Shown here in pieces: positions 1 through 64,000 of a stretch of 64,000 nucleotides of DNA. The stretch is from Candidatus Omnitrophota bacterium (GTDB taxonomy: Bacteria; Omnitrophota; Gorgyraeia; Tantalellales; Tantalellaceae), in NCBI GenBank assembly GCA_016783605.1, contig JADHWG010000002.1, positions 107 to 64,106 on the forward strand, written 5' to 3'. Position 1 is the stretch's first letter; every line of letters begins with the position of its first letter. A program made the position numbers and the translations under genes. The notes beneath the pieces were generated by a model. The model had not been told where the DNA came from. It saw nothing but the letters and a program-made list of their open reading frames with translations, and searched no databases.

Positions 1-173
1 TTTTTAATTAGTGAAAGTGGAACGAAATGGGACCATGTTTGTAAATATTCATCCGTTAAAGTATCTATTAGCATTGCTTTATCTCTCTTTGATGTAGATT
101 TTTTTATCTTTATCATGCCGGCTAGTTTAGAAGTAATAGGGGGCATATCTGTTGCGCCATTTTTATCATACAT
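1..173 (-). CDS. Partial ORF running off the window edge, possibly the HepT-like partner of the MNT gene at 166-474
   Basis: ATG at 173-171 overlaps the upstream MNT stop codon by 8 nt (ATGTATGA), the same arrangement as the MNT/HepT pair at 60558-61387. It stays open for at least 57 codons to position 1. No motif is visible in the part present. Confidence 0.25.
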   Translation of the reverse strand, partial: MYDKNGATDMPPITSKLAGMIKIKKSTSKRDKAMLIDTLTDEYLQTWSHFVPLSLIK

Positions 174-474
174 AAACAGCCTCCTTGTCAATCCGCTTTT
201 TCAGAAAGGGATTCATTTTTTTTCTATAACTGACAATGTCGACTGTTGAATGAAAGTTTTCCTCTAAATCTTGTTTTATGCCGATGATGTCAAATAAATC
301 CTGTTTTGTTAGGCTGACAACAATATCGATATCGTTTTTGCCGTTGGTCGTATTTTTTGCAACCGAACCAAAAATGCCAATACGTTTTATGTGGTATTTG
401 TTCCGGTTCTCTTCTTTGAATTTTTTTAATCGTTTGATAATTATTTCCCGATTCACAGAGCACTCCTTTTCCAA
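166..474 (-). CDS. mnt: MNT-type nucleotidyltransferase (type II/VII TA antitoxin family)
   Basis: Track ORF of 102 aa. It carries the GIFGSVAKNT...NDIDIVVSL motif (GS-X9-13-DxD minimal nucleotidyltransferase signature). Confidence 0.7.
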   Translation of the reverse strand: MEKECSVNREIIIKRLKKFKEENRNKYHIKRIGIFGSVAKNTTNGKNDIDIVVSLTKQDLFDIIGIKQDLEENFHSTVDIVSYRKKMNPFLKKRIDKEAVYV

Positions 475-547
475 TTAAACATTTCGTATTGGTAGCAGTA
501 TAGCATATTAAAACGCCTTTTAAAAGGCGGCTTAAACTGTCTCCAAA

Positions 548-720
548 TCAACCTCGTGGGTCTGTCGCAAAACACCTTTTTCTGTCATCCTCGCGAATGC
601 GGGGATCTGTAACATAGTGTATTTCATAGGCTTATAGATCCCCGCATTCGCGAGGATGACATTTTGGGGGTATTTTGCGATAGCTCCCTCGTAGGTTGTG
701 AAACAACCTACGAGGTTGGT
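548..720. repeat. Palindromic element family P2, copy 1. The core is an inverted pair tgtcatcctcgcgaatgcggggatct (583-608) and agatccccgcattcgcgaggatgaca (636-661).
   Basis: Seen in sequence. The flanking imperfect inverted repeats gtctgtcgcaaaacacc and ggtattttgcgatagc, plus outer CCTCGTAGG/CCTACGAGG hairpins, make the whole 170-nt unit a nested palindrome. Track ORF 532-735(-) is a translation artefact of this element. Confidence 0.85.
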
Positions 721-804
721 TTCGGGGGCAGTCAAAAGAAATTCTTGACCTTATGGGTGGTTTTGCTGATAATGTGTGTTGTTTAAAACAGACAGGTGGA
801 TTTT

Positions 805-1422
805 ATGGGCAAGATCAAGGCGATATTTTTTGATTTGGGGAATGTTATTGTTAGGGTGAAACCGGAAGTTTTGGTTGAAGGATTCCAGAAGTGCGGAAGA
901 GTTGTGCCCGAGAGGGTTATTGATTATTTTATGGATTCGGATAACGTCAATAGGTATATGGAAGGGGAGATCTCTTCGTCGCAATTTTATTCCAAAACCC
1001 GCCGGTTTTTTAGGCTGGATATCAAATATCGTGAATTTTATGATTTATGGAACAAAGTTCTCGCGCCATATCCTGAAATGGAAGAGATCATCCGAGATCT
1101 CAAGAAAGATTATCCGGATATCAAGATGATACTTGTTTCCAACACCAACGAGGTTCATTATGACTTTGTGAGGGAAAAGTATAAGATACTGGATCTATTG
1201 GACGGGCATATTACCTCGCATGAAGAAGGTGTGCAGAAACCCGACCCCGAAATATTTGTCCGCGCGCTAAAACTCGCCGGCACGCTCCCGAAAGAGACCT
1301 TTTACACCGATGATCGCGAAGATCTAATAGATGCCGCCAGAGCAATGGGGATCCGAGCGTTTCAATTCCAAGATCACCACAAATTTCGAGCCCAATTAGC
1401 CAAATTCAATATAGAAATCTAA
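805..1422 (+). CDS. HAD-superfamily hydrolase (subfamily IA-like)
   Basis: Track ORF 796-1422. An ATG at 805 with an upstream AGGTGGA is the preferred start. The AIFFDLGNVIV N-terminal motif I (DxG) and the later SNTNE and K...D motifs are typical of HAD phosphatases. Confidence 0.8.
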   Translation: MGKIKAIFFDLGNVIVRVKPEVLVEGFQKCGRVVPERVIDYFMDSDNVNRYMEGEISSSQFYSKTRRFFRLDIKYREFYDLWNKVLAPYPEMEEIIRDLKKDYPDIKMILVSNTNEVHYDFVREKYKILDLLDGHITSHEEGVQKPDPEIFVRALKLAGTLPKETFYTDDREDLIDAARAMGIRAFQFQDHHKFRAQLAKFNIEI

Positions 1423-1430
1423 TTTACTCC

Positions 1431-1520
1431 AAATTCGTAAGGGCACGGCATGCCGTGCCCTTATGCGATCGGTGATTTGTGTGACATAAAGGGCACGGCA
1501 TGCCGTGCCCCTACGAAGTT
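1431..1520. repeat. Compound palindrome of about 90 nt containing two perfect 20-nt palindromes GGGCACGGCATGCCGTGCCC (1441-1460 and 1491-1510)
   Basis: Seen in sequence. The outer arms cgtaagggcacggcatgccgtgcccttatg and cataaagggcacggcatgccgtgcccctacg are reverse complements. The same 20-mer recurs at 43042-43061. The related GGGCACATGCAATGTGCCC recurs at 12678, 38573, 38644 and 42928. Confidence 0.85.
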
Positions 1521-1574
1521 GGAGTGTTGTGGAAGCTGTCACGTTAAGCTTCAAAAAAGGTAGAAAGTATTGAA

Positions 1575-1603
1575 TTGACTGCTTTCCCCATTAGTGATAG
1601 AAT
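1575..1603 (+). promoter_or_regulatory. Sigma70-like promoter (TTGACT-17-TAGAAT) about 140 nt upstream of giant gene 1
   Basis: Read directly: ttgact gctttccccattagtga tagaat. It has the same architecture as the promoters at 34351 and 43530. Confidence 0.5.
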
Positions 1604-1745
1604 AAGTCTTCGTTATGTTAGCCGTTTAAAAATGTAAATACTCCACCACCAACCTACGAGGTTGGTGGTGGGGGTTGGGTTGTTCGTAGGGGCGGGCCTT
1701 GTGTCCGCACGTTAATAATTATAATTTTTTTAGGAGGGAATTGAT

Positions 1746-4700
1746 ATGGGTAATTTTCGAGGGAAATTTTATGTGAAAGCTATCGCGGCGGTTGTCGCGG
1801 CGATCTTTTTGCATCAGCAAATCGCGTGGGCTCAAGGAGGGGCGGCTCCGGCGGCTATGCCTCCGGCGGCGCGCGTGAGTGAAAATGTTGGTGCCGGTCA
1901 AGTGGGGACCGATGTGTGTGACATTGATCTTCCTTACAATCTCGCGCATAGGGATGAAGTTTATACCGGCGCGCGCGAGGAAAAAATAATTCATCTTCAG
2001 GACGCGCATGCTTCGCTCAGCGCGCAGTATTCGCTGGTGAATCTTTTAGACGTTTTAGCGAAAAATTATGACCTTGAATTTATCGCGCTTGAGGGGACTG
2101 AGGGGGTTATTGACACGTCTCTATTAAAAAGTTTTCCGGATAAAGATATTAGAGAAAAAACCGCTGACCTTCTTATGCGGGAAGGGCGGATGAGCGCGGG
2201 TGAGTTTTTTCAAATAACTCGTGACGAAAAAAATATAATGCTCTGTGGAGTCGAGGATAACGAGCTGTATAAAGAGAATCTTGATGGGTTTTGCCAAGTG
2301 ATCGAACAGAGAGAGCCTCTGGTTAAAATGGTGAAGGCGTTTAGAGGGCAAATAGACGCGCTTGAAGAAAAAGTGTATTCGGACGAACTTAGAACGTTCA
2401 TATATAGAGGAAGGGCGCATAAAAACGGGACATTAAACTTTTCCGATTATTGGCGAGAAATGAGCCCGTTTCTTGAGAAATTCGGTATTGAAACCGGCAC
2501 TTTACGTGATATGCCTCTTCTTACCCAATCAATTGAGCTCGAAAGAAAAATAGATTTTGAAAAAGCGAATACCGAAAGAGGCGACCTCATAAGTGACTTA
2601 ACGGGCCGCCTTGAAAAAGACGAATTAAAAGCGCTAGTTCTGGAATCGGTTAATTTTAAGGAACAAAAAGTTTCACCCGCGAATTTTCATAAATATCTTG
2701 AAGAGCTTGCCAGAGAAAACAATATATCCCTCTCAGCGTACAAAAATTTCAGCATGTTCACCGAATACATATCGCTTTACGAATCCGTAGACATATTTAA
2801 TCTCTACAGTGAAGTGGAATCTCTCGAGAAAACTATTCGAGGAAAACTGTACAGAAATGAAGATGAACGCGAGCTGAATAAAATATCCGTTATGACGGAA
2901 CTTCTCCGTGGGCTATACAGCATAGAACTTTCATCGCGCGATTTCGGGTTTTTCGAAGAAACCCGCGAAAAATACGACGCGAAAAAGTTTGCCGCGTTTA
3001 TAAAAGACAAATGCGCTAAGCATAAGGTAACGATTGAAAAAGGATACGATCTTGCCGAGATGCTCGGGGGAATAAACTCCGCCGCCAACTTTTATGAAAC
3101 CGCCGCGAAGCGCGATCGGCTCATGATCCAAAATACGCTGAAACGCATGAAAAGTGAGAAAAAACGTGTCGCGGCGCTTATTACGGGAGGTTATCACACA
3201 AAAGGTCTCACCGAAATAATGAAAGAAAACAAACTTTCATACCTTATCATATCTCCGAAATTTGAAAAAGACGAAGAAAGGCCCTATGTCGCCGTTCTTA
3301 CCGGCAAAAAGAAACCTTACGAGGAGCTTCTAGAATCCGGAAAATACCAGATAATGGCGGCGGCGTGGAACAATCCTAATGACACCCCGGAAAGTCAGAT
3401 TTCAAAAACTGAGGAAATAGTGGCTTTAACCCGGGCAATAAACGATATGACTCAGGAAGACTGGGAAAATAACGGCGAGGAATGGAAAGGTTCGTTTTGT
3501 CCCGGTTCTTCTGTTGAAATTTTTAATGAGGATAAATTTAAAGAACTAATCGAGACTGTGGAAGGAAGAGAAATAGATGGCGCTGTTGTTACGGGATATA
3601 AGGGCGGTGAGCCGCGCGTCGCGCTAAAGCTTAATGAAAAATCCGAGATTCAACGAGTAGAAATTACCGAAAAACACAAGAGAATCTGGGAAAAACGTAC
3701 TGGTAATATTATGCTACATGTGAACCAAGTTTTTTCGATGACAAAATTAAAAACAGAGAGTGACATAGCGGAGTCAGTGGGCAATAAAATCGATAATCCG
3801 ACAATAGATACAGAATGGCAAAAGAGGAATATGATCATACATCCGGCTTTGGTGATTTCGGAAGAAAATATAAACAATACCATCGATCGGATGAGACCCA
3901 CTGTCATAGGGGTGGGACAAGATGAAAATGCGGAACAGAAAAGAATAACCGAAGAAATAAAAAGAGTGCTCAAAATAAAAGGAATTAATGAGGCAGAATT
4001 AAAAGATAAAATCGTTAAGAAATTTATAAACGCGGCTATGGAAGAGCTTAAGAGAAGGAATGAATCTAATCAAACGCCGAACCAAGATGAGCCTTTTGTT
4101 TTGACGTTAGAGAAGATAGAGAAGATTTGCCAAAGTTTAAGGGATGAAGCAGATAGTAGCTCAGTTGGACAGAATCCAGATGACCTGCGTAAGAAAGTAG
4201 AAAGAGCATTTATGGAAATGGGAGCTACGGAAGCATTTCTTAAAAGCGGCGCTGTCGAGAAACAGATACAACTATTAATGAAGATGATCGAGAAAAAAGA
4301 CGAGAAGAGTAACCCTAACGAGGCGAATTCGATATTTGCAAAGCTTGTTTCCAAAGATGAGGCATATTGGAACAATGTCGAAGAAGATATAAAGGGATAT
4401 CAAAAAGAATATAACACTACATATGTGAAAACTTCAAAACCATCAATATTTGAGCAATCTGAATTGGAGCAAACTGAAATAGATTTGGTTCGGGTAGTAA
4501 AAAAAGAAGAGAAGCTTGGGCTTGTTGATAATTCCTTGGTAGATTTTTTTAAAAAACTAAAAGATATGGAATCGGATAACGTATCTACTGAAGCACCGGA
4601 TCAAGTTAAGACGCCGCCTGCCGAGTTTGAAATTAAAGATCATGAAATAGGCTCCCGCGCGTATCCAAAATCAACCAAATTTGTAACAAATGAACCCACC

Positions 4701-7700
4701 CAGACTCAAGAAGATCCGATTGAATCCAAAGACATAAAAAAATCGTTCATGGAAAAAATCGAAGCTCAACTTGTGAGAATGACTTTTACGGCAACGATAT
4801 TTACCGCGCTCATGTTGATAATACTGCGGGGTGTAACACATAATCGAGCCAAAAAGGAAGAAGAGTACGCACCTCTAGTGGTACAAAAAAAAGAATCTGA
4901 CGAAAAATCGGTGGATGAGGCTGACGCTGTGACGGTTAAAAAAGACAACTTTATAAAATCAATTCCGGGAAAAATCGTAAAGTTTATAAAAGACAAAGCC
5001 AATTTGGTTATAAGGCATAAAAATCTGATCATAATGATGTTTGTATCTATCGGTTCGATCGCGGCGATTGCAAACGCGGAGTCTTTTGGATTTGTTCAAA
5101 CGATAGAAAGAGTGTCATCAACACCTCTATTCGCGACGTCAACATTTGGGATGGTAGAACTCATGATGGTGGTGGGGGCCGTAGCTCTCACTGTCTGGGT
5201 GTTTTTGAGTTTGGGCAAAGGAGAAATAGGCGCGGAAAGAAGATTACCTATTATTGAGATACTTCGCAAAGAAACCTGCAAGCTAGATATTATTGTTGCG
5301 GGAGTTTTCGCGTATCAGACCATTATTCAATATATGGCGGACGGTGCTTTTACGAAAGGCGTGTTCCTTTTTGCGATAGCAACTGCCGCTCTTATTTTTT
5401 CCGTATGGACATTCATAAAAGATGGACTGCTTGTAAAAACGGCGGGTGTGGAAAATAGAGAAACAAAGATGATAGAAGGAGATTTGAAATCTGGTGCTGT
5501 TGTAATGACAGTTACAAAAAAAGTTGAGGATGTTCCAGTTGCGGAAGTAACGAGTCGAAAAAAATTACTTTTTGTGCAAAGCAAAAATTGGTTAAAAAGC
5601 AAATTTGCGTTAGCTAAAAAATATAAAGACCTGATATCAGCTCTGTTCGTTTCTTCAATAATAGGCTTAGTGTCAATATCGCAGGCATATGACGGGAGTA
5701 TTGGGTTGAGTCCTTCTTCGATTATGGCGATGGCGGTGTTGTCCGGTTGTACAATAGGTGCGCTGGTATTTTTAATAAGAAGCTTAGATAAAACAAAAAA
5801 AATTAGTGATAAAAAAAACGCTTCTGTAGAAATTCCAAAGATAAGAAATTTCAAAGAATTAAAAGGATACGCGGGAATAAGCATTGTAACTTCGGCGATG
5901 ACGCTTTTAATTGGATATTTTCACAAACCGCTTTGGCAGATATGCTTGGATCTTCCAATGAAACATGAAATATTAGGTTCAATAACGGTTGGAGCGGGAC
6001 TTTTAACAAGCGCGGTCGTGGCGGGAATCGCGATATGGTTTACGTGGATTACACTAGACGCCGCAATACCCATGGGGCTTAAAAAAGCCGGTTCTTTTGT
6101 TAAGGGCATATTCCGTTTTGTAAAGACGTATTTTAGCGTGTTTATTGGGACAGTGTTTGCCGGGACATTGTGGTCGACGGTTGCGCGGGCGGTAAACAAT
6201 TCTGCGAATGTCGTAAGTATATTTGATGTGACCCAAGGAACAAAATTTAGTGTGATTATTCGATCGATACCGCGTAACGTGATCGTGCCGTTCGCTATTG
6301 TGATGATGACGGTTATTACGGCTGTATGGATATTTTCTGCGATTGTAAAGGCGGTTCGTTTGTATAGAGCACAGGAGAGAGGAAAAGTATCCGAAGAAGA
6401 AGTAGGAGAAATTAAGAAAAAACAGAACCGTTTTAATATTCAGGTATTTTCCAATATGGCGTTAATTCTTATCAGTTTTTTTGCGGCAAATAATGTGTCT
6501 TTGACCATGGAATACGCGCTTGTAATTATCCCTTTTGCTATTTTGGGACTATGCGTATATTCAATATATTCCGCGATACATTTTGTGTGCAAGCTTGTGC
6601 AGGATTACAGGAAACCATTAACGGAGCAGAAAAAATCGGAGCGGAAAAACAAAAAGCGGAGCTCAAAAGGAGAGGTTAAAATTTCTCTTCTTACGGGTAT
6701 GGTTTTTATGTTTATCGTGCTTGCTATAGGATGCATAACGCCGAAGGTTAATACAAAATCGGTTTTGGATAAAAGTGTGGCAAAAACGAAGATGGCGGAG
6801 ACGGTTGGGACGCAGAAAATGGATGATTCTAAAAAAATGGTGCCGCGAACAGAAACTGAACCGAAAAAGAAAGAAATTAAGATATGCGGGAATACACCGA
6901 ACGTGCATGACGCGGCGTGTGATGTCATAATACTCAACCCGAGTTATGGCGCGGTACAGGATGAGTGGCCGGATGAGATTTATTTTGATTATTGGGGAGA
7001 CATTACGGGGTATGAGGTTGAAATTATTTTTACGGAACTAGGAAAAAGAGAAAACACAAGAATTGAAATTTTCTTAAAAAACAAGAAATACATCAATATG
7101 AGTTCGGGTGCGGTAACGCCGGATAAAGATGGCGTAGTCAGGTGGAACCCGGCGGCTGTTGAGGGATGGCTTTTCAGAAAGTCAATGGCAAAGGCAAAAG
7201 CGAAATTTATAAAAAATAACGCGGCAATAAGTATTAAATTTCGAGGTATGGACGCGGAAGAGGGGGAAGATCATATAGAAGAAATCCGGTTTGTCAGGAA
7301 AGAAGTTAATAAGTCAAAAGGTGTATCTCGTTCGAAATTATTCACATGGGCGCCGATAATCGCGCTGACTTCATTTATTACGGGGTCGGGGATATTTAAC
7401 ACGGCGCTTGCGGGGGCGGCGGGGCTTGGCTGGATGAATGAGATTGAGGCTATTGCCGTGTCATCTCCATGGGGTGGATTGAGTCTAATGTGTTTATTGT
7501 TTGGGGCTATGTTAGCCGGCGCGGGGGCAATAGCATATATTTTTACCAATCTCTTGAACCTCTTTTCTTCGGAAATGGAAGGAAAAACTCTGCTTAAGGT
7601 GAGTCTGATCTGGATGGTATCAACCGGAGCAATCTTAGGATTATTGGCGAAAATCGGATCGATCGCAATCTGGGTAAACCGGTTTTTTGTTGGTGATATG

Positions 7701-10700
7701 CTTATGTCCTCCGGACTTACGACTATCGGAATGTCGACACTTTTAATCGCGCTCTTTGGGACGGCAATGATATCCGCAGGGTTGGTAATGAAAGGGACGC
7801 ATGATGTGTACTTTCAAAATAAAAAACGTGCTGAGGTGATATTTTCAAGCTTGGGCAGTGCGGCGGGGAGCGGGGTGTTGTATGTTCTGGCGCGCAATTG
7901 GCGGTTAATCGGTAATGCTTTGGAGGTGCTTGTGGTCGGAGGCCCGGCTAATATCGTTTTCGCCGTGGTTATCACGGTTGGCGGTTCCATAGGCACTGTA
8001 CTGTTTGCCGTTGCGACACTTGTGGCTATATCAAAAACGTGGTTTAAACTTGGGGAATTATCTGCCGAGAGAAAGCGTTCGGGTACGGCGCTTTTTACCG
8101 TTATAATGCTCATATTCGGTATTATGTTTTGTTGGGTTCCGGGAGTTGGGGCTAGTGGCGAAAAACCGGAAGATTTACCGGCGGTGAAATATACGGAGCC
8201 GAGAACTCCGGGGAATTATGTAGAACCGCGAGTGCCGGGGATCTATGTAGAACCGCGAACGCCGGGGACTTTTTCCGCGGCGCCGGATTCGGTAACTCCG
8301 AGAACAGATGTCGGGACGGATGAAGAAATTATACCTTTAACGGGGTGGTATCCGGAAACTTACGACGACAGTCAGGGGATTGTTGACGTTTATTGCGGCG
8401 AAGACGGAATATTGAAAATAGTCGCCGATATGAGAGGGCAGGATGATTATAGGCGTCAAGGTGAGGTTTACCGTAATCTTGATGAAGCAACAGATTTTAC
8501 CGGTAAAAAAGAAAGTTTTAAGGTTCGTGTGCCTGAAAAATACGCTTTGAATCAGGAGAATGGTGTCGTGCCGTATATGATGGATGTGAACGGGAATAAG
8601 CAATACGCGGATAGGGTGAAAATTACGCGAGCCGGGGAATGGGTAACTGTCGAGATGGTTCCTATGCCGTATGGGCGCACGCGGTTGAAAGGAAATGCGG
8701 GGAGATTCAAGTGGACGGATCCCGGGTTTGATCCTTCTCTTGGGATAACAAGGGTGGGTATAAAGTTTGTTATTGATGAGAAAAGTACGGATACGTTTAT
8801 TTCGGAGAATCCGGATGGGACTGTCAAAGACGGTTATATTGAAGTTGCGGATATCAGGATCGTGCCGATGGAAGGTGTTGTTCATGAGGCCGAATGGCAG
8901 AATGTTTATAGAGACGAGCCGATTGTTGTTCCGGCAGTAGACGCGGGGACGTTTGTCGCAAATTCAGGGGTGTCTCTTTATCTAAAGACGTATGAACGGG
9001 CAATAGGGACACCTGACGGTGTAACTGCGCATTATGAAGAAACTTTGAATGAATTCAAAAAATTAGCATCACGGGGAGTTAAAAAGGCGAGAATACTTCT
9101 GTGTATAGGATCAAAAAATACAAGCGGGATAGAATTTGATGATAACGATATGCCGATTGGGTTTAAAGATTTTGAAGGAGAGGACCTTAGCGGAGAAGAA
9201 CTTGCGATACTTGATTTTGCAAATCTGATAAGAATCGGTACGGAGACGGATATAGAAATGGCATTAGTTTTGCACAATAAAGATATTACGGAAGCACATC
9301 CCGGTGTTTTTGGCGATGAGGAGAAACGGGCGGCGTTAGTTGCTCTTGACAAGATCCTGCTTGATGGAGCGAAAGAAATGTTGGAGGAAGATGTTTGGGA
9401 ATATTTTGAATATGGGGAAGCACTGAATGAACCGGATGACGCAGGAACACATTCCTGGTATACCCAGGAATTCGTAAAGGCAGAGAATAAAATGATTAGG
9501 GACGATATCGGAAAACCCGTGACTCTCGGTCCGGCAAAAAGAGAACATATAGGTAACTGGCTCCTTTCGGATTCGGAGATGCTTAAACCAGGAGATATGT
9601 TCCAGATTCACGTATATAACGATAATCTTGATGAACTTCTCGCGGAGCTCAGGAGAAACATAGGTGAATTTGAGTGGCCGGAAGGTGTAACGATTTGTTT
9701 TGGTGAAGCGCAGGGGAATATCGGATCAGATTCAGTTATATCTGAAGCGTTTCCTGCCGCGCATAGATCCGGTGCGAAAAGAATATATTTTTGGCGTGAC
9801 AACCGGCTCTCTCCGAAATATACGGTGGATGAGGATGAATATCAAAGTACCGCACAATACATGATGAGCGCGGATTATGATACTGATGTGCCGGATGAAG
9901 TGGATGATACCGAACTACCTATAGCTCGTGCCGCTGTTAGCGATCAGACAGTAGATGAAGGTGTAGAGATAATCTTTAACGCCGGCGAGTCAACTGATGA
10001 AGGTGGAGAAATAGAAACTTTCAGTTGGGATTTTGACGATTATGATGGCATACAGGAAGACGCGGGTACGGTAACGGCAACACACACCTACGATGAACCA
10101 GGAGTTTACTTGGTAACTTTAACCGTAACTGATACCGCGGGAAATTCCGGAACGGATACCTTAACGATAACAGTGAATGAAGCTGTCGTGGATGACGATA
10201 CGGATGTAACGAATGAGACGGACGTGGATGTGACAGATGAGACGGACGAAGGTGTGACGGATGAGACGGACGGGGATGTGACAGACAAAGCTGACGATAC
10301 GGATACAAATAAAGACGACGTTGATAAACCCGGAAGTACGCTTGATACTTCTGACGGAGGGTGTTATATCGGTACAGCGTGGTTTAATGATAAATCTGAT
10401 AAATCGAAAGATATGAAACGTGAAAACACCCCGGGCGCGGAAGTGCTTGCGCGTGAAGGCGTGGGAAATACGCTTTTTGATAAGGTGATAAATTGGTGGG
10501 AGGGTTTAAAAACTTCGGTTAAAAAGCATTTTAACTTGGTTGTTATGATAATGTTTGGAGGAGCGCTTTTCTCGACTATCGCGCGTGCGGGAGAGCCGGG
10601 TGCTTTTGGGGAGGTGACAAAACAGCTTTTCGCGGTGTCGACGTTCGGGAAAGTGGAACTTGCGGTGGCGTCTCTTTCCGCCGCTGTCGCGATTGTAACT

Positions 10701-12503
10701 ATGATTTTAGCTTTTTGCAGAATAAATACGATAGAAGATGTATCTTTTCAGGAAAAGCCTGTCGTCAAAAAAATACGGATGGTAAATAACGTACTTTTGG
10801 GTGTTAACATTGGTATGGGTATAATGAAGGCGGCGAGGGGCGGCGGTTTTACCGCCGGAGTATCTCTTTTTTGTATATCAACGCTTTTGCTTGTGATTTC
10901 ACTTTTGATGTTGAAAGAGAAATTTGTGGACGCGCCTTTGGCTGGCAAACTCAACAAGGCTCAAGCTCGACGTTGGAATGCTATCGAATACTCCCGCGTA
11001 AAAACACCGATCAAAGTTCAATTTTGGAAGGTTTTTGAGGGAGCGAAAAAATGGATTCGTTCCGTTAAAAAGCGTTTTGACGTGTTTATTATGACATTAT
11101 TTGGAGTTGTGTTGAGTGCGGCTATTGCCAGTGCTAAATCTGGAGAAACTTTTGCTGAAGCATGGACATTCGCGGAAATAATAGTAGGAATTATTGGAGG
11201 ATTCGCTATAGCGGGAACGTTTCTTATATTGTTGGCTGTAAATTACATTATTAGACGCAACTATGAGGAAAGAGTAAAAGAAACTGAATTTAAAGTTGCG
11301 CTTGGATTGTCGGAGAAAATGTATGCGGACATCGTTAGAAATGGTCATAAGAATTTATTGAAAGAAATAACAAGCGATGTTGAAATAATACATCTTGAAG
11401 AAAGCGTTAGCCGGGAAGTCATGCAGGAAGAATTTAATGAAAAGACGAGGGGTCGAAGAGTTGTAGGTGCGATCGTGGATCCGACCGTGCTTGAAGTAAT
11501 TAACGGCATTGATGGAAACGACAATTCGCATAGCAGAAATCTTGATAAAAGTATGCGAATAATAGAAGATTTCATCAAAACCGCGAAAAAAGAGATCACG
11601 CCCCTTATGGCGCCGAAAGCCGGGTTTTTTAAACTGAAAGGGCTCACACAAAAGGCGATCAAGGAAGATTTTGATAAATTAGAAAAATTAACTAAAAAGA
11701 AAACAAAAGAGTGGGATGGCAAAATACAAGTGTTAGTCAGAACTTTGCCAGCGGAGAGTCTCCAGCTTGTGGATAAAGGTGCGTATCATGTTCCGGTGAA
11801 TAAGTGGCATAGAGCGGTTGTTGGGGAAAATAGAGTGAGTATAGACGCGAAACGTTTAGCTAAGGGAGGAGGAGGTCTAATTGTAGGTTCTAATCGCAAA
11901 TACATAAGTGTGTCAGCGTATGATCTCGCGGATTTGAGGTTTATCGCGAACGCGATCAAAGATTTAGGTGTTGATAAAGAAAAAGCGTCTCAGTTTATTC
12001 ACGTGAGACTGCGCAACAATAACGTGCGGACACGGGAAGATCTGCAAAAGTATATGGAAAAAACCGGACTAAGCGGATATCTTTATCCGAAAAATGTGGA
12101 TATTGTTTCCGAGCAGGAAGAAAAAGATATGACGCTTGAGAAAATTCTTTTTAAGGTGAAACATATGTTCTCCGGAGCGATGATTTCTGTTAGCAATGAT
12201 CAAATTTTTGTCGGCAATACGAGAGACTTGAATCTTTCTTCTGCGGATAAAATTACGCTAAGCCGCGAAAAAGCGCCAAAATTCGTTCAGATGAGAGGAG
12301 AGGGAATTGTCTCTCAGCTTCTTCTCGCTCTGGTTGAGTTTAGCGCCCGGGAAAAAATACCGGCGAGTTTGGGAAAAATAACGCTTGATCCGAATAAAAC
12401 GGGGCTTAAGATATACATATATGTTCCGAAAATAAAAAAAGCGGATTATGACGCGATACTTGACGTTATAAAGAATTATGAGAAGATGATGATGAGTGTT
12501 TAA
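1746..12503 (+). CDS. Giant multi-domain membrane protein, 3585 aa (paralog 1): N-terminal anchor, conserved N-module, two multi-TM clusters, CBM-like beta-sandwich, GH-A-like TIM barrel, PKD domain, acidic T/D-rich repeats, conserved C-module
   Basis: Single uninterrupted track ORF with an AGGAGGG RBS 7 nt upstream. The N-terminus MGNFRGKFYVKAIAAVVAAIFLHQQIAWAQGG is a hydrophobic anchor. Hydrophobic helices are clustered at about nt 4740-8170 and 10510-11270. The PKD signature WDFDDYDG...HTYDEPGVYLVTLTVTDTAGN lies at about 9990-10150. NEP and GE motifs lie in a barrel-like segment at about 8930-9810. The N- and C-terminal 500 and 430 aa are homologous to the ORF at 43636-59250. Confidence 0.85.
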   Translation: MGNFRGKFYVKAIAAVVAAIFLHQQIAWAQGGAAPAAMPPAARVSENVGAGQVGTDVCDIDLPYNLAHRDEVYTGAREEKIIHLQDAHASLSAQYSLVNLLDVLAKNYDLEFIALEGTEGVIDTSLLKSFPDKDIREKTADLLMREGRMSAGEFFQITRDEKNIMLCGVEDNELYKENLDGFCQVIEQREPLVKMVKAFRGQIDALEEKVYSDELRTFIYRGRAHKNGTLNFSDYWREMSPFLEKFGIETGTLRDMPLLTQSIELERKIDFEKANTERGDLISDLTGRLEKDELKALVLESVNFKEQKVSPANFHKYLEELARENNISLSAYKNFSMFTEYISLYESVDIFNLYSEVESLEKTIRGKLYRNEDERELNKISVMTELLRGLYSIELSSRDFGFFEETREKYDAKKFAAFIKDKCAKHKVTIEKGYDLAEMLGGINSAANFYETAAKRDRLMIQNTLKRMKSEKKRVAALITGGYHTKGLTEIMKENKLSYLIISPKFEKDEERPYVAVLTGKKKPYEELLESGKYQIMAAAWNNPNDTPESQISKTEEIVALTRAINDMTQEDWENNGEEWKGSFCPGSSVEIFNEDKFKELIETVEGREIDGAVVTGYKGGEPRVALKLNEKSEIQRVEITEKHKRIWEKRTGNIMLHVNQVFSMTKLKTESDIAESVGNKIDNPTIDTEWQKRNMIIHPALVISEENINNTIDRMRPTVIGVGQDENAEQKRITEEIKRVLKIKGINEAELKDKIVKKFINAAMEELKRRNESNQTPNQDEPFVLTLEKIEKICQSLRDEADSSSVGQNPDDLRKKVERAFMEMGATEAFLKSGAVEKQIQLLMKMIEKKDEKSNPNEANSIFAKLVSKDEAYWNNVEEDIKGYQKEYNTTYVKTSKPSIFEQSELEQTEIDLVRVVKKEEKLGLVDNSLVDFFKKLKDMESDNVSTEAPDQVKTPPAEFEIKDHEIGSRAYPKSTKFVTNEPTQTQEDPIESKDIKKSFMEKIEAQLVRMTFTATIFTALMLIILRGVTHNRAKKEEEYAPLVVQKKESDEKSVDEADAVTVKKDNFIKSIPGKIVKFIKDKANLVIRHKNLIIMMFVSIGSIAAIANAESFGFVQTIERVSSTPLFATSTFGMVELMMVVGAVALTVWVFLSLGKGEIGAERRLPIIEILRKETCKLDIIVAGVFAYQTIIQYMADGAFTKGVFLFAIATAALIFSVWTFIKDGLLVKTAGVENRETKMIEGDLKSGAVVMTVTKKVEDVPVAEVTSRKKLLFVQSKNWLKSKFALAKKYKDLISALFVSSIIGLVSISQAYDGSIGLSPSSIMAMAVLSGCTIGALVFLIRSLDKTKKISDKKNASVEIPKIRNFKELKGYAGISIVTSAMTLLIGYFHKPLWQICLDLPMKHEILGSITVGAGLLTSAVVAGIAIWFTWITLDAAIPMGLKKAGSFVKGIFRFVKTYFSVFIGTVFAGTLWSTVARAVNNSANVVSIFDVTQGTKFSVIIRSIPRNVIVPFAIVMMTVITAVWIFSAIVKAVRLYRAQERGKVSEEEVGEIKKKQNRFNIQVFSNMALILISFFAANNVSLTMEYALVIIPFAILGLCVYSIYSAIHFVCKLVQDYRKPLTEQKKSERKNKKRSSKGEVKISLLTGMVFMFIVLAIGCITPKVNTKSVLDKSVAKTKMAETVGTQKMDDSKKMVPRTETEPKKKEIKICGNTPNVHDAACDVIILNPSYGAVQDEWPDEIYFDYWGDITGYEVEIIFTELGKRENTRIEIFLKNKKYINMSSGAVTPDKDGVVRWNPAAVEGWLFRKSMAKAKAKFIKNNAAISIKFRGMDAEEGEDHIEEIRFVRKEVNKSKGVSRSKLFTWAPIIALTSFITGSGIFNTALAGAAGLGWMNEIEAIAVSSPWGGLSLMCLLFGAMLAGAGAIAYIFTNLLNLFSSEMEGKTLLKVSLIWMVSTGAILGLLAKIGSIAIWVNRFFVGDMLMSSGLTTIGMSTLLIALFGTAMISAGLVMKGTHDVYFQNKKRAEVIFSSLGSAAGSGVLYVLARNWRLIGNALEVLVVGGPANIVFAVVITVGGSIGTVLFAVATLVAISKTWFKLGELSAERKRSGTALFTVIMLIFGIMFCWVPGVGASGEKPEDLPAVKYTEPRTPGNYVEPRVPGIYVEPRTPGTFSAAPDSVTPRTDVGTDEEIIPLTGWYPETYDDSQGIVDVYCGEDGILKIVADMRGQDDYRRQGEVYRNLDEATDFTGKKESFKVRVPEKYALNQENGVVPYMMDVNGNKQYADRVKITRAGEWVTVEMVPMPYGRTRLKGNAGRFKWTDPGFDPSLGITRVGIKFVIDEKSTDTFISENPDGTVKDGYIEVADIRIVPMEGVVHEAEWQNVYRDEPIVVPAVDAGTFVANSGVSLYLKTYERAIGTPDGVTAHYEETLNEFKKLASRGVKKARILLCIGSKNTSGIEFDDNDMPIGFKDFEGEDLSGEELAILDFANLIRIGTETDIEMALVLHNKDITEAHPGVFGDEEKRAALVALDKILLDGAKEMLEEDVWEYFEYGEALNEPDDAGTHSWYTQEFVKAENKMIRDDIGKPVTLGPAKREHIGNWLLSDSEMLKPGDMFQIHVYNDNLDELLAELRRNIGEFEWPEGVTICFGEAQGNIGSDSVISEAFPAAHRSGAKRIYFWRDNRLSPKYTVDEDEYQSTAQYMMSADYDTDVPDEVDDTELPIARAAVSDQTVDEGVEIIFNAGESTDEGGEIETFSWDFDDYDGIQEDAGTVTATHTYDEPGVYLVTLTVTDTAGNSGTDTLTITVNEAVVDDDTDVTNETDVDVTDETDEGVTDETDGDVTDKADDTDTNKDDVDKPGSTLDTSDGGCYIGTAWFNDKSDKSKDMKRENTPGAEVLAREGVGNTLFDKVINWWEGLKTSVKKHFNLVVMIMFGGALFSTIARAGEPGAFGEVTKQLFAVSTFGKVELAVASLSAAVAIVTMILAFCRINTIEDVSFQEKPVVKKIRMVNNVLLGVNIGMGIMKAARGGGFTAGVSLFCISTLLLVISLLMLKEKFVDAPLAGKLNKAQARRWNAIEYSRVKTPIKVQFWKVFEGAKKWIRSVKKRFDVFIMTLFGVVLSAAIASAKSGETFAEAWTFAEIIVGIIGGFAIAGTFLILLAVNYIIRRNYEERVKETEFKVALGLSEKMYADIVRNGHKNLLKEITSDVEIIHLEESVSREVMQEEFNEKTRGRRVVGAIVDPTVLEVINGIDGNDNSHSRNLDKSMRIIEDFIKTAKKEITPLMAPKAGFFKLKGLTQKAIKEDFDKLEKLTKKKTKEWDGKIQVLVRTLPAESLQLVDKGAYHVPVNKWHRAVVGENRVSIDAKRLAKGGGGLIVGSNRKYISVSAYDLADLRFIANAIKDLGVDKEKASQFIHVRLRNNNVRTREDLQKYMEKTGLSGYLYPKNVDIVSEQEEKDMTLEKILFKVKHMFSGAMISVSNDQIFVGNTRDLNLSSADKITLSREKAPKFVQMRGEGIVSQLLLALVEFSAREKIPASLGKITLDPNKTGLKIYIYVPKIKKADYDAILDVIKNYEKMMMSV
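8195..8275 (+). repeat. Three tandem 27-nt coding repeats (EPRxPGxYV) inside giant gene 1
   Basis: Seen in sequence: gtagaaccgcgagtgccggggatctat and gtagaaccgcgaacgccggggact, following ccgagaactccggggaattat. Confidence 0.7.
10190..10330 (+). repeat. Tandem degenerate 27-nt coding repeats (VTDETDxxx) giving an acidic T/D-rich linker after the PKD domain
   Basis: Seen in sequence: gtgacagatgagacggacgaaggt, gtgacggatgagacggacggggat, gtgacagacaaagctgacgat. Confidence 0.7.
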
Positions 12504-12590
12504 TCGTTGGTTCGTTGATCGTTGTTTCGTTGTCTCGTTGATAGTTGTCTCGTTGATTGTTGATCGTTGATGAGTGTTTAATGTTTGGGT
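12503..12590. repeat. TCGTTG-type microsatellite directly after the giant-gene stop, followed by a duplicated copy of the gene's last 20 nt
   Basis: Seen: tcgttggttcgttgatcgttgtttcgttgtctcgttgatagttgtctcgttgattgttgatcgttg, then gatgagtgtttaatg, which repeats gatgagtgtttaatc at 12487-12501. Confidence 0.8.
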
Positions 12591-12753
12591 GTTGACCATC
12601 AACCTCGTAGGTGTGATAATTCATACCAATTAATTGTACATTTGTAGTTATGAAATGTATGTTTCTATGGGAATATGGGGGCACATGCAATGTGCCCGCG
12701 TATCCTTGACAAGGTTCATCATATATGATACACTTTATTCAGAGGTGAAAACT

Positions 12754-12984
12754 ATGCCTACAAAAAAACCACGAATAAATGTAGTGCTTGAACCAAGATT
12801 GTACAAAATCTTGGTAAGAGTGGCACATGGAGAAGGGATTTCTGTATCTTTGGCGGCAAGAGATTTGATAAAGGATGCTGTTGAACTTTACGAAGATAGG
12901 TACTGGGCAAAAGTCGCTGAGGAAAGAGAGAAAACTTTTTCTGACAAGAAGGCTTTAACCCATAAGGAAGTTTGGGATCAGTGA
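12754..12984 (+). CDS. Ribbon-helix-helix (CopG/RelB-like) antitoxin
   Basis: ATG at 12754 inside track ORF 12634-12984, giving 76 aa. MPTKKPRINVVLEPRLYKILVRVAHGEGISVSLAARDLIKDAV is a typical RHH antitoxin N-terminus. Its stop overlaps the start of the downstream RelE-like gene. Confidence 0.7.
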   Translation: MPTKKPRINVVLEPRLYKILVRVAHGEGISVSLAARDLIKDAVELYEDRYWAKVAEEREKTFSDKKALTHKEVWDQ

Positions 12985-13286
12985 AATACACTGTATTTTA
13001 TCACCAGGATGTAAAACAGAAAGATCTTTCGTCTATCCCGGAAAATTTAAAGCAAAGAATTCGTAGGGCTATAGAAGAAAAATTAATGTTGGATCCTGAA
13101 AACTACGGTACTCCTCTAAGGAAAGGTTTACATGGGTACCGAAAATTGCGAGTAGGAGATTATCGGGTTATTTACAGCATTCGGAAAAGTAGTGCTAAGA
13201 TTAAAATTTTCAAAATTGGACACAGAAAAGAAGTATATAAGAATGCGCATACACGTGTAAAAGAAGTGTCTTACCTAACAAAATGA
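12981..13286 (+). CDS. relE: RelE/ParE-family toxin
   Basis: Track ORF 12972-13286. GTG 12981 overlaps the antitoxin stop as gTGA; TTG 12972 is an alternative start. LRKGLHGYRKLRVGDYRVIYSIRKSSAKIKIFKIGHRKEVY matches the conserved RelE/ParE core (RVGDYRVIY...I..IGHRK). Confidence 0.75.
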   Translation: MKYTVFYHQDVKQKDLSSIPENLKQRIRRAIEEKLMLDPENYGTPLRKGLHGYRKLRVGDYRVIYSIRKSSAKIKIFKIGHRKEVYKNAHTRVKEVSYLTK

Positions 13287-13298
13287 AACTTCATCTCC

Positions 13299-13490
13299 AA
13301 AAATCCCACCTCGTAGGTGGAAAAATTTCACCTACGAGGTGGGATTTTTGGCGCAAGAAGGGACTGTCGCAAAATACCCCAAAATGTCATCCTCGCGAAA
13401 GCGGGGATCTATAAGTCTAAGAAACACTATATGTTACAGATCCCCGCGTTCGCGAGGATGACAGAAAAAGGTATTTTGCGACAGACCCAA
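13299..13490. repeat. Palindromic element family P2, copy 2 (core arms 13385-13410 and 13438-13463), preceded by a CCTCGTAGG hairpin at 13299-13348
   Basis: Seen: ggactgtcgcaaaatacccc...tgtcatcctcgcgaaagcggggatct...agatccccgcgttcgcgaggatgaca...ggtattttgcgacagaccc. Track ORF 13317-13526 is an artefact. Confidence 0.85.
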
Positions 13491-13552
13491 GAAGAGAAAA
13501 ATTCCGTAGTATTTTTTTTTAAGTGAGAGGAATATGCTATAATTAACAAATT

Positions 13553-14443
13553 ATGAAAAAATTTGGATTTGTATCTATATCAGGGCGGCCCAATGTGGGG
13601 AAATCGACCATATTGAACGGGCTTTTGGAGGAAAAAGTCGCGATCGTGAGCCCAAGACCGGAGACGACGCGCGACAATATACGCGGGATTCTTACGCGTA
13701 AGGATTGTCAGTGTGTGTTTATTGATACTCCGGGGATCCATCGGCCGCACGACCTTTTGGGAAAAATAATGCTTTCCCGCGCTCAATCTTCACTTATGGA
13801 GACGGATATTGTGCTTTTTGTTACCGAAAAGCATCAAGCTTTCGGAAAGGAAGACCAGCATATACGCGGGCGTTTGTCCTCCCCTGAAAGCGGGAAAAAG
13901 GTTATTTTGGTGATCAACAAAGTGGATAGGGTGAAGAATAAAAAGCTTCTCCTTCCGCTTATGCAAAAGGCGCGTGATTTTTATCCTTTTGACGCGGTCG
14001 TGCCTATTTGCGCGCTTAAAGGCGAAGATCTGCAAACGCTTCTTAAGGTGATAGAGACGTATCTTCCCGAGGGGCCTTTTCATTATGAGGATGAAGATCT
14101 GACCGATAAAAGTATGGAGTTTATGATACGCGAAATTATTAGAGAAAAAATATTGGGCGGGACATACGAAGAAATCCCGCATTCAATAGCGGTTATGGTC
14201 GATGAGATCAAGGAAGAAAAAGGGAAGATAAATGTTTATGCCACGATCTTTGTGGAAAGAACATCGCAAAAATCGATCATTATAGGATCCGGCGGCGCGA
14301 TGATCAAAAAGATCAAAACCGCCGCGCGCAAAGATATAAAAAAACTTTTTTCGAAAAAAGTGACTCTCAATTTATGGGTGAAAGTTTCTGATAAATGGAA
14401 AAGAAATCCCGCGGCGCTTAGAGAATTGGGATATGTTGATTAA
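13553..14443 (+). CDS. era: GTPase Era
   Basis: 296 aa. It has the G1 motif GRPNVGKST, the G3 DTPG and NKVD motifs, and a C-terminal KH-domain region (NLWVKVSDKWKRNP). Confidence 0.95.
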   Translation: MKKFGFVSISGRPNVGKSTILNGLLEEKVAIVSPRPETTRDNIRGILTRKDCQCVFIDTPGIHRPHDLLGKIMLSRAQSSLMETDIVLFVTEKHQAFGKEDQHIRGRLSSPESGKKVILVINKVDRVKNKKLLLPLMQKARDFYPFDAVVPICALKGEDLQTLLKVIETYLPEGPFHYEDEDLTDKSMEFMIREIIREKILGGTYEEIPHSIAVMVDEIKEEKGKINVYATIFVERTSQKSIIIGSGGAMIKKIKTAARKDIKKLFSKKVTLNLWVKVSDKWKRNPAALRELGYVD

Positions 14444-14497
14444 TGGTCGCTGTTTCACCAGAGTAGGTGGAAAAGAGCTCCACCTACTCTGGTGAAA

Positions 14498-14606
14498 CAG
14501 CTTTAGTTGCATGTTACAGGTTGCACGTCACACGCTTTCCCGCCGAAAGCGGGTTCGTCTTCGGCGGGAAAGCTGTAACCTGTAGCTTGTAGCGTGTAAC
14601 AGCTAA
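14498..14606. repeat. Palindromic element family P3, copy 1. The core is CCGCCGAAAGCGGG-N-CTTCGGCGG with short direct-repeat arms (gttaca/aacctgta).
   Basis: Seen in sequence. Track ORF 14503-14685(-) is an artefact of the element. Confidence 0.85.
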
Positions 14607-14790
14607 CATAACCGCTGTTCCACCTCGTAGGTGGAACAGAGCTCCACCTACGAGGTGAAACAGCTGACATAACCGATTGTTCCATTGTTCCACCTACGAG
14701 GTGGAAAAGATGTTGGAAATTTGGGTTTTAAACGTATAATAAGAGTGGGAATTGGGCGTGAGAGTGGAATAATAAACAAGTTGGTAGATC

Positions 14791-16158
14791 ATGAAACATT
14801 GGGAAGAAAAAAATAGGGAAATTCAGGTTTTCGAGGAAAGGGTCGCTCGGGTTAAGGATCTTTTGGAGAAGGGGCTGGATAAGGAGTTGGCGTTATTTTT
14901 GGCAAAAATAGAGCCTGAAGACGTTGCTGAAATATTTGCTGATTTTTCCGTTGAGGAGAAGCTTAGGATATTTAATTCTCTCAGTTCCGAAAGCGCCGCG
15001 GTTGTGCTTGATGATACGGATCCTCAAACTCGATTGCAGCTGCTTCAAAAAATAGACGCTAATAAATTAGCAAAAGTTTTGGAAGAGATGCCTGTGGACG
15101 AGGCGGCTGATGTTGTCGAGGAAGTCCCGGTTGAAAACAGAGTTGATATACTTGACTTGATGGAAGAAAAGGATGCTGAAGAAGTTGAAGAAATTCTTAG
15201 CTATCCTCCGGAAAGCGCCGCGCGTGTTATGAATCCCGAATTTATTTTCGTCAAAGAAAATAATGATGTGGAAGATGCTATAAAACATATACGAGAGCAG
15301 GAAGTGGATGAGGATATATTCTACGTATATGTGGTGGATGAGAAACAGAAACTTCGCGGCGTAGTGCCTATCCGTAAGTTTCTTACGTCTCCTGAGGGGA
15401 CTGTGATCAAAGATATTATGGAAAGGGACCCGCACTCCATTCCCGCTCGTGAAGATCAGGAAAAAGCGGCTCTCATCATGAAAAAATATGACTTATTTTC
15501 TTTACCGGTAGTGGACGATAGCGGAAGTTTGGTTGGCAGGATAACTGCCGACGACATTATTGATGTTATGGACGAGGAGCATGCCGAAGACATTAGCAGA
15601 ATGACGGGTACGATAGAGGAAGAGCAAGGTACGGAAACAACTTTGCAGGCGGCTCAGAACCGGCTTCCGTGGCTTATAGCGTGTATGCTCGGGAGCATTG
15701 TTACGGGGCTTGTGATACAGTTTTATGAAGTCACGCTTGCCGAAACTATCGCGCTGGTTTCTTTTATTCCGGTTATTACGGCCACCGGCGGGAACAGCGG
15801 AGTGCAAGCTTCGACTGTTGTTGTTCGAGGAATAGCGTTGGGGCATATGTCTTATCTGCATGTTGCCAGTGAAGTGTGGCGGCAGTTTAAGATCGCTTTG
15901 GGGTTGGGAATTGTTTGCGGCGGTGTTCTTACGGGTCTGGCGAATATATGGATGAAAAACAGCAAGGTCGGCATTATTGTCGGGCTTTCCATTTTTGTGG
16001 TTGTGGTATGGTCGAACTTTGTTGGTGTGGTGACTCCTATGATATTCAAAAGGTTGCGTATAGATCCGGCCATAGCGTCGGGACCGTTCATAACCACTTT
16101 GAATGATGTGATTGGAGTTGCCATTTATCTCGGAATCGCGACGTTGTTTTTGGCATGA
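14791..16158 (+). CDS. mgtE: Magnesium transporter MgtE
   Basis: 455 aa. It has an acidic N-domain, tandem CBS domains and a C-terminal 5-TM region with GGNSGVQASTVVVRG, a match to the MgtE pore motif. Confidence 0.9.
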   Translation: MKHWEEKNREIQVFEERVARVKDLLEKGLDKELALFLAKIEPEDVAEIFADFSVEEKLRIFNSLSSESAAVVLDDTDPQTRLQLLQKIDANKLAKVLEEMPVDEAADVVEEVPVENRVDILDLMEEKDAEEVEEILSYPPESAARVMNPEFIFVKENNDVEDAIKHIREQEVDEDIFYVYVVDEKQKLRGVVPIRKFLTSPEGTVIKDIMERDPHSIPAREDQEKAALIMKKYDLFSLPVVDDSGSLVGRITADDIIDVMDEEHAEDISRMTGTIEEEQGTETTLQAAQNRLPWLIACMLGSIVTGLVIQFYEVTLAETIALVSFIPVITATGGNSGVQASTVVVRGIALGHMSYLHVASEVWRQFKIALGLGIVCGGVLTGLANIWMKNSKVGIIVGLSIFVVVVWSNFVGVVTPMIFKRLRIDPAIASGPFITTLNDVIGVAIYLGIATLFLA

Positions 16159-16160
16159 TA

Positions 16161-16266
16161 CAGCTTTAGTTGCATGTTACAGGTTGCACGTTACACGTTT
16201 TCCCGCCGAAGGCGGGTCCGCCTTCGGCGGAAAACCTGAAACCTGAAACCTGTAACGTGGAACAGC
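16161..16266. repeat. Palindromic element family P3, copy 2. It is a direct-orientation copy of the element at 14498-14606, so the two copies bracket mgtE.
   Basis: Seen: cagctttagttgcatgttacaggttgcacgttacacgttttcccgccgaaggcgggtccgccttcggcggaaaacctgaaacctgaaacctgtaacgtggaacagc. The first 60 nt are nearly identical to 14498-14557. Confidence 0.85.
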
Positions 16267-16340
16267 TTGAATGGTTAATTGAAAGCGTTGGAATTTTGTG
16301 ATATACTCGGGGTTCCGGGGCGCGCGGAGTTAAAGCGGAG

Positions 16341-16547
16341 GTGAAAATGGGAAAGATATTGAGTCTTATGGTTGGAACGATAGTTGTGATAGGAGGGGTT
16401 ATACTGCTTATTAACTGGTGGGGTGACCTTATTTATCTTTTGAAGGGATGTATTCCGATCTTGCTCATAATCGGCGGCGGGATCTCGATTTTGGCCGGGA
16501 TAAGTGAGATTAAAGATACAAAAAAAATAAAGCCGGCATCCAAATAA
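16341..16547 (+). CDS. Small hydrophobic membrane protein (two predicted TM helices), function unknown
   Basis: 68-aa track ORF. A GGAGGTG RBS lies 6 nt upstream of the ATG. A terminator-like hairpin follows at about 16563-16642. Confidence 0.45.
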   Translation: MKMGKILSLMVGTIVVIGGVILLINWWGDLIYLLKGCIPILLIIGGGISILAGISEIKDTKKIKPASK

Positions 16548-16643
16548 AAAAAACGCCGCCAGTGTATAATGTATGGAAAGGGGCAAGGGAGAAAAGTCGT
16601 TATTTGGATCTTTGGGCGTAATTTTCTTCTTTGCCCTTTTGTT

Positions 16644-16686
16644 TATTCGCGAGGATGACAGAAAAAGGTGTTTTGCGACAGACCCT
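16644..16686. repeat. Truncated (right-half) copy of palindromic element family P2
   Basis: Seen: ttattcgcgaggatgacagaaaaaggtgttttgcgacagaccc, immediately upstream of the ORF at 16701. Confidence 0.7.
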
Positions 16687-16700
16687 AAGAAGGTTTTATT

Positions 16701-17255
16701 ATGATATATTTTTGCGGGATAATATTAGTTATCGGTCTCTTTTTTCAAGGATGTTCAACCAACACGGCTCAAGAGGAAAAAAAGATCTTGGCGCATGACG
16801 CTTCTTTTCAGAAACTTTTGAATAAGCGCGATTCTCTTCAAAATGAAGCGAATCAGAAGGCTGAACTTTTTCGTAAAAAGGGGAAAGATATAGATAATAA
16901 GATCAAAATTATGCAAAAAGAAAAAGTGCGGCTGAAGAAAGAATATTTGTCGGTGGAAGAGAAGATCATGAGGCAGCTTCAACCGGAAAAGAGAGCCTTG
17001 CAAAAAACTCTTAGGGAACTAACCTATCAATACAAACAAAAGGCGGATGCCGTTCGGAGTATTGACGGAGATATTAACGAGATCAACACGCTGATAAAAA
17101 AGAAAGAGAGTTTGTCTTTGACGCAGGAAGAGATGCGGATCTGGAATGAACGATTGGCCGCTCTCATAGAAAAAAAAGAAACGGTAATTACGGAAAAAAA
17201 CAAGGTAAAGAAGGAAATAGAAATAACGAAGTTAAAGATCAAGGTTTTTAGGTAG
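16701..17255 (+). CDS. Putative coiled-coil lipoprotein
   Basis: 184-aa track ORF. The N-terminus MIYFCGIILVIGLFFQGCSTN is a signal peptide with a lipobox-like FFQGC. The remainder is K/E-rich heptad-like sequence. Confidence 0.5.
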   Translation: MIYFCGIILVIGLFFQGCSTNTAQEEKKILAHDASFQKLLNKRDSLQNEANQKAELFRKKGKDIDNKIKIMQKEKVRLKKEYLSVEEKIMRQLQPEKRALQKTLRELTYQYKQKADAVRSIDGDINEINTLIKKKESLSLTQEEMRIWNERLAALIEKKETVITEKNKVKKEIEITKLKIKVFR

Positions 17256-17257
17256 GG

Positions 17258-17290
17258 GCGCGGTTTCCGCGCCCTTTATCATTTTTATAC
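17258..17290 (+). terminator. Rho-independent terminator-like hairpin (gggcgcggtttccgcgccc followed by tttatcattttt)
   Basis: Seen in sequence directly after the stop of the 16701-17255 ORF. Confidence 0.55.
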
Positions 17291-17339
17291 CATCAGGGCG
17301 GGGAGACCCCGCGCCCCTACGAATATTAAGGAGAAAAAG

Positions 17340-18890
17340 GTGCAGATTAAAAGAGCGTTGATAAGTGTCTCGGATAAGACCGGTTTGGAGAAACTTGTAA
17401 AAACTTTGGATCGGTTCGGAGTGGAGATCATGTCTACCGGCGGAACAGCCAAGGTGATCGCTTCTTTCGGCGTCAAGGTTAGGGAGGTGACGGATTATAC
17501 CGTGTTTCCCGAGATGCTCGAAGGAAGGGTGAAGACGCTTCATCCGAAAGTGCACGCGGCTCTATTGGCATTACGGGAAAACTCGCGGCATATGAGAGAA
17601 TTGGACGAAAATGAAGTTCTTCCGATAGATATGGTTGTTGTGAATTTGTATCCTTTCGAAAAAGTGTCGCGTGAGGAAGACTCCTTGCTCGAGGAAGCGC
17701 TCCGAAATATCGATATCGGCGGTCCGGCAATACTCAGAAGCGGCGCGAAAAATTTTAAGTCTGTTGCCGTTATAAGTTCGATCTCGCAATATAAAACGAT
17801 AGGAGAGCTTCTTGAAAAGAATAATTGCAGACTGAAAGAAGATGTTTTAAAAACATTAGCCTCCGCCGCGTTCGATCGGATCTCGATCTATGACGCGGCT
17901 ATCGGCGAGTTTTTGTCGAGGGAAAGTTCGGAGAAAAGTGAATTTCCGCCGGTTTTGAGGATAAAGGCGCGCAAAGTAAAGAGTTTGAGATATGGTGAAA
18001 ATCCGCACCAGGCGGCGGCATTTTATAGCGATTCTTCGAGTGAGAACGACGCGCCGATAGAACAGATGCAAGGCAAGGAACTTTCTTTCAATAACATAAT
18101 GGACGTCGATTCAGCTTATAACATCGTCAGTGACCTTACAAAGTCCGCCGCGTGTATCGTTAAACATAATAATCCGTGCGGCGCGGCCCAGGCCGACAGT
18201 TTGACCGCGGCTTATTTGGATGCTCTGGCGTGTGACCGAATGAGCGCGTTTGGGGGGATAATTGCTTTTAACAGGTCGCTTGACAAACAAACGGCTGAGG
18301 TTATATTGAACGAATCTATTTTTATTGAATGCATAGCGGCGCCGGGATATGAAGAAGGCGCGGTGGAGGTGTTTAGATCCAAAAAGAATGTCCGAGTTTT
18401 AAAAATGCCCCGGATAGGGGCCGCGCGGAGTGAAGAAATTGATCTAAAAAAAGTTCGCGGCGGATTTCTTGTTCAAAAGGCTGACATGAAACGGACCAGC
18501 CTCAAGGAAATAAAAGTTGTTACAAAAAAGAAAGTTCCGAAAGAATTATTGGAAGCTTTACTTTTTAGTTGGCGAATCGTGAAACATGTAAAAAGTAACG
18601 CGATCGTGCTCGCGGCGGGAACAAAAACCGTAGGTATCGGCGCGGGACAGATGTCACGAGTGGATTCGGTTCGGATCGCGATAGAAAAATCCGGAGGGAA
18701 AGCCGCCGGTGCCGTTCTTGCCAGTGACGCGTTCTTTCCGCAAGCGGATTCGATCGAACTGGCGCATGAGGCCGGTATTTCCGCTATCATTCAACCCGGC
18801 GGTTCCATACGGGATAAGGAAGTGATCGAAGCGGCGGATCGAAGCGGTATTCCCATGGTTTTTACGGGTGTGAGACATTTTAAACATTAG
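17340..18890 (+). CDS. purH: Bifunctional AICAR formyltransferase / IMP cyclohydrolase PurH
   Basis: 516 aa with a GTG start 8 nt after AAGGAG. It has the PurH N-terminus KRALISVSDKTGL (MGS-like domain) and C-terminal AICARFT motifs. Confidence 0.95.
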   Translation: MQIKRALISVSDKTGLEKLVKTLDRFGVEIMSTGGTAKVIASFGVKVREVTDYTVFPEMLEGRVKTLHPKVHAALLALRENSRHMRELDENEVLPIDMVVVNLYPFEKVSREEDSLLEEALRNIDIGGPAILRSGAKNFKSVAVISSISQYKTIGELLEKNNCRLKEDVLKTLASAAFDRISIYDAAIGEFLSRESSEKSEFPPVLRIKARKVKSLRYGENPHQAAAFYSDSSSENDAPIEQMQGKELSFNNIMDVDSAYNIVSDLTKSAACIVKHNNPCGAAQADSLTAAYLDALACDRMSAFGGIIAFNRSLDKQTAEVILNESIFIECIAAPGYEEGAVEVFRSKKNVRVLKMPRIGAARSEEIDLKKVRGGFLVQKADMKRTSLKEIKVVTKKKVPKELLEALLFSWRIVKHVKSNAIVLAAGTKTVGIGAGQMSRVDSVRIAIEKSGGKAAGAVLASDAFFPQADSIELAHEAGISAIIQPGGSIRDKEVIEAADRSGIPMVFTGVRHFKH

Positions 18891-18936
18891 GACGTTTTGA
18901 GTCGGGTCAAATACAACAATCGTATATTGCCCCCGT

Positions 18937-19001
18937 CAAACAACCTCGTAGGTTGAACCTCGTAGGTTGAACCTACGAGGTTCAACCTACGAGGTTGTTT
19001 G
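18937..19001. repeat. Nested double hairpin of the CCTCGTAGG/CCTACGAGG motif family (P1)
   Basis: Seen: caaacaacctcgtaggttgaacctcgtaggttgaacctacgaggttcaacctacgaggttgtttg. The same 9-mer palindrome pair closes hairpins at about 1646, 13299, 14452, 14617, 34268, 35970, 36003, 38561, 39995, 40146, 43382, 60493 and 61968. Confidence 0.85.
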
Positions 19002-19045
19002 GCGGGTTGCTCTCCGATTCCATCTTTTTTAAAATCTGCAATAAC

Positions 19046-20416
19046 ATGATAAGATCTTATAAAGAAACACTTAAGGAGCTTGACTCGTTTACGAACTATG
19101 AGAATATCGGGTTTGGCGATATTAGAGAAGAATTTAATCTTGATAAATTGCGTCAAGTTCTGAAAAAGATCGGTAATCCCGAGCGGAATTACCGTGTTAT
19201 CCATATCGCGGGGACAAAAGGGAAAGGTTCTATTTGTTGTTTTGTCTCTTCCGTTTTAAGAGAAGCCGGGATGAGTACCGGGCTTTTTCTTTCACCGCAC
19301 ATAATCACGCCAAGAGAACGAATTCAAGTAAACGGCGAAATTATCAGCGAAAATGAGTTCGCCGAAATTTTTAATTATTTGATGGAGTATCTTGATCAGC
19401 CGGCAAATGAGAAATATACGTTTTTTGAAATGTATACGATGGTCGCGTTTGAATATTTCAGCCGTAAAAAAGTAGATTTTGCGGTTATTGAAGTTGGTAT
19501 GGGTGGACGGCTTGACGCGACTAACGTGGCGCGCGGAGAATTTTGCGGAATAAGTCCGATAAGTTATGATCATACTCAGGTTTTGGGAAACTCTATTCGC
19601 GCGATCGCCGAGGAAAAATCGGCGATCATTAAACCGGGCGCGTATTGTGTGAGTTCTCCTCAGCGGCCGGACGCGGAGCGTGTTATAAAAAAAAGGTGTT
19701 TGGAAAATAACGCCGAATTGGTTTTAGCCGGTAGAGATCTAAAATATGAGGTCGATAGTGTATCCGAAGGAGGGAGTTTTTTTGATTTCGGCGGTGTCTA
19801 TGAAAGTTATAAAAATGTCAAAACGTCTCTTGCGGGAATTTTTCAAGTTGATAATGCCGTAACGGCTTTAGGAATATGTGAAAAAGTGTTGTCCGGCATG
19901 CCCGGGCTGGGGAATATTTTAAAACGAGGTATAAAAAACGCGTATATTCCCGGCAGGATGGAAGTTTTGTGTAAAAAACCGTATTTTGTGGCGGATGGGG
20001 CGCAAAACGCGGATAGTGCCGCCAATTTAAAAAAATCTGTTGAACAGATCTTTAAATATGATAAGTTGATACTCCTATTGGGGATGAGTCGAGACAAGGA
20101 TATTGAGGGTGTTTGCCGGCTTTTGGGACCATTTGCCGAAAAAATAGTGTTAACGCGCGCTTTGAGCGCGCGAGCGGCGGACCCCGGCGTGATAAGAGGC
20201 CATATCGAAAATAAACAGGTTAAAGTTACCGCCAATGTGACAGACGGTGTGAAAGAGGCGTTTAATCTCGCCGGCAAAAATGATATGATACTTGCAGCCG
20301 GTTCTTTTTTTGTTGTCGCCCAGGCGCGATGTATTGTGAAGGGGAGTTTTGCATATAGTTTGGGGCTGTCGCAAAATACCCACCCATGTCATCCTCGCGA
20401 ACGCGGGGATCTATAA
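19046..20416 (+). CDS. folC: Folylpolyglutamate synthase / dihydrofolate synthase FolC
   Basis: Track ORF 18995-20416. Internal ATG 19046 is preferred because the upstream TTG lies inside a repeat hairpin. It has the Mur-ligase P-loop HIAGTKGKGS. The last 12 codons and the stop are supplied by the P2 repeat element at 20366-20465. Confidence 0.85.
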   Translation: MIRSYKETLKELDSFTNYENIGFGDIREEFNLDKLRQVLKKIGNPERNYRVIHIAGTKGKGSICCFVSSVLREAGMSTGLFLSPHIITPRERIQVNGEIISENEFAEIFNYLMEYLDQPANEKYTFFEMYTMVAFEYFSRKKVDFAVIEVGMGGRLDATNVARGEFCGISPISYDHTQVLGNSIRAIAEEKSAIIKPGAYCVSSPQRPDAERVIKKRCLENNAELVLAGRDLKYEVDSVSEGGSFFDFGGVYESYKNVKTSLAGIFQVDNAVTALGICEKVLSGMPGLGNILKRGIKNAYIPGRMEVLCKKPYFVADGAQNADSAANLKKSVEQIFKYDKLILLLGMSRDKDIEGVCRLLGPFAEKIVLTRALSARAADPGVIRGHIENKQVKVTANVTDGVKEAFNLAGKNDMILAAGSFFVVAQARCIVKGSFAYSLGLSQNTHPCHPRERGDL

Positions 20417-20465
20417 GCCTAAGAAACACAATATGTTATAGATCCCCGCGTTCGCGAGGATGACA
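20366..20465. repeat. Palindromic element family P2, copy 3 (core arms 20387-20412 and 20440-20465)
   Basis: Seen: gctgtcgcaaaatacccaccc atgtcatcctcgcgaacgcggggatct ... agatccccgcgttcgcgaggatgaca. Confidence 0.85.
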
Positions 20466-20492
20466 GAAAGTGGAATGGAGTTTTCGCTATAT

Positions 20493-20563
20493 ATCACAGG
20501 TTACAGGTTTTAGAATTTTGTGTGTTTAGCGTGCAACCTGCAACTTGTAACTTGTAACCTGAT
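20493..20563. repeat. P3-family arm repeats without the central core (caggttacaggtt ... aacctgcaacttgtaacttgtaacctg)
   Basis: Seen in sequence. The arms resemble the P3 copies at 14498 and 40031. Confidence 0.6.
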
Positions 20564-20592
20564 CTGGTGCAATGAAAATGGTGGGTGTTGTT

Positions 20593-21975
20593 ATGAATAA
20601 TGATACTATAGCGGCGATATCTACCCCGGAGGGTGCCGGAGGCATAAGCATAGTACGCTTAAGCGGGAAAGACGCGCTGAAGATCGCGGACAGGGTTTTT
20701 TCGTCTTCCGGCGGGAAAGCGCCATCGACATATAAGAGCCATACGGTACGGCACGGCTATGTAAACGCGCCGGATACGAAAGAGGCGATCGACGAAGTTA
20801 TTTTAACCGTTATGCTCTCTCCCAAAACTTACACGCGTGAAGATATCGTTGAAATTAATTGTCACGGTGGAATGGTATTTTCTAAAAAAGTGCTTGAAGT
20901 GTGTCTTGTGGAAGGCGCGCGGCTTGCCGCGCCGGGAGAATTTACGAGGAGAGCTTTTCTGAACGGAAGAATAGATCTGTCTCAGGCAGAAGCGGTGATG
21001 GATGCAATAAAGTCGGAAACGGATCTGGCCGGTAAAGTTGCCGCCAGGCATCTTACCGGTGAATTTTCAAAGAGCCTGCGGAATTTTAGAGACGCGATAA
21101 TCGAGATATTATCGATGGTGGAGCTTGCCATAGATTTTTCGGAAGAAGATGTGGCTTTTGCGCGCAAAGAGGAAATAGCGAAACGTCTTAGTGAGGTGAG
21201 AGATTCGATCTTGAACTTGATTCGGACGGCGGACGCGGGGATGATCCTTTCTTCGGGCGCCAGTATTGTTATCTCAGGCAGACCGAATGTCGGTAAGTCC
21301 AGTTTAATGAACGCTCTTTTACGAAAAAACCGTGTTATTGTCGCGCCGACTTCCGGAACTACCAGAGACATTATCGAAGAGAGCGCGAATATCGGCGGAG
21401 TAAAGGTTTCGTTGGCGGATACCGCCGGAATAATAGATACGGAAGACAAAATAGAAAAAGAAGGTGTAAAAAGGTCTTTTGAAAAATTGGAACTTTCCGA
21501 TATCGTGATATTCATGATGGACTATAGCCGGAAGTTATCTCCGAGAGACGAGAAAATATATAGGAAGATCAAACACAAAAATGTGATAATTGTGGTCAAT
21601 AAAACGGATCTTGCTAAGAAGCTGGATATGGGTGAAACTGAAAGAATGTTCGCGCCGGAAAAAGTTTTAAAGCTGTCCATTTTAAAGAAAAAAGGGTTTA
21701 ATGCTGTGGAAAACGCGATCAAGCAAAAGCTGTTCGGCGGAAAAATAAAATTTCCCGAAGAATGCGTGGTGACGAATCTTCGGCACAAAAAAATATTGGA
21801 GAAAACGCTGAAAGCGGTAGAACGCGCGAGGAAAGTAACGAACGGTGAATACAACGAAGAACTTCTCGCGAGCGATTTGAACGAAGCTGTCTACGAGTTA
21901 GGTTTGATCACGGGAGAAACCGCGACAAGCGAAGTGCTAGACAAAATTTTCTCCCGGTTTTGTATTGGTAAGTGA
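20593..21975 (+). CDS. mnmE: tRNA modification GTPase MnmE (TrmE)
   Basis: Track ORF 20572-21975. ATG 20593 is preferred (MNNDTIAAISTP). It has the GRPNVGKSS G1 motif, DTAG and NKTD motifs, and the canonical C-terminal FCIGK. Confidence 0.9.
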   Translation: MNNDTIAAISTPEGAGGISIVRLSGKDALKIADRVFSSSGGKAPSTYKSHTVRHGYVNAPDTKEAIDEVILTVMLSPKTYTREDIVEINCHGGMVFSKKVLEVCLVEGARLAAPGEFTRRAFLNGRIDLSQAEAVMDAIKSETDLAGKVAARHLTGEFSKSLRNFRDAIIEILSMVELAIDFSEEDVAFARKEEIAKRLSEVRDSILNLIRTADAGMILSSGASIVISGRPNVGKSSLMNALLRKNRVIVAPTSGTTRDIIEESANIGGVKVSLADTAGIIDTEDKIEKEGVKRSFEKLELSDIVIFMMDYSRKLSPRDEKIYRKIKHKNVIIVVNKTDLAKKLDMGETERMFAPEKVLKLSILKKKGFNAVENAIKQKLFGGKIKFPEECVVTNLRHKKILEKTLKAVERARKVTNGEYNEELLASDLNEAVYELGLITGETATSEVLDKIFSRFCIGK

Positions 21976-22029
21976 ATGAGACTTGCCTTTTGGGTGGCGC
22001 AAAGCGCCCCCCAAAAGGCTTAGCCGAAT

Positions 22030-22400
22030 TCATCCCCGCGAAAGCGGGGATCCAGTACTGAGCAACCTCGCAGTGTAAGTTTAATTCCACCCACGAGGTT
22101 ATAACGATTGTGACCTGTTTTTGTTAGTTGGTTTTCGCTATTTTTATATTATAGATTCCCGCCTTCGCGAGAATGACAATATGATGCGCGGGAATGACAC
22201 TCCACCTCATTGTCATCCCCGCGCAAGCGGGGATCTAGAACCGAGCAACCTCGCAGTTTGATTTTACTCCACCCCACGAGGTTGAAATGATAGTGTTACG
22301 TTTTTGTTAGTTGGTTTTTGTTATTTTCATATTATAGATTCCCGCGTGCGCGGGAATGACAATAATGGTGTGCGGGAATTACAATTCACACCGTGGAAAT
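22030..22400. repeat. Two tandem copies of a 180-nt unit (22030-22209 and 22210-22390), each with a ccccgcg-aaa-gcgggg stem-loop and a cccgcNNNgcggg palindrome
   Basis: Seen in sequence. tcatccccgcgaaagcggggatccagtactgagcaacctcgcagtgtaagtttaattccacccacgaggtt...attcccgccttcgcgagaatgacaat is repeated with about 85% identity. Confidence 0.85.
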
Positions 22401-22489
22401 GGTGAATGATCTTTTAGTGTAGGGACGGATCCGCGTGTGGGTTTGTGAACGCTTGAGATATTAAAAATAGAGGAAGAGGAGGATACAAA

Positions 22490-23053
22490 ATGGATAAGAA
22501 AAAAATAGAAAAAGCCGTAAAGGATATATTGGAAGCGGTTGGAGATAATCCTGAAAGAGAAGGGCTTAAAAACACACCTAAGCGAGTTGCCCAAATGTAT
22601 GAAGAGATATTTGGGGGAATGGACAGGAATCCCGACGATGATCTTGAGGTGTTTTTTGAGAAAGAGCATGATGAAATAATTTTGCTCAAGGGAATCCCTT
22701 TATATTCCATTTGCGAACATCATATGGTTCCGTTTGTAGGTAAAGCGCATGTCGCGTATATTCCCGGCGATAACAAGATCACGGGTTTGAGTAAAATTGC
22801 CAGGGTTGTCGATACATTGTCCAGAAGACTTCAGGTGCAGGAACGGCTTACGACTGAAATAGCGGAAGTTCTTATGCGTAAGCTGACCCCTCGCGGAGTG
22901 CTTGTGGTGGTTGAAGCGGAGCATCTTTGTATGAGTATGAGGGGCGTGAAAAAACCCGGAATCATGACTATGACAAGTGCGGTAAGGGGCGTGTTCCGAA
23001 CAAGTCAAAAGACCCGTTCAGAGGCGTTGTCTCTTATCAGACACCGCGGATAG
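22490..23053 (+). CDS. folE: GTP cyclohydrolase I FolE
   Basis: 187 aa with a GAGGAAGAGGAGG RBS. It has the conserved [10 protein letters not shown] and [14 protein letters not shown] motifs. Confidence 0.95.
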
Positions 23054-23055
23054 TT

Positions 23056-23084
23056 CCCCAAAACAACCTAGGGTTGTTTTGGGG
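23056..23084 (+). terminator. Terminator-like hairpin ccccaaaacaaccctagggttgttttgggg after folE
   Basis: Seen in sequence: a 12-bp stem with a T-rich 3' side, 3 nt after the folE stop. Confidence 0.5.
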
Positions 23085-23232
23085 CGTATATCGTATGTCG
23101 CATATCGTATATCGAAGAACAGTATGTCGTATGTCGCATATGGTATGTCGTGAAGAACTTTTTCCGCCGAAGGCGGACCCGCCTCCGGCGGGGATTTTCT
23201 TGCGATATACGATATGCGACATACGACATACG
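23085..23232. repeat. Palindromic element family P3, copy 3 (tatgtcg-type arms, core ccgccgaaggcggacccgcctccggcgg)
   Basis: Seen in sequence. Its reverse complement recurs at 24808-24950. Track ORFs 22927-23247, 23037-23240 and 23068-23268 are artefacts. Confidence 0.85.
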
Positions 23233-23351
23233 AAAATCAACCTGTAAGGTTGATTTTTTGGGGTGCATATAATATAATTATACGCAATATCGGTGTCGGG
23301 TCGTAGCCGAAAAGAGTTGTTAAAAACCAGAGGATATTAAAAGGGATTAAT

Positions 23352-23813
23352 ATGGCTAAATATGGGGTTTTATGGCAATTGGTGCATAACAAGGTTGTCG
23401 TGGCTACTTTTATGGGGTGGTTTACGGCTCAGATAATCAAGGTTATTAGCGGAGTGGTAAGAGAGAGGCGGTTTAATTTTAAATGGTTTGTCGGAACCGG
23501 AGGCATGCCGAGTTCTCATGCCGCGGGTGTGGCGGCGCTAACGACAAGTGTTGGTATGTACGAAGGTGTGAGTACGGCGCTTTTCGGAGTGACGCTTCTT
23601 TTTTGTGTTATCGTGATATGTGACGCGCAGGGAGTCCGGCGCGCGTCCGGGAAACAGGCCGAGATCTTAAATACGATAATGGACGACATATATTGGAAAA
23701 AAAAGATACAGGAAGAAAAACTTAAGGAACTTTTAGGGCATACTCCTATCCAAGTGTGGGCGGGAATATTGATAGGGATCGGTGTTGCCGGTGGACTGTA
23801 TTTCATAAAATAG
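23352..23813 (+). CDS. DUF212 / divergent PAP2-like membrane protein (YuiD family)
   Basis: 153 aa. GGMPSSHAAGVAALTTSVG and CDAQGVRR are characteristic of the acid-phosphatase/vanadium-haloperoxidase-related DUF212 family. It has several TM helices. Confidence 0.7.
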   Translation: MAKYGVLWQLVHNKVVVATFMGWFTAQIIKVISGVVRERRFNFKWFVGTGGMPSSHAAGVAALTTSVGMYEGVSTALFGVTLLFCVIVICDAQGVRRASGKQAEILNTIMDDIYWKKKIQEEKLKELLGHTPIQVWAGILIGIGVAGGLYFIK

Positions 23814-23882
23814 GGCACGTAAGTCTCCCGATTTTTTTTGTTCAAGGGGAGAAGCCATCGAATACTGAAAAGGACAAATTTT

Positions 23883-24806
23883 GTGAAGAAAATAATTTGG
23901 GTAGGGATAGTTATTACGGTGTTTATTATTACCGGAGTGTCGTTTATCGTTATGAAGCGTGTTGATTCCGGAGGGGAGTGTTTTATCAGCCAGGACAAGG
24001 CCGCGCTCATATATCAGAGGGCGGAGGAGTTTATTGAAAACGAAGAATATATCGAGGCGGAAAACGCTTTGTTTACGATCGCTACCGAATATCCGGACTC
24101 TTTTTACGCGGGTAAATCTCTCAGGAAAGTTGCCGAATTTTATATTGAAAACAACGACTATAAATCCGCGCGGGACATATACAAACGTCTTCTTCTCGAT
24201 TTTCCCGGATTTCAAGCCGCGGCCGAGATCCGTTCCGACATCGAAAAGTTGAATATGAGAATTATGTTTTCGCCTACGATAGCGGAAAACAGTGTCGAAT
24301 ATGAAATTCAATCCGGAGACACTCTTTACAGTATCTCAAAAAAATTTAATACCACGGTTGAACTTTTAAAAAAGGCGAATGAGCTTCAAGGCAATTTAAT
24401 ACGTCCCGGTCAACATATCAAGATAATCTTATTGGAATTTTCAATTTTTGTGGATAAATCATCAAACACTCTCACCCTTAACGGTGACGAAGATATTATC
24501 AAGACATATAGCGTTTCAACCGGAAAAGATAACAGTACCCCTGTGGGTACGTTTGAAATTGAAGAAAAAATGGTAAAACCCCTTTGGTACAAAGTTGGCT
24601 CGGTCGTATCGGCCGATAGCGAAGAATATGAGCTCGGAACAAGATGGATGGGACTTTCTGTTGAGGGATATGGAATACATGGAACTTCGGATGAAAACAG
24701 TATTGGAAAACAGGTTACGCAAGGTTGTGTTCGAATGTACAACGATGATATTATTGAACTCTATACGGTTATCCCGAGCGGAACAAAAGTGGTTATAGTA
24801 GATTAA
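23883..24806 (+). CDS. LysM-domain L,D-transpeptidase (YkuD family)
   Basis: Track ORF 23838-24806. GTG 23883 with an AAAGGA RBS is preferred. It has an N-terminal TM anchor, a TPR-like segment and a LysM domain (YEIQSGDTLYSISKKFNTTVELLKKANEL). The YkuD catalytic motif is HGTSDENSIGKQVTQGCVRM. Confidence 0.8.
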   Translation: MKKIIWVGIVITVFIITGVSFIVMKRVDSGGECFISQDKAALIYQRAEEFIENEEYIEAENALFTIATEYPDSFYAGKSLRKVAEFYIENNDYKSARDIYKRLLLDFPGFQAAAEIRSDIEKLNMRIMFSPTIAENSVEYEIQSGDTLYSISKKFNTTVELLKKANELQGNLIRPGQHIKIILLEFSIFVDKSSNTLTLNGDEDIIKTYSVSTGKDNSTPVGTFEIEEKMVKPLWYKVGSVVSADSEEYELGTRWMGLSVEGYGIHGTSDENSIGKQVTQGCVRMYNDDIIELYTVIPSGTKVVIVD

Positions 24807-24807
24807 T

Positions 24808-24950
24808 CGCATGTCGTATGTCGCATATCGTATATCGCAAGAAAATCCCCGCCGGAGGCGGGTCCGCCTTCGGCGGAAAAAGTTCTTCACGACATACCAT
24901 ATACGACATACTGTTCTTCGATATACGATATGCGACATACGACATACGAT
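24808..24950. repeat. Palindromic element family P3, copy 4. It is the reverse complement of copy 3, so the pair flanks the DUF212/L,D-transpeptidase cassette as inverted repeats.
   Basis: Seen: cgcatgtcgtatgtcgcatatcgtatatcgcaagaaaatccccgccggaggcgggtccgccttcggcggaaaaagttcttcacgacataccatatacgacatactgttcttcgatatacgatatgcgacatacgacatacgat equals the reverse complement of 23085-23232 with a few mismatches. Confidence 0.85.
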
Positions 24951-24971
24951 AAAAAAGGTGAGACAAAAAAT

Positions 24972-25934
24972 ATGGCGATAATGCTTGAATTTGAAAAACC
25001 CATAGTGGAACTGGAAAACAAGATCGAAGAGCTTAAAAAGTTTACAAAAGATGAGCAGATCGATTTTTCCAAAGAGATAGAGCGTTTAACGGCGCGGCTT
25101 GAAACGCTTCGAAAGGAAATTTTCAGCAACCTTACGTCTTGGCAAAAAGTTCAGATCGCGCGTCATCCCGATCGTCCTTACACGATGGATTATATCAACA
25201 TGATCACGGAAGATTTTATTGAAATACACGGCGATCGGCATTTCGCCGATGACAGGGCGCTTGTGGGCGGTCTGGTCAAACTTGCCGGACAAAAAATGGT
25301 GGTTTTGGGACATCAAAAAGGCCGGGATATGGCTGAAAATATGGAAAAGAATTTTGGATGCGCTCATCCCGAAGGATATCGTAAAGCCATGCGTATTATG
25401 AGGATGGCGGAAAAATATAATTTGCCCATAATTACGTTCATTGACACTCCCGGGGCGTATCCCGGAATAGGAGCTGAAGAACGCGGGCAGGCGGAAGCGA
25501 TCGCTCATAACCTTAGAGAAATGTTTGCCCTTAAGGTGCCGATCATTGTGTTTGTGATAGGGGAAGGTGGGTCCGGCGGGGCTTTAGGCATAGGGATAGG
25601 CGATAGGATATTTGTTTTGGAAAACGCGTATTATTCGGTGATTTCGCCTGAAGGATGTGCCGCGATTCTTTGGAGAGAGAGAGCAAAAGCTCCTTCCGCG
25701 GCGGAAGCGTTAAAACTTACGGCGCCGGAACTTTTGAAACTAGGAATAATTGATGGAATAATTCCGGAACCTTTGGGCGCGGCGCACAGGGAGCCTCAAA
25801 AAACGGCTGAAGAAATAAAGCGCGCGGCGATAAAGAGTCTTAATGAACTTTTTGCTCTTTCTCCGGAAGAGCTTTTGTCAAAACGGTATGAAAAATATAG
25901 AAATATCGGTGTTTACAACGAAGGACACGTATAA
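24972..25934 (+). CDS. accA: Acetyl-CoA carboxylase carboxyltransferase subunit alpha AccA
   Basis: Track ORF 24930-25934. ATG 24972 with an AAGGTGAG RBS is preferred because the 5' part of the track ORF lies in a repeat. It has the [24 protein letters not shown]-terminus, and [10 protein letters not shown] and GEGGSGGAL motifs. Confidence 0.95.
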
Positions 25935-25935
25935 A

Positions 25936-26343
25936 ATGGTAAAAAACGTAATTCCGACCAATAGCCGTCTCTTGAAAAAAATAAGCAAAAAACTGATCAA
26001 GCTTTTAAAAAAAGCGGAAATTGATGAAGAAATTATTTTTGATATTCACGTGAGTTTGGAAGAGGCTCTTCGAAACGCGATGATGCACGGGAATAAATTG
26101 GATATCAGAAAAAAAATTATGGTCGAGGCGGAACTCGAGCCGAGCATTATGAAAATAGCCGTAGAAGACGAAGGAGGAGGGTTTAATCCGTCAAAACTTC
26201 CCGATCCGACGCATAGCGAAAATCTTCTTAAAGAAAACGGAAGAGGCATATATTTGATGAGGCATCTTATGGATGAAGTGAAGTTTGAAAATTCGGGCCG
26301 CAGAGTTACAATGACAAAGTATCTCGGCACAAAACAATTATAG
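25936..26343 (+). CDS. Anti-sigma regulatory factor-type Ser/Thr kinase (RsbW/SpoIIAB-like GHKL ATPase)
   Basis: ATG 25936 lies 1 nt after the accA stop. The track ORF 25843-26343 extends artefactually upstream. GHKL motifs are EEALRNAMMHGN (N box), EDEGGGF (G1) and ENGRGIYLMRHL (G2). Confidence 0.8.
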   Translation: MVKNVIPTNSRLLKKISKKLIKLLKKAEIDEEIIFDIHVSLEEALRNAMMHGNKLDIRKKIMVEAELEPSIMKIAVEDEGGGFNPSKLPDPTHSENLLKENGRGIYLMRHLMDEVKFENSGRRVTMTKYLGTKQL

Positions 26344-26355
26344 ATAAGGGGCGGT

Positions 26356-26691
26356 ATGGAAATTAGCGTGGAGGAAAAAAAAGGGATATCGATCTTTAGG
26401 ATGACCGGAGACATCGACATCAATACCGCTCCGGAGTTGAAAACTTCTTTTGATGAGATGGCAAAGCGCTCGGGAATAAAGGTGATACTGAATTTAAAAA
26501 AAGTTGATTACGTGGATAGTTCCGGACTTGCCACGATGGTTGAAATTTTGAAAAAACTGCGCGATAATAACGGAAGTCTTAAAGTGACAAATCTTTCCGC
26601 GAAAGTTAAAGGGCTTTTTGAAATTACAAAGTTAACACAGCTTTTTGATATATTTAATGAAGAAGATGAAGCAGTTAATTCGTTTGGATAA
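26356..26691 (+). CDS. STAS-domain protein (anti-sigma-factor antagonist / MlaB-like) with a phosphorylatable DSSG motif
   Basis: 111 aa. FRMTGDIDINTAPELKTSFDEM...VDYVDSSGLATMVEIL has the SpoIIAA/RsbV fold signature, including the conserved phospho-Ser context D-S-S-G. Confidence 0.85.
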   Translation: MEISVEEKKGISIFRMTGDIDINTAPELKTSFDEMAKRSGIKVILNLKKVDYVDSSGLATMVEILKKLRDNNGSLKVTNLSAKVKGLFEITKLTQLFDIFNEEDEAVNSFG

Positions 26692-26750
26692 GGCGACAAT
26701 TGTTAGACTTTTAAGGAAAAATAAAAGAAAAACAAAAAAAGTTGTGACAA

Positions 26751-27548
26751 ATGACAAATCCGATAGTTGCTATTGGAAAAACTACCATCAATTTTTTTCA
26801 AAATGCTTCCAGTGTATTGTCTCTTTTGGCAACCACGATCTGGTGGTCGGTGTTTGGGCTCTTTAATCGCAAAGCATCAGGCAGCCAGAGTATTTTAAAC
26901 CAAATGGTGTTTGCCGGGGTACAATCTCTCCTTATAGTGTTTTTTATTTCCTTGTTTACAGGTGTTGTGATTGCCATGCAAAGCGCGTATCAGCTTAGAA
27001 CGCTTGGCGCGGTCATATACGTCGCGCCTATGGTTAGCATAAGTATGGTGAGGGAACTCGGTCCGGTTTTTACGGCGCTTATCGTGACCGGAAGAGTCGG
27101 CTCGGCAATAACCGCGGAACTGGGAACGATGAAAGTTTCCGAACAGATCGAGGCCTTGGAAACTATGGCGCTTAGTCCTGTTCGGTTTCTTATTGTGCCG
27201 CGGTTTTTGGCGCTTCTTGTTATGCTTCCGTGTCTTACGGTGATCAGTGATTTTGTGGGGATGTTGGGCGGACTTATCGTTGGAGTGTTTAATCTCGGGC
27301 TTGATCCTTACAGGTATGTGACTTTTTCCTTCAATTTTTTAACATGGAAAGATGTGTGGACGGGACTGGTGAAAAGTGTGGCTTTCGCGACGATCATTTC
27401 CATTATCGCTTGTTACGTTGGGCTTAAAACGCAAGGCGGTGCCGAAGGCGTCGGAAAGGCCACAACTTTGAGTGTTGTTGTCAGTTTTATTTTGATAGTG
27501 GTCTTCGATTGTATTTTGACCGGGCTATTTTATTTTTCCAACATGTGA
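26751..27548 (+). CDS. mlaE: ABC transporter permease MlaE
   Basis: 265-aa multi-TM protein with an MlaE-like conserved region (RELGPVFTALIVTGRVGSAITAELGTMKVSEQIEALETMA). Confidence 0.85.
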   Translation: MTNPIVAIGKTTINFFQNASSVLSLLATTIWWSVFGLFNRKASGSQSILNQMVFAGVQSLLIVFFISLFTGVVIAMQSAYQLRTLGAVIYVAPMVSISMVRELGPVFTALIVTGRVGSAITAELGTMKVSEQIEALETMALSPVRFLIVPRFLALLVMLPCLTVISDFVGMLGGLIVGVFNLGLDPYRYVTFSFNFLTWKDVWTGLVKSVAFATIISIIACYVGLKTQGGAEGVGKATTLSVVVSFILIVVFDCILTGLFYFSNM

Positions 27549-27614
27549 GGGGTCGGGGAGTTTTTTTTCGACCCCTCATCCTGAGCCAAGCGAAGGATCT
27601 CTCTTGTAGGTTGG
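27547..27614. repeat. Palindromic element family P4, left-type half copy (gaggggtcgggg...gacccctc hairpin followed by atcctgagccaagcgaaggatctct)
   Basis: Seen in sequence. It begins inside the mlaE stop codon (atgTGAggggtc). Confidence 0.8.
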
Positions 27615-27647
27615 AAAGTTCTTTTTACAAACGCGAATGGAAAGAGT

Positions 27648-28445
27648 ATGCGGGAAAAAGAAGTCGTAATTAGAATCGAAAATCTTGTTAAACGATTTCA
27701 GGGGCGGCCTGTTCTGGACGGTGTGAATCTCGAGATCCATAGGGGAGAGACGTTCGTTGTTATCGGCTCGACCGGATGCGGCAAGAGCACGCTTTTACGG
27801 AACATGATAGGCAGTCTTAAACCCGATTCCGGTAAAGTTTTTCTGCTCGGAAACGATATTACGGATCTTCATGAAGATGAACTTGACGATGTTAGGATGA
27901 AGATCGGTATGTCTTTTCAGTCTTCGGCGTTATTTGACTCGATGACCGTCGCGGAAAACGTATCGCTTGGTTTAATTGAACATACGCGTCTTCAGAAAAG
28001 TGTTATCGACATCATCGTAAAAATGAAACTTGAACTTGTCGGACTTCGCGGATTTGAAGACCTTATGCCAAGTGAACTTTCCGGCGGGATGCGCAAGCGT
28101 GTCGGTTTGGCTCGGGCAATTGCCATGGATCCGGAGATAGTTTTTTATGATGAGCCGACTTCCGGGCTTGATCCTATAACTCAAGGCGTGATAGACAAAC
28201 TCATAATAGATCTTTCAAAAAAACTTTCGATCACAAGCGTAGTTGTCACTCATGACATGAAAAGCGCCATGGCGATCGCGGATAAGATTGCCATGCTTTA
28301 TGACGGAAAAATTCTTGAGGTTGGCACCGGTTGTCAGATACAAAAATCCAAGAGCGAAATTGTTCAACAGTTTATAACGGGCTGTCACGACGGACCGATA
28401 CACTTTTTTAAACAAAAAGAAGATTATTTGGATCATTTGGTTTAA
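27648..28445 (+). CDS. mlaF: ABC transporter ATP-binding protein MlaF
   Basis: 265 aa. It has Walker A GSTGCGKST, the signature LSGGMRKRVGLARA and Walker B IVFYDEPTSGLD. Confidence 0.9.
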   Translation: MREKEVVIRIENLVKRFQGRPVLDGVNLEIHRGETFVVIGSTGCGKSTLLRNMIGSLKPDSGKVFLLGNDITDLHEDELDDVRMKIGMSFQSSALFDSMTVAENVSLGLIEHTRLQKSVIDIIVKMKLELVGLRGFEDLMPSELSGGMRKRVGLARAIAMDPEIVFYDEPTSGLDPITQGVIDKLIIDLSKKLSITSVVVTHDMKSAMAIADKIAMLYDGKILEVGTGCQIQKSKSEIVQQFITGCHDGPIHFFKQKEDYLDHLV

Positions 28446-28446
28446 T

Positions 28447-28516
28447 GAGGGGTCGGGGTGTTTTTCGACCCCTCATCCTGAAGCCCAAAGGGCTGAAGGA
28501 TCTCTATAGATCCTTT
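28447..28516. repeat. Palindromic element family P4, right-type copy (gaggggtcggggtgtttttcgacccctcatcctgaagcccaaagggctgaaggatctct)
   Basis: Seen in sequence directly after the mlaF stop. It matches the right arm of the intragenic element at 44407-44545. Confidence 0.8.
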
Positions 28517-28571
28517 TTGAAAATTAATCTGTCCTCTACAATTGAAACCAAAGTCTCATCAAGGAGAAAAC

Positions 28572-29165
28572 ATGAAATTTTCTAAGGAGATAAAAGCCGG
28601 AATAGTTGTAGTTGTCGCGGTCGCGGGATGTGTGGTGTTTTATGCCAAAACCACGAATATTCGCACCAGGACGTATGAACTGAAAACTTCTTTTACATAC
28701 GCCGGCAATTTGAAAGATAATGCCATCGTAAAACTTTCCGGAATAAATGTCGGGAGATTGAAACAGACGAGTTTTGTGTATGACCCCAAGACGAAAGTGG
28801 AATGTATTCTTGAACTTGACGACAAAGCCAAAATACGGAAAGACTCGATTGCCTATATCGGTTCGTCCGGACTTGTCGGAGACGTGCATATCGGAATTAC
28901 GGGAGGCGAGTCCAAAGAGTTTCTGAAAAATCATGATGTTGTGGATAGTGAAGATCCCGTCGAAACGCGTCTTTTAATGAAAAAAGCCGATTCCATCGCG
29001 AGTAATCTTGACAAAATACTTTTGGAAGTGAAAAATATCATCACCGATAATGAGCAAGGAATAAACGACATAGTGAAGAATATTGAATCGACTACCGAAA
29101 ATTTTAAAGAATTCAGCGAAGACCTTAAAAAGCACCCATGGAAATTGTTGTTTAAAGGAGATTGA
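28572..29165 (+). CDS. mlaD: MCE-domain substrate-binding protein MlaD
   Basis: Track ORF 28542-29165. ATG 28572, 6 nt after AAGGAG, is preferred. It has an N-terminal TM anchor followed by an MCE domain (VKLSGINVGRLKQ..). Confidence 0.75.
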   Translation: MKFSKEIKAGIVVVVAVAGCVVFYAKTTNIRTRTYELKTSFTYAGNLKDNAIVKLSGINVGRLKQTSFVYDPKTKVECILELDDKAKIRKDSIAYIGSSGLVGDVHIGITGGESKEFLKNHDVVDSEDPVETRLLMKKADSIASNLDKILLEVKNIITDNEQGINDIVKNIESTTENFKEFSEDLKKHPWKLLFKGD

Positions 29166-29179
29166 CGGCGCGAGTAATT

Positions 29180-31093
29180 ATGAGAAAATTTAATAAAGAA
29201 AAAGCCGGTTACATAGCGGTGATCGTGTTTATCGCGATATTGCTTCTTTCGATCTCATACTTAAGAATATTCGATGATTTTGAATACAGCACACTTGACT
29301 TCAGGTTCAAATCCCGCGTTTCCCAAAGGGTAGATAAAGATATCGTGATCGTTCGTATTGACGATGACTCCATAAAAAAATTGGGAGGGTGGCCTTTCCT
29401 TAGGAATTATCACGCTCTTTTAGTGAAGGTTCTGGCGGCCAATGGAGCTAAAACGGTTGTTTTTGATGTGTTTTTCAGTGAAGATAAGCCCGGGGATAAC
29501 GAGTTCGCCAAAGCGATCAAAAACGCGGGAATAGTTTATTTGCCGTACATCTTCGATCTGGAGAAAAAAGTGACCGGAGTCAAAGGCATGCGTGTTGTTG
29601 GTTTTGTCGCTCCGCTTGTTGACATTTTAAAAAAGGTCGCCAAAGGAACCGGGTTCATAAATATAGAACCTGATGTTGACGGAAAAATTCGACGAATTAC
29701 TCCATTCATCTCATACGAAGATAACCTGTATCCCAATCTGACGGTGCTCGCGGCAATCAACGATTTGGGATATCGATTCGATGAAGCAACCATTATTCCC
29801 GGCAAAAGGATCATTCTGGATAAAGAAAAGTTCATCCCACTGGACGAGAACTCGTCGATTATGGTTAATTATCCCGCGAAATGGGGAAAAGGATTCAGGC
29901 ATTATTCCTATGTTGAAGTTTTGGAGTCTTATCTATCGGAAGTTACCGGGCGTACCGCGCAAATAGATTTAAGCGAGTTTAAGGGGAAGGTATGTTTTGT
30001 GGGGCTTGCGGCTTCGACCGCTCGCGATACTAATCCATCTCCGCTGGAAACTTTTTATCCGGGAGTCGGAGTTAATGCCAGTGTGTATAACAGTATTGTT
30101 CAGAGTAGGTTTATTCAGCGTTTGAATAAATGGTGGAATCTTCTGATACTCTTGGCAATGTGGTGTGCTGTAGCATATATCGCGGGAAAAGTTCGTAAGA
30201 GATTCGGTCTTATTTCCATTCTTCTGGTGATGGTGGTATACGCGGGGCTCGCAATGATCTTTTTCTGGCCGTTCGGGATTTGGATAGACGTTTTTTATCC
30301 TCTTGTAAGTCTGATCACAGTTTACGTGATCTTTATGTTTAGGAAATATGTTACGGAAATCAGAAAAAGAGAAACTATTGAAAAAGAACTTAATATTGCG
30401 AAAGACATTCAGCGAAGTTTTCTGCCCGTAGAAATTCCTTCACTTCCGGGGATGGATATAGCCGCGGAAATGCTAACGGCTCACCAGGTCGGCGGAGATC
30501 TTTACGATATGGTGCGTTTCGGAAAAGATAAGATCGGGGTAATGATCGGAGACGTGTCCGGGAAAGGTGTTCCGGCGGCGCTTTATATGGCGAGGGTTGT
30601 AAGCATATTTAAAACTTTCGCACGTGAAGTTTCTCCCGGAGAAGTGCTAAAAAATATTAATGATCATCTTGTCGATGAATCCGGCAATAATCTTTTTGTG
30701 ACACTAACCTATATGATATTTGACGCGAAGAAAAAGACCGTGAAATACGCTATAGGCGGGCATCCGCCCGCTATTATGATGGATCCCGCCGGCGAGATAA
30801 AGCTTCTTCAAACCGACGAAGGTATGCCTTTGGGGCTTGTTCAGGGAAATTTCACCGAGAACGAAACTTCTTACAAGCCGGGAAGCGTTTTTGTTTTATA
30901 TACCGATGGTGTGACCGAAGCTATGGATGTTAAGGAAGAGATGTTTGGACAGGAAAAACTCAAAGAACTTGTAAAAGCTCATAAGGGATGTTCTTCCAAG
31001 GAAATAATTTCACTATTGCAAAAAGCTATCTCTGATTATGCCGGAGGAGCTTTTCAGCACGATGATATTACGATCGTCACAATTCGCGTGTAA
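29180..31093 (+). CDS. CHASE2 extracytoplasmic sensor fused to a PP2C/SpoIIE-type Ser/Thr phosphatase (RsbU-like)
   Basis: Track ORF 29162-31093; ATG 29180 is preferred. It has an N-terminal TM helix, a CHASE2-like periplasmic region of about 300 aa, 3 TM helices, then PP2C motifs (GGDLYDM, IGDVSGKGVPAALYMA, YTDGVTEA, HDDITIV). Confidence 0.85.
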   Translation: MRKFNKEKAGYIAVIVFIAILLLSISYLRIFDDFEYSTLDFRFKSRVSQRVDKDIVIVRIDDDSIKKLGGWPFLRNYHALLVKVLAANGAKTVVFDVFFSEDKPGDNEFAKAIKNAGIVYLPYIFDLEKKVTGVKGMRVVGFVAPLVDILKKVAKGTGFINIEPDVDGKIRRITPFISYEDNLYPNLTVLAAINDLGYRFDEATIIPGKRIILDKEKFIPLDENSSIMVNYPAKWGKGFRHYSYVEVLESYLSEVTGRTAQIDLSEFKGKVCFVGLAASTARDTNPSPLETFYPGVGVNASVYNSIVQSRFIQRLNKWWNLLILLAMWCAVAYIAGKVRKRFGLISILLVMVVYAGLAMIFFWPFGIWIDVFYPLVSLITVYVIFMFRKYVTEIRKRETIEKELNIAKDIQRSFLPVEIPSLPGMDIAAEMLTAHQVGGDLYDMVRFGKDKIGVMIGDVSGKGVPAALYMARVVSIFKTFAREVSPGEVLKNINDHLVDESGNNLFVTLTYMIFDAKKKTVKYAIGGHPPAIMMDPAGEIKLLQTDEGMPLGLVQGNFTENETSYKPGSVFVLYTDGVTEAMDVKEEMFGQEKLKELVKAHKGCSSKEIISLLQKAISDYAGGAFQHDDITIVTIRV

Positions 31094-31123
31094 AAAAATG
31101 ACACTTAACAACGAAAGAACAAC

Positions 31124-32752
31124 ATGGATTTAAAATTAAAAAAATTAAAAAATTTTACACCAAGAAAAGGTCCTCTCCTGCTTATCATAATGGATGGAGT
31201 GGGGTTGGGCCGCCCGGATGAATCGAACGCGGTGTTTTTGGCGAATACGCCTTGTTTGGATAAATTGTTTAAAAGCCCTCTTTTTACAAAACTCACCGCG
31301 CATGGAACCAGTGTCGGGCTCCCGTCCGATGAGGATATGGGAAACAGTGAAGTAGGGCATAACGCGCTTGGAGCCGGAAGAGTTTTCGCTCAAGGAGCGA
31401 AAAGAGTGGAAGACGCTATTGAAGACGGAAGCGTATTTAAGCGAAAAGAATGGAAAAAACTCGCCGAAGGAGTGAAAAAAAACGGCGGTGCGTTTCATTT
31501 TATCGGTCTTTTATCCGACGGGAACGTTCATTCACATATTGATCAACTGCTCGCGATGATAGATCAACTTGCCAAAGAAAACGTTCAGCGCGCGCGTGTT
31601 CACGCGCTTCTTGACGGGCGTGACGTCGGTGAAAAATCCGCTTTAAGTTACATCGAAAAAACGGAAAAAGTGTTAGCTCGAATTCGCCAAGAAAAGGGAT
31701 ATGATTATAGAATTGCTTCCGGCGGCGGCAGAATGGTTACGACGATGGACAGATATAATGCCGATTGGAGTGTTGTGAAAAACGGGTGGGACACGCATGT
31801 TTTGGGACTTGGTCGGCAGTTTTCTTCCGCGAAAGAGGCGGTAGAAACTTATTATAAAGAAGATCCGAACATTACCGATCAATATTTACCGTCTTTTGTG
31901 ATAGCGGAAAATTCAAAACCTGTCGGATGTATAAAAGACGGTGATTCGGTTGTGTGTTTTAATTTTAGAGGCGACCGCGCGATAGAAATTTCGCGAGCGT
32001 TCGAAGAAAAAGATTTTAAAGAGTTCGATCGCGTAAGATTCCCGAACGTTTTGTATGCCGGAATGATGGAATATGACGGCGACTTGCATATCCCGAAACA
32101 TTTTCTTGTGAACCCGCCGAAGATCGACAGAACCGTAAGTGAATATTTATGCGCGGCAGGAGTGAAAATGTTCGCGATTTCCGAAACTCAAAAGTTCGGA
32201 CATGTAACATACTTTTGGAACGGGAATAAATCAGGATATATCTCGCGCGACTTGGAAGAATATGTTGAGATCCCGTCCGACAAAGTGCGGTTTGATAAAA
32301 CCCCGGCGATGAAGGCTCCGGAGATCACAAAAAAAACCATTGAACTTTTAAAAAGCGGTAAATTTGTTTTCGGCAGACTTAATTTCCCAAACGGTGACAT
32401 GGTAGGGCATACCGCCGAGCCGAAAGCCATAATAAGCGCGATGGAAGCGGTTGATTCCTCTGTTCAGAAACTTTTGGAAGTTATTAAAGAACTTGGAGGG
32501 ATCGCGTTAATTACCGCCGATCACGGCAATTCCGAAGAAATGTTCACAATTACCGGCGGCAAAAAATTCCCGAAAACGTCACACACTCTAAACCCCGTCC
32601 CATTCGTTATCTACGACCCCGCTTACGCCGGAGAATATAAAATGAGAAACCTCTCCAAACAAGGCCTCTCAAACGTAGCCGGCACCATCCTGAACCTCTT
32701 AGGCTACGAAAACGTAAAAGACTACGACCCGTCACTGATAGAGTTCAAATAA
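31124..32752 (+). CDS. gpmI: 2,3-bisphosphoglycerate-independent phosphoglycerate mutase
   Basis: 542 aa. LIIMDGVGLG and DGRD motifs mark the metalloenzyme iPGM/AlkP-core family. Confidence 0.9.
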   Translation: MDLKLKKLKNFTPRKGPLLLIIMDGVGLGRPDESNAVFLANTPCLDKLFKSPLFTKLTAHGTSVGLPSDEDMGNSEVGHNALGAGRVFAQGAKRVEDAIEDGSVFKRKEWKKLAEGVKKNGGAFHFIGLLSDGNVHSHIDQLLAMIDQLAKENVQRARVHALLDGRDVGEKSALSYIEKTEKVLARIRQEKGYDYRIASGGGRMVTTMDRYNADWSVVKNGWDTHVLGLGRQFSSAKEAVETYYKEDPNITDQYLPSFVIAENSKPVGCIKDGDSVVCFNFRGDRAIEISRAFEEKDFKEFDRVRFPNVLYAGMMEYDGDLHIPKHFLVNPPKIDRTVSEYLCAAGVKMFAISETQKFGHVTYFWNGNKSGYISRDLEEYVEIPSDKVRFDKTPAMKAPEITKKTIELLKSGKFVFGRLNFPNGDMVGHTAEPKAIISAMEAVDSSVQKLLEVIKELGGIALITADHGNSEEMFTITGGKKFPKTSHTLNPVPFVIYDPAYAGEYKMRNLSKQGLSNVAGTILNLLGYENVKDYDPSLIEFK

Positions 32753-32778
32753 AGACAGCAGCAACGACTCCCTATCTG

Positions 32779-32875
32779 TTTTGAATAAAACTTGACACGT
32801 GGTATCAAATGCGGTACCATATGTTAGAAATCAAAACTTGCATAAAGGTTCCATATATGGTACCTTTGTAGGGGG
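32779..32875 (+). promoter_or_regulatory. hicAB promoter (TTGACA-17-TACCAT) whose -10 overlaps the left arm of a palindrome ggtaccatat...atatggtacc (32813-32822 and 32855-32864), a putative HicB operator
   Basis: Seen in sequence. The right arm ends 17 nt before the hicA start. Confidence 0.45.
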
Positions 32876-32881
32876 AGAGAG

Positions 32882-33145
32882 ATGTCCAGAGTAGAGAAAT
32901 TATACAACAAAGCTAAAGAGTCTCCCAATAATTTGTCTTTTTCGGACTTGTGTCTATTGTTGGAAAAAGTAGGGTTTGAGTTTAAAAGGCAGAAGGGTTC
33001 CCATAGGACTTTTAAGCACCCTCAGATTAAAAACATAGACAGTATACAAGAAATACAAAATGTTAAGGGAAAAGCGAAAGCATATCAGGTCAGGCAAGTT
33101 CTTGACAAAATAGATAGACACAATCTATATCGGGGGAGGGAATAA
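32882..33145 (+). CDS. hicA: HicA-family mRNA interferase toxin
   Basis: 87 aa. LSFSDLCLLLEKVGFEFKRQKGSHRTFKHP matches the HicA/YcfA dsRBD-like toxin signature, including the catalytic GSH. Confidence 0.8.
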   Translation: MSRVEKLYNKAKESPNNLSFSDLCLLLEKVGFEFKRQKGSHRTFKHPQIKNIDSIQEIQNVKGKAKAYQVRQVLDKIDRHNLYRGRE

Positions 33146-33147
33146 AA

Positions 33148-33645
33148 ATGGTTAAATATTCCGTAAGTATAACTTGGAGCGAAGAGGATGAGGGATTTAT
33201 TGCGATAGTTCCTGAGCTTAACGGCTTATCTGCTTTTGGTAAAACGTACAAAGAAGCTTCTGAAGAAATTGAAGTTGCTATTGAGAATTTTTTAAAAACA
33301 CTGAAGGATGAAAAAATTCCTATTCCAAAGCCTAAAAAACTTGAAGAATATAGCGGTCAAACAAGACTTAGGATGCCGAAAAAATTACATAGAATTTTGA
33401 CTAGTGACGCGTCAAATGAAGGAGTGTCTCTAAACGCGTATATGGTTTTTCTTCTGACGATGCATGCAAATGTTCATCGCCAGATAAAAGATTCATTGTG
33501 GCTTGACAAAATATTCCCCGATTTTACTAGCGAAAGCAGTGAGTCATTTCAAGAAGAATTTGGTGATTCTCAGGCAACGCCAGTTAGCGATGATCAAGAA
33601 AATTATGTTGATATGATGAAACCAAAGGAGAAAGTGACATGGTAA
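33148..33645 (+). CDS. hicB: HicB-family antitoxin (RNase H-like fold plus C-terminal RHH/HTH region)
   Basis: 165 aa starting 3 nt after hicA. YSVSITWSEEDEGFIAIVPELNGLSAFGKTYKEASEEIEVAIENFL is a typical HicB N-domain. Confidence 0.8.
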   Translation: MVKYSVSITWSEEDEGFIAIVPELNGLSAFGKTYKEASEEIEVAIENFLKTLKDEKIPIPKPKKLEEYSGQTRLRMPKKLHRILTSDASNEGVSLNAYMVFLLTMHANVHRQIKDSLWLDKIFPDFTSESSESFQEEFGDSQATPVSDDQENYVDMMKPKEKVTW

Positions 33646-34040
33646 AAAATATAAGGAATATTTTGTGTTTAAGTATCATAACTTCAAAAGAAACAAATAC
33701 GGTTAGCTACATAAACAGTATAGAAGAGCTTGGCGTGCCAAAACTTCCAATGAATCTACCTTCATTTCAATTAGGAACTTTATGGCAAAAGAGTAAGGCT
33801 GGAGATGTCGCCCTAAAAATGCGAATCAAATTAAAAAATCCTTCAGGAAAAATCGAACAAACATTTGATATCCCTGAAATTAATATAAAAACCAAACGGT
33901 ACAGGTATAATCTGAGTTTTGGGGGATTACTGGTAAAAGAAGAAGGAACGTATGTTTTTATTGTTGAATTTTTAGGAAAAAATAAGTGGGAAATTGCTTC
34001 AGAAGTTCCGTTGGAAATACGAATTTTAAAAAACAAATAA
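33639..34040 (+). CDS. Hypothetical protein (133 aa) translationally coupled to hicB
   Basis: Its ATG overlaps the hicB stop by 7 nt. It has no recognisable motif and is predicted beta-rich. Confidence 0.4.
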   Translation: MVKNIRNILCLSIITSKETNTVSYINSIEELGVPKLPMNLPSFQLGTLWQKSKAGDVALKMRIKLKNPSGKIEQTFDIPEINIKTKRYRYNLSFGGLLVKEEGTYVFIVEFLGKNKWEIASEVPLEIRILKNK

Positions 34041-34166
34041 CATGTCTATTGCATATTAAGCACTTTGTACTAACAATAACTTTCTATTTTGCTATTTTTG
34101 TACAAGTCCTTCGGCGCGTTCACTTCGTTCACTTGCTCAGGATCAAAATTCGACTTTGTCGAATTT

Positions 34167-34242
34167 TGGTGGAGCTGAGGGGGCTCGAACCCCTGACCTC
34201 ATGCATGCCATGCACGCGCTCTCCCAGCTGAGCTACAGCCCC
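34167..34242 (-). tRNA. tRNA-Ala (anticodon GGC) with encoded CCA
   Basis: The reverse complement folds as ggggctg-ta-gctcagctgggagagc-g-cgtgc-atGGCat-gcatg-aggtc-aggggttcgagcccct-cagctcc-a-cca. It has the G3:U70 alanine identity pair, U33 and A37. Confidence 0.9.
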
Positions 34243-34310
34243 ACATAATAATGTATTCCGTTCCACCCAAAAACACCAACCTCGTAGGTTGGTGTTTTTG
34301 GGTGGATTTC

Positions 34311-34339
34311 AATATAGCATCGAGTTTGAGCACTGTCAA
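34311..34339 (-). promoter_or_regulatory. Consensus sigma70 promoter (TTGACA-17-TATATT) for tRNA-Ala, divergent from the tRNA-Leu promoter
   Basis: The reverse complement reads ttgaca gtgctcaaactcgatgc tatatt. A 40-nt P1-type hairpin (ccacccaaaaacaccaacctacgaggttggtgtttttgggtgg) lies between the -10 and the mature tRNA 5' end. Confidence 0.55.
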
Positions 34340-34350
34340 CAGTTTTTGGC

Positions 34351-34379
34351 TTGACTAATTGGGCGAGTAATATTAGAAT
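34351..34379 (+). promoter_or_regulatory. Sigma70 promoter (TTGACT-17-TAGAAT) 17 nt upstream of tRNA-Leu
   Basis: Seen: ttgact aattgggcgagtaatat tagaat. Confidence 0.6.
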
Positions 34380-34396
34380 TACTTTCGTTTAAATAA

Positions 34397-34485
34397 GCCG
34401 GAGTGGCGAAACTGGCAGACGCGCTGGATTCAAAATCCAGTGGGACTTAACTCCCGTGTGGGTCCGACTCCCACCTCCGGCACCA
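34397..34485 (+). tRNA. tRNA-Leu (anticodon CAA), type II with long variable arm and encoded CCA
   Basis: Acceptor gccggag pairs with ctccggc. The anticodon stem ctgga/tccag has loop ttCAAaa. The long variable arm is tgggacttaactcccgtg and the T stem is gtggg/cccac. Confidence 0.85.
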
Positions 34486-34681
34486 TTTTAATGAATAGGG
34501 GTAACTATTCCTATTTATTGAGTTTTTTCACTTTTTTTATTGACAAACCACCTTATTGAAAATATACTTTTTAAAGCTGTGGCGTGTTGCCGGGCACCTT
34601 GTAATATCTTTATTCCAACAAGGGGGGGTTTTCACTCTGTTTTTTATAAACCCTCTGAATTAAAAAAATGGAGTTAACAAA

Positions 34682-35110
34682 ATGATAGAAGCAAGAAAAG
34701 AGTCTTTCGGTCCGCATTTGATGCTGGATCTGAATCATTGTAATAAGGACAAACTTAAAGATTACAACTTGATATTTGATGTTTTGTATGACCTTCCGGA
34801 AAAAATAGGTATGACCAAGATCACTCAGCCCTATGTTTTTCCTTATTCCGGTTTGGTTCCGGAAGATAAAGGTATAACCGGAACCGTGATCATTGCCGAG
34901 AGTCATATCTCGATACATTCCTTTCAGGAAAAAGATTTTTGTTTTGTGGATGTGTTTTCTTGTAAAGATTTTGATGTCGAATTCGCGGCGGATTATCTGA
35001 TCAATGCTTTTGAGTCTAAAAAGTATGAGAAGCACATTATAGGTAGAGGTAAAGATTTTGTGAGGTATAGTTCACGGGAAAAAATGGCAGAGCAGTTGAC
35101 GGGAATTTGA
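34682..35110 (+). CDS. speH: S-adenosylmethionine decarboxylase proenzyme (small, pyruvoyl-dependent class 1)
   Basis: 142 aa. GPHLMLDLNHCN...VIIAESHISIHSF includes the ES/HS self-cleavage site motif of bacterial/archaeal AdoMetDC. Confidence 0.85.
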   Translation: MIEARKESFGPHLMLDLNHCNKDKLKDYNLIFDVLYDLPEKIGMTKITQPYVFPYSGLVPEDKGITGTVIIAESHISIHSFQEKDFCFVDVFSCKDFDVEFAADYLINAFESKKYEKHIIGRGKDFVRYSSREKMAEQLTGI

Positions 35111-35116
35111 ATATAA

Positions 35117-35986
35117 ATGAAAAATGGTAATTTTGCGGGGGTGGGCGAATCTTTTGCAGATAAGGATAGTTCTGAAATTGTAGTTCTTCCAATTCCGTAC
35201 GATAAAACGAGTACATGGATAAAAGGGGCCGATAAGGGCCCCTTTGCTCTTATAGAGGCCTCTATAGCGCTCGAATGGTATGATATTGAAACCGACTTCG
35301 AAGTTTATAAAAAAGGAATTCATACTGCCAAAGCTTTGACTTTGGATGTGGAACCGAAGGTAATGGTCGCTAAAGTAAGAGCGAAAGTGGAAGAATTTTT
35401 GGAAACCGGTAAATTTGTGGTTACTCTTGGCGGAGAGCATTCGGTGAGTATCGGTGCGGCTATGGCGCATAGCGAAAAGTTTAAAGATCTTTGTGTTTTA
35501 CAATTGGACGCGCATTCGGATTTGAGGGAAGTTTATGACGGGAGCCGGTATAATCACGCGTGCGTTGCCGCGAGGATAAAAGAAACATCTTCAGTAGTTC
35601 AGGCGGGCATAAGGAGTATGTCGATCGAAGAGAAGGGTAAACTTCCGGCGGAGAACGTGTTTTTTGCCAAAGATATAACTTCCCAAACGAAAAGTACGGA
35701 AAAAATAATCAGCCGTTTAAACGATAATGTTTATGTTACAATAGATCTGGACGTTTTTGACCCCGGTTGTATGTCTTCAACGGGGACTCCGGAGCCGGGC
35801 GGACTCCTGTGGTATGATGTTATGGAAATCTTAAGAAGAGTTTCTGAAAAACGTAATGTTGTGGGGTTTGATGTAGTTGAACTATGTCCCAACCAGGCGA
35901 ATAAAACCCCTGATTTCCTGGCGGCCAAGTTGGTTTATAAATTTTTAAGTTACATTTTTGTTCCAACCTCCAATTGCACCTCGTAG
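35117..35986 (+). CDS. speB: Agmatinase / arginase-family ureohydrolase
   Basis: 289 aa. Mn-binding motifs are GGEHS, LQLDAHSDL and DLDVFDP, with a SSTGTPEPGGL loop. The position after speH suggests a polyamine pathway. Confidence 0.8.
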   Translation: MKNGNFAGVGESFADKDSSEIVVLPIPYDKTSTWIKGADKGPFALIEASIALEWYDIETDFEVYKKGIHTAKALTLDVEPKVMVAKVRAKVEEFLETGKFVVTLGGEHSVSIGAAMAHSEKFKDLCVLQLDAHSDLREVYDGSRYNHACVAARIKETSSVVQAGIRSMSIEEKGKLPAENVFFAKDITSQTKSTEKIISRLNDNVYVTIDLDVFDPGCMSSTGTPEPGGLLWYDVMEILRRVSEKRNVVGFDVVELCPNQANKTPDFLAAKLVYKFLSYIFVPTSNCTS

Positions 35987-36094
35987 GTGCAATTGAAGAT
36001 ACCACCAACCTCATAGGTTGGTAGTAACCTACGAGGTTGGTGGTGGGTTAAAGGGTGCTTATAGATAGAGGACACGTAAGAAAATGAGGACGAA

Positions 36095-38572
36095 ATGGAA
36101 TCGTATAAGTTCGATAAAATAGAGAAAAAATGGCAAAAGAAATGGCGTGAGAGCGGGCTTTTTAAGGTGGATGTTAAAAATTCGGCGAACAAATATTATT
36201 GCCTTATGATGTTTCCGTATCCGTCGGCGGCTCTTCATGTCGGGCATGGACGTAACTATATTATCGGGGATGTTGTTGCCAGATACAAAATGATGAAGGG
36301 CTCTAATGTGTTGACCCCTATGGGATGGGATGCTTTCGGGCTTCCCGCGGAAAACGCCGCGCTTAAGAACGGGATCCATCCGAAAGAGTCCACTTTGAAT
36401 AATATTGCCACAATGAAGCGGCAAATGAGTTCGTGGGGCGTCGAATATGACTGGGATAAAGAAGTTGCTTCATGTAATCTCGATTACTATAAATGGACAC
36501 AGTGGATGTTTCTTAAGCTTTTTGAGAAGGGTCTTGCGTATAGAAAGAAAGCGTTTGTTAACTGGTGTCCGTCTTGCAATACCGTGCTTGCCAACGAACA
36601 GGTTACAGATGGTGCTTGCGAGAGATGTGAATCTGAGGTAGAACAGAAAAAGCTCGAACAATGGTTCTTTAAGATCACCGATTATGCCGAAAGGCTTCTT
36701 AATGATCTTGACAAATTAAACGAATGGCCCGAAAAAGTGAAGACGATGCAGAGCAACTGGATCGGGCGTTCAAGTGGTGTGAATATAGATTTTCCGATTG
36801 AGGGGACCGATAAAAAACTTACGTGTTTCACGACAAGAGTGGATACGATCTACGGGTGCTCATATATGGTTCTTTCCGCGGAACATCCGATGATTGATGA
36901 GATCATAGAGAACAGTCCGGAAAAAGAGAGAATTAAAAAATTTGTAAATAAGATTCGAATGGAATCAAAAATAGAACGGCTTGAAACTTCCGTAGAGAAA
37001 AAAGGAATATTTACCGGGCGATATGTGACCAACTTGATAACCGGAGAGAAAATCCCGCTGTGGATAGCCGATTATGTTCTTATGGAATACGGTACGGGCG
37101 CGGTTATGGCGGTTCCCGCGCATGACGAGCGCGATTTTGAATTTGCTAAAAAATACAAACTTCCCATTAAAGTTGTTATAGATAACCCGAATAAACATCT
37201 TATTCAAGAGAAGATGACCGAGGCATATGAAGATGAAGGTGTTTTGGTGAATTCAGATCAGTTTAACGGATTGAAAAATACCGAAGCTATGGAAAGAATT
37301 GCCGACTACATGGAAAAAGAAAATATCGGCCGTCGTACTATTCATTACAGGTTACGAGACTGGCTTATATCGCGTCAGAGATATTGGGGCGCGCCGATAC
37401 CGATCATACATTGCCAAAAGTGCGGAGCCGTTCCGGTACCCGAAAAAGATCTTCCGGTCGTTTTGCCTTCAGATGTTGAGTTTCGTCCCACGGGAGAGTC
37501 TCCCCTTAAGAACGCGGAAAGTTTTGTTATGACAAAGTGTCCCGTTTGCGCCGGGTCCGCCAAACGAGAGATAGACACTATGGATACTTTTGTCGATTCA
37601 AGTTGGTATTTTTTGAGGTTTATTTCGCCAAAACAAGACGACGCTCCTTTTAACAAAAAAGACGTTGATAGTTGGCTGCCGGTAGATCAATATATCGGCG
37701 GTGTCGAACACGCGATACTGCATCTTTTGTATTCGCGGTTCATTACGAAAGTTTTGTTCGATTCCAAACTGGTCGGATTTGACGAACCGTTTAAACGTCT
37801 TTTTACTCAAGGAATGATAGTCAAGAATGGCGCGAAAATGTCAAAATCCAAAGGCAATACCATCAGTCCCGACGCGCTAATAAAAAAATACGGAGCGGAC
37901 ACCGTTCGCTTATACACTCTTTTTATCGGACCTCCCGAAAAAGACGCGGAATGGTCGGATAGGGGAGTTCAAGGGGCGTACCGTTTTCTTAAAAGAGTGT
38001 GGACTCTTTTGGATATCCTGAGTAAAGCGCCTTCATCGGTAAAAGAGAAAGGTGCGGAACTTGAAACTTTACGAAAAATGCATCAGACCATTAAAAAAGT
38101 TACCGAAGACATTGACGGAAATTTTCATTTTAATACGGCGATCAGCGCGGTTATGGAATTGGTCAATTTGATATACAAAGTTTTGAGTGAGAAAGGCGCG
38201 GATTCTTATTCGAAGGGAACCCTACGGGAAGTGTTGAACAATGTGTGCCTTCTTCTCGGGCCTTTTGTGCCTCATATTGCCGAAGAAATTCGCCAAAGTT
38301 TGGGAGAAAAAGAAAGTATTTTTAGATCCAAATGGCCGGAATTTAGAGAAGATATGCAACGCGCGGATACGGTCGTTTTGCCGGTTCAGATAAACGGAAA
38401 GCTCAAGGGACGGGTAGAGGTAAAGTGTGGCTTGTCGCCGGAAGAAATTAAAAAAAGAGTTTTGAACGACGACAAGGTTAAAAGCTATCTCGTGAATAAA
38501 GAAATACGCAAATGGATAATCATTGCGAATAAACTGATAAATATCGTTATTCCCACGCAAACAACCTCGTAG
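36095..38572 (+). CDS. leuS: Leucyl-tRNA synthetase
   Basis: 825 aa. It has the HVGH (HIGH) motif, the KMSKS motif (AKMSKSKGN) and a CP1 editing domain. Confidence 0.95.
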
Positions 38573-38677
38573 GGGCACATTGCATGTGCCCGTAATTGAT
38601 TTTTATGAGTTACGATGCGTTTTTTACCATTCCGATTTCGTTCGGGCACATGCAATGTGCCCCTACGAGGTTGTTAA
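38561..38677. repeat. Compound hairpin with outer P1 arms (aacaacctcgtagg ... cctacgaggttgtt) enclosing two GGGCACATGCAATGTGCCC-type palindromes (38573-38591 and 38644-38663)
   Basis: Seen in sequence immediately after the leuS stop. Confidence 0.85.
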
Positions 38678-38695
38678 AAAGAACAGAGGTGTTAG

Positions 38696-39478
38696 ATGAC
38701 CAGATATTTTGTGAAGATGTTTGTGGCGGTTTTTTTCTGCAGTATCTTGTCTAACAGTACCGCTTTTTCTGAAGACGCATCTCTTTCACGTTCAGAGAAC
38801 TATACCCCGCGAATGCCGATAAAGATCCTAAAGAAAATAACTTTACCGAAAGGATATCATGAAGGGATCACTTTACATGAAAACCGTGTTTGGGTGAGTA
38901 ACGGAAAAGGAAAAAATACGTGGGTAATTGATCCGGAAACCGGGGAAGTGGAGTCCGAAATAAAGTCTGCCGGCAGGTTTACCGAAGCTATCGCACTGGC
39001 GCCGGACGGACTTTTTTGGATCACGGATTGGGACGATAAAAAAATATATCGAGCGAATTTTAAAAATGATGAATGGGAAATAGTGTCACAGATTCCAATT
39101 CAAGACGCAAGACCGACCGGAATTGTGCGTGCGAATGGAGAGATGTATGTAATAACCTGGGAGAGAGGGCTCGGAACCAAATATTACATCTCAAAATTCG
39201 ATAAAGAAGGAAATATTTCCGAACGCGTGCGGATAAAAAGAATACACGAGCCGGCGCATATTGCGTCTGACGGTAAATATTTTTGGATCACCAGCTGGTA
39301 TAGCGGGATCGTTTATAAGATCAATCTCGATTCACGTGAAGTGGAAGGTTCTTTTAAGTCTCCGGCGGCGTCGCCCACGGGGATAGCGTCCGACGGTAAA
39401 TATTTATGGATCACCGGAACAAGCGCGGATTTATATAAAGTGGACATTAGCGGCGGGGAAAGCGCGACGCAGAAATAG
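38696..39478 (+). CDS. Secreted glutaminyl-peptide cyclotransferase-like beta-propeller protein
   Basis: 260 aa. The N-terminal signal peptide is MTRYFVKMFVAVFFCSILSNSTAFS. ITLPKGYHEGITLHENRVWVSNGKGKNTWVIDPETGEV and repeated W(I/V)T(D/S)W blades resemble plant/bacterial-type glutamine cyclotransferases. Confidence 0.55.
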   Translation: MTRYFVKMFVAVFFCSILSNSTAFSEDASLSRSENYTPRMPIKILKKITLPKGYHEGITLHENRVWVSNGKGKNTWVIDPETGEVESEIKSAGRFTEAIALAPDGLFWITDWDDKKIYRANFKNDEWEIVSQIPIQDARPTGIVRANGEMYVITWERGLGTKYYISKFDKEGNISERVRIKRIHEPAHIASDGKYFWITSWYSGIVYKINLDSREVEGSFKSPAASPTGIASDGKYLWITGTSADLYKVDISGGESATQK

Positions 39479-39603
39479 ATTGAAAGAAAAGACTATCGGG
39501 GGGAGCAAAATGGAAACTCCCCCTTTGTTTTGCCCTTTCATTTGAAGAATGGTTAAGGATTGATTGACGAAAAATAAAATAGACTTATTCAAGCTTAGGA
39601 AAG

Positions 39604-39987
39604 GTGTCAAAAAGTATGCAAGTGAATAGCTATGAAAAGATAGTGATCATTATCCTGATGATGACGCTACTTGCGGGGTCAATAATTTTGCTGATAAAGG
39701 ACCGTACGCCTTGTAAAGAGATTGTTGTTGTGAAAGGCGCCGTTAAAAAAAGGTTAACGCTCAGCGATGTAGAAAAGCTTCATATGGAAGGGCGGAAAAT
39801 AAATATTAATAAGGCTTCGGCAAGTGAACTTGTTTGCATTCCGTTGGTGGGGAAAGTTCTTGCTTCCAGAATTATAGAACACAGAGATCTCCGAGGCGGC
39901 TTTTACGATAAAAAAGAACTTTTAGGAATAAGCGGTATCGGTGAGAAAAAATTAAAGAAAATCGAAGGATACATAAGCATAAATTAA
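39604..39987 (+). CDS. comEA: ComEA-like helix-hairpin-helix DNA-binding competence protein
   Basis: 127 aa with a TM anchor, then INKASASELVCIPLVGKVLASRIIEHRDLRGGFYDKKELLGISGIGEKKLKKI (tandem HhH). Confidence 0.8.
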   Translation: MSKSMQVNSYEKIVIIILMMTLLAGSIILLIKDRTPCKEIVVVKGAVKKRLTLSDVEKLHMEGRKININKASASELVCIPLVGKVLASRIIEHRDLRGGFYDKKELLGISGIGEKKLKKIEGYISIN

Positions 39988-40030
39988 AGGTTGGAAAACC
40001 GCTGTTCCACCTACGAGGTGGAATAGCTTG

Positions 40031-40140
40031 AAGTTTCATGTTTCATGTTACACGTCGCACGTTTTCCCGCCGGAGGCGGGTTCCTCCTTCGGCGGAAACG
40101 CTGTAACCTGTGACCTGTGACTTGTGACTTGTACCTTGAA
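40031..40140. repeat. Palindromic element family P3, copy 5 (core ccgccggaggcgggttcctccttcggcgg, arms catgtttcatgttaca / ctgtaacctgtgacctgtgacttgtgacttgta)
   Basis: Seen in sequence between comEA and comEC, flanked on both sides by ctgttccacctacgaggtggaat hairpins. Confidence 0.85.
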
Positions 40141-40210
40141 GACCGCTGTTCCACCTACGAGGTGGAATGATGGTTTTGGTGTGGGGTGATTGGGGAAAGT
40201 GGGGGTGGGA

Positions 40211-42640
40211 ATGAGGCGTCCTCTTGCGGGGCCGGTGGCGGTTTTTGTTAGCGGGATCTTAGCCGCTGGAATTATTTCTAAAGCGCACGCGTGGGAATTT
40301 ATTGTTGCGATTGGGATCTTGTTATTTTGCGCGATATTTTTTTCAGCGGTTTTTTTAAAAAAGAATAAGATCTTTTTTATTTTGGTGTATGTTTTCTTTT
40401 TTCTTCTAGGGATCTTTAGTGTTTTACGGATATTTCCGGAGAAAGATGATATTGGTGAATTTGTTTCCGTTTTACCGGCGCGGGCTGTGATCTTTGGAAC
40501 GGTTTCAGGCATATGCGAAGACAAAAACGTCGCGTACGACCGATATTCTGTTTTTTCGCTAAAGGTAAAAAAACTTCTTAAGTGTACCGGAGAACATGAT
40601 GTGAGCGGGTTCGTGCGGGTTAGGATGTTTGATCCCGTGAGGAAAGTTTATCCCGGGGAAAGTCTCGCGATAGGAGGCGAAATATTCGCGCCCGAAGAAG
40701 TGAAAAATCGCGGAGTGTTTGATTATAAAAAACATTTGGGGCGTCGTCGAATAGGCGCTCTTATGTCAAACTCGCCAAGAGATGTTTTTCTGAAAACATA
40801 CGCGAAAAAAACAGGTATGTTTTTGTTTCATAAACGATTGATGGATGTAAGGCTTTCCGCCGTAGAAATTTTTGAAAAGCGTTTAATAAATCCAGCTAGC
40901 GCGATCGTTAAATCCGCAATATTGGGCGCGCGCGGGGATCTGACTAAAAAAGTTCGGGATGTTTTTTTAAAAACCGGAACAATGCATATTTTGGCCGTGA
41001 GCGGTCTTCACGTTGGGATCATTGCGGTGATTTTAGCCATGATTTTGCGAATAACCCGGTGTCCCAAAAAAATAACGTTTTTTTTAACGATTTGCGCAAT
41101 ATGCGTTTTTGCCGTGTTTACCGGAGCTCGACCGTCGACACTCCGCGCGGTCATAATGGCTTCATTTATTCTAATAAATCTTGCGATCGGGAAAAATTCG
41201 GATATTGTGAACGGTTTGATACTTTCGGCGTTCGTGATACTTTTTTTTCGTCCAGAAGAGATCTATAATTTGGGATTCGTTTTATCCTACTTGTCCATTT
41301 TTAGCATTGTTTATGTTATGCCGCTCGTTAAAGCATTTTTTGAAAATGAGCCGAGAGTGCCGGATGAAGGTAAAATTGGTTTTATAAAAAGATATTTTCT
41401 AATATCGTTAGCGACATCTTTTTCCGTTTGGATCGGTCTGATGCCGATAATTTCCTTAAATTTCGGAATGATAACGCCAACGGTAGTTATATCAAATTTA
41501 ATCGCGGTGCCGATACTTTTTGTGGTTATTATATTGGGAGCGTGTATTATCGCGGCGGAAGTTTTCGTCGTCTTTATCCCGGTTGGTATCCTTATCTCGC
41601 AGATCACCAACGGAGTGATCCGTTTTTTTATAAAAATAATGACGATGATTTCAGAGATGCCGTTGGCTTTCGTTAAAGTTGGTCCGCCAAGCGGTGTTTT
41701 GATAGGCGCGTTTTACGCGGGGCTGATATTTACGATAATTTTTTTCAATCGGAAGAAACGAAAAATAATATTCATTATTTTTCTGCTTTTCACCGTGAAT
41801 TTATTTATTTGGCAGGAAATATTGAACGCAACGGGTGCGGGTGCGTTTAAATGCACGTTTTTTAGCGTGGGAAAAGCGGACGCGGCATTATTTGAATTTC
41901 CAAACTCCGGGGTCATGATGATCGACGGCGGCCGCGGCGGAAGTATAACCGGATTGGATGCCGGAGCCAATATAGTGGCGCCATATTTGCGCGGAAAAGG
42001 TAAGAGAAAGATAGATTGTGTTTTAGTTTCTCACGCGCATGAGGACCACGTCGGCGGCCTCTCATTTTTAGTGGAAAATTTTGAGACGGGATGTGTTATT
42101 ATGAGCGAATTTTTGCTAAAAGATGACATTAAACATGGGTATTACAAACGGTTTTTACGAATTGTGGAAGAAAAGGGGATAAGGAAGATGTCGATACAAA
42201 GCGGTGACGTGATAAAAGGTTTTTCTGATGCGGGAATCGAAGTATTGAATCCTTCCGAAGATCATATTGATCTGAATGACAGATCTATTGTTCTAAATGT
42301 AAAAACAAAAAACGGAAACAGTATTTTATTTTGCGCGGATATCAGTACAAAAATTACAAATGAAATATTGGCGAATTATCCGGAGCTAAAAGCGGACATA
42401 ATAAAATTTCCGCATCACGGAAGCGGATTTGGTAATATTGCGGATATGGAAAAATTTTTGGATTCGATAGGCCCTAAAGCGGTTATTATCACCAACAAAA
42501 CTTGCGGGGTAAATAAAGAGCTGATGGAAATTCTAAAGCAAAAACAAATAGAGTTATATATCACCGGTGATTCGGGAGCGGTTACTGTAGTGGAAAATGG
42601 TGCTGACTTTAAAATCCGCACTTTTTGCGAGTTGGAGTAA
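40211..42640 (+). CDS. comEC: DNA internalisation competence protein ComEC/Rec2 (DUF4131 + competence channel + metallo-beta-lactamase domain)
   Basis: Track ORF 40190-42640; ATG 40211 is preferred. It is multi-TM, has the channel motif ILAVSGLHVGI and the C-terminal MBL motif HAHEDHVGG. Confidence 0.9.
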   Translation: MRRPLAGPVAVFVSGILAAGIISKAHAWEFIVAIGILLFCAIFFSAVFLKKNKIFFILVYVFFFLLGIFSVLRIFPEKDDIGEFVSVLPARAVIFGTVSGICEDKNVAYDRYSVFSLKVKKLLKCTGEHDVSGFVRVRMFDPVRKVYPGESLAIGGEIFAPEEVKNRGVFDYKKHLGRRRIGALMSNSPRDVFLKTYAKKTGMFLFHKRLMDVRLSAVEIFEKRLINPASAIVKSAILGARGDLTKKVRDVFLKTGTMHILAVSGLHVGIIAVILAMILRITRCPKKITFFLTICAICVFAVFTGARPSTLRAVIMASFILINLAIGKNSDIVNGLILSAFVILFFRPEEIYNLGFVLSYLSIFSIVYVMPLVKAFFENEPRVPDEGKIGFIKRYFLISLATSFSVWIGLMPIISLNFGMITPTVVISNLIAVPILFVVIILGACIIAAEVFVVFIPVGILISQITNGVIRFFIKIMTMISEMPLAFVKVGPPSGVLIGAFYAGLIFTIIFFNRKKRKIIFIIFLLFTVNLFIWQEILNATGAGAFKCTFFSVGKADAALFEFPNSGVMMIDGGRGGSITGLDAGANIVAPYLRGKGKRKIDCVLVSHAHEDHVGGLSFLVENFETGCVIMSEFLLKDDIKHGYYKRFLRIVEEKGIRKMSIQSGDVIKGFSDAGIEVLNPSEDHIDLNDRSIVLNVKTKNGNSILFCADISTKITNEILANYPELKADIIKFPHHGSGFGNIADMEKFLDSIGPKAVIITNKTCGVNKELMEILKQKQIELYITGDSGAVTVVENGADFKIRTFCELE

Positions 42641-42707
42641 TGAATAAAATAGTAAAGGAGACAGCAAAAATGAAAGAAAAACATAAAAAGAGAAAAAAGA
42701 GGATATT

Positions 42708-42872
42708 ATGAAAAAACAGAATAAGAATAAAAAAATAACCGCTGAAGAATTCGATAAAAAGTTTGATGTGGGAGAAGATATGTGGGATTTTTTGGATGTC
42801 TCTAAGGCGAAAGTTCATCGAAAAATTCGCAGAGTAAATATCGATTTTCCTGAAAAACTGGAACATGCGTAG
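42708..42872 (+). CDS. Orphan BrnA/CopG-like antitoxin-family small protein (54 aa)
   Basis: This ORF is below the track cutoff and was read manually: MKKQNKNKKITAEEFDKKFDVGEDMWDFLDVSKAKVHRKIRRVNIDFPEKLEHA. It resembles BrnA-type antitoxins (EFDKKFD...D.SKAK...VN.D.P). No BrnT-like partner is adjacent. Confidence 0.45.
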   Translation: MKKQNKNKKITAEEFDKKFDVGEDMWDFLDVSKAKVHRKIRRVNIDFPEKLEHA

Positions 42873-43008
42873 TCTCTCCGAGATGATGTGGTAATACCAA
42901 TCATATTAATTGATTACACATCCTATTCGGGCACATGCAATGTGCCCCTACAATTTGTTTTGTGCCGCCAACAGAATTGATTGTTTCACGCAAACAACCT
43001 TCGTAAGT

Positions 43009-43239
43009 GTATATTGTCACAATTCAGTTTGAAATACGTAGGGGCACGGCATGCCGTGCCCTTATTATAAAATCAATAGTTGATTTTGAATGCAGTAGGA
43101 CGCTGTCGAAAAACACACTTTTCTGTCATCCTCGCGCTTGTCCGGCAAAGCCGGACAAGCGCGAGGATGAAATTTTGGGAATATTTTGCGACAACACCAA
43201 TGGGGAGTGTATATCGTTACCTGAATTGTGACAATATAC
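43009..43239. mobile_element. MITE-like nonautonomous element bounded by perfect 19-bp terminal inverted repeats (gtatattgtcacaattcag / ctgaattgtgacaatatac). It encloses a GGGCACGGCATGCCGTGCCC palindrome and a P2-family variant.
   Basis: Seen in sequence. The interior carries cgctgtcgaaaaacacacttttctgtcatcctcgcgcttgtccggcaaagccggacaagcgcgaggatgaaattttgggaatattttgcgacaacacc (P2 flanks with a different loop). Track ORFs 43007-43231 and 43080-43364 are artefacts. No transposase is present. Confidence 0.45.
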
Positions 43240-43529
43240 AAGGGGCGAACCCATGTGTCCGCCCGCCTTGCTATCCCGGTCTTGCCTGTCCTGCCTGTCT
43301 CGAGCGAAGTCGAGAGGAGCCTGTCGAAGAGGGGGTGGCAGGATCTCTGCTCCTTTTTAGATAATTATTTTTTGTAATATAACCTACGAGGTTGGTGAAG
43401 GTGAATAGAGCGTTTTACGTATTTTTTCTTCAGCGTAAGTCGTATCTTGTTTAAATTTAAGGAGTTAGAGGCATAGAAAAAGGAAAATTCCCCACATTCA
43501 ACGTTAAGCCAAAAAATAGCAAGATGCGA

Positions 43530-43558
43530 TTGACATTTTTCTTTTATTATGCTATAGT
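43530..43558 (+). promoter_or_regulatory. Sigma70 promoter (TTGACA-17-TATAGT) about 80 nt upstream of giant gene 2
   Basis: Seen: ttgaca tttttcttttattatgc tatagt. Confidence 0.5.
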
Positions 43559-43635
43559 ACGGGATGCTGTTAATTAACGAAAAAGGCTGTTGGCGTTTCA
43601 TAGATAATTTTATTATAACTGGCGGGATGTAACTT

Positions 43636-46600
43636 ATGGGGAAAGAAAAAAGTTTATACATATTTACTGATGTTCGGCTCAAGAAAAGGCGAATCATTCG
43701 GGTTATTGCTTTTTTGGTAGCCTCGCTTTATCTGTTTCAGCAGATCGCGTGGGCACAAGGGGGAGCGCCTCGAGCGTCTTCGATCTCAAGACCTGTTTCC
43801 GGAACGGAAGGTGTTTCCCGCGGGGAATTGCCGAAAGTTCCTTATAAATTCGGAAAGACGCATGAATTTTCGGTGAATACGAACGAGACCGGTGAAATTA
43901 TATATCACATTCAGGATTCCCACGCTTCGCTCGGCGCGCAGTATTCGATCGTTGAGCTTCTTGATTCTCTCGCGACTGATTATAACGTGAATCTTATTGC
44001 TCTTGAAGGCGCCGAAGGATATATCGATACTTCCGTTCTCCAATCGTTTCCCGATAAAGAAATTAGGCGAGACGCGGCAGACCGCCTCATGAAAAAGGGA
44101 CTTATGGGCGCGGCTGAATTTTTTACCGTAACGCGGGATGAAAAAGAGATCGATCTTTATGGAATAGAAGACGAAGAGTTATACAGGAAAAACGTTAACG
44201 AATTCCGCGAAGTTGTTGAAGAGCGTTCCGTAAAAATCGCGAATATCGACGCGTTTCTCACGCAACTAAAACTTCTGGAAAAAGAAATTTGTTCGGAACG
44301 CCTTTTGCGTTTAAACCGCTATTCTTTTCTGCATAGAAATTGCGAATTAAGTTTTTCAAATTACCGGAAGGAGCTTTTGGAGTTTACGGATCGCTTTAAA
44401 ATAGATGAGGGGTCGGGGAATTTTTCTCCGAACCCTCATCCTGAGCAAGGCGAAGGATCTCTGGTTAATTTTTCAAAAGGGTCTATAGAGATCCTTCAGC
44501 CCTTTGGACTTCAGGATGAGGAGTCGGGAAACTCCCCGACCCCTCAAATAGATACCGGTAAATATTCGGAACTCGCAAAACTTACTGAAGCGATCAGCCT
44601 TGAAAAAAGTATAGATTTTCAAAAGGCCAATACCGAGCGGCGCGCGCTTATTGACAAACTAAGCGAGCTTTTAGATAAAGCGGCGCTTAAAGAACTTGTT
44701 ATTAAGTCCGTTGATTTTCAGCAAAACATGATATCCCCGTCGGAGTTTCATGAATATCTTGTGGGGATGTCTAAAAGCCGCAAAATCCCGCCGGAAACCT
44801 ATCCCAATCTCAATATGTTCGCGCGTTATATTTCCGTTTATGAAAAGGTTAATCTGTTTTATCTCACAAAAGAATGCGAATTTTTGGAAAAGGAGATCCG
44901 AGAGAAGCTTTATCGGAACGAAGACGAAAGAAAGCTTGTTGAAATTACGCAAATGACGCGTATGCTCCGGCGTTTATATAGCATGGAACTTACCCCCGGC
45001 GATCACAGTTTTATAAAAACGGAACGCGCGAGGCGATCCGCGGAAGAGTTTACTTTGTTTATAAAAGAGGCGTGCAAAAAATACGGCGTTATCTTTGAAG
45101 AAGGATACGATATCCCGGAAATGTTTGCCGGCATAGAACCGGCTATGACGTTTTATGAAACGGCAGAGAAGAGAAACCAGCATATACTCAAGAATACCGT
45201 TACGCGGATGAAGAAAAGCGGCGCGCGCGCCGCCGCGCTTGTCACGGGCGGATATCATACGGAAGGCCTTACAAAAATAATGAAAGAGAAAAAACTTTCA
45301 TACCTTGTCATCGCCCCCAAATTTGAAAGCGGCGAAGAACGTCCGTATATCGCGGTCTTGACCGGCAAGAAGAAACCTTACCAGAAACTTCTAAAAACCG
45401 GAAAATATCAGCTTGCGATGGAACCCTTCTTTTATCGATCGAATATGGAAGAGATGAAAGAAGACCTTTTTTACGCGCTTGGTCGAGTGGTGCTGAAAGG
45501 CGAGGATCTAAAAAAAGTTAAAGACGCGCTATACAACAATCACAAAATAGAATATGAAAAAAGAATTTCTCAAAAAGAAAAAGAAACAAAGTTTGACGTG
45601 ATCACGCCAACTGAACTCAAAGCCTTTTTGGACAATATACACGTTATAAGAAGCGGCACGAGCGCTGTTATCGGAGACAAAACGGATAAAAATTCAATTA
45701 TTGTACTCGCGCGAAAAAATAGTGTTTACAATTTCAAAACGGCGACGCCCTCGCAAAAGAGAAAGTTACTGAACCGCATCTCCGAAGGCAAAATGCCGGA
45801 AGAAATGGAGGGAATAGGAACTAATATAACCGATTTTGTTCATGACCGAAGCCAAATTCTAACAAAACTCGATAAGTCCACTCCCGCGATTGTTCAGAAG
45901 ATACTGGCAAACCTTACCGAAGGAAAAATAGACGAAAATGAGATTAAGGAACAAGCAGTAATCCTTTTAAAACGTAAAGGAATGCCTTCCGATTGGCAAA
46001 GCGATATCGGTCTCAAAAAGAGGGTAAACAGGGTGATAGCTTTGGTGCGCCAGGGTTTTGCCGCAAAAAAGACTGAAAAAGAAAAGAAAAAGTTCGGCGA
46101 GTGGAAAAAAGCTATAGATGTTGAAAAATATTGGGAAAATTTAAAAAACGTTCTTGGTGAAGTACCGGAAGAGGTGTTGGTTAACGGGATCGATTTTGAA
46201 TTCGCGAATTTTGTTGATCATATGTGGAGCTTTATCCAACAAATAATTGACAGTGAAAAATTTAAACGCGAAATAATTCAATGCTATAACCAAAAAAATG
46301 CTGACGCTGACAAAAACTACCAAGATATAATACAAAGACTGAAATCTCTCCGTTCGCAAATATTTTCTAATCAAACTTTTAATATATTGGGTGATGATGT
46401 TTCTCCAGAAATCCGCAAACACTGGAATTACATATTAAGCGAATATGTCGGGTGCCGGTGGTTTTCGGATATTACCGAAAAGCATGCCGAAATTTTCGAG
46501 GATACTCTCCACGAAAAAATTACATCTCAAAACAAATCGGAAATTGAGAAATATACGAAGCATTTTAGAAAAAACTTGCCCTTCAAAAGTAAAAAGAAGG

Positions 46601-49600
46601 TCCCCCTTCGCATCTTCATGAAATATCTGTATATCAAAATTTTAGAAGCCACAAAGTACTGGGAAAACGAAGTAGATGTTTATATAGAGTCAAAAGAGGA
46701 AACCTGTAATAACGGTGTAAAATATTTTATAAACAACATTGATATGAAAAATCTGGAAAAAGATCGTGTGAAAAAGGGAGAGAAAGACATTTGTGTCGTA
46801 TTAAAAGAAATGATGGATATACTTCTCGTGGGGAATTTGTATAGTGATTTTGCCAATCCAACGAAAGAAAAAAAGCGCGAAAAATATCCGGTTGATGATT
46901 CAGCAGAAACCTTAGATCATTTTTTCAAACTGAGAGAACAAACAAGGCGTGGAAAAGATACGGAACTGCACGTGCTTCACGATAATGTGGGGCTTGAACT
47001 GGTATCAATCTTTCATCTTATAGATTTTTGTATAAAAAATGAAATTGTGAAAAAAGTGGTGCTTCATACAAAAAATTATCCATATGCTATTTCAGATGTT
47101 GTGGGAGAAAAAGATATAAGGATGCAAATTAACGCGCTTCAAAACGCGTCAGAACTTTCAGATATAGCATTTGAGAAAACCGGAAATATTAAATATATGG
47201 AACAACTTTCAGACGATATTACTGGGCATCTAAAAAATCAAAATATTGTAATTGCTAAACCTCATTGGTTTCCGACACTCGGTCAAAACTTTCTGGACAT
47301 TCCTGAAGACTATTATAACGAACTTAAAAAAGCAGATCTTATTTTGGCAATGGGCGATGGCTGGTATAGCAAACTCTTTCTTACCCGCAACTGGAAGTAT
47401 ACAGCAGACGCAAAAGAAATCTTAAGCTATATGCCCGCTCCTACCGTCATCTTTCGTATAGGCAAAAACCCCATAATCGCGGGATTAACAGCCAAAATGG
47501 CCGAATATCTAAAAAAGATCGGCAAATGGTGGAAACCGCCAAGATTCGGCATGATACATTTCGCGCGAGGAGGGAAATACGCGCGTAAAAAAGCTTATAA
47601 CGAATACGAAACACATGAGGAGGCCATTGACGAACAGCTTGAGATCGCTTATGCCGAAGGCAGATTTAAGGCGGTAAGCGACGAAATCGTAGCGCCCGTC
47701 GCAGAATTTTTCAAAACGTCAGGTTATGAAAAAATATCGAAGAAACTAACTAAAGATCCAAACACAGCTACGCGCCAGATAGCGATTAACGAGGTTACCG
47801 GCATAGAGGATTTTAGGGGACACGCGAGTTGGCGGGGTATACACATAAGCGCGGAACTTGATGATGAAGAAAAACAAAAAGTGCTCGTTCACGAGGTCGG
47901 TGCATATTATCGACTTACGCATGGACTTAACCTGGATTTAGAAGCGTTATATTTGGACTATCTTAAGAAGAAAGAAATAGACAAAAAAACCGCACGCGAA
48001 AAATTTAAAAAACTGAAAGAGATGAAAGAGCTTCCTGAAGGTTTTTCGCCTGAGAGGGATTATTCTGGTGAGCCTCTTCGCGTTATTGAGGGTAACGCGA
48101 AAAAAGCAACTTTCTTTCATATTATTGGGCGAAAAATAAAGAGAATTGTTTTTCGTGTTATCGGACGGAAAGAAAAGACGTGTTCACTTTACGTTATTGA
48201 AGGGAAGGCAAAAATGGAAAGAGATCCCGGATATTTTCCTTCGGAAAATTCCGGGATGACAAGTGTTGAGTTGTCGAGAAATTCCAGGATGACAAAAGAG
48301 CGAACTTCACAAAATTCCGGCCAACGCGCTGTCATCCCGGTCGAAGAGCCGGGATCTATTTTTAGAAACTATAAAAAATTATTTAAACTCCTTTCGATTT
48401 TTACTTTTATATTAGGATTGATTATCGTACCTGCGATAAAATTGACTCATTTTATGACGCCATCTAAGAACGCGCCGCCTTTTGAATACAGAATTAAAGA
48501 ATCTGTAAAACCTGTAACAGATTTTCTTGTAAAAGGGCTCAGCGCGCACGGGCCCACGGATATCATAAAAATTGAACCGCAAGGGACTTTTTCCATTGAA
48601 CACGGCGTTGAAATAACAGCGTATAACGCACTTTATGATGTGCCGTCAAATGCGTTTGTTTCGGATTATTACCTTATGTTTGTCTTTAAAGAGGGGGTTT
48701 CTCCGGGAACGCGTCTGCAAATTTTTCTTAAGAATCGAGAATGGAAGAACCTATACGCATATCCGGGTTCGCCTACCGGAGGCAAAGTTATATTTCGTCC
48801 GGGAATAGATCCCTGCAACGTATGTCAATTTAAACCGGAAGAGACGCCATATGGTGATATCTCCGCTATCGGAGTTAAGGTTTGGGACGGCTCATCGGGT
48901 AACGCGCTTAGCAACTTAAAAAAAGTTTATGTAGTCAAAAATGGTATTAAACCGGAAGATGTGCTTAGGGAGAAAAAAACGCCTCTATCACAAGAGAAAA
49001 AAGAATCTCAAAAAACACCGGTGCCGCAATTTGTAAAAACACCGCAAGAAAAACTGCCCGCACCACCGGTGGCGATACCGCAGGAGAAATCGAAGAAACA
49101 AAAATCATCTGATCCTGACGCGATAGTGGTTCCTTTAGACATTCCGGGCACATGGTACGGTCAGAAATGGCCTGACAGCCAGGCGATATCCAATGTGCGT
49201 TATGACCCAAAAAGAAAAGCTTTGGTAGGAGATTTTAATATCATACAGGGCCATCCGAATCTGGATAGAGGGGAAGTAATAGTTGATGTGCTTGACCTCG
49301 GGATATCCCCTTTCAATTTTGATAAATGGGAACTTACAGCTGATGTTAAAGTTGACGTAAAAGAAGGCAGTTTCGGACATACGCCGAATAATGCTGATGG
49401 CGTGGGATTTTTTGTAAAAACCGGACCCGCGCAAGGCTGGAAGAATGCCTATGAATGGGAAAATCATCCGGAAAACGAGGTCGGCGATTGGAAAACAATA
49501 TCGTTTAGCCGCGGAGAATTTAATAAGATAGACAGAGTTGATCCTCAGGACGGGTTCCCTCTAAAAGATCCGATAATCAGGATGTTTGGGATTAAACTGG

Positions 49601-52600
49601 GAGCGGGAAAAGATCATACAGGATCTAAATTTACAAAAGCGAAGGGCAAAATTTTAGTTCGAAACGTGCGTATCACGCCTCGAAGAGAAAAATATGCTCC
49701 GCCCGATTTCTGGCCAAAGGCGCCGAGCGCGCGCAAAAAAGTTTCGGGTGAAATAAAAATCCCTATTACAACAAACTGGCCGGTTAGGGAAGACGCGGGA
49801 AACTGGGCGGTTAAAGCGACGCACGTCAAGGGCGGTATTCTTGCTCTTACCGTGAAACTTCGCGGAGGGGACCCTGAAGGAAACCATAATAAAGGCGAAA
49901 CCTATCTTCCTCTATATGATAAGCGAGGCAAACGTGTCGTTCCTGTCCCGGGATTGCCTGAGGAAGGATATTTTGATGCTCGAGGCAAAGTTATTAAATC
50001 CATGGTTTGGGTTCCAAAAAGCTATGCCGAGGGCAAAAAGATCCCAAGTGCCATACAAACCGGAGCACACGATAAGCATTATAACTACCAGAACAACGCG
50101 TGGAATCCGTCACTTATAACTAAAAACCTCACTGGAAAATGGCATGAATTAAAATTTTATCCTATGGATCCGGCAGAAAACGAACCCGGATACACTGATG
50201 ATGATTTTTTGGTCGTTGCTTTTGGCGAACTTTTATTTAAAACAGGCCTTCCCGGCGCCACTTCACCTGATTACAAATGGGACGGACATATTTACTTTAC
50301 GGATATCCGCATTGAGACTGATGACCGTGTGTTCCCTGAACCCGTGCCGCCATTAATAAAAACGAAAATGTACGCTGAAAATCCAAAAGATAAACCGCCT
50401 GTTCCCATAGAGCTCTTTGAAATGCTTTCCGGCGCCGGCGGTTACGGTATTTTTGACTTTGATCATATTCCGGAGGGGCGAGCCGCGCTGGAGGAAAAAA
50501 TCAAAAAAATGCCTCCAAATGCCCGCGTTTGGCGCCATATGGCGCTTTTCGGAAGTCTTTCGCCGAACGGACCCATTTTGTTCGATGAGAATGATAATTT
50601 TATTGATTTTGGTTTCATTGATCCTGTAACAGGAAAAACGGTGATCATAGGCGTAGAAGGCATGAAAAAATGTGTAGACGAGAGACTTTCTATACTAAAG
50701 CAATATGGCAAAGTAGAGATTACGTCTCTTGTAGCGCATGATGCCGCGGACGGAAAAAAGAAAAAAGAAAACCGTATAGAAGGAGATCGGCCGAATCTTT
50801 TTACGGACTCAAAAAAATTCAAAAGATTTTTACAGGGCATTAAACCCATATTAGAACATATTCGTGACAAATGGAGGGCTCCGGTGCCGGATTCGGCAGG
50901 GCTTGATCTCATACAGCACAATTTTAATAATCCTAAAACTGTTGTCGCTATGTTGGAACTCTTTAACGAGCCGCTCAATATGGATACCGCGCAGGTTCCT
51001 GTGCCGTGTATTCAGAGGAGAATTCACGAATTATTTGAACTCGTCTATGAAATTGATCCTACATGGCTTCTTTCAACCGGAATGAGAGATTACGAGTCCT
51101 GGAAATATTTCGCGCACTTTGTGCTTCCCGAATATTATGACGGCATTAAAAATGTAAAAAATCCATTTTATAAAAATGTTGTACCGCAGTCTCACTGGTA
51201 CGGTGATAAAGAGAGTGTAACACCTCTTGCAACCAACGTGGGAAAATTCTTTATGCCGGAACACGTACTTTTCTGGCTAAAAGGAGAACTTGACCCGCGT
51301 ACGCCTGAAGAATATAAAGCCGCGATAGGCATAGTTGAGGTTATGCGGCAAGTTTATGTTTCAGCCTATGGCGGCGGTCTATTCTGGGTTGACGACGAAT
51401 TTTTGCCGAATTGGAAAGATTACCAGAAATTTTTTAAGGACAACACCGCGCAAGTTCCTTTTACTCCGCCCACCCCCGCTAAACCCGTACAGGTTGTAAT
51501 AACACAGGAAGTGCTCAAAACACTTCCTAACACGATAAAGGCAATCAAAGAGGGGAGTTTAACTTATCGGGACGTGACTATTTTCGCCCAAAGCGAATAC
51601 CCGATCACATTCAAAATGCTGACAGAAAAAGATGTAAATATCAAACTGACAAGAATCGGTCTTAGAACCGACATAATAGAAGCTCTTACGGGACTCGCGG
51701 AGTCGGTAATTCTGAGGGGCTATCCTCTAAATTATGAAACCATCTCCCGCGCGTTTAAAGAAATAATCACGCTCCATGCCGCGAAAGAACTAATGCCGCA
51801 TGCTAAGATGCTTCAGGAGAATGGCATAGCGGTTACGCATAAAAATCTAAGCCGTGTGCTTAAAAAAACATCCCCCTCTCTTATCCCGAAATGCGCTGAA
51901 AAAGCACCCCCCTCTGTCATCCCGGAATTTGCCGAAGGCGAATATCCGGGATCTTGTACCCACAAAAAACTAATCATGTCTTTAGCGGCCATGTTAACCA
52001 TGGCTCCGGTTGTTGCTAGTGCCAATTGGGGAAATATTGTGATGGAATCAGGCATATTTACGACCGTTATGAATTTTTGTTTTTTTGCTGTGCCTATTTT
52101 AGTTTTTTCCGCGGTTATGGTCGGCATATGTTTGACCGCGCAGAAGGTTTTAATTGATCCTTTGGCGAATGTTTTAGATCCCGGCTCTTCCCCCGCATCA
52201 AGTGCGGGGTTCGGCCGGGATGACAAAAAAGAGGAAGGCTCCGACTGGAATAACACATCTGGACACTTCACAAAAAAGGTAAAAATCGCGGGCAGGGCGC
52301 TTCCGGGGGTAGTTGTGGTTTTATTGTTAATCGCTGTCGGCGTAATTTACTGGATGCAAAAAACTACTCCGCCGGAATTTGTTCCTGAAAAACCGGTTTA
52401 TGAAGATGTTATTGATACAAAAGAAGAGAAACTGGAGATAGAGGAGCCGCGTCAGAAGAAATTTTCTAAAAAGCTGAAAGCAAACTCGCCTCGAGATGGA
52501 CCTGAAGACGCTGAAAAGCGTGAAAGGGAAGATACTTTAGAAAAAGAGCGCGCGGAGTTTGATAAAATATTTGGTATGTCTAAAGTGATTACTCATGCTG

Positions 52601-55600
52601 ATGGCTCGTATAAAATTGCGTATTATCCACCGGGTGCGGTTGTTTCTTCTGAAATATATTTTTATTCTGCAGACAAAACGCTCAATAAGATCAGCTATTT
52701 CGATCCCAATACAGGTATTCCTTCTTGCGACGCCTATCTGGACCCCAACGGTACGGAAATTAGCAGAGACTATTTTGATCCGAATATTCAGGATTTAACC
52801 AAAACAGTTTATCTAAGCCCCGACGGGAAAGAAACTTTTATCGTACGCAATCGTTATTCATCGCATTTATCTCAAATGGATCCGAATGGGGGCACAACGG
52901 AATATTATTTTGGCAGGAAGAGTAGTTTTTTCCCGAGTTCATTTGATATCTATGACACTTCAGGAGACAGGGCAACTCTTTTGATGCTTGATACGAATAG
53001 CTGGAGTTTGAAAGAACGAACTGATAGGGGGACGACAGAAGATGGTATTTCATATGAAACTATTACGGATTTACAAACTAATACGACAGCTTATCGCGAA
53101 TACTGGTCCGGGACGCTTATACAAATGTACTGGGAATCTCGGGATAGCGAAGGAAATGTTGGTGGACGGATATTTTACGATAAAAAAGGCATGTCGGTAG
53201 AGACACGAGACGCGAAAGATCGTGTAACGTTGTTAAAAAAAGAGGATCGGATTACCGAGACCAAATATTATCCCGGTAAACATGTGAATCAAATGGAGAG
53301 TGCTCACACAGAATATCTTGTTCCGAGAAACGGGATTTGTTCTGAAGCCATTTGGATGAATAGAGACGGTTCAAAAGATGCTCAGCAGTTTGATTATGAA
53401 GACAAAACATCGATGTGGAGAGAATTTAATAAAGATGATTCGTATGAAGAGACATATTTTGATGAAGAAGGGAAACAGTCAGAAGTTATCTATTATGACT
53501 CAAACAACAATGTTATCCAGCCGGCGGAGGAAGATGAAGAAGGCATAGAAATGGGTAGAGACGTCAGCCACCTAAAGAGAAATGTCACTCATTTAACGAC
53601 TCTCAGCCTAATCGCGTTTGCCGCCAGAGAATTAATCTTACCGGCTGTGTCTGAAGCTTACGGTGGAGGTTTTATAACCCGCGCGGTGATGACTGGTTTT
53701 GAAAATCCGGTTATTTCGGTTTTGATTCTTATGGCTCTTATCGGACTTGAGTTTTTTGTATACAAACTAAGGGTAAAAGCACTTAGTAAAAGAGCAGGAG
53801 ATTTTTACGCGCGCTCACGTGCTCGGACAGAATGGCTGATCGCGGCAGTTTTAACCATTTTTGTTTTTGGAACGGTTTTTCTTGTAAAAAATATTAAGCA
53901 CAAAGAACCGGCGCAAAACGTACAAAAAACTGAAGATATTCAAATTAAAAAGTCGGAAGAAGAAATTTCCGTTGATGTTAACGCGATCATTCGTCGTGTG
54001 AAAAAAAGAAGATACGGAACATATGGAAGACCGGAACCTTCTTCGCTTAAAAACATTCAATTGCCTGAAGCGATGCGGGAATTTGAGGGCTTGAGATTTC
54101 TTTATGAAAGTTCGGATGGCAAAACAGAGTTTTATGAGTCTCCGTATGAAAAGTTTGAGAAAATTAGTTTTCGATATAATCCAAACGATACTCTTATGCA
54201 GATTTCGGGTTTTGACGCGGAAGGAAACGATTATACAATTTATCGATCTTGGCCGAGGGGAAATAGTACTATTTACTCGCACACAGATGATTTGAAAAAA
54301 GATATGATCTTTAACTATGATTCGAATGGGAAATTAACTGATCAGACTAAGTATAATGATGACGGAGAATGTGATTGGAGAGACAATCAGGAAAACGGCA
54401 TATGGTACCACCATACATATGAGTATGGCCCGGACGGTTGGCTTAAAAAAGAAACTAAATTGGATGCTTTCGGGATCACCCCGCTAAAGGAGTGGGAGTA
54501 TGAGCCTGGAACTTATCTTCTGTTGCGGGAGACCAATTCCGATAAATCTTTTATAGAATATGACTACTCATATGACGACCCTGACGATCCGGAGGGATAT
54601 GAATGGAAGCAATTCGGGTGGCATTACGATCCCAATGGAGGGCTTGTTAAGACAGTCGAATATGATAGAGAGGGGAATATTGTTGATATTATCGATCCTG
54701 ACGGTAATCCCGCGCAAATGGTGGTGAACCCGACGGATGGTTCGTATTATTTTTATGCTATGGAGTATGGTGATAGAGCAGAATACCATTATTCTTCAAA
54801 GAATGAGTTTTTTAAAGAAGTAAGATATGATGGATCCCGAATATCGCGAATTATTGAACGCGTGTCTCCTAACGAAAAAAAGGATACACATATTTGGAAA
54901 GATAACACGTATAGCACCTATTATTCGGAAATCAATGAAGACGGGGATTTTATAAAAACCAATCGTGTGGAATATTTTAATTCCGAAGGATGGTCTATAA
55001 AAAAATATAACTACGAAACTAAAGAATGTAGTAAATTTGAATATCCGCCAAACGAAGCATATTTTATTGAGAAGTGCTATAGAGGCGAGAATTTCGAAAC
55101 ATTTATTGAAATTGTTCGTCATCCGTATCCCCAGAGTAAAAAATCAAGCGCTTATGACTCGAGCACAATGAATTTTTTAGCAAAAAAGGTTTTCTCGCCA
55201 ACCGGAGCAGGTTCCGCCGCGGCAGGGGCAATTTTGCTTTTTCCCGCCATCGCGAATGCTATAGGCAAAGTTTCGGGTTCGGCCGGTGTTCTGCCTGTAT
55301 CGACGGTTTTATTGCGTTTTTTAAGCCATCCCTTGAGTGCTGGAATTTTTGGGGCTGTGTTTGGAGTTATTGCATATCTGGCAATTGATTGGACTGCCGA
55401 GAAAATTCAAGAAGCGTCTGCGTCTTCAATAGGTTTTCCGGGAGAGATAAAGCTTACACGGTCAAGTTTTGTTAAGGGAGCTATTGGCGGTGTTCTTTTG
55501 TTTTTATGGTGGTTGTCTAATCCTTTTAGAGCATTTGGTTCAGATAAATCTGATCCATTTTTGAAAATATTTAAGTTGAATTCAGACGAAAAGGAGATAA

Positions 55601-58600
55601 AAGAATTTGATGTACAAAAGTATTCGGGAGCTTTTATTTATAGCGCAATGGTATTTTCTGAAAAAGGAGAGCTGATTGGAAAATTTCCTACTTTTCTCAT
55701 TAATAGAATTTTGGATAAGGAGACACATAATATCGTGGGATATTCATATATAGGGAAAGCAGGTATTTTCAATAAAGCAGGGCGTAAAATTGGAGCCATT
55801 ACACCGGACAGGGATATACAAAATATAGAAGGAAAAATTATCGGAAAAGTTGATGATTATCATAAAGGAGATTTGAAAAATAAAAGGGGAAAGATTGTTG
55901 CCATTCGCAGGGAGAGCGGCTGTGTCATGCTGGATATAAATGGGACGAATTACTTATTAAAACACGAAGATTTCTATTCTGAAAGAAAAGAAATGGTTAG
56001 CAAGTTTTTTAAGAATCTTTCGGTTGACGCGCAAAAAAAGATAATATCCGTTCTTGAATTATCAAAAGGGAGAGAACTTTCTTTGTTTATCAGAGATGTT
56101 GTTCTTACTTTAAGGGAATGGCATCTGCGAGAACATAATCCTATGGGGATAGGTGAACTGAGACAACTTATCAAAGCAGATGAACGGTCCAGTGCGATAT
56201 TAGTAAAATTCGTTTTATCCAATGAACTTTTCAGGGATCTGTTTGATGTAAGTTTTAATGAGCTTGTCAGTCGCGCACAAAAAACTAACAAATCATTCGC
56301 AGAATTTTTGCGAGTAGATGCTGGATTAAAAGATAATGATGTAGTTAAATTTTCGGGGATTTTAGCTTTATTCGGCGGATTAGAAAAGGCTGTTAAAGTT
56401 TATCCAAAATATCTTACGGGTGTAGTGCCTAAACTCTTTGAATCAGTAAAACAGTTAAAGAGAGAAGCATATTTTACAGAAAGGTTATATGAAAAAGTTC
56501 TGGCAGATAAATTTTTACATAAGACGGATTTTGAAAATGCACTTATAAACCTATATAAGTCTTTAGACCCCAAAAGTGTTAAAAGAGATCTGATCGAAAT
56601 AACTTCCAGCCTTTTAGGAGATAACCTTAGCGCGAACACAAAAAAAGAATTAAATTTAAAATCAATCGACACTTCTGCATATAAAAAGGTGCCATTGGAT
56701 AGTGTTGTTCACAATGATACCCTGGTTGTTAAAAACTATTTTTATGACAAAAGATGGTATGACTATTTGCTAAAAGTTTTGCCTGCCTTTGGATATCCTG
56801 AAGGAGGAATAAAAATAGAAAATAACGCGTTTCTTGCAACTCAAAGAATTAACGGAATTATGGTTAAGTTTATAGGAATCTTAAATTCCACAGAAGAAGA
56901 AAAGGGCGACCCGTTTTCTGAGTTAAAAGCTGGTATTCTTGTTCACAGAGGACATCAGGGAAAAGAAACACGAACGACCTTCAACGGCAGAGAAGCGCAA
57001 GTACCGTTACTTTTGCCGTTAGGTTGTCGGAGCGCGGGAGACGCGGATTGGCTTATCGCAGGGAAATATCCTGAAGCCGTAATGTGGGGAACCGGTGGAA
57101 CCGGGGAGGGTCTCAAAAACACGCCGTTTGTATTTCATCTGGTAAAAGCCATATGTAAAAAGGAATATACTACGTGGAAACAAGCTTATTCATATTTGGA
57201 ACAAAGACTTGGTAAAGGTGTTGCGAGAAACTATATGAGACCTGACAGTCTTACATTTATTCTTATCAAGGAGCTTAAAAAACGATACCCCGATGCTGTA
57301 AAAAATTATAATTTCCAGCTCTCAGAAACAACCCCCGCTCGCGCCGGACCTCGTCAATACGGCGATATCTTCGCGCCCAACATTACAAGAAGAGAAATGT
57401 TGCGCGGTAGTTTCCGCCTGCCGATAATCGGCATAATTCTTTCCGGCATTAGAAACAGGGATAAATCGACCGAGGATTCCCCGAGAAAAAACGATGAAAA
57501 AGAAAAAAGGAATGTTGAGAATAAAACGGAGCCTTTCGGGAAGAGACCGTTAAATATCAACCCAACGTTTATTGCACTGTTATTATTCGGTTTGTCAGTC
57601 TGGCTTTTGGGAGCGGAACGAAATCTTAGCAATATTAGTTGGCTGGCTATGGGTGCGCTATGCGGATGTCTTATTCTTTTTTTGGGAAAGCTCTATTCAG
57701 AAAAAGTGACTGCAGGGATAATAGTCTTTTTAAAAAATAACGGAGTATCAGTACCGACCATCTATAAATTGTGGAAGGTATCGAAGAATACACTACCTTT
57801 CGTGATGGCAATTATGTTTGTTATGACAGGCTGGTTTATGTGCAAAAAAATGTCTCCCGAGTATGCCAGTATGCGTATAGTAAGCGCCGTTGCTTTAAGC
57901 ATATTAAGCGGGTGTTTTTTGTTGGAAAAACAAACGGAAGAAGCTATGTTGCGACGAATGGACAAAATAGTAGTGGCAGGTCTCAATTTAATGATAAGAG
58001 TGTTCAGTTTGGTGATAATAGAGGGGTATAATTCAGCGGTGACAATTATTAATTCACTCAATGAAAAAATAATGGAGTTTAGAAATGGTGTTCGTAAAAA
58101 TGATAAATCCGATTTTACGATTACGCTTGGCGTTTCGTCTGAGATCTATAAGAAACTTATCTCGAAAGACGCTATTTCCGAATTGTACAAAAGGGGAATT
58201 AATCGCGTGGTAAGCTTAGACAAATTCGGTGCGAGAGAAGAGATGATGCGTGAGCTTAGTGAGAAAACAAAAGGTGAAAAGGTTATCTGTCTGCTTTTGG
58301 ATGAAACCACGTTCGGGCAGTTGGATCTAAAAGATTCGCAGGGTAATATGAAAATGAAAAAATTTATGAACACGGTTGATCTATTTGTCGAAAGGGCTCA
58401 AAAAGATATTTTTCCCTTGATGCATCCGGAACTTACGCGAATCAATGCCGAAACAGTAAAAAAGATCAATGACGCCGCTAAACTTAGGGGTTTTCTTGAC
58501 ATGCACGCGAGAACTTTGCGGGAAGTGGAATCTCTTGAACTTGTGGACAAAAGTATTTATGACGAACGGTTGGCAGATCTTCAATCCGTGCTTTTTTCGA

Positions 58601-59250
58601 AAGTAAAAATGTCAAATAAAGCGAAACTGTTTGTGGAAAATATAGCTATAGGGAGGTGCAGTAAGAGGGAAACTAAATATATCAGCGTGTCCGCCGCGAC
58701 TGCCGCGGATATGAGGTTTATTGCCGGCGCTTTGGATAAAATGGGGCTTGACAAACAAAAGGCTTCGAAGTTCATACAGGTTCGTGTTTGTAACAAAAAT
58801 GTGACCGGTAAAAATCTGGATAAATATTTGAAAAGGACAGGACTCGGCGCGTATTTGGCGAGAGAAAACGTCAAAGTGGTTTCATCCGCGAATGAACTCG
58901 AACTCGAGAAGACGATGGATGTAGTAAAACAGACGTTTGGCAATGAGATTAATCCGGGACACGTATTTATCGGAGATTCGAGAGACATAGTGCAAGCGGA
59001 TAGAGATTCCTTGAAGCAAAAGAACGCGCCCGTATATGTTCAGATGCGCCGAGAAGGCACCGCGTCACAGCTTCTGCGCGCTATGATAGAACTTGCCGCT
59101 ACGGGGGAGAAGAGAAAGATAAAGATAAAAGGTCTTGGAATTATATTGCGGAAGGACGGATATTATGTCTTTCTGCCGGATATTAAACCGGTAATTAATC
59201 TATTGCGGGAAGAGATCGAAAACTATGAAACAATTTGTTCGATGGTGTAA
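43636..59250 (+). CDS. Giant multi-domain membrane protein, 5204 aa (paralog 2): N-terminal anchor, conserved N-module interrupted by an in-frame palindromic element, lectin/CBM-like beta-sandwich, possible glycosidase-like region, extended YD/MORN-like repeat region, scattered multi-TM segments, conserved C-module
   Basis: Single uninterrupted track ORF. The N-terminus LFQQIAWAQGG, the IYHIQDSHASLGAQYSIVELLDSLATDYNVNLIALEGAEG region and ALVTGGYHTEGLTKIMKEKKLSYLVIAPKF are homologous to the ORF at 1746. The C-terminal about 430 aa (KYISVSAATAADMRFIAGALDKMGLDKQKASKFIQVRV ... VYVQMRREGTASQLL) are homologous to the C-terminus of the ORF at 1746. YD-like repeats (FNYDSNGKLTDQTKYNDDGE, VEYDREGNIVDIIDPDGN) lie at about nt 52560-55140. 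Confidence 0.85.
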   Translation: MGKEKSLYIFTDVRLKKRRIIRVIAFLVASLYLFQQIAWAQGGAPRASSISRPVSGTEGVSRGELPKVPYKFGKTHEFSVNTNETGEIIYHIQDSHASLGAQYSIVELLDSLATDYNVNLIALEGAEGYIDTSVLQSFPDKEIRRDAADRLMKKGLMGAAEFFTVTRDEKEIDLYGIEDEELYRKNVNEFREVVEERSVKIANIDAFLTQLKLLEKEICSERLLRLNRYSFLHRNCELSFSNYRKELLEFTDRFKIDEGSGNFSPNPHPEQGEGSLVNFSKGSIEILQPFGLQDEESGNSPTPQIDTGKYSELAKLTEAISLEKSIDFQKANTERRALIDKLSELLDKAALKELVIKSVDFQQNMISPSEFHEYLVGMSKSRKIPPETYPNLNMFARYISVYEKVNLFYLTKECEFLEKEIREKLYRNEDERKLVEITQMTRMLRRLYSMELTPGDHSFIKTERARRSAEEFTLFIKEACKKYGVIFEEGYDIPEMFAGIEPAMTFYETAEKRNQHILKNTVTRMKKSGARAAALVTGGYHTEGLTKIMKEKKLSYLVIAPKFESGEERPYIAVLTGKKKPYQKLLKTGKYQLAMEPFFYRSNMEEMKEDLFYALGRVVLKGEDLKKVKDALYNNHKIEYEKRISQKEKETKFDVITPTELKAFLDNIHVIRSGTSAVIGDKTDKNSIIVLARKNSVYNFKTATPSQKRKLLNRISEGKMPEEMEGIGTNITDFVHDRSQILTKLDKSTPAIVQKILANLTEGKIDENEIKEQAVILLKRKGMPSDWQSDIGLKKRVNRVIALVRQGFAAKKTEKEKKKFGEWKKAIDVEKYWENLKNVLGEVPEEVLVNGIDFEFANFVDHMWSFIQQIIDSEKFKREIIQCYNQKNADADKNYQDIIQRLKSLRSQIFSNQTFNILGDDVSPEIRKHWNYILSEYVGCRWFSDITEKHAEIFEDTLHEKITSQNKSEIEKYTKHFRKNLPFKSKKKVPLRIFMKYLYIKILEATKYWENEVDVYIESKEETCNNGVKYFINNIDMKNLEKDRVKKGEKDICVVLKEMMDILLVGNLYSDFANPTKEKKREKYPVDDSAETLDHFFKLREQTRRGKDTELHVLHDNVGLELVSIFHLIDFCIKNEIVKKVVLHTKNYPYAISDVVGEKDIRMQINALQNASELSDIAFEKTGNIKYMEQLSDDITGHLKNQNIVIAKPHWFPTLGQNFLDIPEDYYNELKKADLILAMGDGWYSKLFLTRNWKYTADAKEILSYMPAPTVIFRIGKNPIIAGLTAKMAEYLKKIGKWWKPPRFGMIHFARGGKYARKKAYNEYETHEEAIDEQLEIAYAEGRFKAVSDEIVAPVAEFFKTSGYEKISKKLTKDPNTATRQIAINEVTGIEDFRGHASWRGIHISAELDDEEKQKVLVHEVGAYYRLTHGLNLDLEALYLDYLKKKEIDKKTAREKFKKLKEMKELPEGFSPERDYSGEPLRVIEGNAKKATFFHIIGRKIKRIVFRVIGRKEKTCSLYVIEGKAKMERDPGYFPSENSGMTSVELSRNSRMTKERTSQNSGQRAVIPVEEPGSIFRNYKKLFKLLSIFTFILGLIIVPAIKLTHFMTPSKNAPPFEYRIKESVKPVTDFLVKGLSAHGPTDIIKIEPQGTFSIEHGVEITAYNALYDVPSNAFVSDYYLMFVFKEGVSPGTRLQIFLKNREWKNLYAYPGSPTGGKVIFRPGIDPCNVCQFKPEETPYGDISAIGVKVWDGSSGNALSNLKKVYVVKNGIKPEDVLREKKTPLSQEKKESQKTPVPQFVKTPQEKLPAPPVAIPQEKSKKQKSSDPDAIVVPLDIPGTWYGQKWPDSQAISNVRYDPKRKALVGDFNIIQGHPNLDRGEVIVDVLDLGISPFNFDKWELTADVKVDVKEGSFGHTPNNADGVGFFVKTGPAQGWKNAYEWENHPENEVGDWKTISFSRGEFNKIDRVDPQDGFPLKDPIIRMFGIKLGAGKDHTGSKFTKAKGKILVRNVRITPRREKYAPPDFWPKAPSARKKVSGEIKIPITTNWPVREDAGNWAVKATHVKGGILALTVKLRGGDPEGNHNKGETYLPLYDKRGKRVVPVPGLPEEGYFDARGKVIKSMVWVPKSYAEGKKIPSAIQTGAHDKHYNYQNNAWNPSLITKNLTGKWHELKFYPMDPAENEPGYTDDDFLVVAFGELLFKTGLPGATSPDYKWDGHIYFTDIRIETDDRVFPEPVPPLIKTKMYAENPKDKPPVPIELFEMLSGAGGYGIFDFDHIPEGRAALEEKIKKMPPNARVWRHMALFGSLSPNGPILFDENDNFIDFGFIDPVTGKTVIIGVEGMKKCVDERLSILKQYGKVEITSLVAHDAADGKKKKENRIEGDRPNLFTDSKKFKRFLQGIKPILEHIRDKWRAPVPDSAGLDLIQHNFNNPKTVVAMLELFNEPLNMDTAQVPVPCIQRRIHELFELVYEIDPTWLLSTGMRDYESWKYFAHFVLPEYYDGIKNVKNPFYKNVVPQSHWYGDKESVTPLATNVGKFFMPEHVLFWLKGELDPRTPEEYKAAIGIVEVMRQVYVSAYGGGLFWVDDEFLPNWKDYQKFFKDNTAQVPFTPPTPAKPVQVVITQEVLKTLPNTIKAIKEGSLTYRDVTIFAQSEYPITFKMLTEKDVNIKLTRIGLRTDIIEALTGLAESVILRGYPLNYETISRAFKEIITLHAAKELMPHAKMLQENGIAVTHKNLSRVLKKTSPSLIPKCAEKAPPSVIPEFAEGEYPGSCTHKKLIMSLAAMLTMAPVVASANWGNIVMESGIFTTVMNFCFFAVPILVFSAVMVGICLTAQKVLIDPLANVLDPGSSPASSAGFGRDDKKEEGSDWNNTSGHFTKKVKIAGRALPGVVVVLLLIAVGVIYWMQKTTPPEFVPEKPVYEDVIDTKEEKLEIEEPRQKKFSKKLKANSPRDGPEDAEKREREDTLEKERAEFDKIFGMSKVITHADGSYKIAYYPPGAVVSSEIYFYSADKTLNKISYFDPNTGIPSCDAYLDPNGTEISRDYFDPNIQDLTKTVYLSPDGKETFIVRNRYSSHLSQMDPNGGTTEYYFGRKSSFFPSSFDIYDTSGDRATLLMLDTNSWSLKERTDRGTTEDGISYETITDLQTNTTAYREYWSGTLIQMYWESRDSEGNVGGRIFYDKKGMSVETRDAKDRVTLLKKEDRITETKYYPGKHVNQMESAHTEYLVPRNGICSEAIWMNRDGSKDAQQFDYEDKTSMWREFNKDDSYEETYFDEEGKQSEVIYYDSNNNVIQPAEEDEEGIEMGRDVSHLKRNVTHLTTLSLIAFAARELILPAVSEAYGGGFITRAVMTGFENPVISVLILMALIGLEFFVYKLRVKALSKRAGDFYARSRARTEWLIAAVLTIFVFGTVFLVKNIKHKEPAQNVQKTEDIQIKKSEEEISVDVNAIIRRVKKRRYGTYGRPEPSSLKNIQLPEAMREFEGLRFLYESSDGKTEFYESPYEKFEKISFRYNPNDTLMQISGFDAEGNDYTIYRSWPRGNSTIYSHTDDLKKDMIFNYDSNGKLTDQTKYNDDGECDWRDNQENGIWYHHTYEYGPDGWLKKETKLDAFGITPLKEWEYEPGTYLLLRETNSDKSFIEYDYSYDDPDDPEGYEWKQFGWHYDPNGGLVKTVEYDREGNIVDIIDPDGNPAQMVVNPTDGSYYFYAMEYGDRAEYHYSSKNEFFKEVRYDGSRISRIIERVSPNEKKDTHIWKDNTYSTYYSEINEDGDFIKTNRVEYFNSEGWSIKKYNYETKECSKFEYPPNEAYFIEKCYRGENFETFIEIVRHPYPQSKKSSAYDSSTMNFLAKKVFSPTGAGSAAAGAILLFPAIANAIGKVSGSAGVLPVSTVLLRFLSHPLSAGIFGAVFGVIAYLAIDWTAEKIQEASASSIGFPGEIKLTRSSFVKGAIGGVLLFLWWLSNPFRAFGSDKSDPFLKIFKLNSDEKEIKEFDVQKYSGAFIYSAMVFSEKGELIGKFPTFLINRILDKETHNIVGYSYIGKAGIFNKAGRKIGAITPDRDIQNIEGKIIGKVDDYHKGDLKNKRGKIVAIRRESGCVMLDINGTNYLLKHEDFYSERKEMVSKFFKNLSVDAQKKIISVLELSKGRELSLFIRDVVLTLREWHLREHNPMGIGELRQLIKADERSSAILVKFVLSNELFRDLFDVSFNELVSRAQKTNKSFAEFLRVDAGLKDNDVVKFSGILALFGGLEKAVKVYPKYLTGVVPKLFESVKQLKREAYFTERLYEKVLADKFLHKTDFENALINLYKSLDPKSVKRDLIEITSSLLGDNLSANTKKELNLKSIDTSAYKKVPLDSVVHNDTLVVKNYFYDKRWYDYLLKVLPAFGYPEGGIKIENNAFLATQRINGIMVKFIGILNSTEEEKGDPFSELKAGILVHRGHQGKETRTTFNGREAQVPLLLPLGCRSAGDADWLIAGKYPEAVMWGTGGTGEGLKNTPFVFHLVKAICKKEYTTWKQAYSYLEQRLGKGVARNYMRPDSLTFILIKELKKRYPDAVKNYNFQLSETTPARAGPRQYGDIFAPNITRREMLRGSFRLPIIGIILSGIRNRDKSTEDSPRKNDEKEKRNVENKTEPFGKRPLNINPTFIALLLFGLSVWLLGAERNLSNISWLAMGALCGCLILFLGKLYSEKVTAGIIVFLKNNGVSVPTIYKLWKVSKNTLPFVMAIMFVMTGWFMCKKMSPEYASMRIVSAVALSILSGCFLLEKQTEEAMLRRMDKIVVAGLNLMIRVFSLVIIEGYNSAVTIINSLNEKIMEFRNGVRKNDKSDFTITLGVSSEIYKKLISKDAISELYKRGINRVVSLDKFGAREEMMRELSEKTKGEKVICLLLDETTFGQLDLKDSQGNMKMKKFMNTVDLFVERAQKDIFPLMHPELTRINAETVKKINDAAKLRGFLDMHARTLREVESLELVDKSIYDERLADLQSVLFSKVKMSNKAKLFVENIAIGRCSKRETKYISVSAATAADMRFIAGALDKMGLDKQKASKFIQVRVCNKNVTGKNLDKYLKRTGLGAYLARENVKVVSSANELELEKTMDVVKQTFGNEINPGHVFIGDSRDIVQADRDSLKQKNAPVYVQMRREGTASQLLRAMIELAATGEKRKIKIKGLGIILRKDGYYVFLPDIKPVINLLREEIENYETICSMV
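44407..44545 (+). repeat. Complete P4-family palindromic element (139 nt) inserted in frame within giant gene 2
   Basis: Seen: gaggggtcggggaatttttctccgaaccctcatcctgagcaaggcgaaggatctct ... agagatccttcagccctttggacttcaggatgaggagtcgggaaactccccgacccctc. The arms match the intergenic half-copies at 27547 and 28447. It is translated as EGSGNFSPNPHPEQGEGSLVNFSKGSIEILQPFGLQDEESGNSPTPQ and coincides with an indel of about 46 aa relative to paralog 1. Confidence 0.8.
48233..48357 (+). repeat. Imperfect palindromic segment inside giant gene 2 that resembles the intergenic P2 family (gatcccgg...ccgggatgacaag ... ctgtcatcccgg...ccgggatc)
   Basis: Seen in sequence. Related short segments occur at 51893-51960 (tgtcatcccggaatttgccgaaggcgaatatccgggatc) and at 52190-52230. 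Confidence 0.5.
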
Positions 59251-59471
59251 TAGGTTGGATAGAACTCTGGTCTTTTGAGGTGGGAATTAGCAGGGGTAAA
59301 TATAGTCGACAAACAAAGAATTTGCTTTTAGCGCCAATATATGATATATTTTTTGCGAACCATAACAAAAGGTTCGCAAAGGAAAGATGATATAACCCGT
59401 TGCGATATGGGGAGTTATCCAAATAAAGCATCAAAGCATGGTTCGAAAAATGGCGTTTAAATGGAGAGAAT

Positions 59472-60506
59472 ATGAATATTATGGAATTGAGGAAAGAGAT
59501 CGAAAAAATTAGAAAAAATAGGGCAGATTTCATTAATGTTTCAAATTTGGAATGGTATTCCCTTTTTAAAGATGAAATTCGAAATTCTATAGCAATAGAG
59601 GGAGTTTTCGCGAATAGAAACGATCTTTTAGATGTTCTGGAAAGGAACAAAAGAACTGATAGTGAAAAAACCGCTTCAATTTTAGGTTATTTTGAATCTG
59701 CAAGTTCAATGTATGAGTATGCGCACAATCAACATAAAGAAAAAGAGTTTGTTTTAAAAGTGTCGGATGTAAAACAAATCCATACACTTCTCATGAGGTA
59801 TGAAAAAGACATGGGGATATATCTTGGTGATCTGGGAGAATACAGAAAAACCAACGTGGAAGTTGCAAGCGCTACTTTTAAGCCTATAGACGTTTATTAT
59901 GTGGCCACAGCAATGAATCTTCTCGTAAAGTGGGTAAATTCTAAAATTGCCGACAAAGAATTTGATCCGGTGACCTTAGTAACCATTTCACATATCTGGT
60001 TTGAAACCGTTCACCCTTTTAGGGACGGGAACGGAAGAGTAGGGCGAATATTGTTGTCGTATCTTTTAGTTGGCGCGGGCTTTGTAAATATCGCAATTAA
60101 AGGTGTAGCAAAAAGTGATAGGGAGATATATTATAATGCTCTTGAAGCATGTGACGATTGTTTTGAGCGTATGCATCGAGATTTAGAGAAAAAAAAGAAA
60201 ATCGTTACAAAAGACGTTGACAGATACATGAAAGATGTTGATTTCGATCCGCTATCAAAAATCATTGTTAAACGTTTGGAAGACAGTGTAAAGCGGTTAC
60301 GGACTATATCGAAAGATAAGTTGAAAGGTGATGCTGTTCTTTCTTTGCGTGAGTTAGCGGAAACATACAACTATTCGCAGAACTATTTGAGGAATTTGAT
60401 AAATAGAGGGCAACTAAAGGCACACAAAGAGGGTAAGTTATGGTATGTACGAGTCCGGGATATGCAAAAATACATGGAATCAATTGCAAAAAAATCAACC
60501 TTGTAG
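59472..60506 (+). CDS. fic: Fic-family protein (Fido domain AMPylase/Doc-like) with C-terminal HTH
   Basis: 344 aa. It has the canonical Fic motif HPFRDGNGRVGR and a C-terminal excisionase/MerR-like HTH (LRELAETYNYSQNYLRNLINRGQLKAHKEGKLWYV). Confidence 0.85.
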   Translation: MNIMELRKEIEKIRKNRADFINVSNLEWYSLFKDEIRNSIAIEGVFANRNDLLDVLERNKRTDSEKTASILGYFESASSMYEYAHNQHKEKEFVLKVSDVKQIHTLLMRYEKDMGIYLGDLGEYRKTNVEVASATFKPIDVYYVATAMNLLVKWVNSKIADKEFDPVTLVTISHIWFETVHPFRDGNGRVGRILLSYLLVGAGFVNIAIKGVAKSDREIYYNALEACDDCFERMHRDLEKKKKIVTKDVDRYMKDVDFDPLSKIIVKRLEDSVKRLRTISKDKLKGDAVLSLRELAETYNYSQNYLRNLINRGQLKAHKEGKLWYVRVRDMQKYMESIAKKSTL

Positions 60507-60557
60507 GTGGAATGACACTTGGTGGAATCTGCGGGTTCCAAGAAGATTCTAAGGTTT

Positions 60558-60983
60558 TTACTGCTTCTTAAGGTATTTTACAACATATTTTTGGAAATCG
60601 CGGAAATCCTTAAGGTTATTAAGATGTTCGTAAATGAGCTGAGGATCAACTTTAAGATATTCGTGGGCAAGGATGTTACGCAAACCTGCCATAGGTTCAA
60701 TCTTTTTGGCGAAATTTTTTGGAATTATTTTATTGGAGGAAATAATTTGTAGTGCATCTTTATTATCCCTGGGTCTGGACCAGTCGTTATCCACAATTAT
60801 ATGGTGACAAATATCCAGAATGCATTGAATGGCAACCTCAAGACATCGTTCGGCAAGTTTGAATATTTTGGGGTCAGAGCAAAATTTCTTCTGAGAAACA
60901 GCTTTTAATTCATCAAGAAGGAGAATGTTTTCACGCATTTCGCTTAATCTTTCATTAACGGTTTCCGGATTTACCATAATCAA
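60558..60983 (-). CDS. hepT: HepT (DUF86) RNase toxin
   Basis: 141 aa. It has the R-x4-HxY motif as RNILAHEY and overlaps the upstream MNT gene by 4 nt. Confidence 0.8.
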   Translation of the reverse strand: MIMVNPETVNERLSEMRENILLLDELKAVSQKKFCSDPKIFKLAERCLEVAIQCILDICHHIIVDNDWSRPRDNKDALQIISSNKIIPKNFAKKIEPMAGLRNILAHEYLKVDPQLIYEHLNNLKDFRDFQKYVVKYLKKQ

Positions 60984-61387
60984 ACTCCTTGTAAAATTTT
61001 TTTATGCAGAGCTTCGTCGTATAGTTTGCGAATAGGTGCTTCGTCTATGTACCTTTTTATGGTGGAAACCTCAAAGCGTATTCTGTCCATTTCGTTTTTA
61101 CAGTATAGAAGAAAGTTATGTGCCGTGATTTCATATTTAAGTAACAGAGGCGCGTAATGCAGGCTTACTATGTCAACCTTGGATGGAAAGAATTTACTTA
61201 AATCCGAGGAAAGACGCGCAATTTCTTTAAGCGCAAGCGGGTCGCAGGGTTCTTTTTTGAACAAAACGGCAATATCAAAATCACTTTGTTCAGAAGCGTT
61301 GCCTTTAACCCGTGAGCCGAAGAGGTAGGCAAGTTTTACTTTATGTTTGTGAAACACATTTTTATCTATTTTTGGTGAAAAATTCAT
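60980..61387 (-). CDS. mnt: MNT-family nucleotidyltransferase antitoxin
   Basis: 135 aa. YLFGSRVKGNASEQSDFDIAVLF is the GS-x-DxD nucleotidyltransferase motif. Confidence 0.8.
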   Translation of the reverse strand: MNFSPKIDKNVFHKHKVKLAYLFGSRVKGNASEQSDFDIAVLFKKEPCDPLALKEIARLSSDLSKFFPSKVDIVSLHYAPLLLKYEITAHNFLLYCKNEMDRIRFEVSTIKRYIDEAPIRKLYDEALHKKILQGV

Positions 61388-61410
61388 AAAATTACCTCAC
61401 CCGAATAATA

Positions 61411-61554
61411 TCATAAACATAGACGAATATCAAAGTTTTCTGTAATATGCAGGAAATTCTCATCGTATTGGAATATATACCCGCCATCAGTTTCTTCCAA
61501 AATTCCTGCCAGTTCATTTTTATAATAAACTTTTGCTTTCCTGTGGTCATTCAT
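61411..61554 (-). pseudogene. 47-aa remnant matching the N-terminal subdomain of HipA-family kinases (HipS-like). The kinase core is absent.
   Basis: Read manually from the minus strand: MNDHRKAKVYYKNELAGILEETDGGYIFQYDENFLHITENFDIRLCL. The V-Y-x-N-x-L-x-G-x-L-x4-G-x-Y-x-F-x-Y-D pattern is the HipA N-terminal domain signature. It lies 30 nt downstream of the HipB-like HTH gene. Confidence 0.4.
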
Positions 61555-61583
61555 GAAAATTTTTCCTGAAATTTTTATGTTAT

Positions 61584-61793
61584 TTACATTTTGCCGCGAT
61601 TCTTTTTTTCTATTGACAGATAGTATCCTAAAAATTCTAAAACTTTGTTCACTTTGTCCACTCGCACAGTAGTTTTGCCTTGTTCAAGTTCTCGAAGGAA
61701 TCTTAATCCAACACCGGATCTCTTGGCAAATTCAACTTGGGTTAATTTTGTTTTCTTACGCAATTGTTTAATTTGTTTGTTTAAATTTTTCAT
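61584..61793 (-). CDS. XRE-family helix-turn-helix regulator (HipB-like antitoxin)
   Basis: 69 aa. KLTQVEFAKRSGVGLRFLRELEQGKTTVRVDKVNKVLEFLG is an HTH_XRE domain. Confidence 0.75.
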   Translation of the reverse strand: MKNLNKQIKQLRKKTKLTQVEFAKRSGVGLRFLRELEQGKTTVRVDKVNKVLEFLGYYLSIEKKNRGKM

Positions 61794-62203
61794 AATATTT
61801 CCATAATGCTATACAAAAGTATACCACTCAGCGGGTATAAATTCAACATATGTCTTGATATTTTATACCCTTGAAGGTGCAAAATGGAATAATATGCCCC
61901 CTTAAGGGTATAAGAACGCAAAGAAACATCGAAGTTATACCTCATCGGGTGTAAAAAACTCCCCTCACTTCCACCTCGTAGGTGGAGGTGAGGGGAAGCG
62001 AAATTGGGGATTTTGTGAAAACAAAAAACAACCGCGAATGAGCTTATCCATAGAGATAAAAGCCAAGGTGTTAAGATATAAAATAGCTTATTTTAATGGT
62101 TTTAATGGTATCGTTTTTATGATAGAATAAATACGATTAAAGCGATGTAACTTTTTTGTAATATAACGATAAGGTGGGAGAATAAAGATTAAAGGAGTGT
62201 GAA

Positions 62204-64000
62204 ATGACACTGTTCTCGAAAATTAAAATTAGTGTGTTAGCGTTAGTTTTGTTTTCTGTTTGCACCGTAGTGCGCGCGGATGATGGTGATATTTTTGTTG
62301 AATATCCAAGCGAAAACTTGATGCGAAAAATTCAGACTAATGGTTTTATCTATGAGTATTTCGACGAAGCCGAATATAGCAACGAATGGAGTACATGGGG
62401 CAGATCCATTTTAGCATACGAAGAAATTGACGGCGAGTGGCAATATAAGACGTGGGATTGGGAAACATTTGCTGGAGACGGACAGGTTTTCTTAACGGAG
62501 TACGTCGGAGATTATGTGTTAGAAGCCAATACAAGCGCGGCTTTAAGCGGGGTATCAACGTCCGAAAGAAGAATCAGTTACTTATACGACCACAAAGATA
62601 ATTGGGGAGTGGATACCGCAGACAACGGCTGGATCGAAAGAGAAAAAACTATTTATGATACCGACGGTGAAAAGGTTCTTGAAAAATATTTGCGAAATGC
62701 TAACGACCTTTTGGTGAAGGATATCCACACGGATACGAATGTCTATTACGTTTATGAGTATCATGATGTCGCCGGCATGGAAGAAGTTATTCACTACAAA
62801 AAGAAGTATGTTTATGACGAAGCGGATGAGGCGGATATTTTATCCGGAAACGCGGGAATTTTTGTGGATTCACTTGAGTATATCGACACTGATTATACGG
62901 TAAGGTGGGGAGCGAACGGGAAGATAACCACACTGCATGTTGATGGAGATAATTCTTACAATAACACTTATTTGGATCCGTCTGACGGAATATTTCACAT
63001 ATACAATTGGAATGATTCGTGGGAACTTATTAGTGTACGTAAAGAGCATCCGGACGGGACGGTTGAAATCTGTATTCCTGATGATCCGGAAGATACGGTT
63101 TGGCCGCTTCTTAAAAAACGTGTGCCTTCGGATGGTTTTATTAAGGGAGTTAACCTTCCGTGGATCCATTATGGATACGATATGGGGATGCGAACGGAAA
63201 CAGGGGATTATGACGGATATTCGAAAAATCTTAATGAGTTATACGGGAAAATGGATAAACATAAAGGAGATTGTGTAAGACTGTTTTTGTTCGCGGATCT
63301 TAGAGTCGGTGTGGATTTTGACGCGAGTGGTAATCCCGTAAAATTTACGGACAGAGTATATGAAGACATGAACGCGCTTTTAGATTGCGCCAGCGCTTTA
63401 GGGATAAAGCTTATTCCTGTTTTGTTTGACTATATGATAGCTGATGGAGTATCAGGTCCGGGATTTGGAGAACATCCGGATGTAATAACCGATCCCGCGA
63501 AAAGAGGTCTTCTTGTCAACTTATTCAAAGAGTTTATTCAGGAATTCGGAGATCATGAGTCAATTTACGCGTGGGACATAATGAATGAACCGGAATGTTC
63601 GAATATCAACATAGCGGATCTTCAGAATTTTGTGACGGCGTTTACGACAATGATACACACGGAAACTTCAAAAGCGAAAGTTACAGTTGGGAGTTTAGAC
63701 AAAGAAAGCATGCAGGATCATTGGATTGATGTTGGACTCGACATTTATCAGTTTCACTATTACGACAAAATGGGGAGCCCTGAAGAATATTTAACTTCGA
63801 TCCAAGATCTTGGTAAGCCCGTGATCGCGGGTGAAATCGGCGCGACAAACGTCGCGGACAAACTAAGTGTTTTAAGGCAAAACGGATACGATGGAGGACT
63901 TTTTTGGCAAGATGAACAAGCTGGAGATGAGTTTACAATAAGCGAAGAGGAATACGAAGTGATAGATAACTGGTTCTATGGAACAACGTACACGTATTAT
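62204..64000 (+). CDS. Secreted protein with N-terminal YD-like repeats and a C-terminal clan GH-A (GH5-like) glycoside hydrolase domain; partial, runs off the window
   Basis: The frame was read manually and has no stop for 599 codons. A GGAG RBS precedes the ATG. The signal peptide is MTLFSKIKISVLALVLFSVCTVVRA. The acid/base motif WDIMNEPE is at about 63570-63593 and the nucleophile motif VIAGEIG at about 63820-63840, typical of a (beta/alpha)8 GH5/GH26-type barrel. Confidence 0.8.
   Translation, partial: MTLFSKIKISVLALVLFSVCTVVRADDGDIFVEYPSENLMRKIQTNGFIYEYFDEAEYSNEWSTWGRSILAYEEIDGEWQYKTWDWETFAGDGQVFLTEYVGDYVLEANTSAALSGVSTSERRISYLYDHKDNWGVDTADNGWIEREKTIYDTDGEKVLEKYLRNANDLLVKDIHTDTNVYYVYEYHDVAGMEEVIHYKKKYVYDEADEADILSGNAGIFVDSLEYIDTDYTVRWGANGKITTLHVDGDNSYNNTYLDPSDGIFHIYNWNDSWELISVRKEHPDGTVEICIPDDPEDTVWPLLKKRVPSDGFIKGVNLPWIHYGYDMGMRTETGDYDGYSKNLNELYGKMDKHKGDCVRLFLFADLRVGVDFDASGNPVKFTDRVYEDMNALLDCASALGIKLIPVLFDYMIADGVSGPGFGEHPDVITDPAKRGLLVNLFKEFIQEFGDHESIYAWDIMNEPECSNINIADLQNFVTAFTTMIHTETSKAKVTVGSLDKESMQDHWIDVGLDIYQFHYYDKMGSPEEYLTSIQDLGKPVIAGEIGATNVADKLSVLRQNGYDGGLFWQDEQAGDEFTISEEEYEVIDNWFYGTTYTYY

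Follow-up and report, generated by a model that had tools for sequence, protein, structure and literature searches.

What are the parts of a serine-phosphorylation switch doing among the genes of an Mla lipid transporter? This question is raised by a locus in the MAG of an uncultured Candidatus Omnitrophota bacterium, in which six genes of the + strand, encoding an RsbW-like kinase, a STAS protein, MlaE, MlaF, MlaD, and a CHASE2/PP2C phosphatase, lie at positions 25936 to 31093 of the 64-kb window, i.e., the whole stretch of DNA that was analyzed. The order, coordinates, and shared direction given in an initial annotation of this DNA were confirmed by domain matches for all six genes. We put it at about an even chance that they form one unit, an MlaFED lipid ABC transporter with a built-in serine-phosphorylation switch.

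The gaps between the six genes are, in order, 12, 59, 99, 126, and 14 nt. They had been described as 100 nt or less, which is nearly right: the exception is the 126-nt mlaF-mlaD gap, and it falls to 96 nt if mlaD starts at the TTG at 28542. Upstream of the kinase gene lies accA, encoding the acetyl-CoA carboxylase carboxyltransferase alpha subunit (24972 to 25934, + strand; PF03255, E = 4e-150; start taken from the gene call in locus L001), with 1 nt between its end and the kinase start. It is probably cotranscribed with the module, of which it is context and no obligate part. Among the scanned open reading frames of the window, none matched PF05494 (MlaC) or PF04333 (MlaA); both proteins are likewise not listed for Omnitrophus magneticus in a published survey (PMC10665443).

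Is there a complete transporter core at this locus? The MlaE permease (26751 to 27548, + strand; PF02405, E = 5e-80) scores 245 bits against TIGR00056, with a cutoff of 212, and has five hydrophobic segments. The best NCBIfam match of the ABC ATPase (27648 to 28445, + strand) is PRK11831 (MlaF), at 242 bits and thus under the equivalog cutoff of 441, while in the PDB it is matched best by the MlaF proteins of A. baumannii, P. aeruginosa, and E. coli, with alignments over the full length that reach to within 2 residues of the C terminus. It carries the conserved C-terminal "handshake" extension; Y260 and L264 align with Y261 and L265 of the E. coli protein, and D248-G-P, F253, and D259 are invariant. 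The short MlaD (197 aa; 28572 to 29165, + strand; PF02470, E = 7e-13) has an N-terminal membrane anchor, with one transmembrane segment at residues 7 to 25, and one MCE domain, and scores 74 bits against TIGR04430, under the cutoff. By sequence, the core of an Mla/MCE ABC lipid transporter (MlaFED) is encoded together here. [quoted passage not shown]

What kind of STAS protein, then, accompanies this transporter? The single-domain protein of 111 aa (26356 to 26691, + strand; PF01740, E = 1e-22) scores 90 bits against TIGR00377, with a cutoff of 53. The SpoIIAA-type D-S-S-G motif reported in the initial annotation is present at residues 54 to 57. This D54-S55-S56-G57 sequence, invariant among STAS orthologues, lies at the N terminus of helix α2, which starts at residue 55 in the AF2 model, and Ser55 is the predicted phosphorylation site. 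The model has a pLDDT of 92.7, with β5 at residues 98 to 100 and α4 at residues 103 to 109. Its top Foldseek matches are the anti-sigma antagonists RsbV and SpoIIAA (TM, 0.84 to 0.91), and MlaB chains rank 29th or lower (TM, 0.56 to 0.66). Membership in the MlaB family was ruled out, with a score of 30 bits against NF033618 (the MlaB model; cutoff, 90), β5 and α4 both present, and a fold nearer to RsbV/SpoIIAA; the STAS fold of MlaB is minimal and has neither a fifth strand nor a C-terminal helix (Kolich 2020, PMC7367683). No MlaB appeared among the PDB sequence matches of the protein, and hhalign against E. coli MlaB gave a probability of 80% with only 47 columns aligned. Ser55 aligns with Thr52 of E. 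coli MlaB. Sequence and predicted fold both place the protein among the RsbV/SpoIIAA-type antagonists, and this lack of likeness to MlaB counts against a switch acting on the transporter. Its gene is the sole STAS gene of the operon and lies immediately upstream of mlaE at every locus; it is therefore encoded with the transporter, like E. coli mlaB. In the published survey, the Omnitrophus magneticus orthologue is entered as "MlaB in cluster" (Grasekamp et al. 2023; PMC10665443, Supplementary Dataset 1).

The two putative enzymes of the switch retain the residues expected of their families in most or all orthologues. The RsbW/SpoIIAB-like serine kinase (135 aa; 25936 to 26343, + strand) consists of an HATPase_c_2 domain only (PF13581, E = 1e-25), and its top PDB match is RsbW (6m36_A, E = 1e-11). 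It falls below the RsbW/SpoIIAB equivalog cutoffs (58 versus 145 bits for NF003144, 49 versus 155 for TIGR01924, and 46 versus 135 for TIGR01925). Its ATP-binding boxes (N-box E42, E43, N47, H51, G52, and N53; G1 D78/G80/G82; G2 G102-R-G104) are complete in 74 of 84 orthologues and almost complete in the remainder. The SpoIIE-type phosphatase (29180 to 31093, + strand) is a membrane sensor protein with CHASE2 at residues 19 to 332 (PF05226, E = 1e-49) and PP2C at residues 450 to 637 (PF07228, E = 1e-48). Its hydrophobic segments, at residues 12 to 30, 318 to 336, and 344 to 362, with a fourth at about 366 to 388 read from the sequence, predict a layout of TM1, periplasmic CHASE2, three hydrophobic segments, and cytoplasmic PP2C. 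Among orthologues, its metal-binding motifs (GGDxYD, GDVSGKG, TDG, and DD) are conserved.

In relatives, represented by 80 species-representative genomes fetched via the STAS motif, the kinase-STAS-mlaE-mlaF-mlaD order was found in 80/80, with median gaps of 15, 22, 21, and 32.5 nt, and the same order was also seen at loci reached independently via the phosphatase or via the kinase; the arrangement is therefore not due to chance. The phosphatase gene follows in 56 of the 61 loci with enough downstream sequence, and its absence within 5.5 kb downstream of mlaD in the other 5 counts against the reading of a built-in switch. In most Omnitrophota relatives, genes for a FecR-domain secreted protein and an outer membrane barrel lie between mlaD and the phosphatase gene; neither was found in the source window.

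Could the linkage with mla genes simply be inherited synteny without any tie to Mla, or could the switch control another envelope or lipid process, such as acetyl-CoA carboxylase via AccA? In 78 loci, accA adjoins the kinase gene (median gap, 5 nt), and the DUF212-ykuD-accA block is likewise syntenic across the phylum. However, the upstream flanks are changed in three lineages (L091, L066, and L099) that have lost accA, DUF212, and ykuD from this position, and both flanks are changed in two. Locus L091 has dnaG-rpoD upstream and Fer4 genes downstream but retains mlaEFD and the phosphatase; L066 has metabolic genes upstream, and its contig stops inside mlaE, so that kinase-STAS-mlaE alone is visible; L099 has unrelated genes on either side of a retained kinase-STAS-mlaEFD-FecR-barrel-CHASE2/PP2C cluster whose genes abut or overlap. 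The gene after the phosphatase also differs among relatives (gpmI, GAF-HD, feoB, or a giant gene). The operon-like gaps within the module further argue against mere synteny, and we regard this explanation as improbable. The gene order, which the initial annotation had singled out for comparison, is conserved phylum-wide and survives changes of context; the arrangement is real and specific to Omnitrophota.

A second possibility is that the module is a canonical or Chlamydia-like switch, in which the kinase sequesters a sigma factor, alternative or primary, encoded elsewhere; unphosphorylated STAS would free that sigma factor, and the mla genes would merely be cotranscribed in an envelope stress response. 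The kinase and STAS protein are nearest to RsbW/RsbV and SpoIIAB/SpoIIAA in both sequence and fold, and for Chlamydia, the primary sigma factor has been proposed as the target of the Rsb network. Canonical rsbV-rsbW and spoIIAA-AB pairs normally have their own sigma gene next downstream. Neither the 64-kb window nor 1.08 Mb of related loci contained an alternative sigma factor gene, and about 85 genomes had none within about 8 kb of the module. The sole sigma-70-family gene near the module is that of the primary sigma factor in the divergent lineage L091 (1 of about 85 loci), where the module lies directly after dnaG-rpoD; this rpoD adjacency supports a sigma target to some degree, but the gene belongs to a housekeeping operon. 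Moreover, the module travels with mlaEFD and with no regulator, and the kinase is far from the RsbW/SpoIIAB equivalog cutoffs (58 versus 145 bits). Hence, we consider a sigma target rather unlikely. The lack of a linked alternative sigma factor and the intactness of the module amid changed flanks count in favor of a switch acting on the transporter. According to the initial annotation, variable gene order, or a sigma target elsewhere with no predicted STAS-MlaF interface, would have spoken against its proposal; because the order is conserved and no sigB-like gene lies nearby, the proposal was not refuted within the reach of our tools.

Which component of the switch would contact the transporter? 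An exploratory analysis of rate covariation (44 genomes, partial correlations, 1,000 permutations) gave the highest partial correlation of the STAS protein with MlaF (r = 0.36, matched by 0 of 1,000 permutations), and lower values with AccA (0.17), the kinase (0.14), and the phosphatase (0.09); mirror-tree signals frequently include false positives. The known partners MlaE and MlaD reached 0.56. The residual covariation of AccA was high with the kinase (0.51) and with PP2C (0.40), a point on the side of a role of the switch in acetyl-CoA carboxylation. In classical partner switching, the output is carried by the kinase, and the kinase here might itself be the effector, an "anti-ATPase" that inhibits MlaF or MlaE until unphosphorylated STAS pulls it off. 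This idea shares its genetic linkage with a STAS-gated transporter and fits a STAS protein of the classical antagonist type. Yet the residual covariation of the kinase was 0.06 with MlaF and 0.01 with MlaE, versus 0.36 for STAS and MlaF, by the example of MlaB, STAS would be the MlaF ligand, and no GHKL kinase is known to us to bind an ABC ATPase, so that we give an inhibitory kinase little credence. We infer that MlaF is the STAS partner from the place of the STAS gene in the operon, the example of E. coli MlaB, and the STAS-MlaF rate covariation.

The location of these genes in an Mla operon suggests, but does not prove, that the transporter is switched by phosphorylation. The initial annotation had put forward a phosphorylation-controlled Mla system; the complete module, its conserved catalytic residues and gene order, and the lack of a nearby sigB agree with this, but the STAS protein is of the RsbV/SpoIIAA type and is not MlaB. 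Tentatively, and with slightly less than even confidence, we propose that Omnitrophota recruited an RsbV-type STAS protein as a phosphorylation-gated "MlaB," along with its kinase and a trans-envelope sensor phosphatase, and that the sensor chain would consist of outer membrane barrel, FecR-like protein, and CHASE2-PP2C. The unphosphorylated STAS protein would use its helical face to dock on the MlaF helical subdomain, in the manner of E. coli MlaB, and would stabilize or activate the MlaF dimer on MlaE. The RsbW-like kinase would bind the same face and phosphorylate Ser55, releasing STAS from MlaF and lowering transport. The CHASE2/PP2C protein would sense a periplasmic or outer membrane cue, in most relatives probably jointly with the FecR-like periplasmic proteins and the outer membrane barrel, and would remove the phosphate from STAS-P, turning transport on again. 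That phosphorylation occurs, its regulatory sign, and the nature of the signal are likewise inferred.

How does this operon compare with known systems? We know of no kinase or phosphatase for MlaB. [quoted passage not shown] 2020 (PMC7367683), and neither that study nor PMC10665443 mentions a kinase or phosphatase. The initial view that such a link was not described for Mla must be qualified, in that phosphoregulation had already been proposed (PMC7367683) and a STAS orthologue already listed (PMC10665443). Like E. coli MlaFEDB, the Omnitrophota operon has MlaE, MlaF with the handshake extension, a short MlaD with a single MCE domain, and one small STAS protein, which shares with MlaB a Ser/Thr that follows a conserved Asp where α2 begins (Ser55/Thr52). 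MlaFEDB with MlaB as its STAS subunit was reportedly described by Thong in 2016. Unlike in E. coli, a kinase and a PP2C phosphatase lie inside the operon, mlaC and mlaA are absent from the window, the STAS protein has the full-length RsbV/SpoIIAA form, including β5 and α4, and scores far under the MlaB model cutoff, and the order is STAS-E-F-D instead of F-E-D-C-B, in which mlaB comes last.

The best sequence and structure matches of the Omnitrophota parts come from the Bacillus RsbU-RsbV-RsbW and SpoIIE-SpoIIAA-SpoIIAB modules, which likewise combine a GHKL serine kinase, a STAS protein with DS(S/T)G, and a SpoIIE-family PP2C with an N-terminal sensor. The Omnitrophota module differs in having no linked sigma gene, in being interleaved with transporter genes, in the periplasmic CHASE2 sensor of its phosphatase, and in a minimal kinase of 135 aa under the RsbW/SpoIIAB equivalog cutoffs. 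Non-sigma outputs are known from SypE/SypA of Vibrio fischeri and HsbR/HsbA of Pseudomonas. In Anabaena, the partner-switch-like module HenR/All4160/Alr3423 acts directly on an envelope glycosyltransferase (PMC13555669); in Omnitrophota too, a kinase and a PP2C would determine the phosphorylation state of a STAS protein that directly controls a nontranscriptional effector, although the presumed effector is an ABC lipid transporter and the evidence is genomic. The sensor resembles that of a Burkholderia CHASE2 histidine kinase operon (PMC5192318) in its succession of TM, CHASE2, three TM segments, and a cytoplasmic output domain, and, in most Omnitrophota relatives, in the FecR-domain secreted protein beside it. 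It differs in having a PP2C output instead of a histidine kinase, and the source window has no FecR or barrel genes.

If the proposed switch is real, the assembly or ATPase activity of an outer membrane lipid transporter would be switched posttranslationally by an envelope signal, a natural case of the MlaB phosphoregulation merely hypothesized for E. coli. The operon bears on posttranslational regulation of Mla and of ABC transporters generally, and it supplies three candidate players and a sensor kept over hundreds of species; with these named and conserved, the hypothesis is directly testable with small, soluble proteins expressed heterologously. A lipid transporter would extend the short list of non-sigma outputs of partner switching, and the operon would supply a first functional context for a CHASE2 sensor. 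For Omnitrophota, with to our knowledge almost no cultured members, it informs how envelope homeostasis may be maintained.

Seven genes, all on the + strand, occupy 24.9-31.1 kb of the window, accA (24972-25934, PF03255) being the first. The cluster of kinase, STAS, mlaE, mlaF, mlaD, and CHASE2/PP2C genes claimed in the initial annotation was confirmed as co-directional open reading frames (ORFs), with identities assigned by Pfam and NCBIfam. The kinase (25936-26343, 135 aa) is a HATPase_c_2 protein whose closest named families are RsbW and SpoIIAB, scoring far under the NCBIfam equivalog cut-offs of both. The STAS protein (26356-26691, 111 aa) belongs to the TIGR00377 anti-sigma-antagonist superfamily (90 bits versus a cut-off of 53) and does carry the claimed D-S-S-G motif, as D54-S55-S56-G57 (DSSG). 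It is followed by mlaE (26751-27548, PF02405 and TIGR00056), an MlaF-type ATPase gene (27648-28445, top NCBIfam match MlaF), a short mlaD (28572-29165, PF02470), and a sensor phosphatase gene (29180-31093, 637 aa) encoding an N-terminal CHASE2 domain and a C-terminal SpoIIE/PP2C domain. The gaps from accA through the phosphatase gene are, in order, 1, 12, 59, 99, 126, and 14 nt. [quoted passage not shown] Promoter and terminator scans of 22000-33500 returned counts near the shuffled expectation and no usable operon boundaries, and an Rfam scan found no regulatory RNA in the operon, its sole matches being tRNA-Ala(ggc) and tRNA-Leu(caa) at 34167-34485.

Nearly all genes of the window lie on the + strand, and 31 of its 32 2-kb bins have positive GC skew; the whole window therefore lies on one replichore arm and is strongly strand-biased. 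Two inverted copies of a palindromic intergenic element of ~150 nt (23085-23233 and 24803-24953, 98% complementary over 105 nt), built of GTATGTCGCATATCGTATATCG-like repeats around the GC-rich hairpin CCCGCCTCCGGCGGG, flank DUF212-ykuD, the second copy just upstream of accA. No further copy exists in the window: all 8 motif matches fall within these two, with 0 expected. A direct repeat of 152 nt with 84% identity (22030-22181 and 22213-22364) lies between mnmE and folE. Two giant ORFs, at 1746-12503 (3585 aa, one PKD domain) and 43636-59250 (5204 aa, one ARMT1-like domain), are otherwise almost devoid of Pfam domains and have in common an N-terminal QQIAWAQGGA past a hydrophobic segment. Toxin-antitoxin-like pairs are found at 166-474, 12634-13286, 32882-33645, and 59472-61387, the set comprising an MNT-like nucleotidyltransferase, ParE with an upstream small ORF, HicA/HicB, Fic-HTH, and HepT with a nucleotidyltransferase.

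Scanning a single genome for each GTDB species yielded 537 genomes with a related STAS protein, and in the best 80 of these the order DUF212-ykuD-accA-kinase-STAS-mlaE-mlaF-mlaD is essentially invariant, so the gene order asked about in the initial annotation is indeed conserved. Median gaps in the related loci are 5 nt for accA-kinase (78 genomes; 1 nt in the window), 15 for kinase-STAS, 22 for STAS-mlaE, 21 for mlaE-mlaF, and 32.5 for mlaF-mlaD. Identical or near-identical proteins come from MAGs labelled Candidatus Omnitrophica/Omnitrophota. The same arrangement surrounds phosphatase orthologues with identity as low as 44%, and relatives labelled "uncultured Planctomycetia" by one MAG pipeline share the synteny, with STAS identity up to 82%. 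Conservation alone is weak evidence, because the whole neighborhood is syntenic in the phylum. Three loci with changed flanks settle the matter. In the most divergent lineage sampled (L091, SAG AM-311-J20), kinase-STAS-mlaEFD-CHASE2/PP2C has dnaG-rpoD upstream and ferredoxin-type genes downstream; in L066, metabolic genes precede the module, of which kinase-STAS-mlaE is visible before the contig ends within mlaE; and in L099, unrelated genes stand on both flanks of kinase-STAS-mlaE-mlaF-mlaD-FecR-barrel-CHASE2/PP2C, eight genes that abut or overlap. The gene next downstream of the phosphatase also differs between loci. The switch and transporter genes are thus kept as a unit, which goes beyond inherited synteny; we are confident that together the six make up a single functional unit. 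A switch with another target such as ACC, or with no functional tie to Mla, would suit the tight accA-kinase spacing and fit poorly with the flanks of L091, L066, and L099, and we hold it to be improbable.

The phosphatase gene directly follows mlaD in ~25 loci, including the window, and follows a 0.6- to 3.9-kb insert in ~31 loci. The insert (L006 5224-7984, L008 6166-7999, L099 7184-9037, and ~30 other loci) encodes one or two secreted FecR-domain proteins, usually plus an outer-membrane-barrel-like protein of BBP2_2/SlipAM-like type with the C-terminus ...YYAF. No FecR-like or barrel gene was found elsewhere in the window. These proteins may act as co-sensors with CHASE2, or may instead belong to the lipid route as its periplasmic and outer-membrane components. 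Five loci (L036, L046, L052, L055, and L064) have no phosphatase within 5.5 kb downstream of mlaD and retain mlaEFD, a STAS protein with DSSG, and a kinase with intact motifs; leuS, one of the usual downstream genes, takes the phosphatase's place in the first four. The phosphatase gene was either lost or relocated in these genomes.

Judged by their motifs, the kinase and phosphatase look active: 74 of 84 kinase orthologues have intact N, G1, and G2 boxes, the others come close, and the metal-binding motifs of PP2C are conserved. DSSG is invariant among STAS orthologues, a result that is circular for the 80 genome loci, which were retrieved with a pattern containing DSSG; it is also kept in loci reached via the phosphatase or kinase, outside that search. 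Is this STAS protein an MlaB? Its top sequence matches of solved structure are RsbV, SpoIIAA, and TM1442, with no MlaB at E < 0.01, and the MlaB model NF033618 scores 30 bits versus a cut-off of 90. In a profile comparison, E. coli MlaB could be aligned over no more than 47 columns surrounding the phospho-site (probability 80%), with Ser55 falling on MlaB Thr52. The AlphaFold model (pLDDT 92.7) has the fold beta1-beta2-alpha1-beta3-alpha2-beta4-alpha3-beta5-alpha4, with alpha2 beginning at residue 55, and Foldseek ranks anti-sigma antagonists highly (TM 0.84-0.91) and MlaB chains 29th or lower (0.56-0.66). MlaB is a minimal STAS protein without beta5 and alpha4 (PMC7367683), whereas the model has both, so the protein does not belong to the MlaB family; it could still work like MlaB. 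Public databases name it "STAS domain-containing protein" or "anti-sigma(-B) factor antagonist," never MlaB, while sampled rows of the survey by Grasekamp et al. 2023 (PMC10665443) enter the orthologues of Omnitrophus magneticus (KJJ84113.1) and WOR_2 SM23_29 as "MlaB in cluster."

Does the switch instead control a sigma factor and happen to be cotranscribed with mla? The likeness of STAS to anti-sigma antagonists would suit this reading. The window ORFs include no sigma-70-family gene, and no sigB-like factor of the kind sought since the initial annotation turned up in the related loci either. Given E. coli FliA, RpoS, and RpoE as queries and the six-frame ORFs of the window plus 91 related loci (1.08 Mb) as targets, jackhmmer found a sole sigma factor, the primary sigma of the L091 dnaG-rpoD operon, where the kinase gene starts 114 nt past the sigma gene (L091 1749-5071); it is the only sigma gene near the module in ~85 genomes. 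We regard a switch directed at a sigma factor encoded elsewhere in the genome as a distinctly less probable, if serious, alternative. A non-sigma output of a partner switch is known from Anabaena HenR/All4160 (PMC13555669).

The MlaF of the window can be aligned from end to end with structurally solved MlaB-dependent MlaF proteins. Its C-terminal extension is kept, with Y260 and L264 at the positions of E. coli Y261 and L265, two residues that reach into the MlaF/MlaB groove. This extension is weak evidence for a STAS partner, because MlaB-less Veillonella also has one, albeit shorter. The MlaF-MlaB interface of E. coli has Thr52 at its center, and T52E weakens binding (PMC7367683). An exploratory mirror-tree analysis covered 44 genomes and controlled for the mean distance across the five remaining proteins; in it, STAS covaried most with MlaF (partial r 0.36, reached by 0 of 1000 permutations), then with AccA (0.17), the kinase (0.14), PP2C (0.09), and MlaE (-0.04); known partners MlaE-MlaD gave 0.56, and kinase-PP2C gave 0.48. 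We treat the STAS-MlaF value as a hint, since mirror-tree tests have inflated false-positive rates. Residue-level STAS-MlaF mutual information with APC correction, with the kinase as positive and AccA as negative control, gave top pairs dominated by the clade-marking column STAS G86, equally so in the AccA control. Alternatively, the kinase itself could be the effector that binds the transporter, an idea that we consider unlikely. Residual covariation of AccA was unexpectedly high with the kinase (0.51) and phosphatase (0.40).

No mla genes lie beside the five nearest non-Omnitrophota kinase relatives, a small sample in which two are labelled Thermoanaerobaculales and Calditrichota. A sixth kinase relative, P0148 on a JGI contig, likewise has no STAS or mla gene beside it, but that contig ends ~1.5 kb downstream, too soon to be informative. 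One of the five, on a 352-kb scaffold of an unrelated bacterium, belongs to a kinase-STAS pair directly upstream of an RND efflux pump (MFP and ACR_tran; L098 7001-13147), which is another switch pair adjoining an envelope transporter. Sampled rows of the Mla survey (PMC10665443) list Mla clusters without STAS in Chlamydiae, Elusimicrobia, Nitrospirae, Planctomycetes, Verrucomicrobia, and many candidate phyla. The linkage of this STAS protein with Mla thus looks like lineage-specific recruitment.

On this genomic evidence, from an uncultured organism, we favor a switch with STAS as its output, giving the full chain roughly even chances. Unphosphorylated STAS would sit on MlaF and promote MlaFED assembly or activity; the kinase would compete for the same STAS face and phosphorylate Ser55, releasing STAS; and the CHASE2/PP2C sensor, aided in most relatives by the FecR-like and barrel proteins, would undo this phosphorylation upon an envelope cue. 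We infer the STAS partner, the sign of regulation, and the signal. All component families are already known. The initial annotation held that such a regulatory link was undescribed for Mla. This stands for a kinase and phosphatase encoded with an Mla transporter, of which we found no description in the literature, but not for phosphoregulation of MlaB, raised as an open possibility by the authors of PMC7367683; on a partner switch-Mla link or MlaB phosphorylation, nothing was found beyond that 2020 hypothesis. The module brings an explicitly posed question within reach of simple biochemistry.

Follow-up and report, generated by a model that had tools for sequence, protein, structure and literature searches.

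A 139-nt MITE inserted in frame into a giant gene of an Omnitrophota bacterium, with an 8-bp target-site duplication and relatives in other genomes

The Rickettsia palindromic elements (RPEs; Ogata et al. 2000 Science 290:347) are portrayed in a 2024 review (PMC10969869) as palindromic sequences of approx. 100–150 bp that occur both between and within genes. According to that review, intragenic copies are read through in frame and add tens of residues to the gene product, their open frame encodes a recurring peptide, and their insertions are thought to occupy sites at which the protein fold is tolerant; in some RPE families nearly half of the copies are intragenic (PMC10969869). The review also names several bacterial MITEs with in-frame intragenic copies, i.e. 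ERIC together with further small mobile sequences from enterobacteria (Delihas 2007; in PMC10969869), QMITE1 of Coxiella burnetii (PMC5896051), as well as MITEb and MITEe from Anabaena PCC 7120. A different group of palindromes, the REPs, carry a tag, GTAG or CGTC, where the palindrome ends and are associated with RAYT transposases (PMC3733652).

The element analyzed in this study lies within a 64,000-nt stretch of DNA from a Candidatus Omnitrophota bacterium (hereafter the window; all positions refer to it and are forward-strand coordinates). It would be analogous to the RPEs rather than a member of any RPE family, and the analogy, which holds at the level of the family, is one of behaviour: the family is likewise palindromic, inter- and intragenic, read in frame, and linked to a recurring peptide. 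It differs from the RPEs in its hosts (Omnitrophota and other uncultured environmental bacteria), in having terminal inverted repeats that are clearly recognisable, together with 8-bp duplications of the target, and in the low frequency of intragenic in-frame copies (approx. 5 of approx. 80, compared with nearly half in some RPE families; PMC10969869). With ERIC, QMITE1, MITEb and MITEe it shares small size, lack of autonomy, inverted repeats, duplications, a mostly intergenic location and occasional in-frame fusions, but it represents another sequence family in other hosts. Its resemblance to REPs, BIMEs and REPINs lies in the occurrence of hairpin singlets and inverted doublets, with the singlets placed in short intercistronic gaps just past stop codons; in contrast to those elements, the full doublets carry 8-bp duplications and lack the GTAG/CGTC tag, and no RAYT gene was found nearby among the ten window ORFs scanned. 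The likeness to the Correia elements of Neisseria concerns MITEs of approx. 100–150 bp that form long RNA hairpins, are often located at gene ends and are co-transcribed; however, Correia elements duplicate a TA dinucleotide, compared with 8 bp in the present case, and they are not known outside Neisseria.

In-frame insertion of palindromes has been recorded before, in Rickettsia as well as in other bacteria, and it is the element family that appears to be undescribed. A literature search with strings of the element sequence returned unrelated aptamer papers only, and we found no description in the literature of the A-N-T-T-A-A-N-T target, the multiple-of-3 length bias or the modular hairpin ends of this family. 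The earlier note on this DNA had correctly placed the event among those of the established RPE-like kind, but had implied that such events are rare; the review describes in-frame MITE fusions as 'not unusual' (PMC10969869), and the phenomenon is therefore less rare than was suggested.

The element is a 139-nt imperfect palindrome (44407–44545) located within the 5204-codon ORF of the recipient, giant gene 2 (43636–59250), where the host frame reads it as EGSGNFSPNPHPEQGEGSLVNFSKGSIEILQPFGLQDEESGNSPTP(Q). The coordinates, reading frame and peptide given in the earlier note are correct, as is the identification of a palindrome, but its arms, described there as perfect, are not: perfect complementarity is confined to the terminal 12 nt (GAGGGGTCGGGG / CCCCGACCCCTC). 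The inverted repeats are nested, with an outer pair (44406–44423 with 44529–44546; 18 nt, 94% complementary), a middle pair (44428–44444 with 44511–44527; 17 nt, 88%) and an inner pair (44452–44462 with 44487–44497; 11 nt, 100%). The predicted single-strand fold has an energy of −85.2 kcal/mol, compared with −48.3 ± 4.0 for shuffled sequences (z −9.25; matched by 0 of 200 shuffles), and the GC content of the hairpin is 52%, versus approx. 40% in the surrounding region. One of the six frames of the element is stop-free, namely the one in use by the host gene. For giant gene 2, the chance prior of an in-frame outcome is 1 in 6. Scanning of the whole window at the Rfam gathering threshold revealed two tRNAs and nothing else; a permissive match of the element to a plant miRNA precursor (35 bits, versus a gathering score of 90) was rejected as that of a generic long hairpin.

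The left terminal module of the element (44407–44437) heads all family copies, and its terminal inverted repeat GAGGGGTCGGGGAATTT itself forms part of a local hairpin (GAGGGGTCGG..CCGAACCCTC). It is followed by the left inner module ATCCTGAGCAAGGCGAAGGATCTCT (44438–44462), which belongs to the 'TCATCC - small hairpin - GGATC' type and has conserved counterparts in other genomes. The central AT-rich loop GGTTAATTTTTCAAAAGGGTCTAT (44463–44486) is common to the unit found beside mlaF (see below) and to the loci L110 and L091. On the other side of the loop, the right inner module AGAGATCCTTCAGCCCTTTGGACTTCAGGAT (44487–44517) encodes EILQPFGLQD, and its pattern was found at 51 metagenome loci, while the right terminal module GAGGAGTCGGGAAACTCCCCGACCCCTC (44518–44545) bears the right terminal inverted repeat. 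These repeats are approx. 17 nt long (GAGGGGTCGGGGAnTTT), and their consensus, GAGSSSTCGGGGAGTTT, is present at both ends across the family copies. The element starts with GAGGGGTC.. and finishes with ..GACCCCTC, with neither a GTAG nor a CGTC tag. Several of its motifs were over-represented: GAGGGGTCGGGGA gave 8 matches with ≤2 mismatches (1.0 expected), GAAGGATCTCT gave 5 with ≤1 mismatch (0.85 expected), and CCTCATCCTGA gave 4, which is above chance expectation.

An 8-bp direct repeat without mismatches, AAATAGAT, abuts the element at both ends (44399–44406 and 44546–44553), and this flanking duplication is direct mechanistic evidence for insertion. The left copy contributes the host-frame codons ..K-I-D and the identical right copy encodes a second ..I-D, and for this reason the residues 'ID' are found on both sides of the insert. 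The element and the duplication together amount to 139 + 8 = 147 bp, i.e. 49 codons (approximately residues 258–306 of the product), so that the downstream reading frame is kept; the gain of about 46 residues calculated earlier, when the duplication had been missed, has to be corrected to 49. Deletion in silico of the element plus one copy of the duplication would leave the empty-site junction ..TTTAAAATAGAT joined to ACCGG.., and the resulting protein sequence (FKID followed by TGKY..) aligns without gaps to that of the paralog (FGIE followed by TGTL..).

The paralog, giant gene 1 (1746–12503; 3585 aa), is in the empty-site state. A BLASTP comparison of the two N-terminal modules (46% identity, 568 columns) placed 49 gap positions, split 36 + 13, at the insert, which bears out the paralog indel proposed in the earlier note. 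Exactly these 49 residues were also absent, at the same position, from all 13 Omnitrophota database homologs. Moreover, two assemblies from other samples (L075, 49x, and L076, 27x) matched the window at 100% identity along 15.3 kb and 10.9 kb, respectively, with the element and both junctions included, and the same 5204-aa product was called in the two other assemblies. A single study is, however, the source of all three assemblies, and their contig names suggest that one assembler probably produced them. The segment is an insertion that belongs to a repeat family, bears a target-site duplication and leaves the frame intact.

The part of the giant protein that received the insert is, as previously supposed, conserved: it is an N-terminal module of approx. 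560 aa, with an ARMT1-like domain further downstream. A Pfam search of this module returned no family and a Foldseek comparison with the PDB gave nothing significant, the best match being the erythromycin esterase EreC (E = 0.066), which we regard as a hint only. In an AlphaFold2 model, residues 261–307 are predicted as coil with a pLDDT of 22–31, and the flanking helices (240–254 and 311–325) have values of approx. 76–89; the model thus depicts the insert as an unstructured loop. A low pLDDT would be expected here regardless, since none of the aligned homologs has residues at this place, and the suggestion that the insert may be a structurally harmless loop between two helices is therefore weakly supported.

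Two other copies in the window are solo units situated at the ends of mla genes (Pfam records for these genes: MlaE, ABC_tran, MlaD), and their match to the arms of the element, noticed at the outset, was confirmed at approx. 90%. Positions 44406–44462 are 89.5% identical to 27546–27602 over 57 nt, and positions 44465–44546 are 90.2% identical to the reverse complement of 28446–28527 over 82 nt. The first unit (27547–27602) is equivalent to 56 nt at the left end of the element and starts inside the mlaE stop codon, in which TGA (27546–27548) is made up of a flanking T and the first two bases of the element, GA. The second (28447–28527) comprises the right arm and the central loop in reverse orientation, and starts 1 nt past the mlaF stop codon TAA. 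No partner of a target-site duplication was found at either solo unit. The window is rich in other small palindromes, some of them with GTAG.

The element is not unique: besides the three loci in the window, the family has approx. 30 loci in reference genomes and 51 in metagenomes, with unrelated flanks and mostly in intergenic positions, where it occurs as singlets and as inverted doublets. One copy on another contig (L110) is also 139 nt long and approx. 93% identical, but the duplication at its borders, AATTAACT, is another one. Of the distinct, delimited full copies from other genomes and metagenomes, 20 of 20 had perfect 8-bp duplications, and these define a target preference, A-N-T-T-A-A-N-T (n = 20), in which A1 and T8 are present in 20/20 sites, T4 in 18/20 and A5 in 17/20. 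In size (139 nt, with no transposase gene and with host read-through as the sole open frame), terminal inverted repeats, fixed-length duplication and dispersed copies, the element is a MITE. A search for an autonomous partner, i.e. matching ends 400–4000 bp apart with an 8-bp duplication, gave none in the approx. 8-kb flanks around short copies.

Several family copies are, like the one in giant gene 2, located in frame within genes, so that the RPE-like behaviour initially proposed also holds for the family. In the case of SecDF (L017), the inserted copy adds 166 nt + 8 = 174 bp and is read in the same frame (EGSGRFPTPHPE..), and a partial copy (L087) is in frame within the GatB_N domain of GatB. 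L104 and L123 are further in-frame cases, the other recipients being a PMT_2-like membrane protein and a 418-aa ORF; the peptides EGSGxFPTPHPE and EILQPFGLQDE recur among the encoded sequences. Statistics for the family, which are based on approx. 20 partly related copies, revealed that element and duplication add up to a multiple of 3 in 15 of 21 copies and, when copies are clustered at ≥85% identity, in 10 of 13 clusters (binomial p = 0.0016), and that 42 of 120 frames are stop-free, approx. twice the expectation (19.9 ± 4.0 in composition-matched shuffles). The length bias and the shortage of stops may result from selection against gene-destroying copies. A profile search with the element peptide against 5.8 billion proteins, in which 96 candidates were scored, yielded mostly short spurious ORFs and missed the known SecDF case, and is therefore unusable for counting in-frame insertions.

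Other explanations of these observations have to be weighed against insertion of a MITE. Palindromic repeats are classic trouble spots in assembly, and the source of the window is a metagenome assembly, which makes a repeat-induced chimera or a short-read hairpin artefact conceivable; against this, the sequence is identical in the assemblies of the two other samples (27x and 49x), the alignment with the 46%-identical paralog continues past both junctions, and an artefact would not be expected to combine a perfect duplication with an open frame and a length divisible by 3; we therefore consider this explanation hardly credible. The 49 residues might instead be an ancestral coding sequence, lost from the paralog and from the sampled homologs, with the intergenic look-alikes copied from the gene. 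The segment is indeed in frame and stop-free, but it is absent with exact boundaries from the paralog and 13/13 homologs, it is bounded by the 8-bp direct repeat, it forms a GC-rich hairpin (52%) in a region of approx. 40% GC, and near-identical copies with other flanks are present at unrelated, mostly intergenic loci in unrelated organisms. Judged from these sequence comparisons, an ancestral origin has next to no probability and may be regarded as effectively refuted.

A mobile element of another type, the REP/REPIN class, would consist of palindromic doublets moved by a RAYT (an IS200/IS605-like tyrosine transposase) through single-stranded hairpin intermediates, with the singlets as intergenic units. 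The coexistence of doublets and singlets, the hairpin nature of both element ends, the location of singlets in short intra-operon gaps, like E. coli REPs, and the many small palindromes of the window, including those with GTAG, would all fit such an origin. However, REPIN and IS200/IS605-type movement generates no target-site duplication, and all 20 delimited full copies are bordered by perfect 8-bp duplications of a symmetric AT-rich target; in addition, the GTAG/CGTC tag is absent from the element ends and a Y1 transposase from the ten window ORFs scanned (housekeeping genes). We consider this origin highly improbable, and REPIN/RAYT identity was rejected on the presence of the duplications and the absence of the tag. 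A further alternative accepts the insertion and supposes that the loop, or the RNA hairpin within the 15.6-kb mRNA, has since become functional, e.g. by serving as a flexible linker, by being processed by a protease or RNase III, or by making translation pause. The great stability of the hairpin (−85 kcal/mol), the family-wide depletion of stops and bias to multiple-of-3 length, and the persistence of copies within essential genes such as SecDF and GatB are in favour of co-option, but the insert is 90–93% identical to intergenic copies, which is the pattern of a recent passenger and not of an adapted segment, and no structure is predicted for it in the model. Co-option therefore appears very unlikely.

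The reading that we prefer, and hold to be very probably correct, is that a 139-bp MITE was inserted into the 8-bp site AAATAGAT of this Omnitrophota giant gene by the following mechanism. The element, which has no coding capacity of its own, was presumably mobilised by a transposase acting in trans that made staggered cuts 8 bp apart at the target; the inverted repeats and the duplication would be consistent with a DDE-type enzyme. Repair of the gaps would have duplicated the target, adding 139 + 8 = 147 bp. The element would have landed in the sole stop-free combination of orientation and frame out of six, and since there is no stop codon in this frame, translation is predicted to read through. 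The outcome would be a 49-residue insert, predicted to form an unstructured loop that separates two helices in the conserved N-terminal module, and presumably one that the protein tolerates without benefiting from it.

That selfish palindromes can persist in frame inside genes, and so give rise to new protein segments, is recognised, but documented examples are sparse. The present case is a clean one, with an exact duplication and with the empty site represented by a paralog from the window itself as well as by 13 homologs, and it adds a new host lineage, the Omnitrophota, a phylum known for giant genes; we found no mention of such elements in the papers on Omnitrophota giant genes that we consulted. 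The family repeats also give rise to TGA stop codons at their junctions and to spurious short ORFs, and real genes can acquire stop codons or C-termini from them, which is of relevance to annotation. At the family level, the multiple-of-3 lengths, the shortage of stops and the copies in SecDF and GatB suggest that the elements have been filtered or shaped for coding compatibility. We tentatively propose, rating its chances as somewhat poorer than even, that they form a 'coding-compatible' MITE lineage, distributed over Omnitrophota, Planctomycetota and further uncultured bacteria from groundwater and sediment, and moulded in such a way that its entry into genes can be survived; its hallmarks may be an element plus duplication of multiple-of-3 length, several stop-free frames and the symmetric A-N-T-T-A-A-N-T target. 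If this is true, the lineage repeatedly adds loops of 25–60 residues to proteins, including the essential SecDF and GatB as well as giant proteins, and would constitute a second, phylogenetically broad RPE-like system that contributes measurably to the lengthening of proteins in a phylum noted for its giant genes.

The 139-nt element at 44407-44545 (GAGGGGTCGGGGAATTTTTCTCCGAACCCTC ATCCTGAGCAAGGCGAAGGATCTCT GGTTAATTTTTCAAAAGGGTCTAT AGAGATCCTTCAGCCCTTTGGACTTCAGGAT GAGGAGTCGGGAAACTCCCCGACCCCTC) is spanned by three nested pairs of inverted repeats (complementarity 94%, 88% and 100%), and on folding the strand forms a single long hairpin (-85.2 kcal/mol), an energy matched by 0 of 200 shuffles (-48.3 +/- 4.0; z = -9.25). 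The earlier note had described a perfect-armed palindrome, which is correct for the palindrome but slightly overstates its arms, as complementarity is perfect only for the outer 12 nt. As had also been claimed, the element lies within the coding frame of giant gene 2 (5204-codon ORF 43636..59250, + strand), which is translated through it to give the peptide EGSGNFSPNPHPEQGEGSLVNFSKGSIEILQPFGLQDEESGNSPTPQ.

The 8-mer AAATAGAT directly abuts the element on both sides (44399-44406 and 44546-44553). This flanking duplication had been missed, and with it the gain is 139 + 8 = 147 bp, i.e. 49 codons, instead of the proposed ~46 residues. Duplication of the 8-bp target accounts for the residues ID on either side of the insert (..FKID-EGSG...TPQ-ID-TGKY..). 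Since 147 bp keeps the downstream frame in any insertion phase, the deciding factor is the presence of a stop codon in the frame read; only one of the six element frames is stop-free, and it is the one used in giant gene 2. With T as the last base of the target and GA as the first two of the element, a TGA arises in one frame at each left junction of the family. The mlaE stop codon (TGA, 27546-27548) is such a junction codon, composed of the flanking T and the first two bases of a partial copy (solo unit).

A conserved N-terminal module of ~560 aa (43636-45450; paralog 1746-3400) is common to both giant genes (46% identity), and in giant gene 1 the insert corresponds to 49 gap positions, which agrees with the paralog indel noted earlier. 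A protein search with this module returned 14 proteins, every source-named one from Omnitrophota. In an alignment of 13 homologs and the paralog, the 49 insert columns are absent from all but the query and the flanks align gap-free; judged from this alignment, the element is an insertion and not an ancestral segment. A misassembly is contradicted at the contig level by two other samples, whose contigs L075 (ERZ24794672, 49x; 15,290 nt compared) and L076 (ERZ24794671, 27x; 10,902 nt compared) are 100% identical to the window across the element and both junctions.

Invariant motifs of the module include QDxH and a C-terminal GGYHT. A Pfam search with it revealed no family, and Foldseek against the PDB found nothing significant; the top match, erythromycin esterase EreC (E = 0.066, non-significant), is the sole structural hint. 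In an AlphaFold2 model of a 605-residue N-terminal segment (14-sequence alignment; mean pLDDT 67), residues 261-307 form a coil (pLDDT 22-31) between confident helices 240-254 and 311-325. The insert may thus occupy a tolerated surface loop, to which the model lends weak support, because low pLDDT is expected anyway at positions without homolog residues. In the Omnitrophica homolog P0006, a different insert, ASVISAPSVIPAKAGIQDMDSRF, is present in frame elsewhere in the module (alignment columns ~138-158). Its VIPAKAGIQ peptide looks repeat-derived, resembling the GTCATYCC-hairpin type units of the window; if so, this protein family would have received a repeat insertion a second time, independently.

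The element is not unique, as the earlier note had anticipated from the units located on the stop codons of mlaE and mlaF, both of which match at ~90%. Its left part (44406-44462) matches 27546-27602 (mlaE; 89.5% identity) and its right part (44465-44546) the reverse complement of 28446-28527 (mlaF; 90.2%), so that the two units jointly tile the entire element. Neither has a target duplication partner, and we therefore read them as truncated copies. Besides these three window loci, searching a single genome from each species with the pattern GGGGTCGGGGN{8,20}CTCATCCTGA gave 71 loci, of which ~30 are true family members and the rest chance matches in high-GC genomes, and scanning metagenomes for the right-arm core gave 51 further loci, including L110, a 139-nt copy with ~93% identity and a different duplication (AATTAACT). 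The alphaproteobacterial loci L027 and L062 contain longer palindromes with a CTCATCCTGAGG...CGAAGGA core in common.

Among all loci, 20 distinct full copies could be delimited with perfect 8-bp duplications, defining a symmetric, AT-rich target A-N-T-T-A-A-N-T (A at position 1 and T at position 8 in 20/20 copies, T at position 4 in 18/20, A at position 5 in 17/20); the terminal inverted repeats follow the pattern GAGSSSTCGGGGAGTTT. Inverted-repeat ends and fixed 8-bp duplications are the defining features of MITEs, and by these sequence features the element is a MITE. It is a discrete 139-bp unit inserted at an A..T-bounded, AT-rich 8-mer, with the frame preserved and apparently read through. 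Duplications arising from 8-bp staggered cuts usually come from a DDE-type enzyme. The element would have been mobilised in trans by a transposase making such cuts, its insertion probably surviving because it is a multiple of three, stop-free and in a loop. The collected family loci yielded no autonomous partner.

By record title, the ~30 genomic members come from MAGs of Omnitrophota, Planctomycetia/Planctomycetales, Brocadiaceae, Sumerlaeota, 'Pseudomonadota' and Deltaproteobacteria, labels that may be imperfect. Occurrence in several phyla (loci L006-L073 and L080-L130) reflects horizontal spread or, alternatively, errors in binning and labelling.

Further copies are in frame. In Omnitrophica bacterium RIFCSPLOWO2_12_FULL_50_11 (L017), a 784-aa SecDF contains a 166-nt copy that, together with the duplication ACTTAAAT, amounts to 174 bp (58 codons); the same frame is read (EGSGRFPTPHPE..), with HLN on either side. 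In a full-length GatB from Hainich groundwater (L087), a partial copy within the catalytic domain GatB_N encodes EILQPFGLQDEPSG..; other copies lie in a PMT_2-like membrane protein (L104) and a 418-aa ORF (L123), and in L098 and L102 the CbiD C-terminus runs into a family copy. The sum of element length and 8 is a multiple of 3 in 15/21 copies and in 10/13 clusters at >=85% identity (binomial p = 0.0016), and 42/120 frames are stop-free against 19.9 +/- 4.0 in composition-matched shuffles (maximum 31 in 500), values that are suggestive of coding compatibility of the family, the samples being small and the copies related. With these copies and both statistics, the likening to Rickettsia palindromic elements (RPEs) is fair as a family-level analogy, although the intragenic fraction (~5 of ~80 copies) is far lower than that reported for RPEs. 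Many gene-caller 'hypothetical proteins' (P0015-P0030, 48-115 aa) are mere translations of family repeats; P0028 has an integrase-like N-terminus and P0026 is a cysteinyl-tRNA synthetase fragment (PF01406), each running into a repeat copy.

Distinct hairpin repeats are unusually abundant in the intergenic regions of this genome. The window contains 11 instances of the GTCATCC-hairpin-GGATC motif (0.13 expected): seven units are intergenic and four lie in frame within giant gene 2 (48223-48260, -; 48331-48356, +; 51916-51953, +; 52177-52224, -), flanking predicted membrane-spanning stretches and encoding peptides that include SVIPEFAEGEYPGS and DPGSSPASSAGFGRDD. Giant gene 2 may have absorbed several repeat elements. 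A second MITE family (13360-13488, ~559-693 and ~20363-20490; inverted repeats GGGACTGTCGCAAAATACC / GGTATTTTGCGACAGACCC; 5-bp duplication AAGAA at 13355-13359 and 13489-13493) contains the same inner GTCATCC-hairpin-GGATC module as the element, so that different MITE families of this genome have an internal module in common. The 3' end of a Mur-ligase-like ORF (18995..20416; Mur_ligase_M, Mur_ligase_C) lies inside this family (20387-20416), its last ~10 codons and TAA stop falling within TGTCATCCTCGCGAACGCGGGGATCTATAA, a C-terminal fusion with the repeat. GTAG is present in the numerous intergenic palindromes based on CCTCGTAGG / CCTACGAGG (678-724, 13297-13351, 14449-14714, 18932-19006, 36001-36044, 38560-38675), which are possible members of the GTAG-tagged REP super-family of PMC3733652. 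Other palindromic families (23085-23233 and 24803-24953; 1426-1525 and 38560-38675) comprise arrays of the CGTATGTCGCATATCGTATATCG type and palindromes of AAGGGCACGGCATGCCGTGCCCTT / GGGGCACATTGCATGTGCCC.

Rfam holds no family for the element, a literature search found no paper containing its sequence, and neither of two papers on Omnitrophota giant genes, for which the phylum is known, mentions palindromes or MITEs; the family is apparently undescribed. In-frame MITE insertion is itself an established phenomenon; a 2024 review (PMC10969869) describes such fusions as 'not unusual' and places RPEs at the extreme. The original observation is confirmed, and its interpretation is supported with the corrections made here. 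The insertion in giant gene 2 provides a textbook-clean example, and the coding-compatibility signal at the family level is worth testing on complete genomes.

Follow-up and report, generated by a model that had tools for sequence, protein, structure and literature searches.

In HipBST systems, the toxicity of HipT, which acts through phosphorylation of TrpS, is neutralised by HipS. A complete HipS, of about 100 aa, spans the full Couple_hipA domain with the part that touches the Gly-rich loop of the kinase, and HipT consists of the HipA_C core and lacks N-subdomain 1. Such systems are described from Escherichia coli O127:H6, Legionella pneumophila (Lpg2368-2370) and Haemophilus influenzae (HI_0665-0666); in HipBA of E. 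coli K-12, one protein of about 440 aa forms the kinase and HipB serves as antitoxin. The HipA N-terminal domain is homologous in HipA and HipS (PMC8262856). In type VII systems such as SO_3165/SO_3166 of Shewanella oneidensis, MntA oligo-AMPylates a tyrosine of the HepT RX4HXY motif and so silences the RNase (PMC7641770); the mechanisms of HipS, HipB and MntA/HepT have been worked out in several studies (PMC6581861, PMC8262856, PMC10627512, PMC7641770). Fic enzymes are grouped into classes, with a defined active-site motif and a conserved inhibitory glutamate (PMC3667792): class I toxins have a separate antitoxin, and class II members such as SoFic of S. oneidensis and human FICD carry both motifs in one polypeptide.

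Here we describe a locus in which parts of these systems lie side by side, within a 64,000-nt stretch of DNA from a member of the Omnitrophota (the window). Its minus-strand operon shares with HipBST the order hipB then hipS, a Y4mF-type HTH HipB and a small protein resembling HipA N-subdomain 1, but it lacks hipT and has only 34 of some 110 hipS codons left, so that it is a relic and no longer a working system. The likeness to HipBA extends to a homologous HTH regulator, four operator-like palindromes upstream of hipB and a homologous N-subdomain 1, although this domain is a separate gene in the present lineage. The mntA-hepT pair has the gene order and motifs of SO_3165/SO_3166 but sits inside the wrecked operon of another toxin-antitoxin system, where it would probably receive extra read-through from the hipB promoter. 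We conclude that the minus-strand operon is very probably a wrecked HipBST in which all of hipT and the 3' two thirds of hipS have given way to an intact mntA-hepT pair that came with its own promoter.

Gene content of the locus

All five ORFs of the islet are real and lie at the coordinates that a reading of the sequence alone (hereafter the sequence-only reading) had given them, with families matched by profile (Table 1). As in that reading, fic is convergent with the HTH, 47-aa, MNT and HepT genes of the minus strand, which are separated in turn by gaps of 29 nt, 23 nt and 2 nt. No Rfam family matched within 58500-62600.

Table 1. Positions of genes and sequence features in and around the islet (window coordinates)
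Feature	Position	Strand	Description
fic	59472-60506	+	putative class II, self-inhibited Fic AMP-transferase, 344 aa (ORF list; Pfam and motifs)
REP-like palindrome copy	60495..60511	.	TCAACCTTGTAGGTGGA, one mismatch; overlaps the fic stop codon
hepT	ORF 60558-60983; gene 60558..60977 with the gene callers' start at 60977	-	putative HEPN RNase toxin, 139 aa
mntA	60980-61387	-	putative nucleotidyltransferase antitoxin, 135 aa
cassette promoter-like site	61405..61433	-	TTGATA, 17-nt spacer, TATTAT, extended TG
hipS'	61411-61554	-	47-aa truncated, chimeric ORF; codons 1-34 hipS-derived, codons 39-47 and stop from the cassette promoter region
recombination junction	61440..61453	.	hipS-derived DNA / mntA-hepT cassette DNA, resolved to 14 nt
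hipB	61584-61793	-	intact Y4mF-family HTH regulator, 69 aa
hipB promoter-like site	61846-61818	-	TTGAAT, 17-nt spacer, TATACT
four operator-like palindromes	61822-61839, 61864-61881, 61895-61912, 61936-61953	-	TATACC-N6-GGTATA; control region 61818..61953
REP-like hairpin	61960..61996	-	17-bp arms, then UUUUUU on the minus strand; bounds the hipB control region

The plus-strand gene encodes a Fic domain (PF02661, E 1.6e-16) and a C-terminal HTH_17 domain (E 7.7e-10; both Pfam). Its active-site motif HPFRDGNGRVGR (residues 181-192) fits HxFx(D/E)GNGRxxR and, as in the class II enzymes, an inhibitory motif, SIAIEG (residues 39-44), lies in the same polypeptide, N-terminal to the Fic core; the full wording of this motif by Engel et al. 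in 2012 is reportedly (S/T)xxxE(G/N). FICD and SoFic are the nearest relatives of solved structure, and the PADLOC SoFic model matches at E 2.7e-32. The protein nevertheless differs from SoFic in its score against the NCBIfam SoFic equivalog NF046030 (48.8 bits, far under the cut-off of 550) and in its excisionase-type HTH_17 domain.

No separate Fic antitoxin gene was found upstream, where the ORFs in 59251-59471 are just 39-51 aa long; a 151-aa minus-strand ORF overlapping the fic region has no Pfam match. With an inhibitory motif in the protein itself and no antitoxin gene as a partner, Fic is predicted to be a self-inhibited class II enzyme and not a strict toxin-antitoxin toxin, unlike class I Fic toxins and contrary to what the sequence-only reading implied. 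The count of four toxin-antitoxin-type genes in that reading needs one correction, for Fic, which would be a separate gene and a stable resident of the locus.

The 47-aa ORF and its HipBST relatives

The 47-aa ORF matches PF13657 (Couple_hipA) at 24.4 bits, above the cut-off of 22.5 (E 4.2e-5), its residues 8-43 aligning with profile positions 2-37 of 99; the profile search that the sequence-only reading had proposed thus bears out its assignment to the HipA N-terminal domain type. The TIGR03071 score, 20.6 bits, falls under the cut-off of 27.8, as expected since the ORF is a one-third fragment. Over the aligned stretch, identity to the N-termini of HipS proteins of 107-114 aa from four relatives is 51-60%, with residues 1-34 of HipS aligned and divergence beyond, and the top match among solved structures is E. 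coli O127 HipS (residues 4-34). A word-index protein search returned the ORF itself alone, and an exhaustive search was needed: among 1.84 billion proteins, the informative matches were all 36-149 aa long and included no full-length HipA, the one 4298-aa entry being spurious and having no aligned stretch. Absent from the ORF is the PEGW segment found in the relatives and in E. coli HipS, a region with a tryptophan that HipS needs to act as an antitoxin in E. coli (PMC10627512).

Six independent relatives carry HipB homologues (77-87% identical) followed by a separate hipS and then hipT. Their HipS gene encodes 107-115 aa with Couple_hipA only, and their HipT gene, found in L005, L008, L011, L012 and L034, encodes 277-300 aa with HipA_C only, shorter than E. 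coli HipT (solved chains of 340-341 residues). Among solved structures, the relatives' kinase gives 8.7e-44 against Legionella HipT and 4e-20 against E. coli O127 HipT, compared with 1e-5 to 7e-4 against HipA; their small protein gives 5e-19 to 2e-11 against HI_0666 and HipS, compared with 4e-4 against HipA.

One relative, L034, has an intact hipB-hipS-hipT operon at the same locus, convergent with a Fic orthologue (86% aa and 85% nt identity) that adjoins the giant gene, whose C-terminus is 79% identical at the nucleotide level. The search for an intact hipT at this locus that the sequence-only reading had suggested therefore has an answer: L034 carries hipBST, and it has no MNT/HepT. Besides the operon, the locus in L034 has DUF4160/DUF2442. 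Positions 60491-61462 of the window have no counterpart there; homology resumes at about 60490, and the REP-like copy overlapping the fic stop codon forms the left edge of the differing region. At the nucleotide level the hipB-hipS region shares 71% identity with that of L034, less than the flanking genes do (79-85%), so the two lineages may carry hipBST alleles that are not orthologous in the strict sense.

The HTH gene scores 73.1 bits against TIGR03070 (Y4mF/couple_hipB; cut-off 71.65). The degree of conservation of HipB matches that seen in intact systems: it is 83-90% identical to HipB of intact hipBST operons, and those are 87-97% identical among themselves. This is unlike the HipS fragment, which is 62-68% identical to the relatives at the amino acid level, compared with 76-85% among the relatives, an extra divergence measured over 34 codons only.

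The mntA-hepT cassette and its junctions

Motifs and profile scores mark mntA-hepT as an intact type VII pair, with mntA upstream and hepT downstream on the same strand. HepT scores 105 bits against NF047751 and MntA 94 bits against NF047752, the cut-off of each NCBIfam equivalog being 60. The RX4HXY motif of HepT reads RNILAHEY (residues 100-107) and the GSX10DXD motif of MntA reads GSRVKGNASEQSDFD (residues 24-38; motif definitions in PMC7641770). MntA is 71-73% identical to MntA of L028 and L027, and in L028 an intact HepT homologue adjoins the 71%-identical MntA. These free-standing pairs lie elsewhere. The sequence-only reading had named a Hip kinase accompanying the same MNT/HepT pair in relatives as evidence against itself; none was found nearby. 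The promoter-like site of the cassette agrees at 10/12 positions, the best promoter-like match of the region, and is kept upstream of mntA in both L027 and L028, including 19/19 identical bases (AAAACTTTGATATTCGTCT).

Homology to hipS of three relatives stops at codon 34 (position 61454), and homology to the cassette begins at 61439 (L027) or 61446 (L028). Because window 61439-61388 is homologous to the mntA-upstream region of L027 and L028, conserved promoter included, the 47-aa ORF takes its final codons and its stop from cassette DNA. A first MAFFT alignment had extended hipS homology to about 61420 with a 4-nt insertion; this was rejected, as the bases in question belong to the mntA promoter region conserved in L027 and L028. 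The left junction was placed within about 65 nt (60491-60557), where the spacer matches neither parent, and the 51-nt spacer 60507-60557 showed no homology above shuffled controls to the 3' flanks of hipT or hepT. A tblastn search of the 64-kb window for 3' remnants of hipT or hipS, with proteins of four relatives, gave chance-level matches only, those to four HipT proteins being no better than E about 0.2. A very weak cluster of matches at 59264-59694, where the 151-aa ORF lies, is not colinear and was dismissed as a hip remnant.

Of the HipBST there would remain the hipB gene, intact, with its control region (a promoter and four operator-like palindromes), and 34 codons of hipS. Translation of these codons would continue past the junction into promoter DNA of the cassette as far as a chance stop and so yield the 47-aa ORF. 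We infer that this ORF is a hipS pseudogene with a chimeric tail and that the fragment is non-functional as an antitoxin, since it lacks the kinase-inserting part of HipS and no kinase is left to neutralise. The peptide may still be made, given the retained ATG start codon and Shine-Dalgarno-like AGGA. The arrangement may have arisen by one replacement or by an insertion followed by a deletion. The mntA-hepT pair would be a self-contained module in which the HepT RNase is silenced by MntA oligo-AMPylation, transcribed probably from its own promoter plus read-through from the hipB promoter, as there is no terminator in between.

Other explanations of the 47-aa ORF fit these observations less well. 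An assembly chimera might be suspected in a metagenome-derived sequence from a genome whose short REP-like palindromes can mislead assemblers, yet six contigs, assembled independently from different samples by two pipelines, share one and the same 76-mer across the junction and agree over the whole islet at 99.7-100% identity. The locus is therefore no assembly artefact, and a chance ORF is at odds with significant profile and pairwise matches (E 1e-11), so that either explanation has a negligible probability. That the ORF is the N-terminal stump of a bipartite hipA, left when MNT/HepT inserted into a hipBA module, was one proposal of the sequence-only reading; it draws on the matches to Pfam and TIGRFAM models named for the HipA N-terminal domain and on the homology of this domain in HipA and HipS (PMC8262856). 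It is nonetheless extremely improbable, as all six close relatives have the split hipS and hipT, their proteins fit the solved structures of HipS and HipT much more closely than those of HipA, the informative matches of the exhaustive search include no HipA of about 440 aa, and L034 has hipBST at the orthologous locus. The companion proposal, a stand-alone HipS whose kinase has been lost, is right about the kinase but not about HipS, given 34 of about 110 codons and a tail and stop derived from the cassette. A functional shortened partner of this kind, such as a decoy for incoming HipT or an anti-addiction antitoxin against it, is very unlikely: the start codon and AGGA are retained within an apparently transcribed operon and the ORF is identical across the sampled population, but it covers profile positions 2-37 of 99 only, lacks the PEGW region with the essential tryptophan (PMC10627512), ends in 9-13 residues of translated promoter DNA and is more diverged in its hipS part than intact relatives. 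Similar matches of less than about 100 aa may moreover be genes cut at contig ends. The broader view of the sequence-only reading, a Hip module decayed beside MNT/HepT, agrees with the truncated hipS, the missing hipT and the adjoining mntA-hepT.

HipB control, mobility and implications

The operator-like pattern has no other matches in the 64 kb, although it was derived after the sites had been seen, and five relatives share the palindromes upstream of hipB. Repression of the hipB promoter by HipB itself probably persists. It is unlikely that hipB and its operators have been co-opted to regulate mntA-hepT in a hybrid, HipB-controlled type VII operon and are still intact for this reason. The four intact palindromes and hipB, its conservation equal to that in intact systems, and the short way from hipB to mntA (gaps of 29 nt and 23 nt, with no terminator-like site) would suit such an operon; however, the conserved promoter of the cassette makes the hipB promoter unneeded, and the intact hipB may merely reflect a recent event. 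Quite unlikely, too, is co-option of hipB, the four operators and the hipS' leader into a new regulatory region of the captured mntA-hepT. If true, a type VII pair would be under the control of a type II-style HTH repressor. A more modest possibility is that HipB, now an orphan, represses incoming HipBST elements in an anti-addiction role.

The hairpin that bounds the control region has a predicted RNA fold of -31.7 kcal/mol (z-score -4.86) and shares its palindrome family with 10 further sites; the REP-like pattern TCCACCTNNNAGGTGGA has 11 matches in the window against 0.11 expected, and L034 and L035 also have a copy upstream of hipB. A 15/17 direct repeat (60495-60511 and 61970-61986) considered as a target-site duplication was rejected, being part of this genome-wide REP-like family with its 11 window sites. 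Two more distant relatives have the same flanking genes without the giant gene and without the islet; relatives of the GH5 gene, at about 50% identity, are mostly too distant for synteny, L019 and L015 alone being informative. The suggestion of an integration hotspot thus has partial support: locus content varies between relatives, but the islet has no integrase, no target-site duplication was found, and the window's only tRNAs, also looked for as integration markers, lie at about 34.2-34.5 kb.

The locus is a case of ordinary toxin-antitoxin turnover, neither a new system nor a new mechanism. As cassette-for-cassette turnover it is unusually well resolved for an uncultivated phylum such as the Omnitrophota: its junction is placed to within 14 nt, other metagenomes supplied both parental types of sequence and the orthologous locus retains an intact operon of the ancestral type. 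For annotation, a tiny ORF with a match to the 'HipA N-terminal domain' beside a Y4mF-type HTH gene points to HipS of a HipBST system, here as a pseudogene. The gene arrangements of the relatives show that putative HipBST systems are common beside Y4mF-type regulators in the Omnitrophota.

The islet genes and a chimeric hipS fragment

All five open reading frames (ORFs) named in the sequence-only reading are present in the islet, and profile searches support their assignments (see table). For HepT, gene callers place the start at the ATG at 60977, yielding a 139-aa protein. The predicted resemblance of the 47-aa ORF to the HipA N-terminal-type domain likewise holds above the cut-off, over one-third of the profile (positions 2-37 only, of 99). 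An assembly artefact is ruled out by a 76-mer spanning the junction described below, which is identical in six independently assembled contigs; across these, the islet as a whole is 99.7-100% identical.

Islet genes with their family matches, and positions of REP-like sites
Feature	Position	Strand	Length	Match
Fic	59472-60506	+	344 aa	PF02661; C-terminal HTH_17 domain
HepT (hepT)	60558-60983 (ORF)	-		NF047751, 105 bits (cut-off 60)
MNT (mntA)	60980-61387	-	135 aa	NF047752, 94 bits (cut-off 60)
47-aa ORF	61411-61554	-	47 aa	PF13657 (Couple_hipA), 24.4 bits (cut-off 22.5)
HTH gene (hipB)	61584-61793	-	69 aa	TIGR03070 (Y4mF/couple_hipB), 73.1 bits (cut-off 71.65)
REP-like sites	13305-13343, 14619-14705, 23237-23253, 35975-35991
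REP-like sites	40006-40022, 40150-40166, 60495-60511, 61970-61986

At the nucleotide level, the hipB control region, hipB and the first part of hipS are homologous to hipBST relatives, with the homology ending at 61454; the encoded 47-aa protein aligns with the relatives' HipS over residues 1-34 and diverges beyond. Downstream from 61439, the homology is to the DNA that precedes mntA on two unrelated contigs (L027 and L028), neither of which has Hip genes nearby. This match contains 19/19 identical bases, and the mntA upstream DNA holds a conserved promoter-like site (TTGATA, 17-nt spacer, TG-n-TATTAT) that is the best such match in the region. In L028 the mntA-hepT pair is intact. At the other cassette edge, homology to this contig stops with the stop codon of hepT, and the 51-nt spacer between there and the stop codon of Fic has no match in either parent. 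Given where the two homologies end and begin, the 47-aa ORF is a chimera of hipS and cassette promoter DNA. It comprises 34 hipS codons, at most four codons across the junction (61440-61453), and nine codons plus the stop read from the promoter DNA of the incoming cassette. With so little of hipS retained, we interpret the ORF as a hipS pseudogene, truncated and chimeric, rather than as the stand-alone HipS-like partner that had been suggested.

A second, independent case of a truncated toxin beside an intact antitoxin occurs in this cassette family on L027 (4001-4478), where just ~20 hepT codons remain behind an mntA of 73% identity before an AAA_14/DUF4143-type ATPase gene begins on the opposite strand.

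HipBST ancestry and cassette replacement

Genomic context was examined for HipB homologues 77-87% identical to that of the window (L005, L008/9/10, L011, L012 and L034/35). In every context two separate genes follow hipB, the first of 107-115 aa with Couple_hipA as its sole match and the second of 277-300 aa with HipA_C as its sole above-threshold match. Among solved structures, the kinase matches HipT from Legionella (8.7e-44) and E. coli O127 (4e-20) and HipA only at 1e-5 to 7e-4, while the small protein matches H. influenzae HI_0666 (5e-19), E. coli HipS (2e-15) and Legionella HipS (2e-11) and HipA only at 4e-4. The split genes and the HipS/HipT rather than HipA matches identify these operons as HipBST systems as defined by Vang Nielsen et al. 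2019 and Gerdes et al. 2021 (PMC6581861, PMC8262856); there, the kinase toxin HipT is countered by the antitoxin HipS, which the autoregulator HipB augments.

Similarly, the 47-aa ORF finds its best solved-structure match in E. coli HipS (residues 4-34). Searched exhaustively with this ORF using HMMER, 1.84 billion representatives gave 38 matches, none of them a full-length HipA; all are 36-149 aa long apart from the ORF itself and a 4298-aa entry judged spurious for want of an aligned stretch. The ancestral module is thus best read as HipBST. A disrupted HipBA module, the other origin offered by the sequence-only reading, is at odds with the separate hipS and hipT genes of the relatives and with their structural matches. 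That a Hip module decayed beside MNT/HepT with loss of its kinase is, on the other hand, borne out, as neither the 3' part of hipS nor any hipT remnant was found anywhere in the 64-kb window.

The related-genome comparison proposed in that reading is provided by L034, a contig of 7.2 kb that comes from a close relative and has the neighbours of the islet in matching orientation (79% nucleotide identity in the C-terminus of the giant gene; 85% nucleotide and 86% amino-acid identity in Fic). Convergent with Fic, where the window has mntA-hepT, L034 has an intact hipB-hipS-hipT operon. Window positions 60491-61462, which hold the mntA-hepT cassette, are without counterpart in L034, and L034 621-2183, containing the 3' part of hipS, hipT and small DUF4160-like and DUF2442 ORFs, is without counterpart in the window. 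This comparison shows a replacement of ~1.1-1.5 kb of HipBST DNA by ~0.9 kb of MntA/HepT DNA. The 86% identity of Fic to its orthologue marks it as a stable resident next to which the toxin-antitoxin content has turned over. The hipB-hipS stretch is just 71% identical between the two loci, below the flanking genes, so strict orthology of the two hipBST alleles may not hold.

The two small L034 ORFs overlap between hipT and Fic (1729-1947 and 1880-2086) and were not called by the gene caller. One matches DUF4160 weakly, below the cut-off (18.1 bits), and the other DUF2442 above it (30.7 bits; profile positions 3-53 of 72 only); together they resemble a further small gene pair, partly decayed, at this spot. 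Fic lies beside HipBST a second time in L008 (188-6989; Omnitrophota MAG GCA_021108075.1). There, an intact hipBST sits immediately downstream of a DUF4172+Fic gene, and after it come an rve transposase gene, an AbiEi/AbiEii pair and a phage-type integrase; the whole is clearly a mobile defence/toxin-antitoxin island.

The surviving hipB and the captured pair

The hipB gene is intact, and its product is 83-90% identical to those of relatives (87-97% among relatives), which puts its conservation on a par with complete systems. The hipS fragment is 62-68% identical to relatives (76-85% among relatives), a divergence consistent with relaxed constraint, measured over 34 codons only. A promoter-like site precedes hipB, as do four TATACC-N6-GGTATA palindromes that are kept in relatives; these four are the sole such sites in the window, a descriptive statistic given that the pattern was taken from the same sites. 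By analogy with hipBA/hipBST autoregulation (PMC8262856), they are probably HipB operators.

The captured pair has the motifs by which the type VII system is defined, GSX10DXD in MntA (residues 24-38) and RX4HXY in HepT (residues 100-107); in that system, the HepT motif tyrosine is the target of oligo-AMPylation by MntA (PMC7641770). As no terminator-like site was found between hipB and mntA, read-through from the hipB promoter into mntA-hepT is plausible.

Fic and the variability of the locus

Fic contains the canonical HPFRDGNGRVGR motif and an N-terminal SIAIEG motif, the inhibitory-helix signature, and no small ORF with a family match lies beside it. These features identify it as a class II, self-inhibited Fic, like SoFic and FICD, and not as the toxin of a two-gene toxin-antitoxin pair, despite its earlier listing among TA-type genes. 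It matches the PADLOC SoFic model (2.7e-32), yet falls far under the NCBIfam SoFic equivalog cut-off. The stop of the giant gene and the start of Fic are 221 nt apart, and in this gap lies an imperfect inverted repeat of 24 nt (59338-59394; GCGAACC...GGTTCGC core), which is not a canonical terminator, because it has no adjacent T-run; the stretch is conserved in L034 (homology covers 59315-60490).

In L019 and L015, two Omnitrophota genomes at greater distance, the homologues of window genes 36095-42640 are succeeded directly by the GH5 homologue, and both genomes lack the 5204-aa giant gene and the islet. The interval 42.6-62.2 kb is thus variable throughout, giant gene included. The regions compared were window 43636-59250 with L019 5958-10001 and L015 220-2112; in both genomes the homologue of the 816-aa gene (40190-42640) adjoins the GH5 homologue. 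Precomputed Pfam matches of the giant gene include an ARMT1-like domain. The proposal of an integration hotspot therefore stands as regards content that varies among relatives; no integrase, nearby tRNA or target-site duplication was found at the islet locus to extend it. The only tRNAs in the window, the divergent tRNA-Ala(GGC) and tRNA-Leu(CAA) at 34167-34485, lie ~25 kb from the islet.

A direct repeat around the minus-strand operon (60495-60511/61970-61986) is not a target-site duplication; its copies belong to a genome-wide family of REP-like palindromes with the core TTCCACCT-NNN-AGGTGGAA (11 window sites, single or in clusters of 2-3, against 0.11 expected). All inspected sites are intergenic, and the cores are often bordered by CCGCTG/CAG. 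Copies also occur upstream of hipB in L034 and L035. At 61960-61996, the copy folds into a strong hairpin (-31.7 kcal/mol, z-score -4.86), after which the minus strand has a U-run.

Of the original interpretation, Hip decay beside MNT/HepT with the kinase gone is retained, while the HipBA origin and the stand-alone partner give way to HipBST and a chimeric hipS pseudogene. Some novelty would attach only to a reading in which mntA-hepT, the captured type VII pair, has come under regulation by HipB, and this strikes us as quite improbable. The event is ordinary toxin-antitoxin cassette turnover, and the mechanisms are those of known families.
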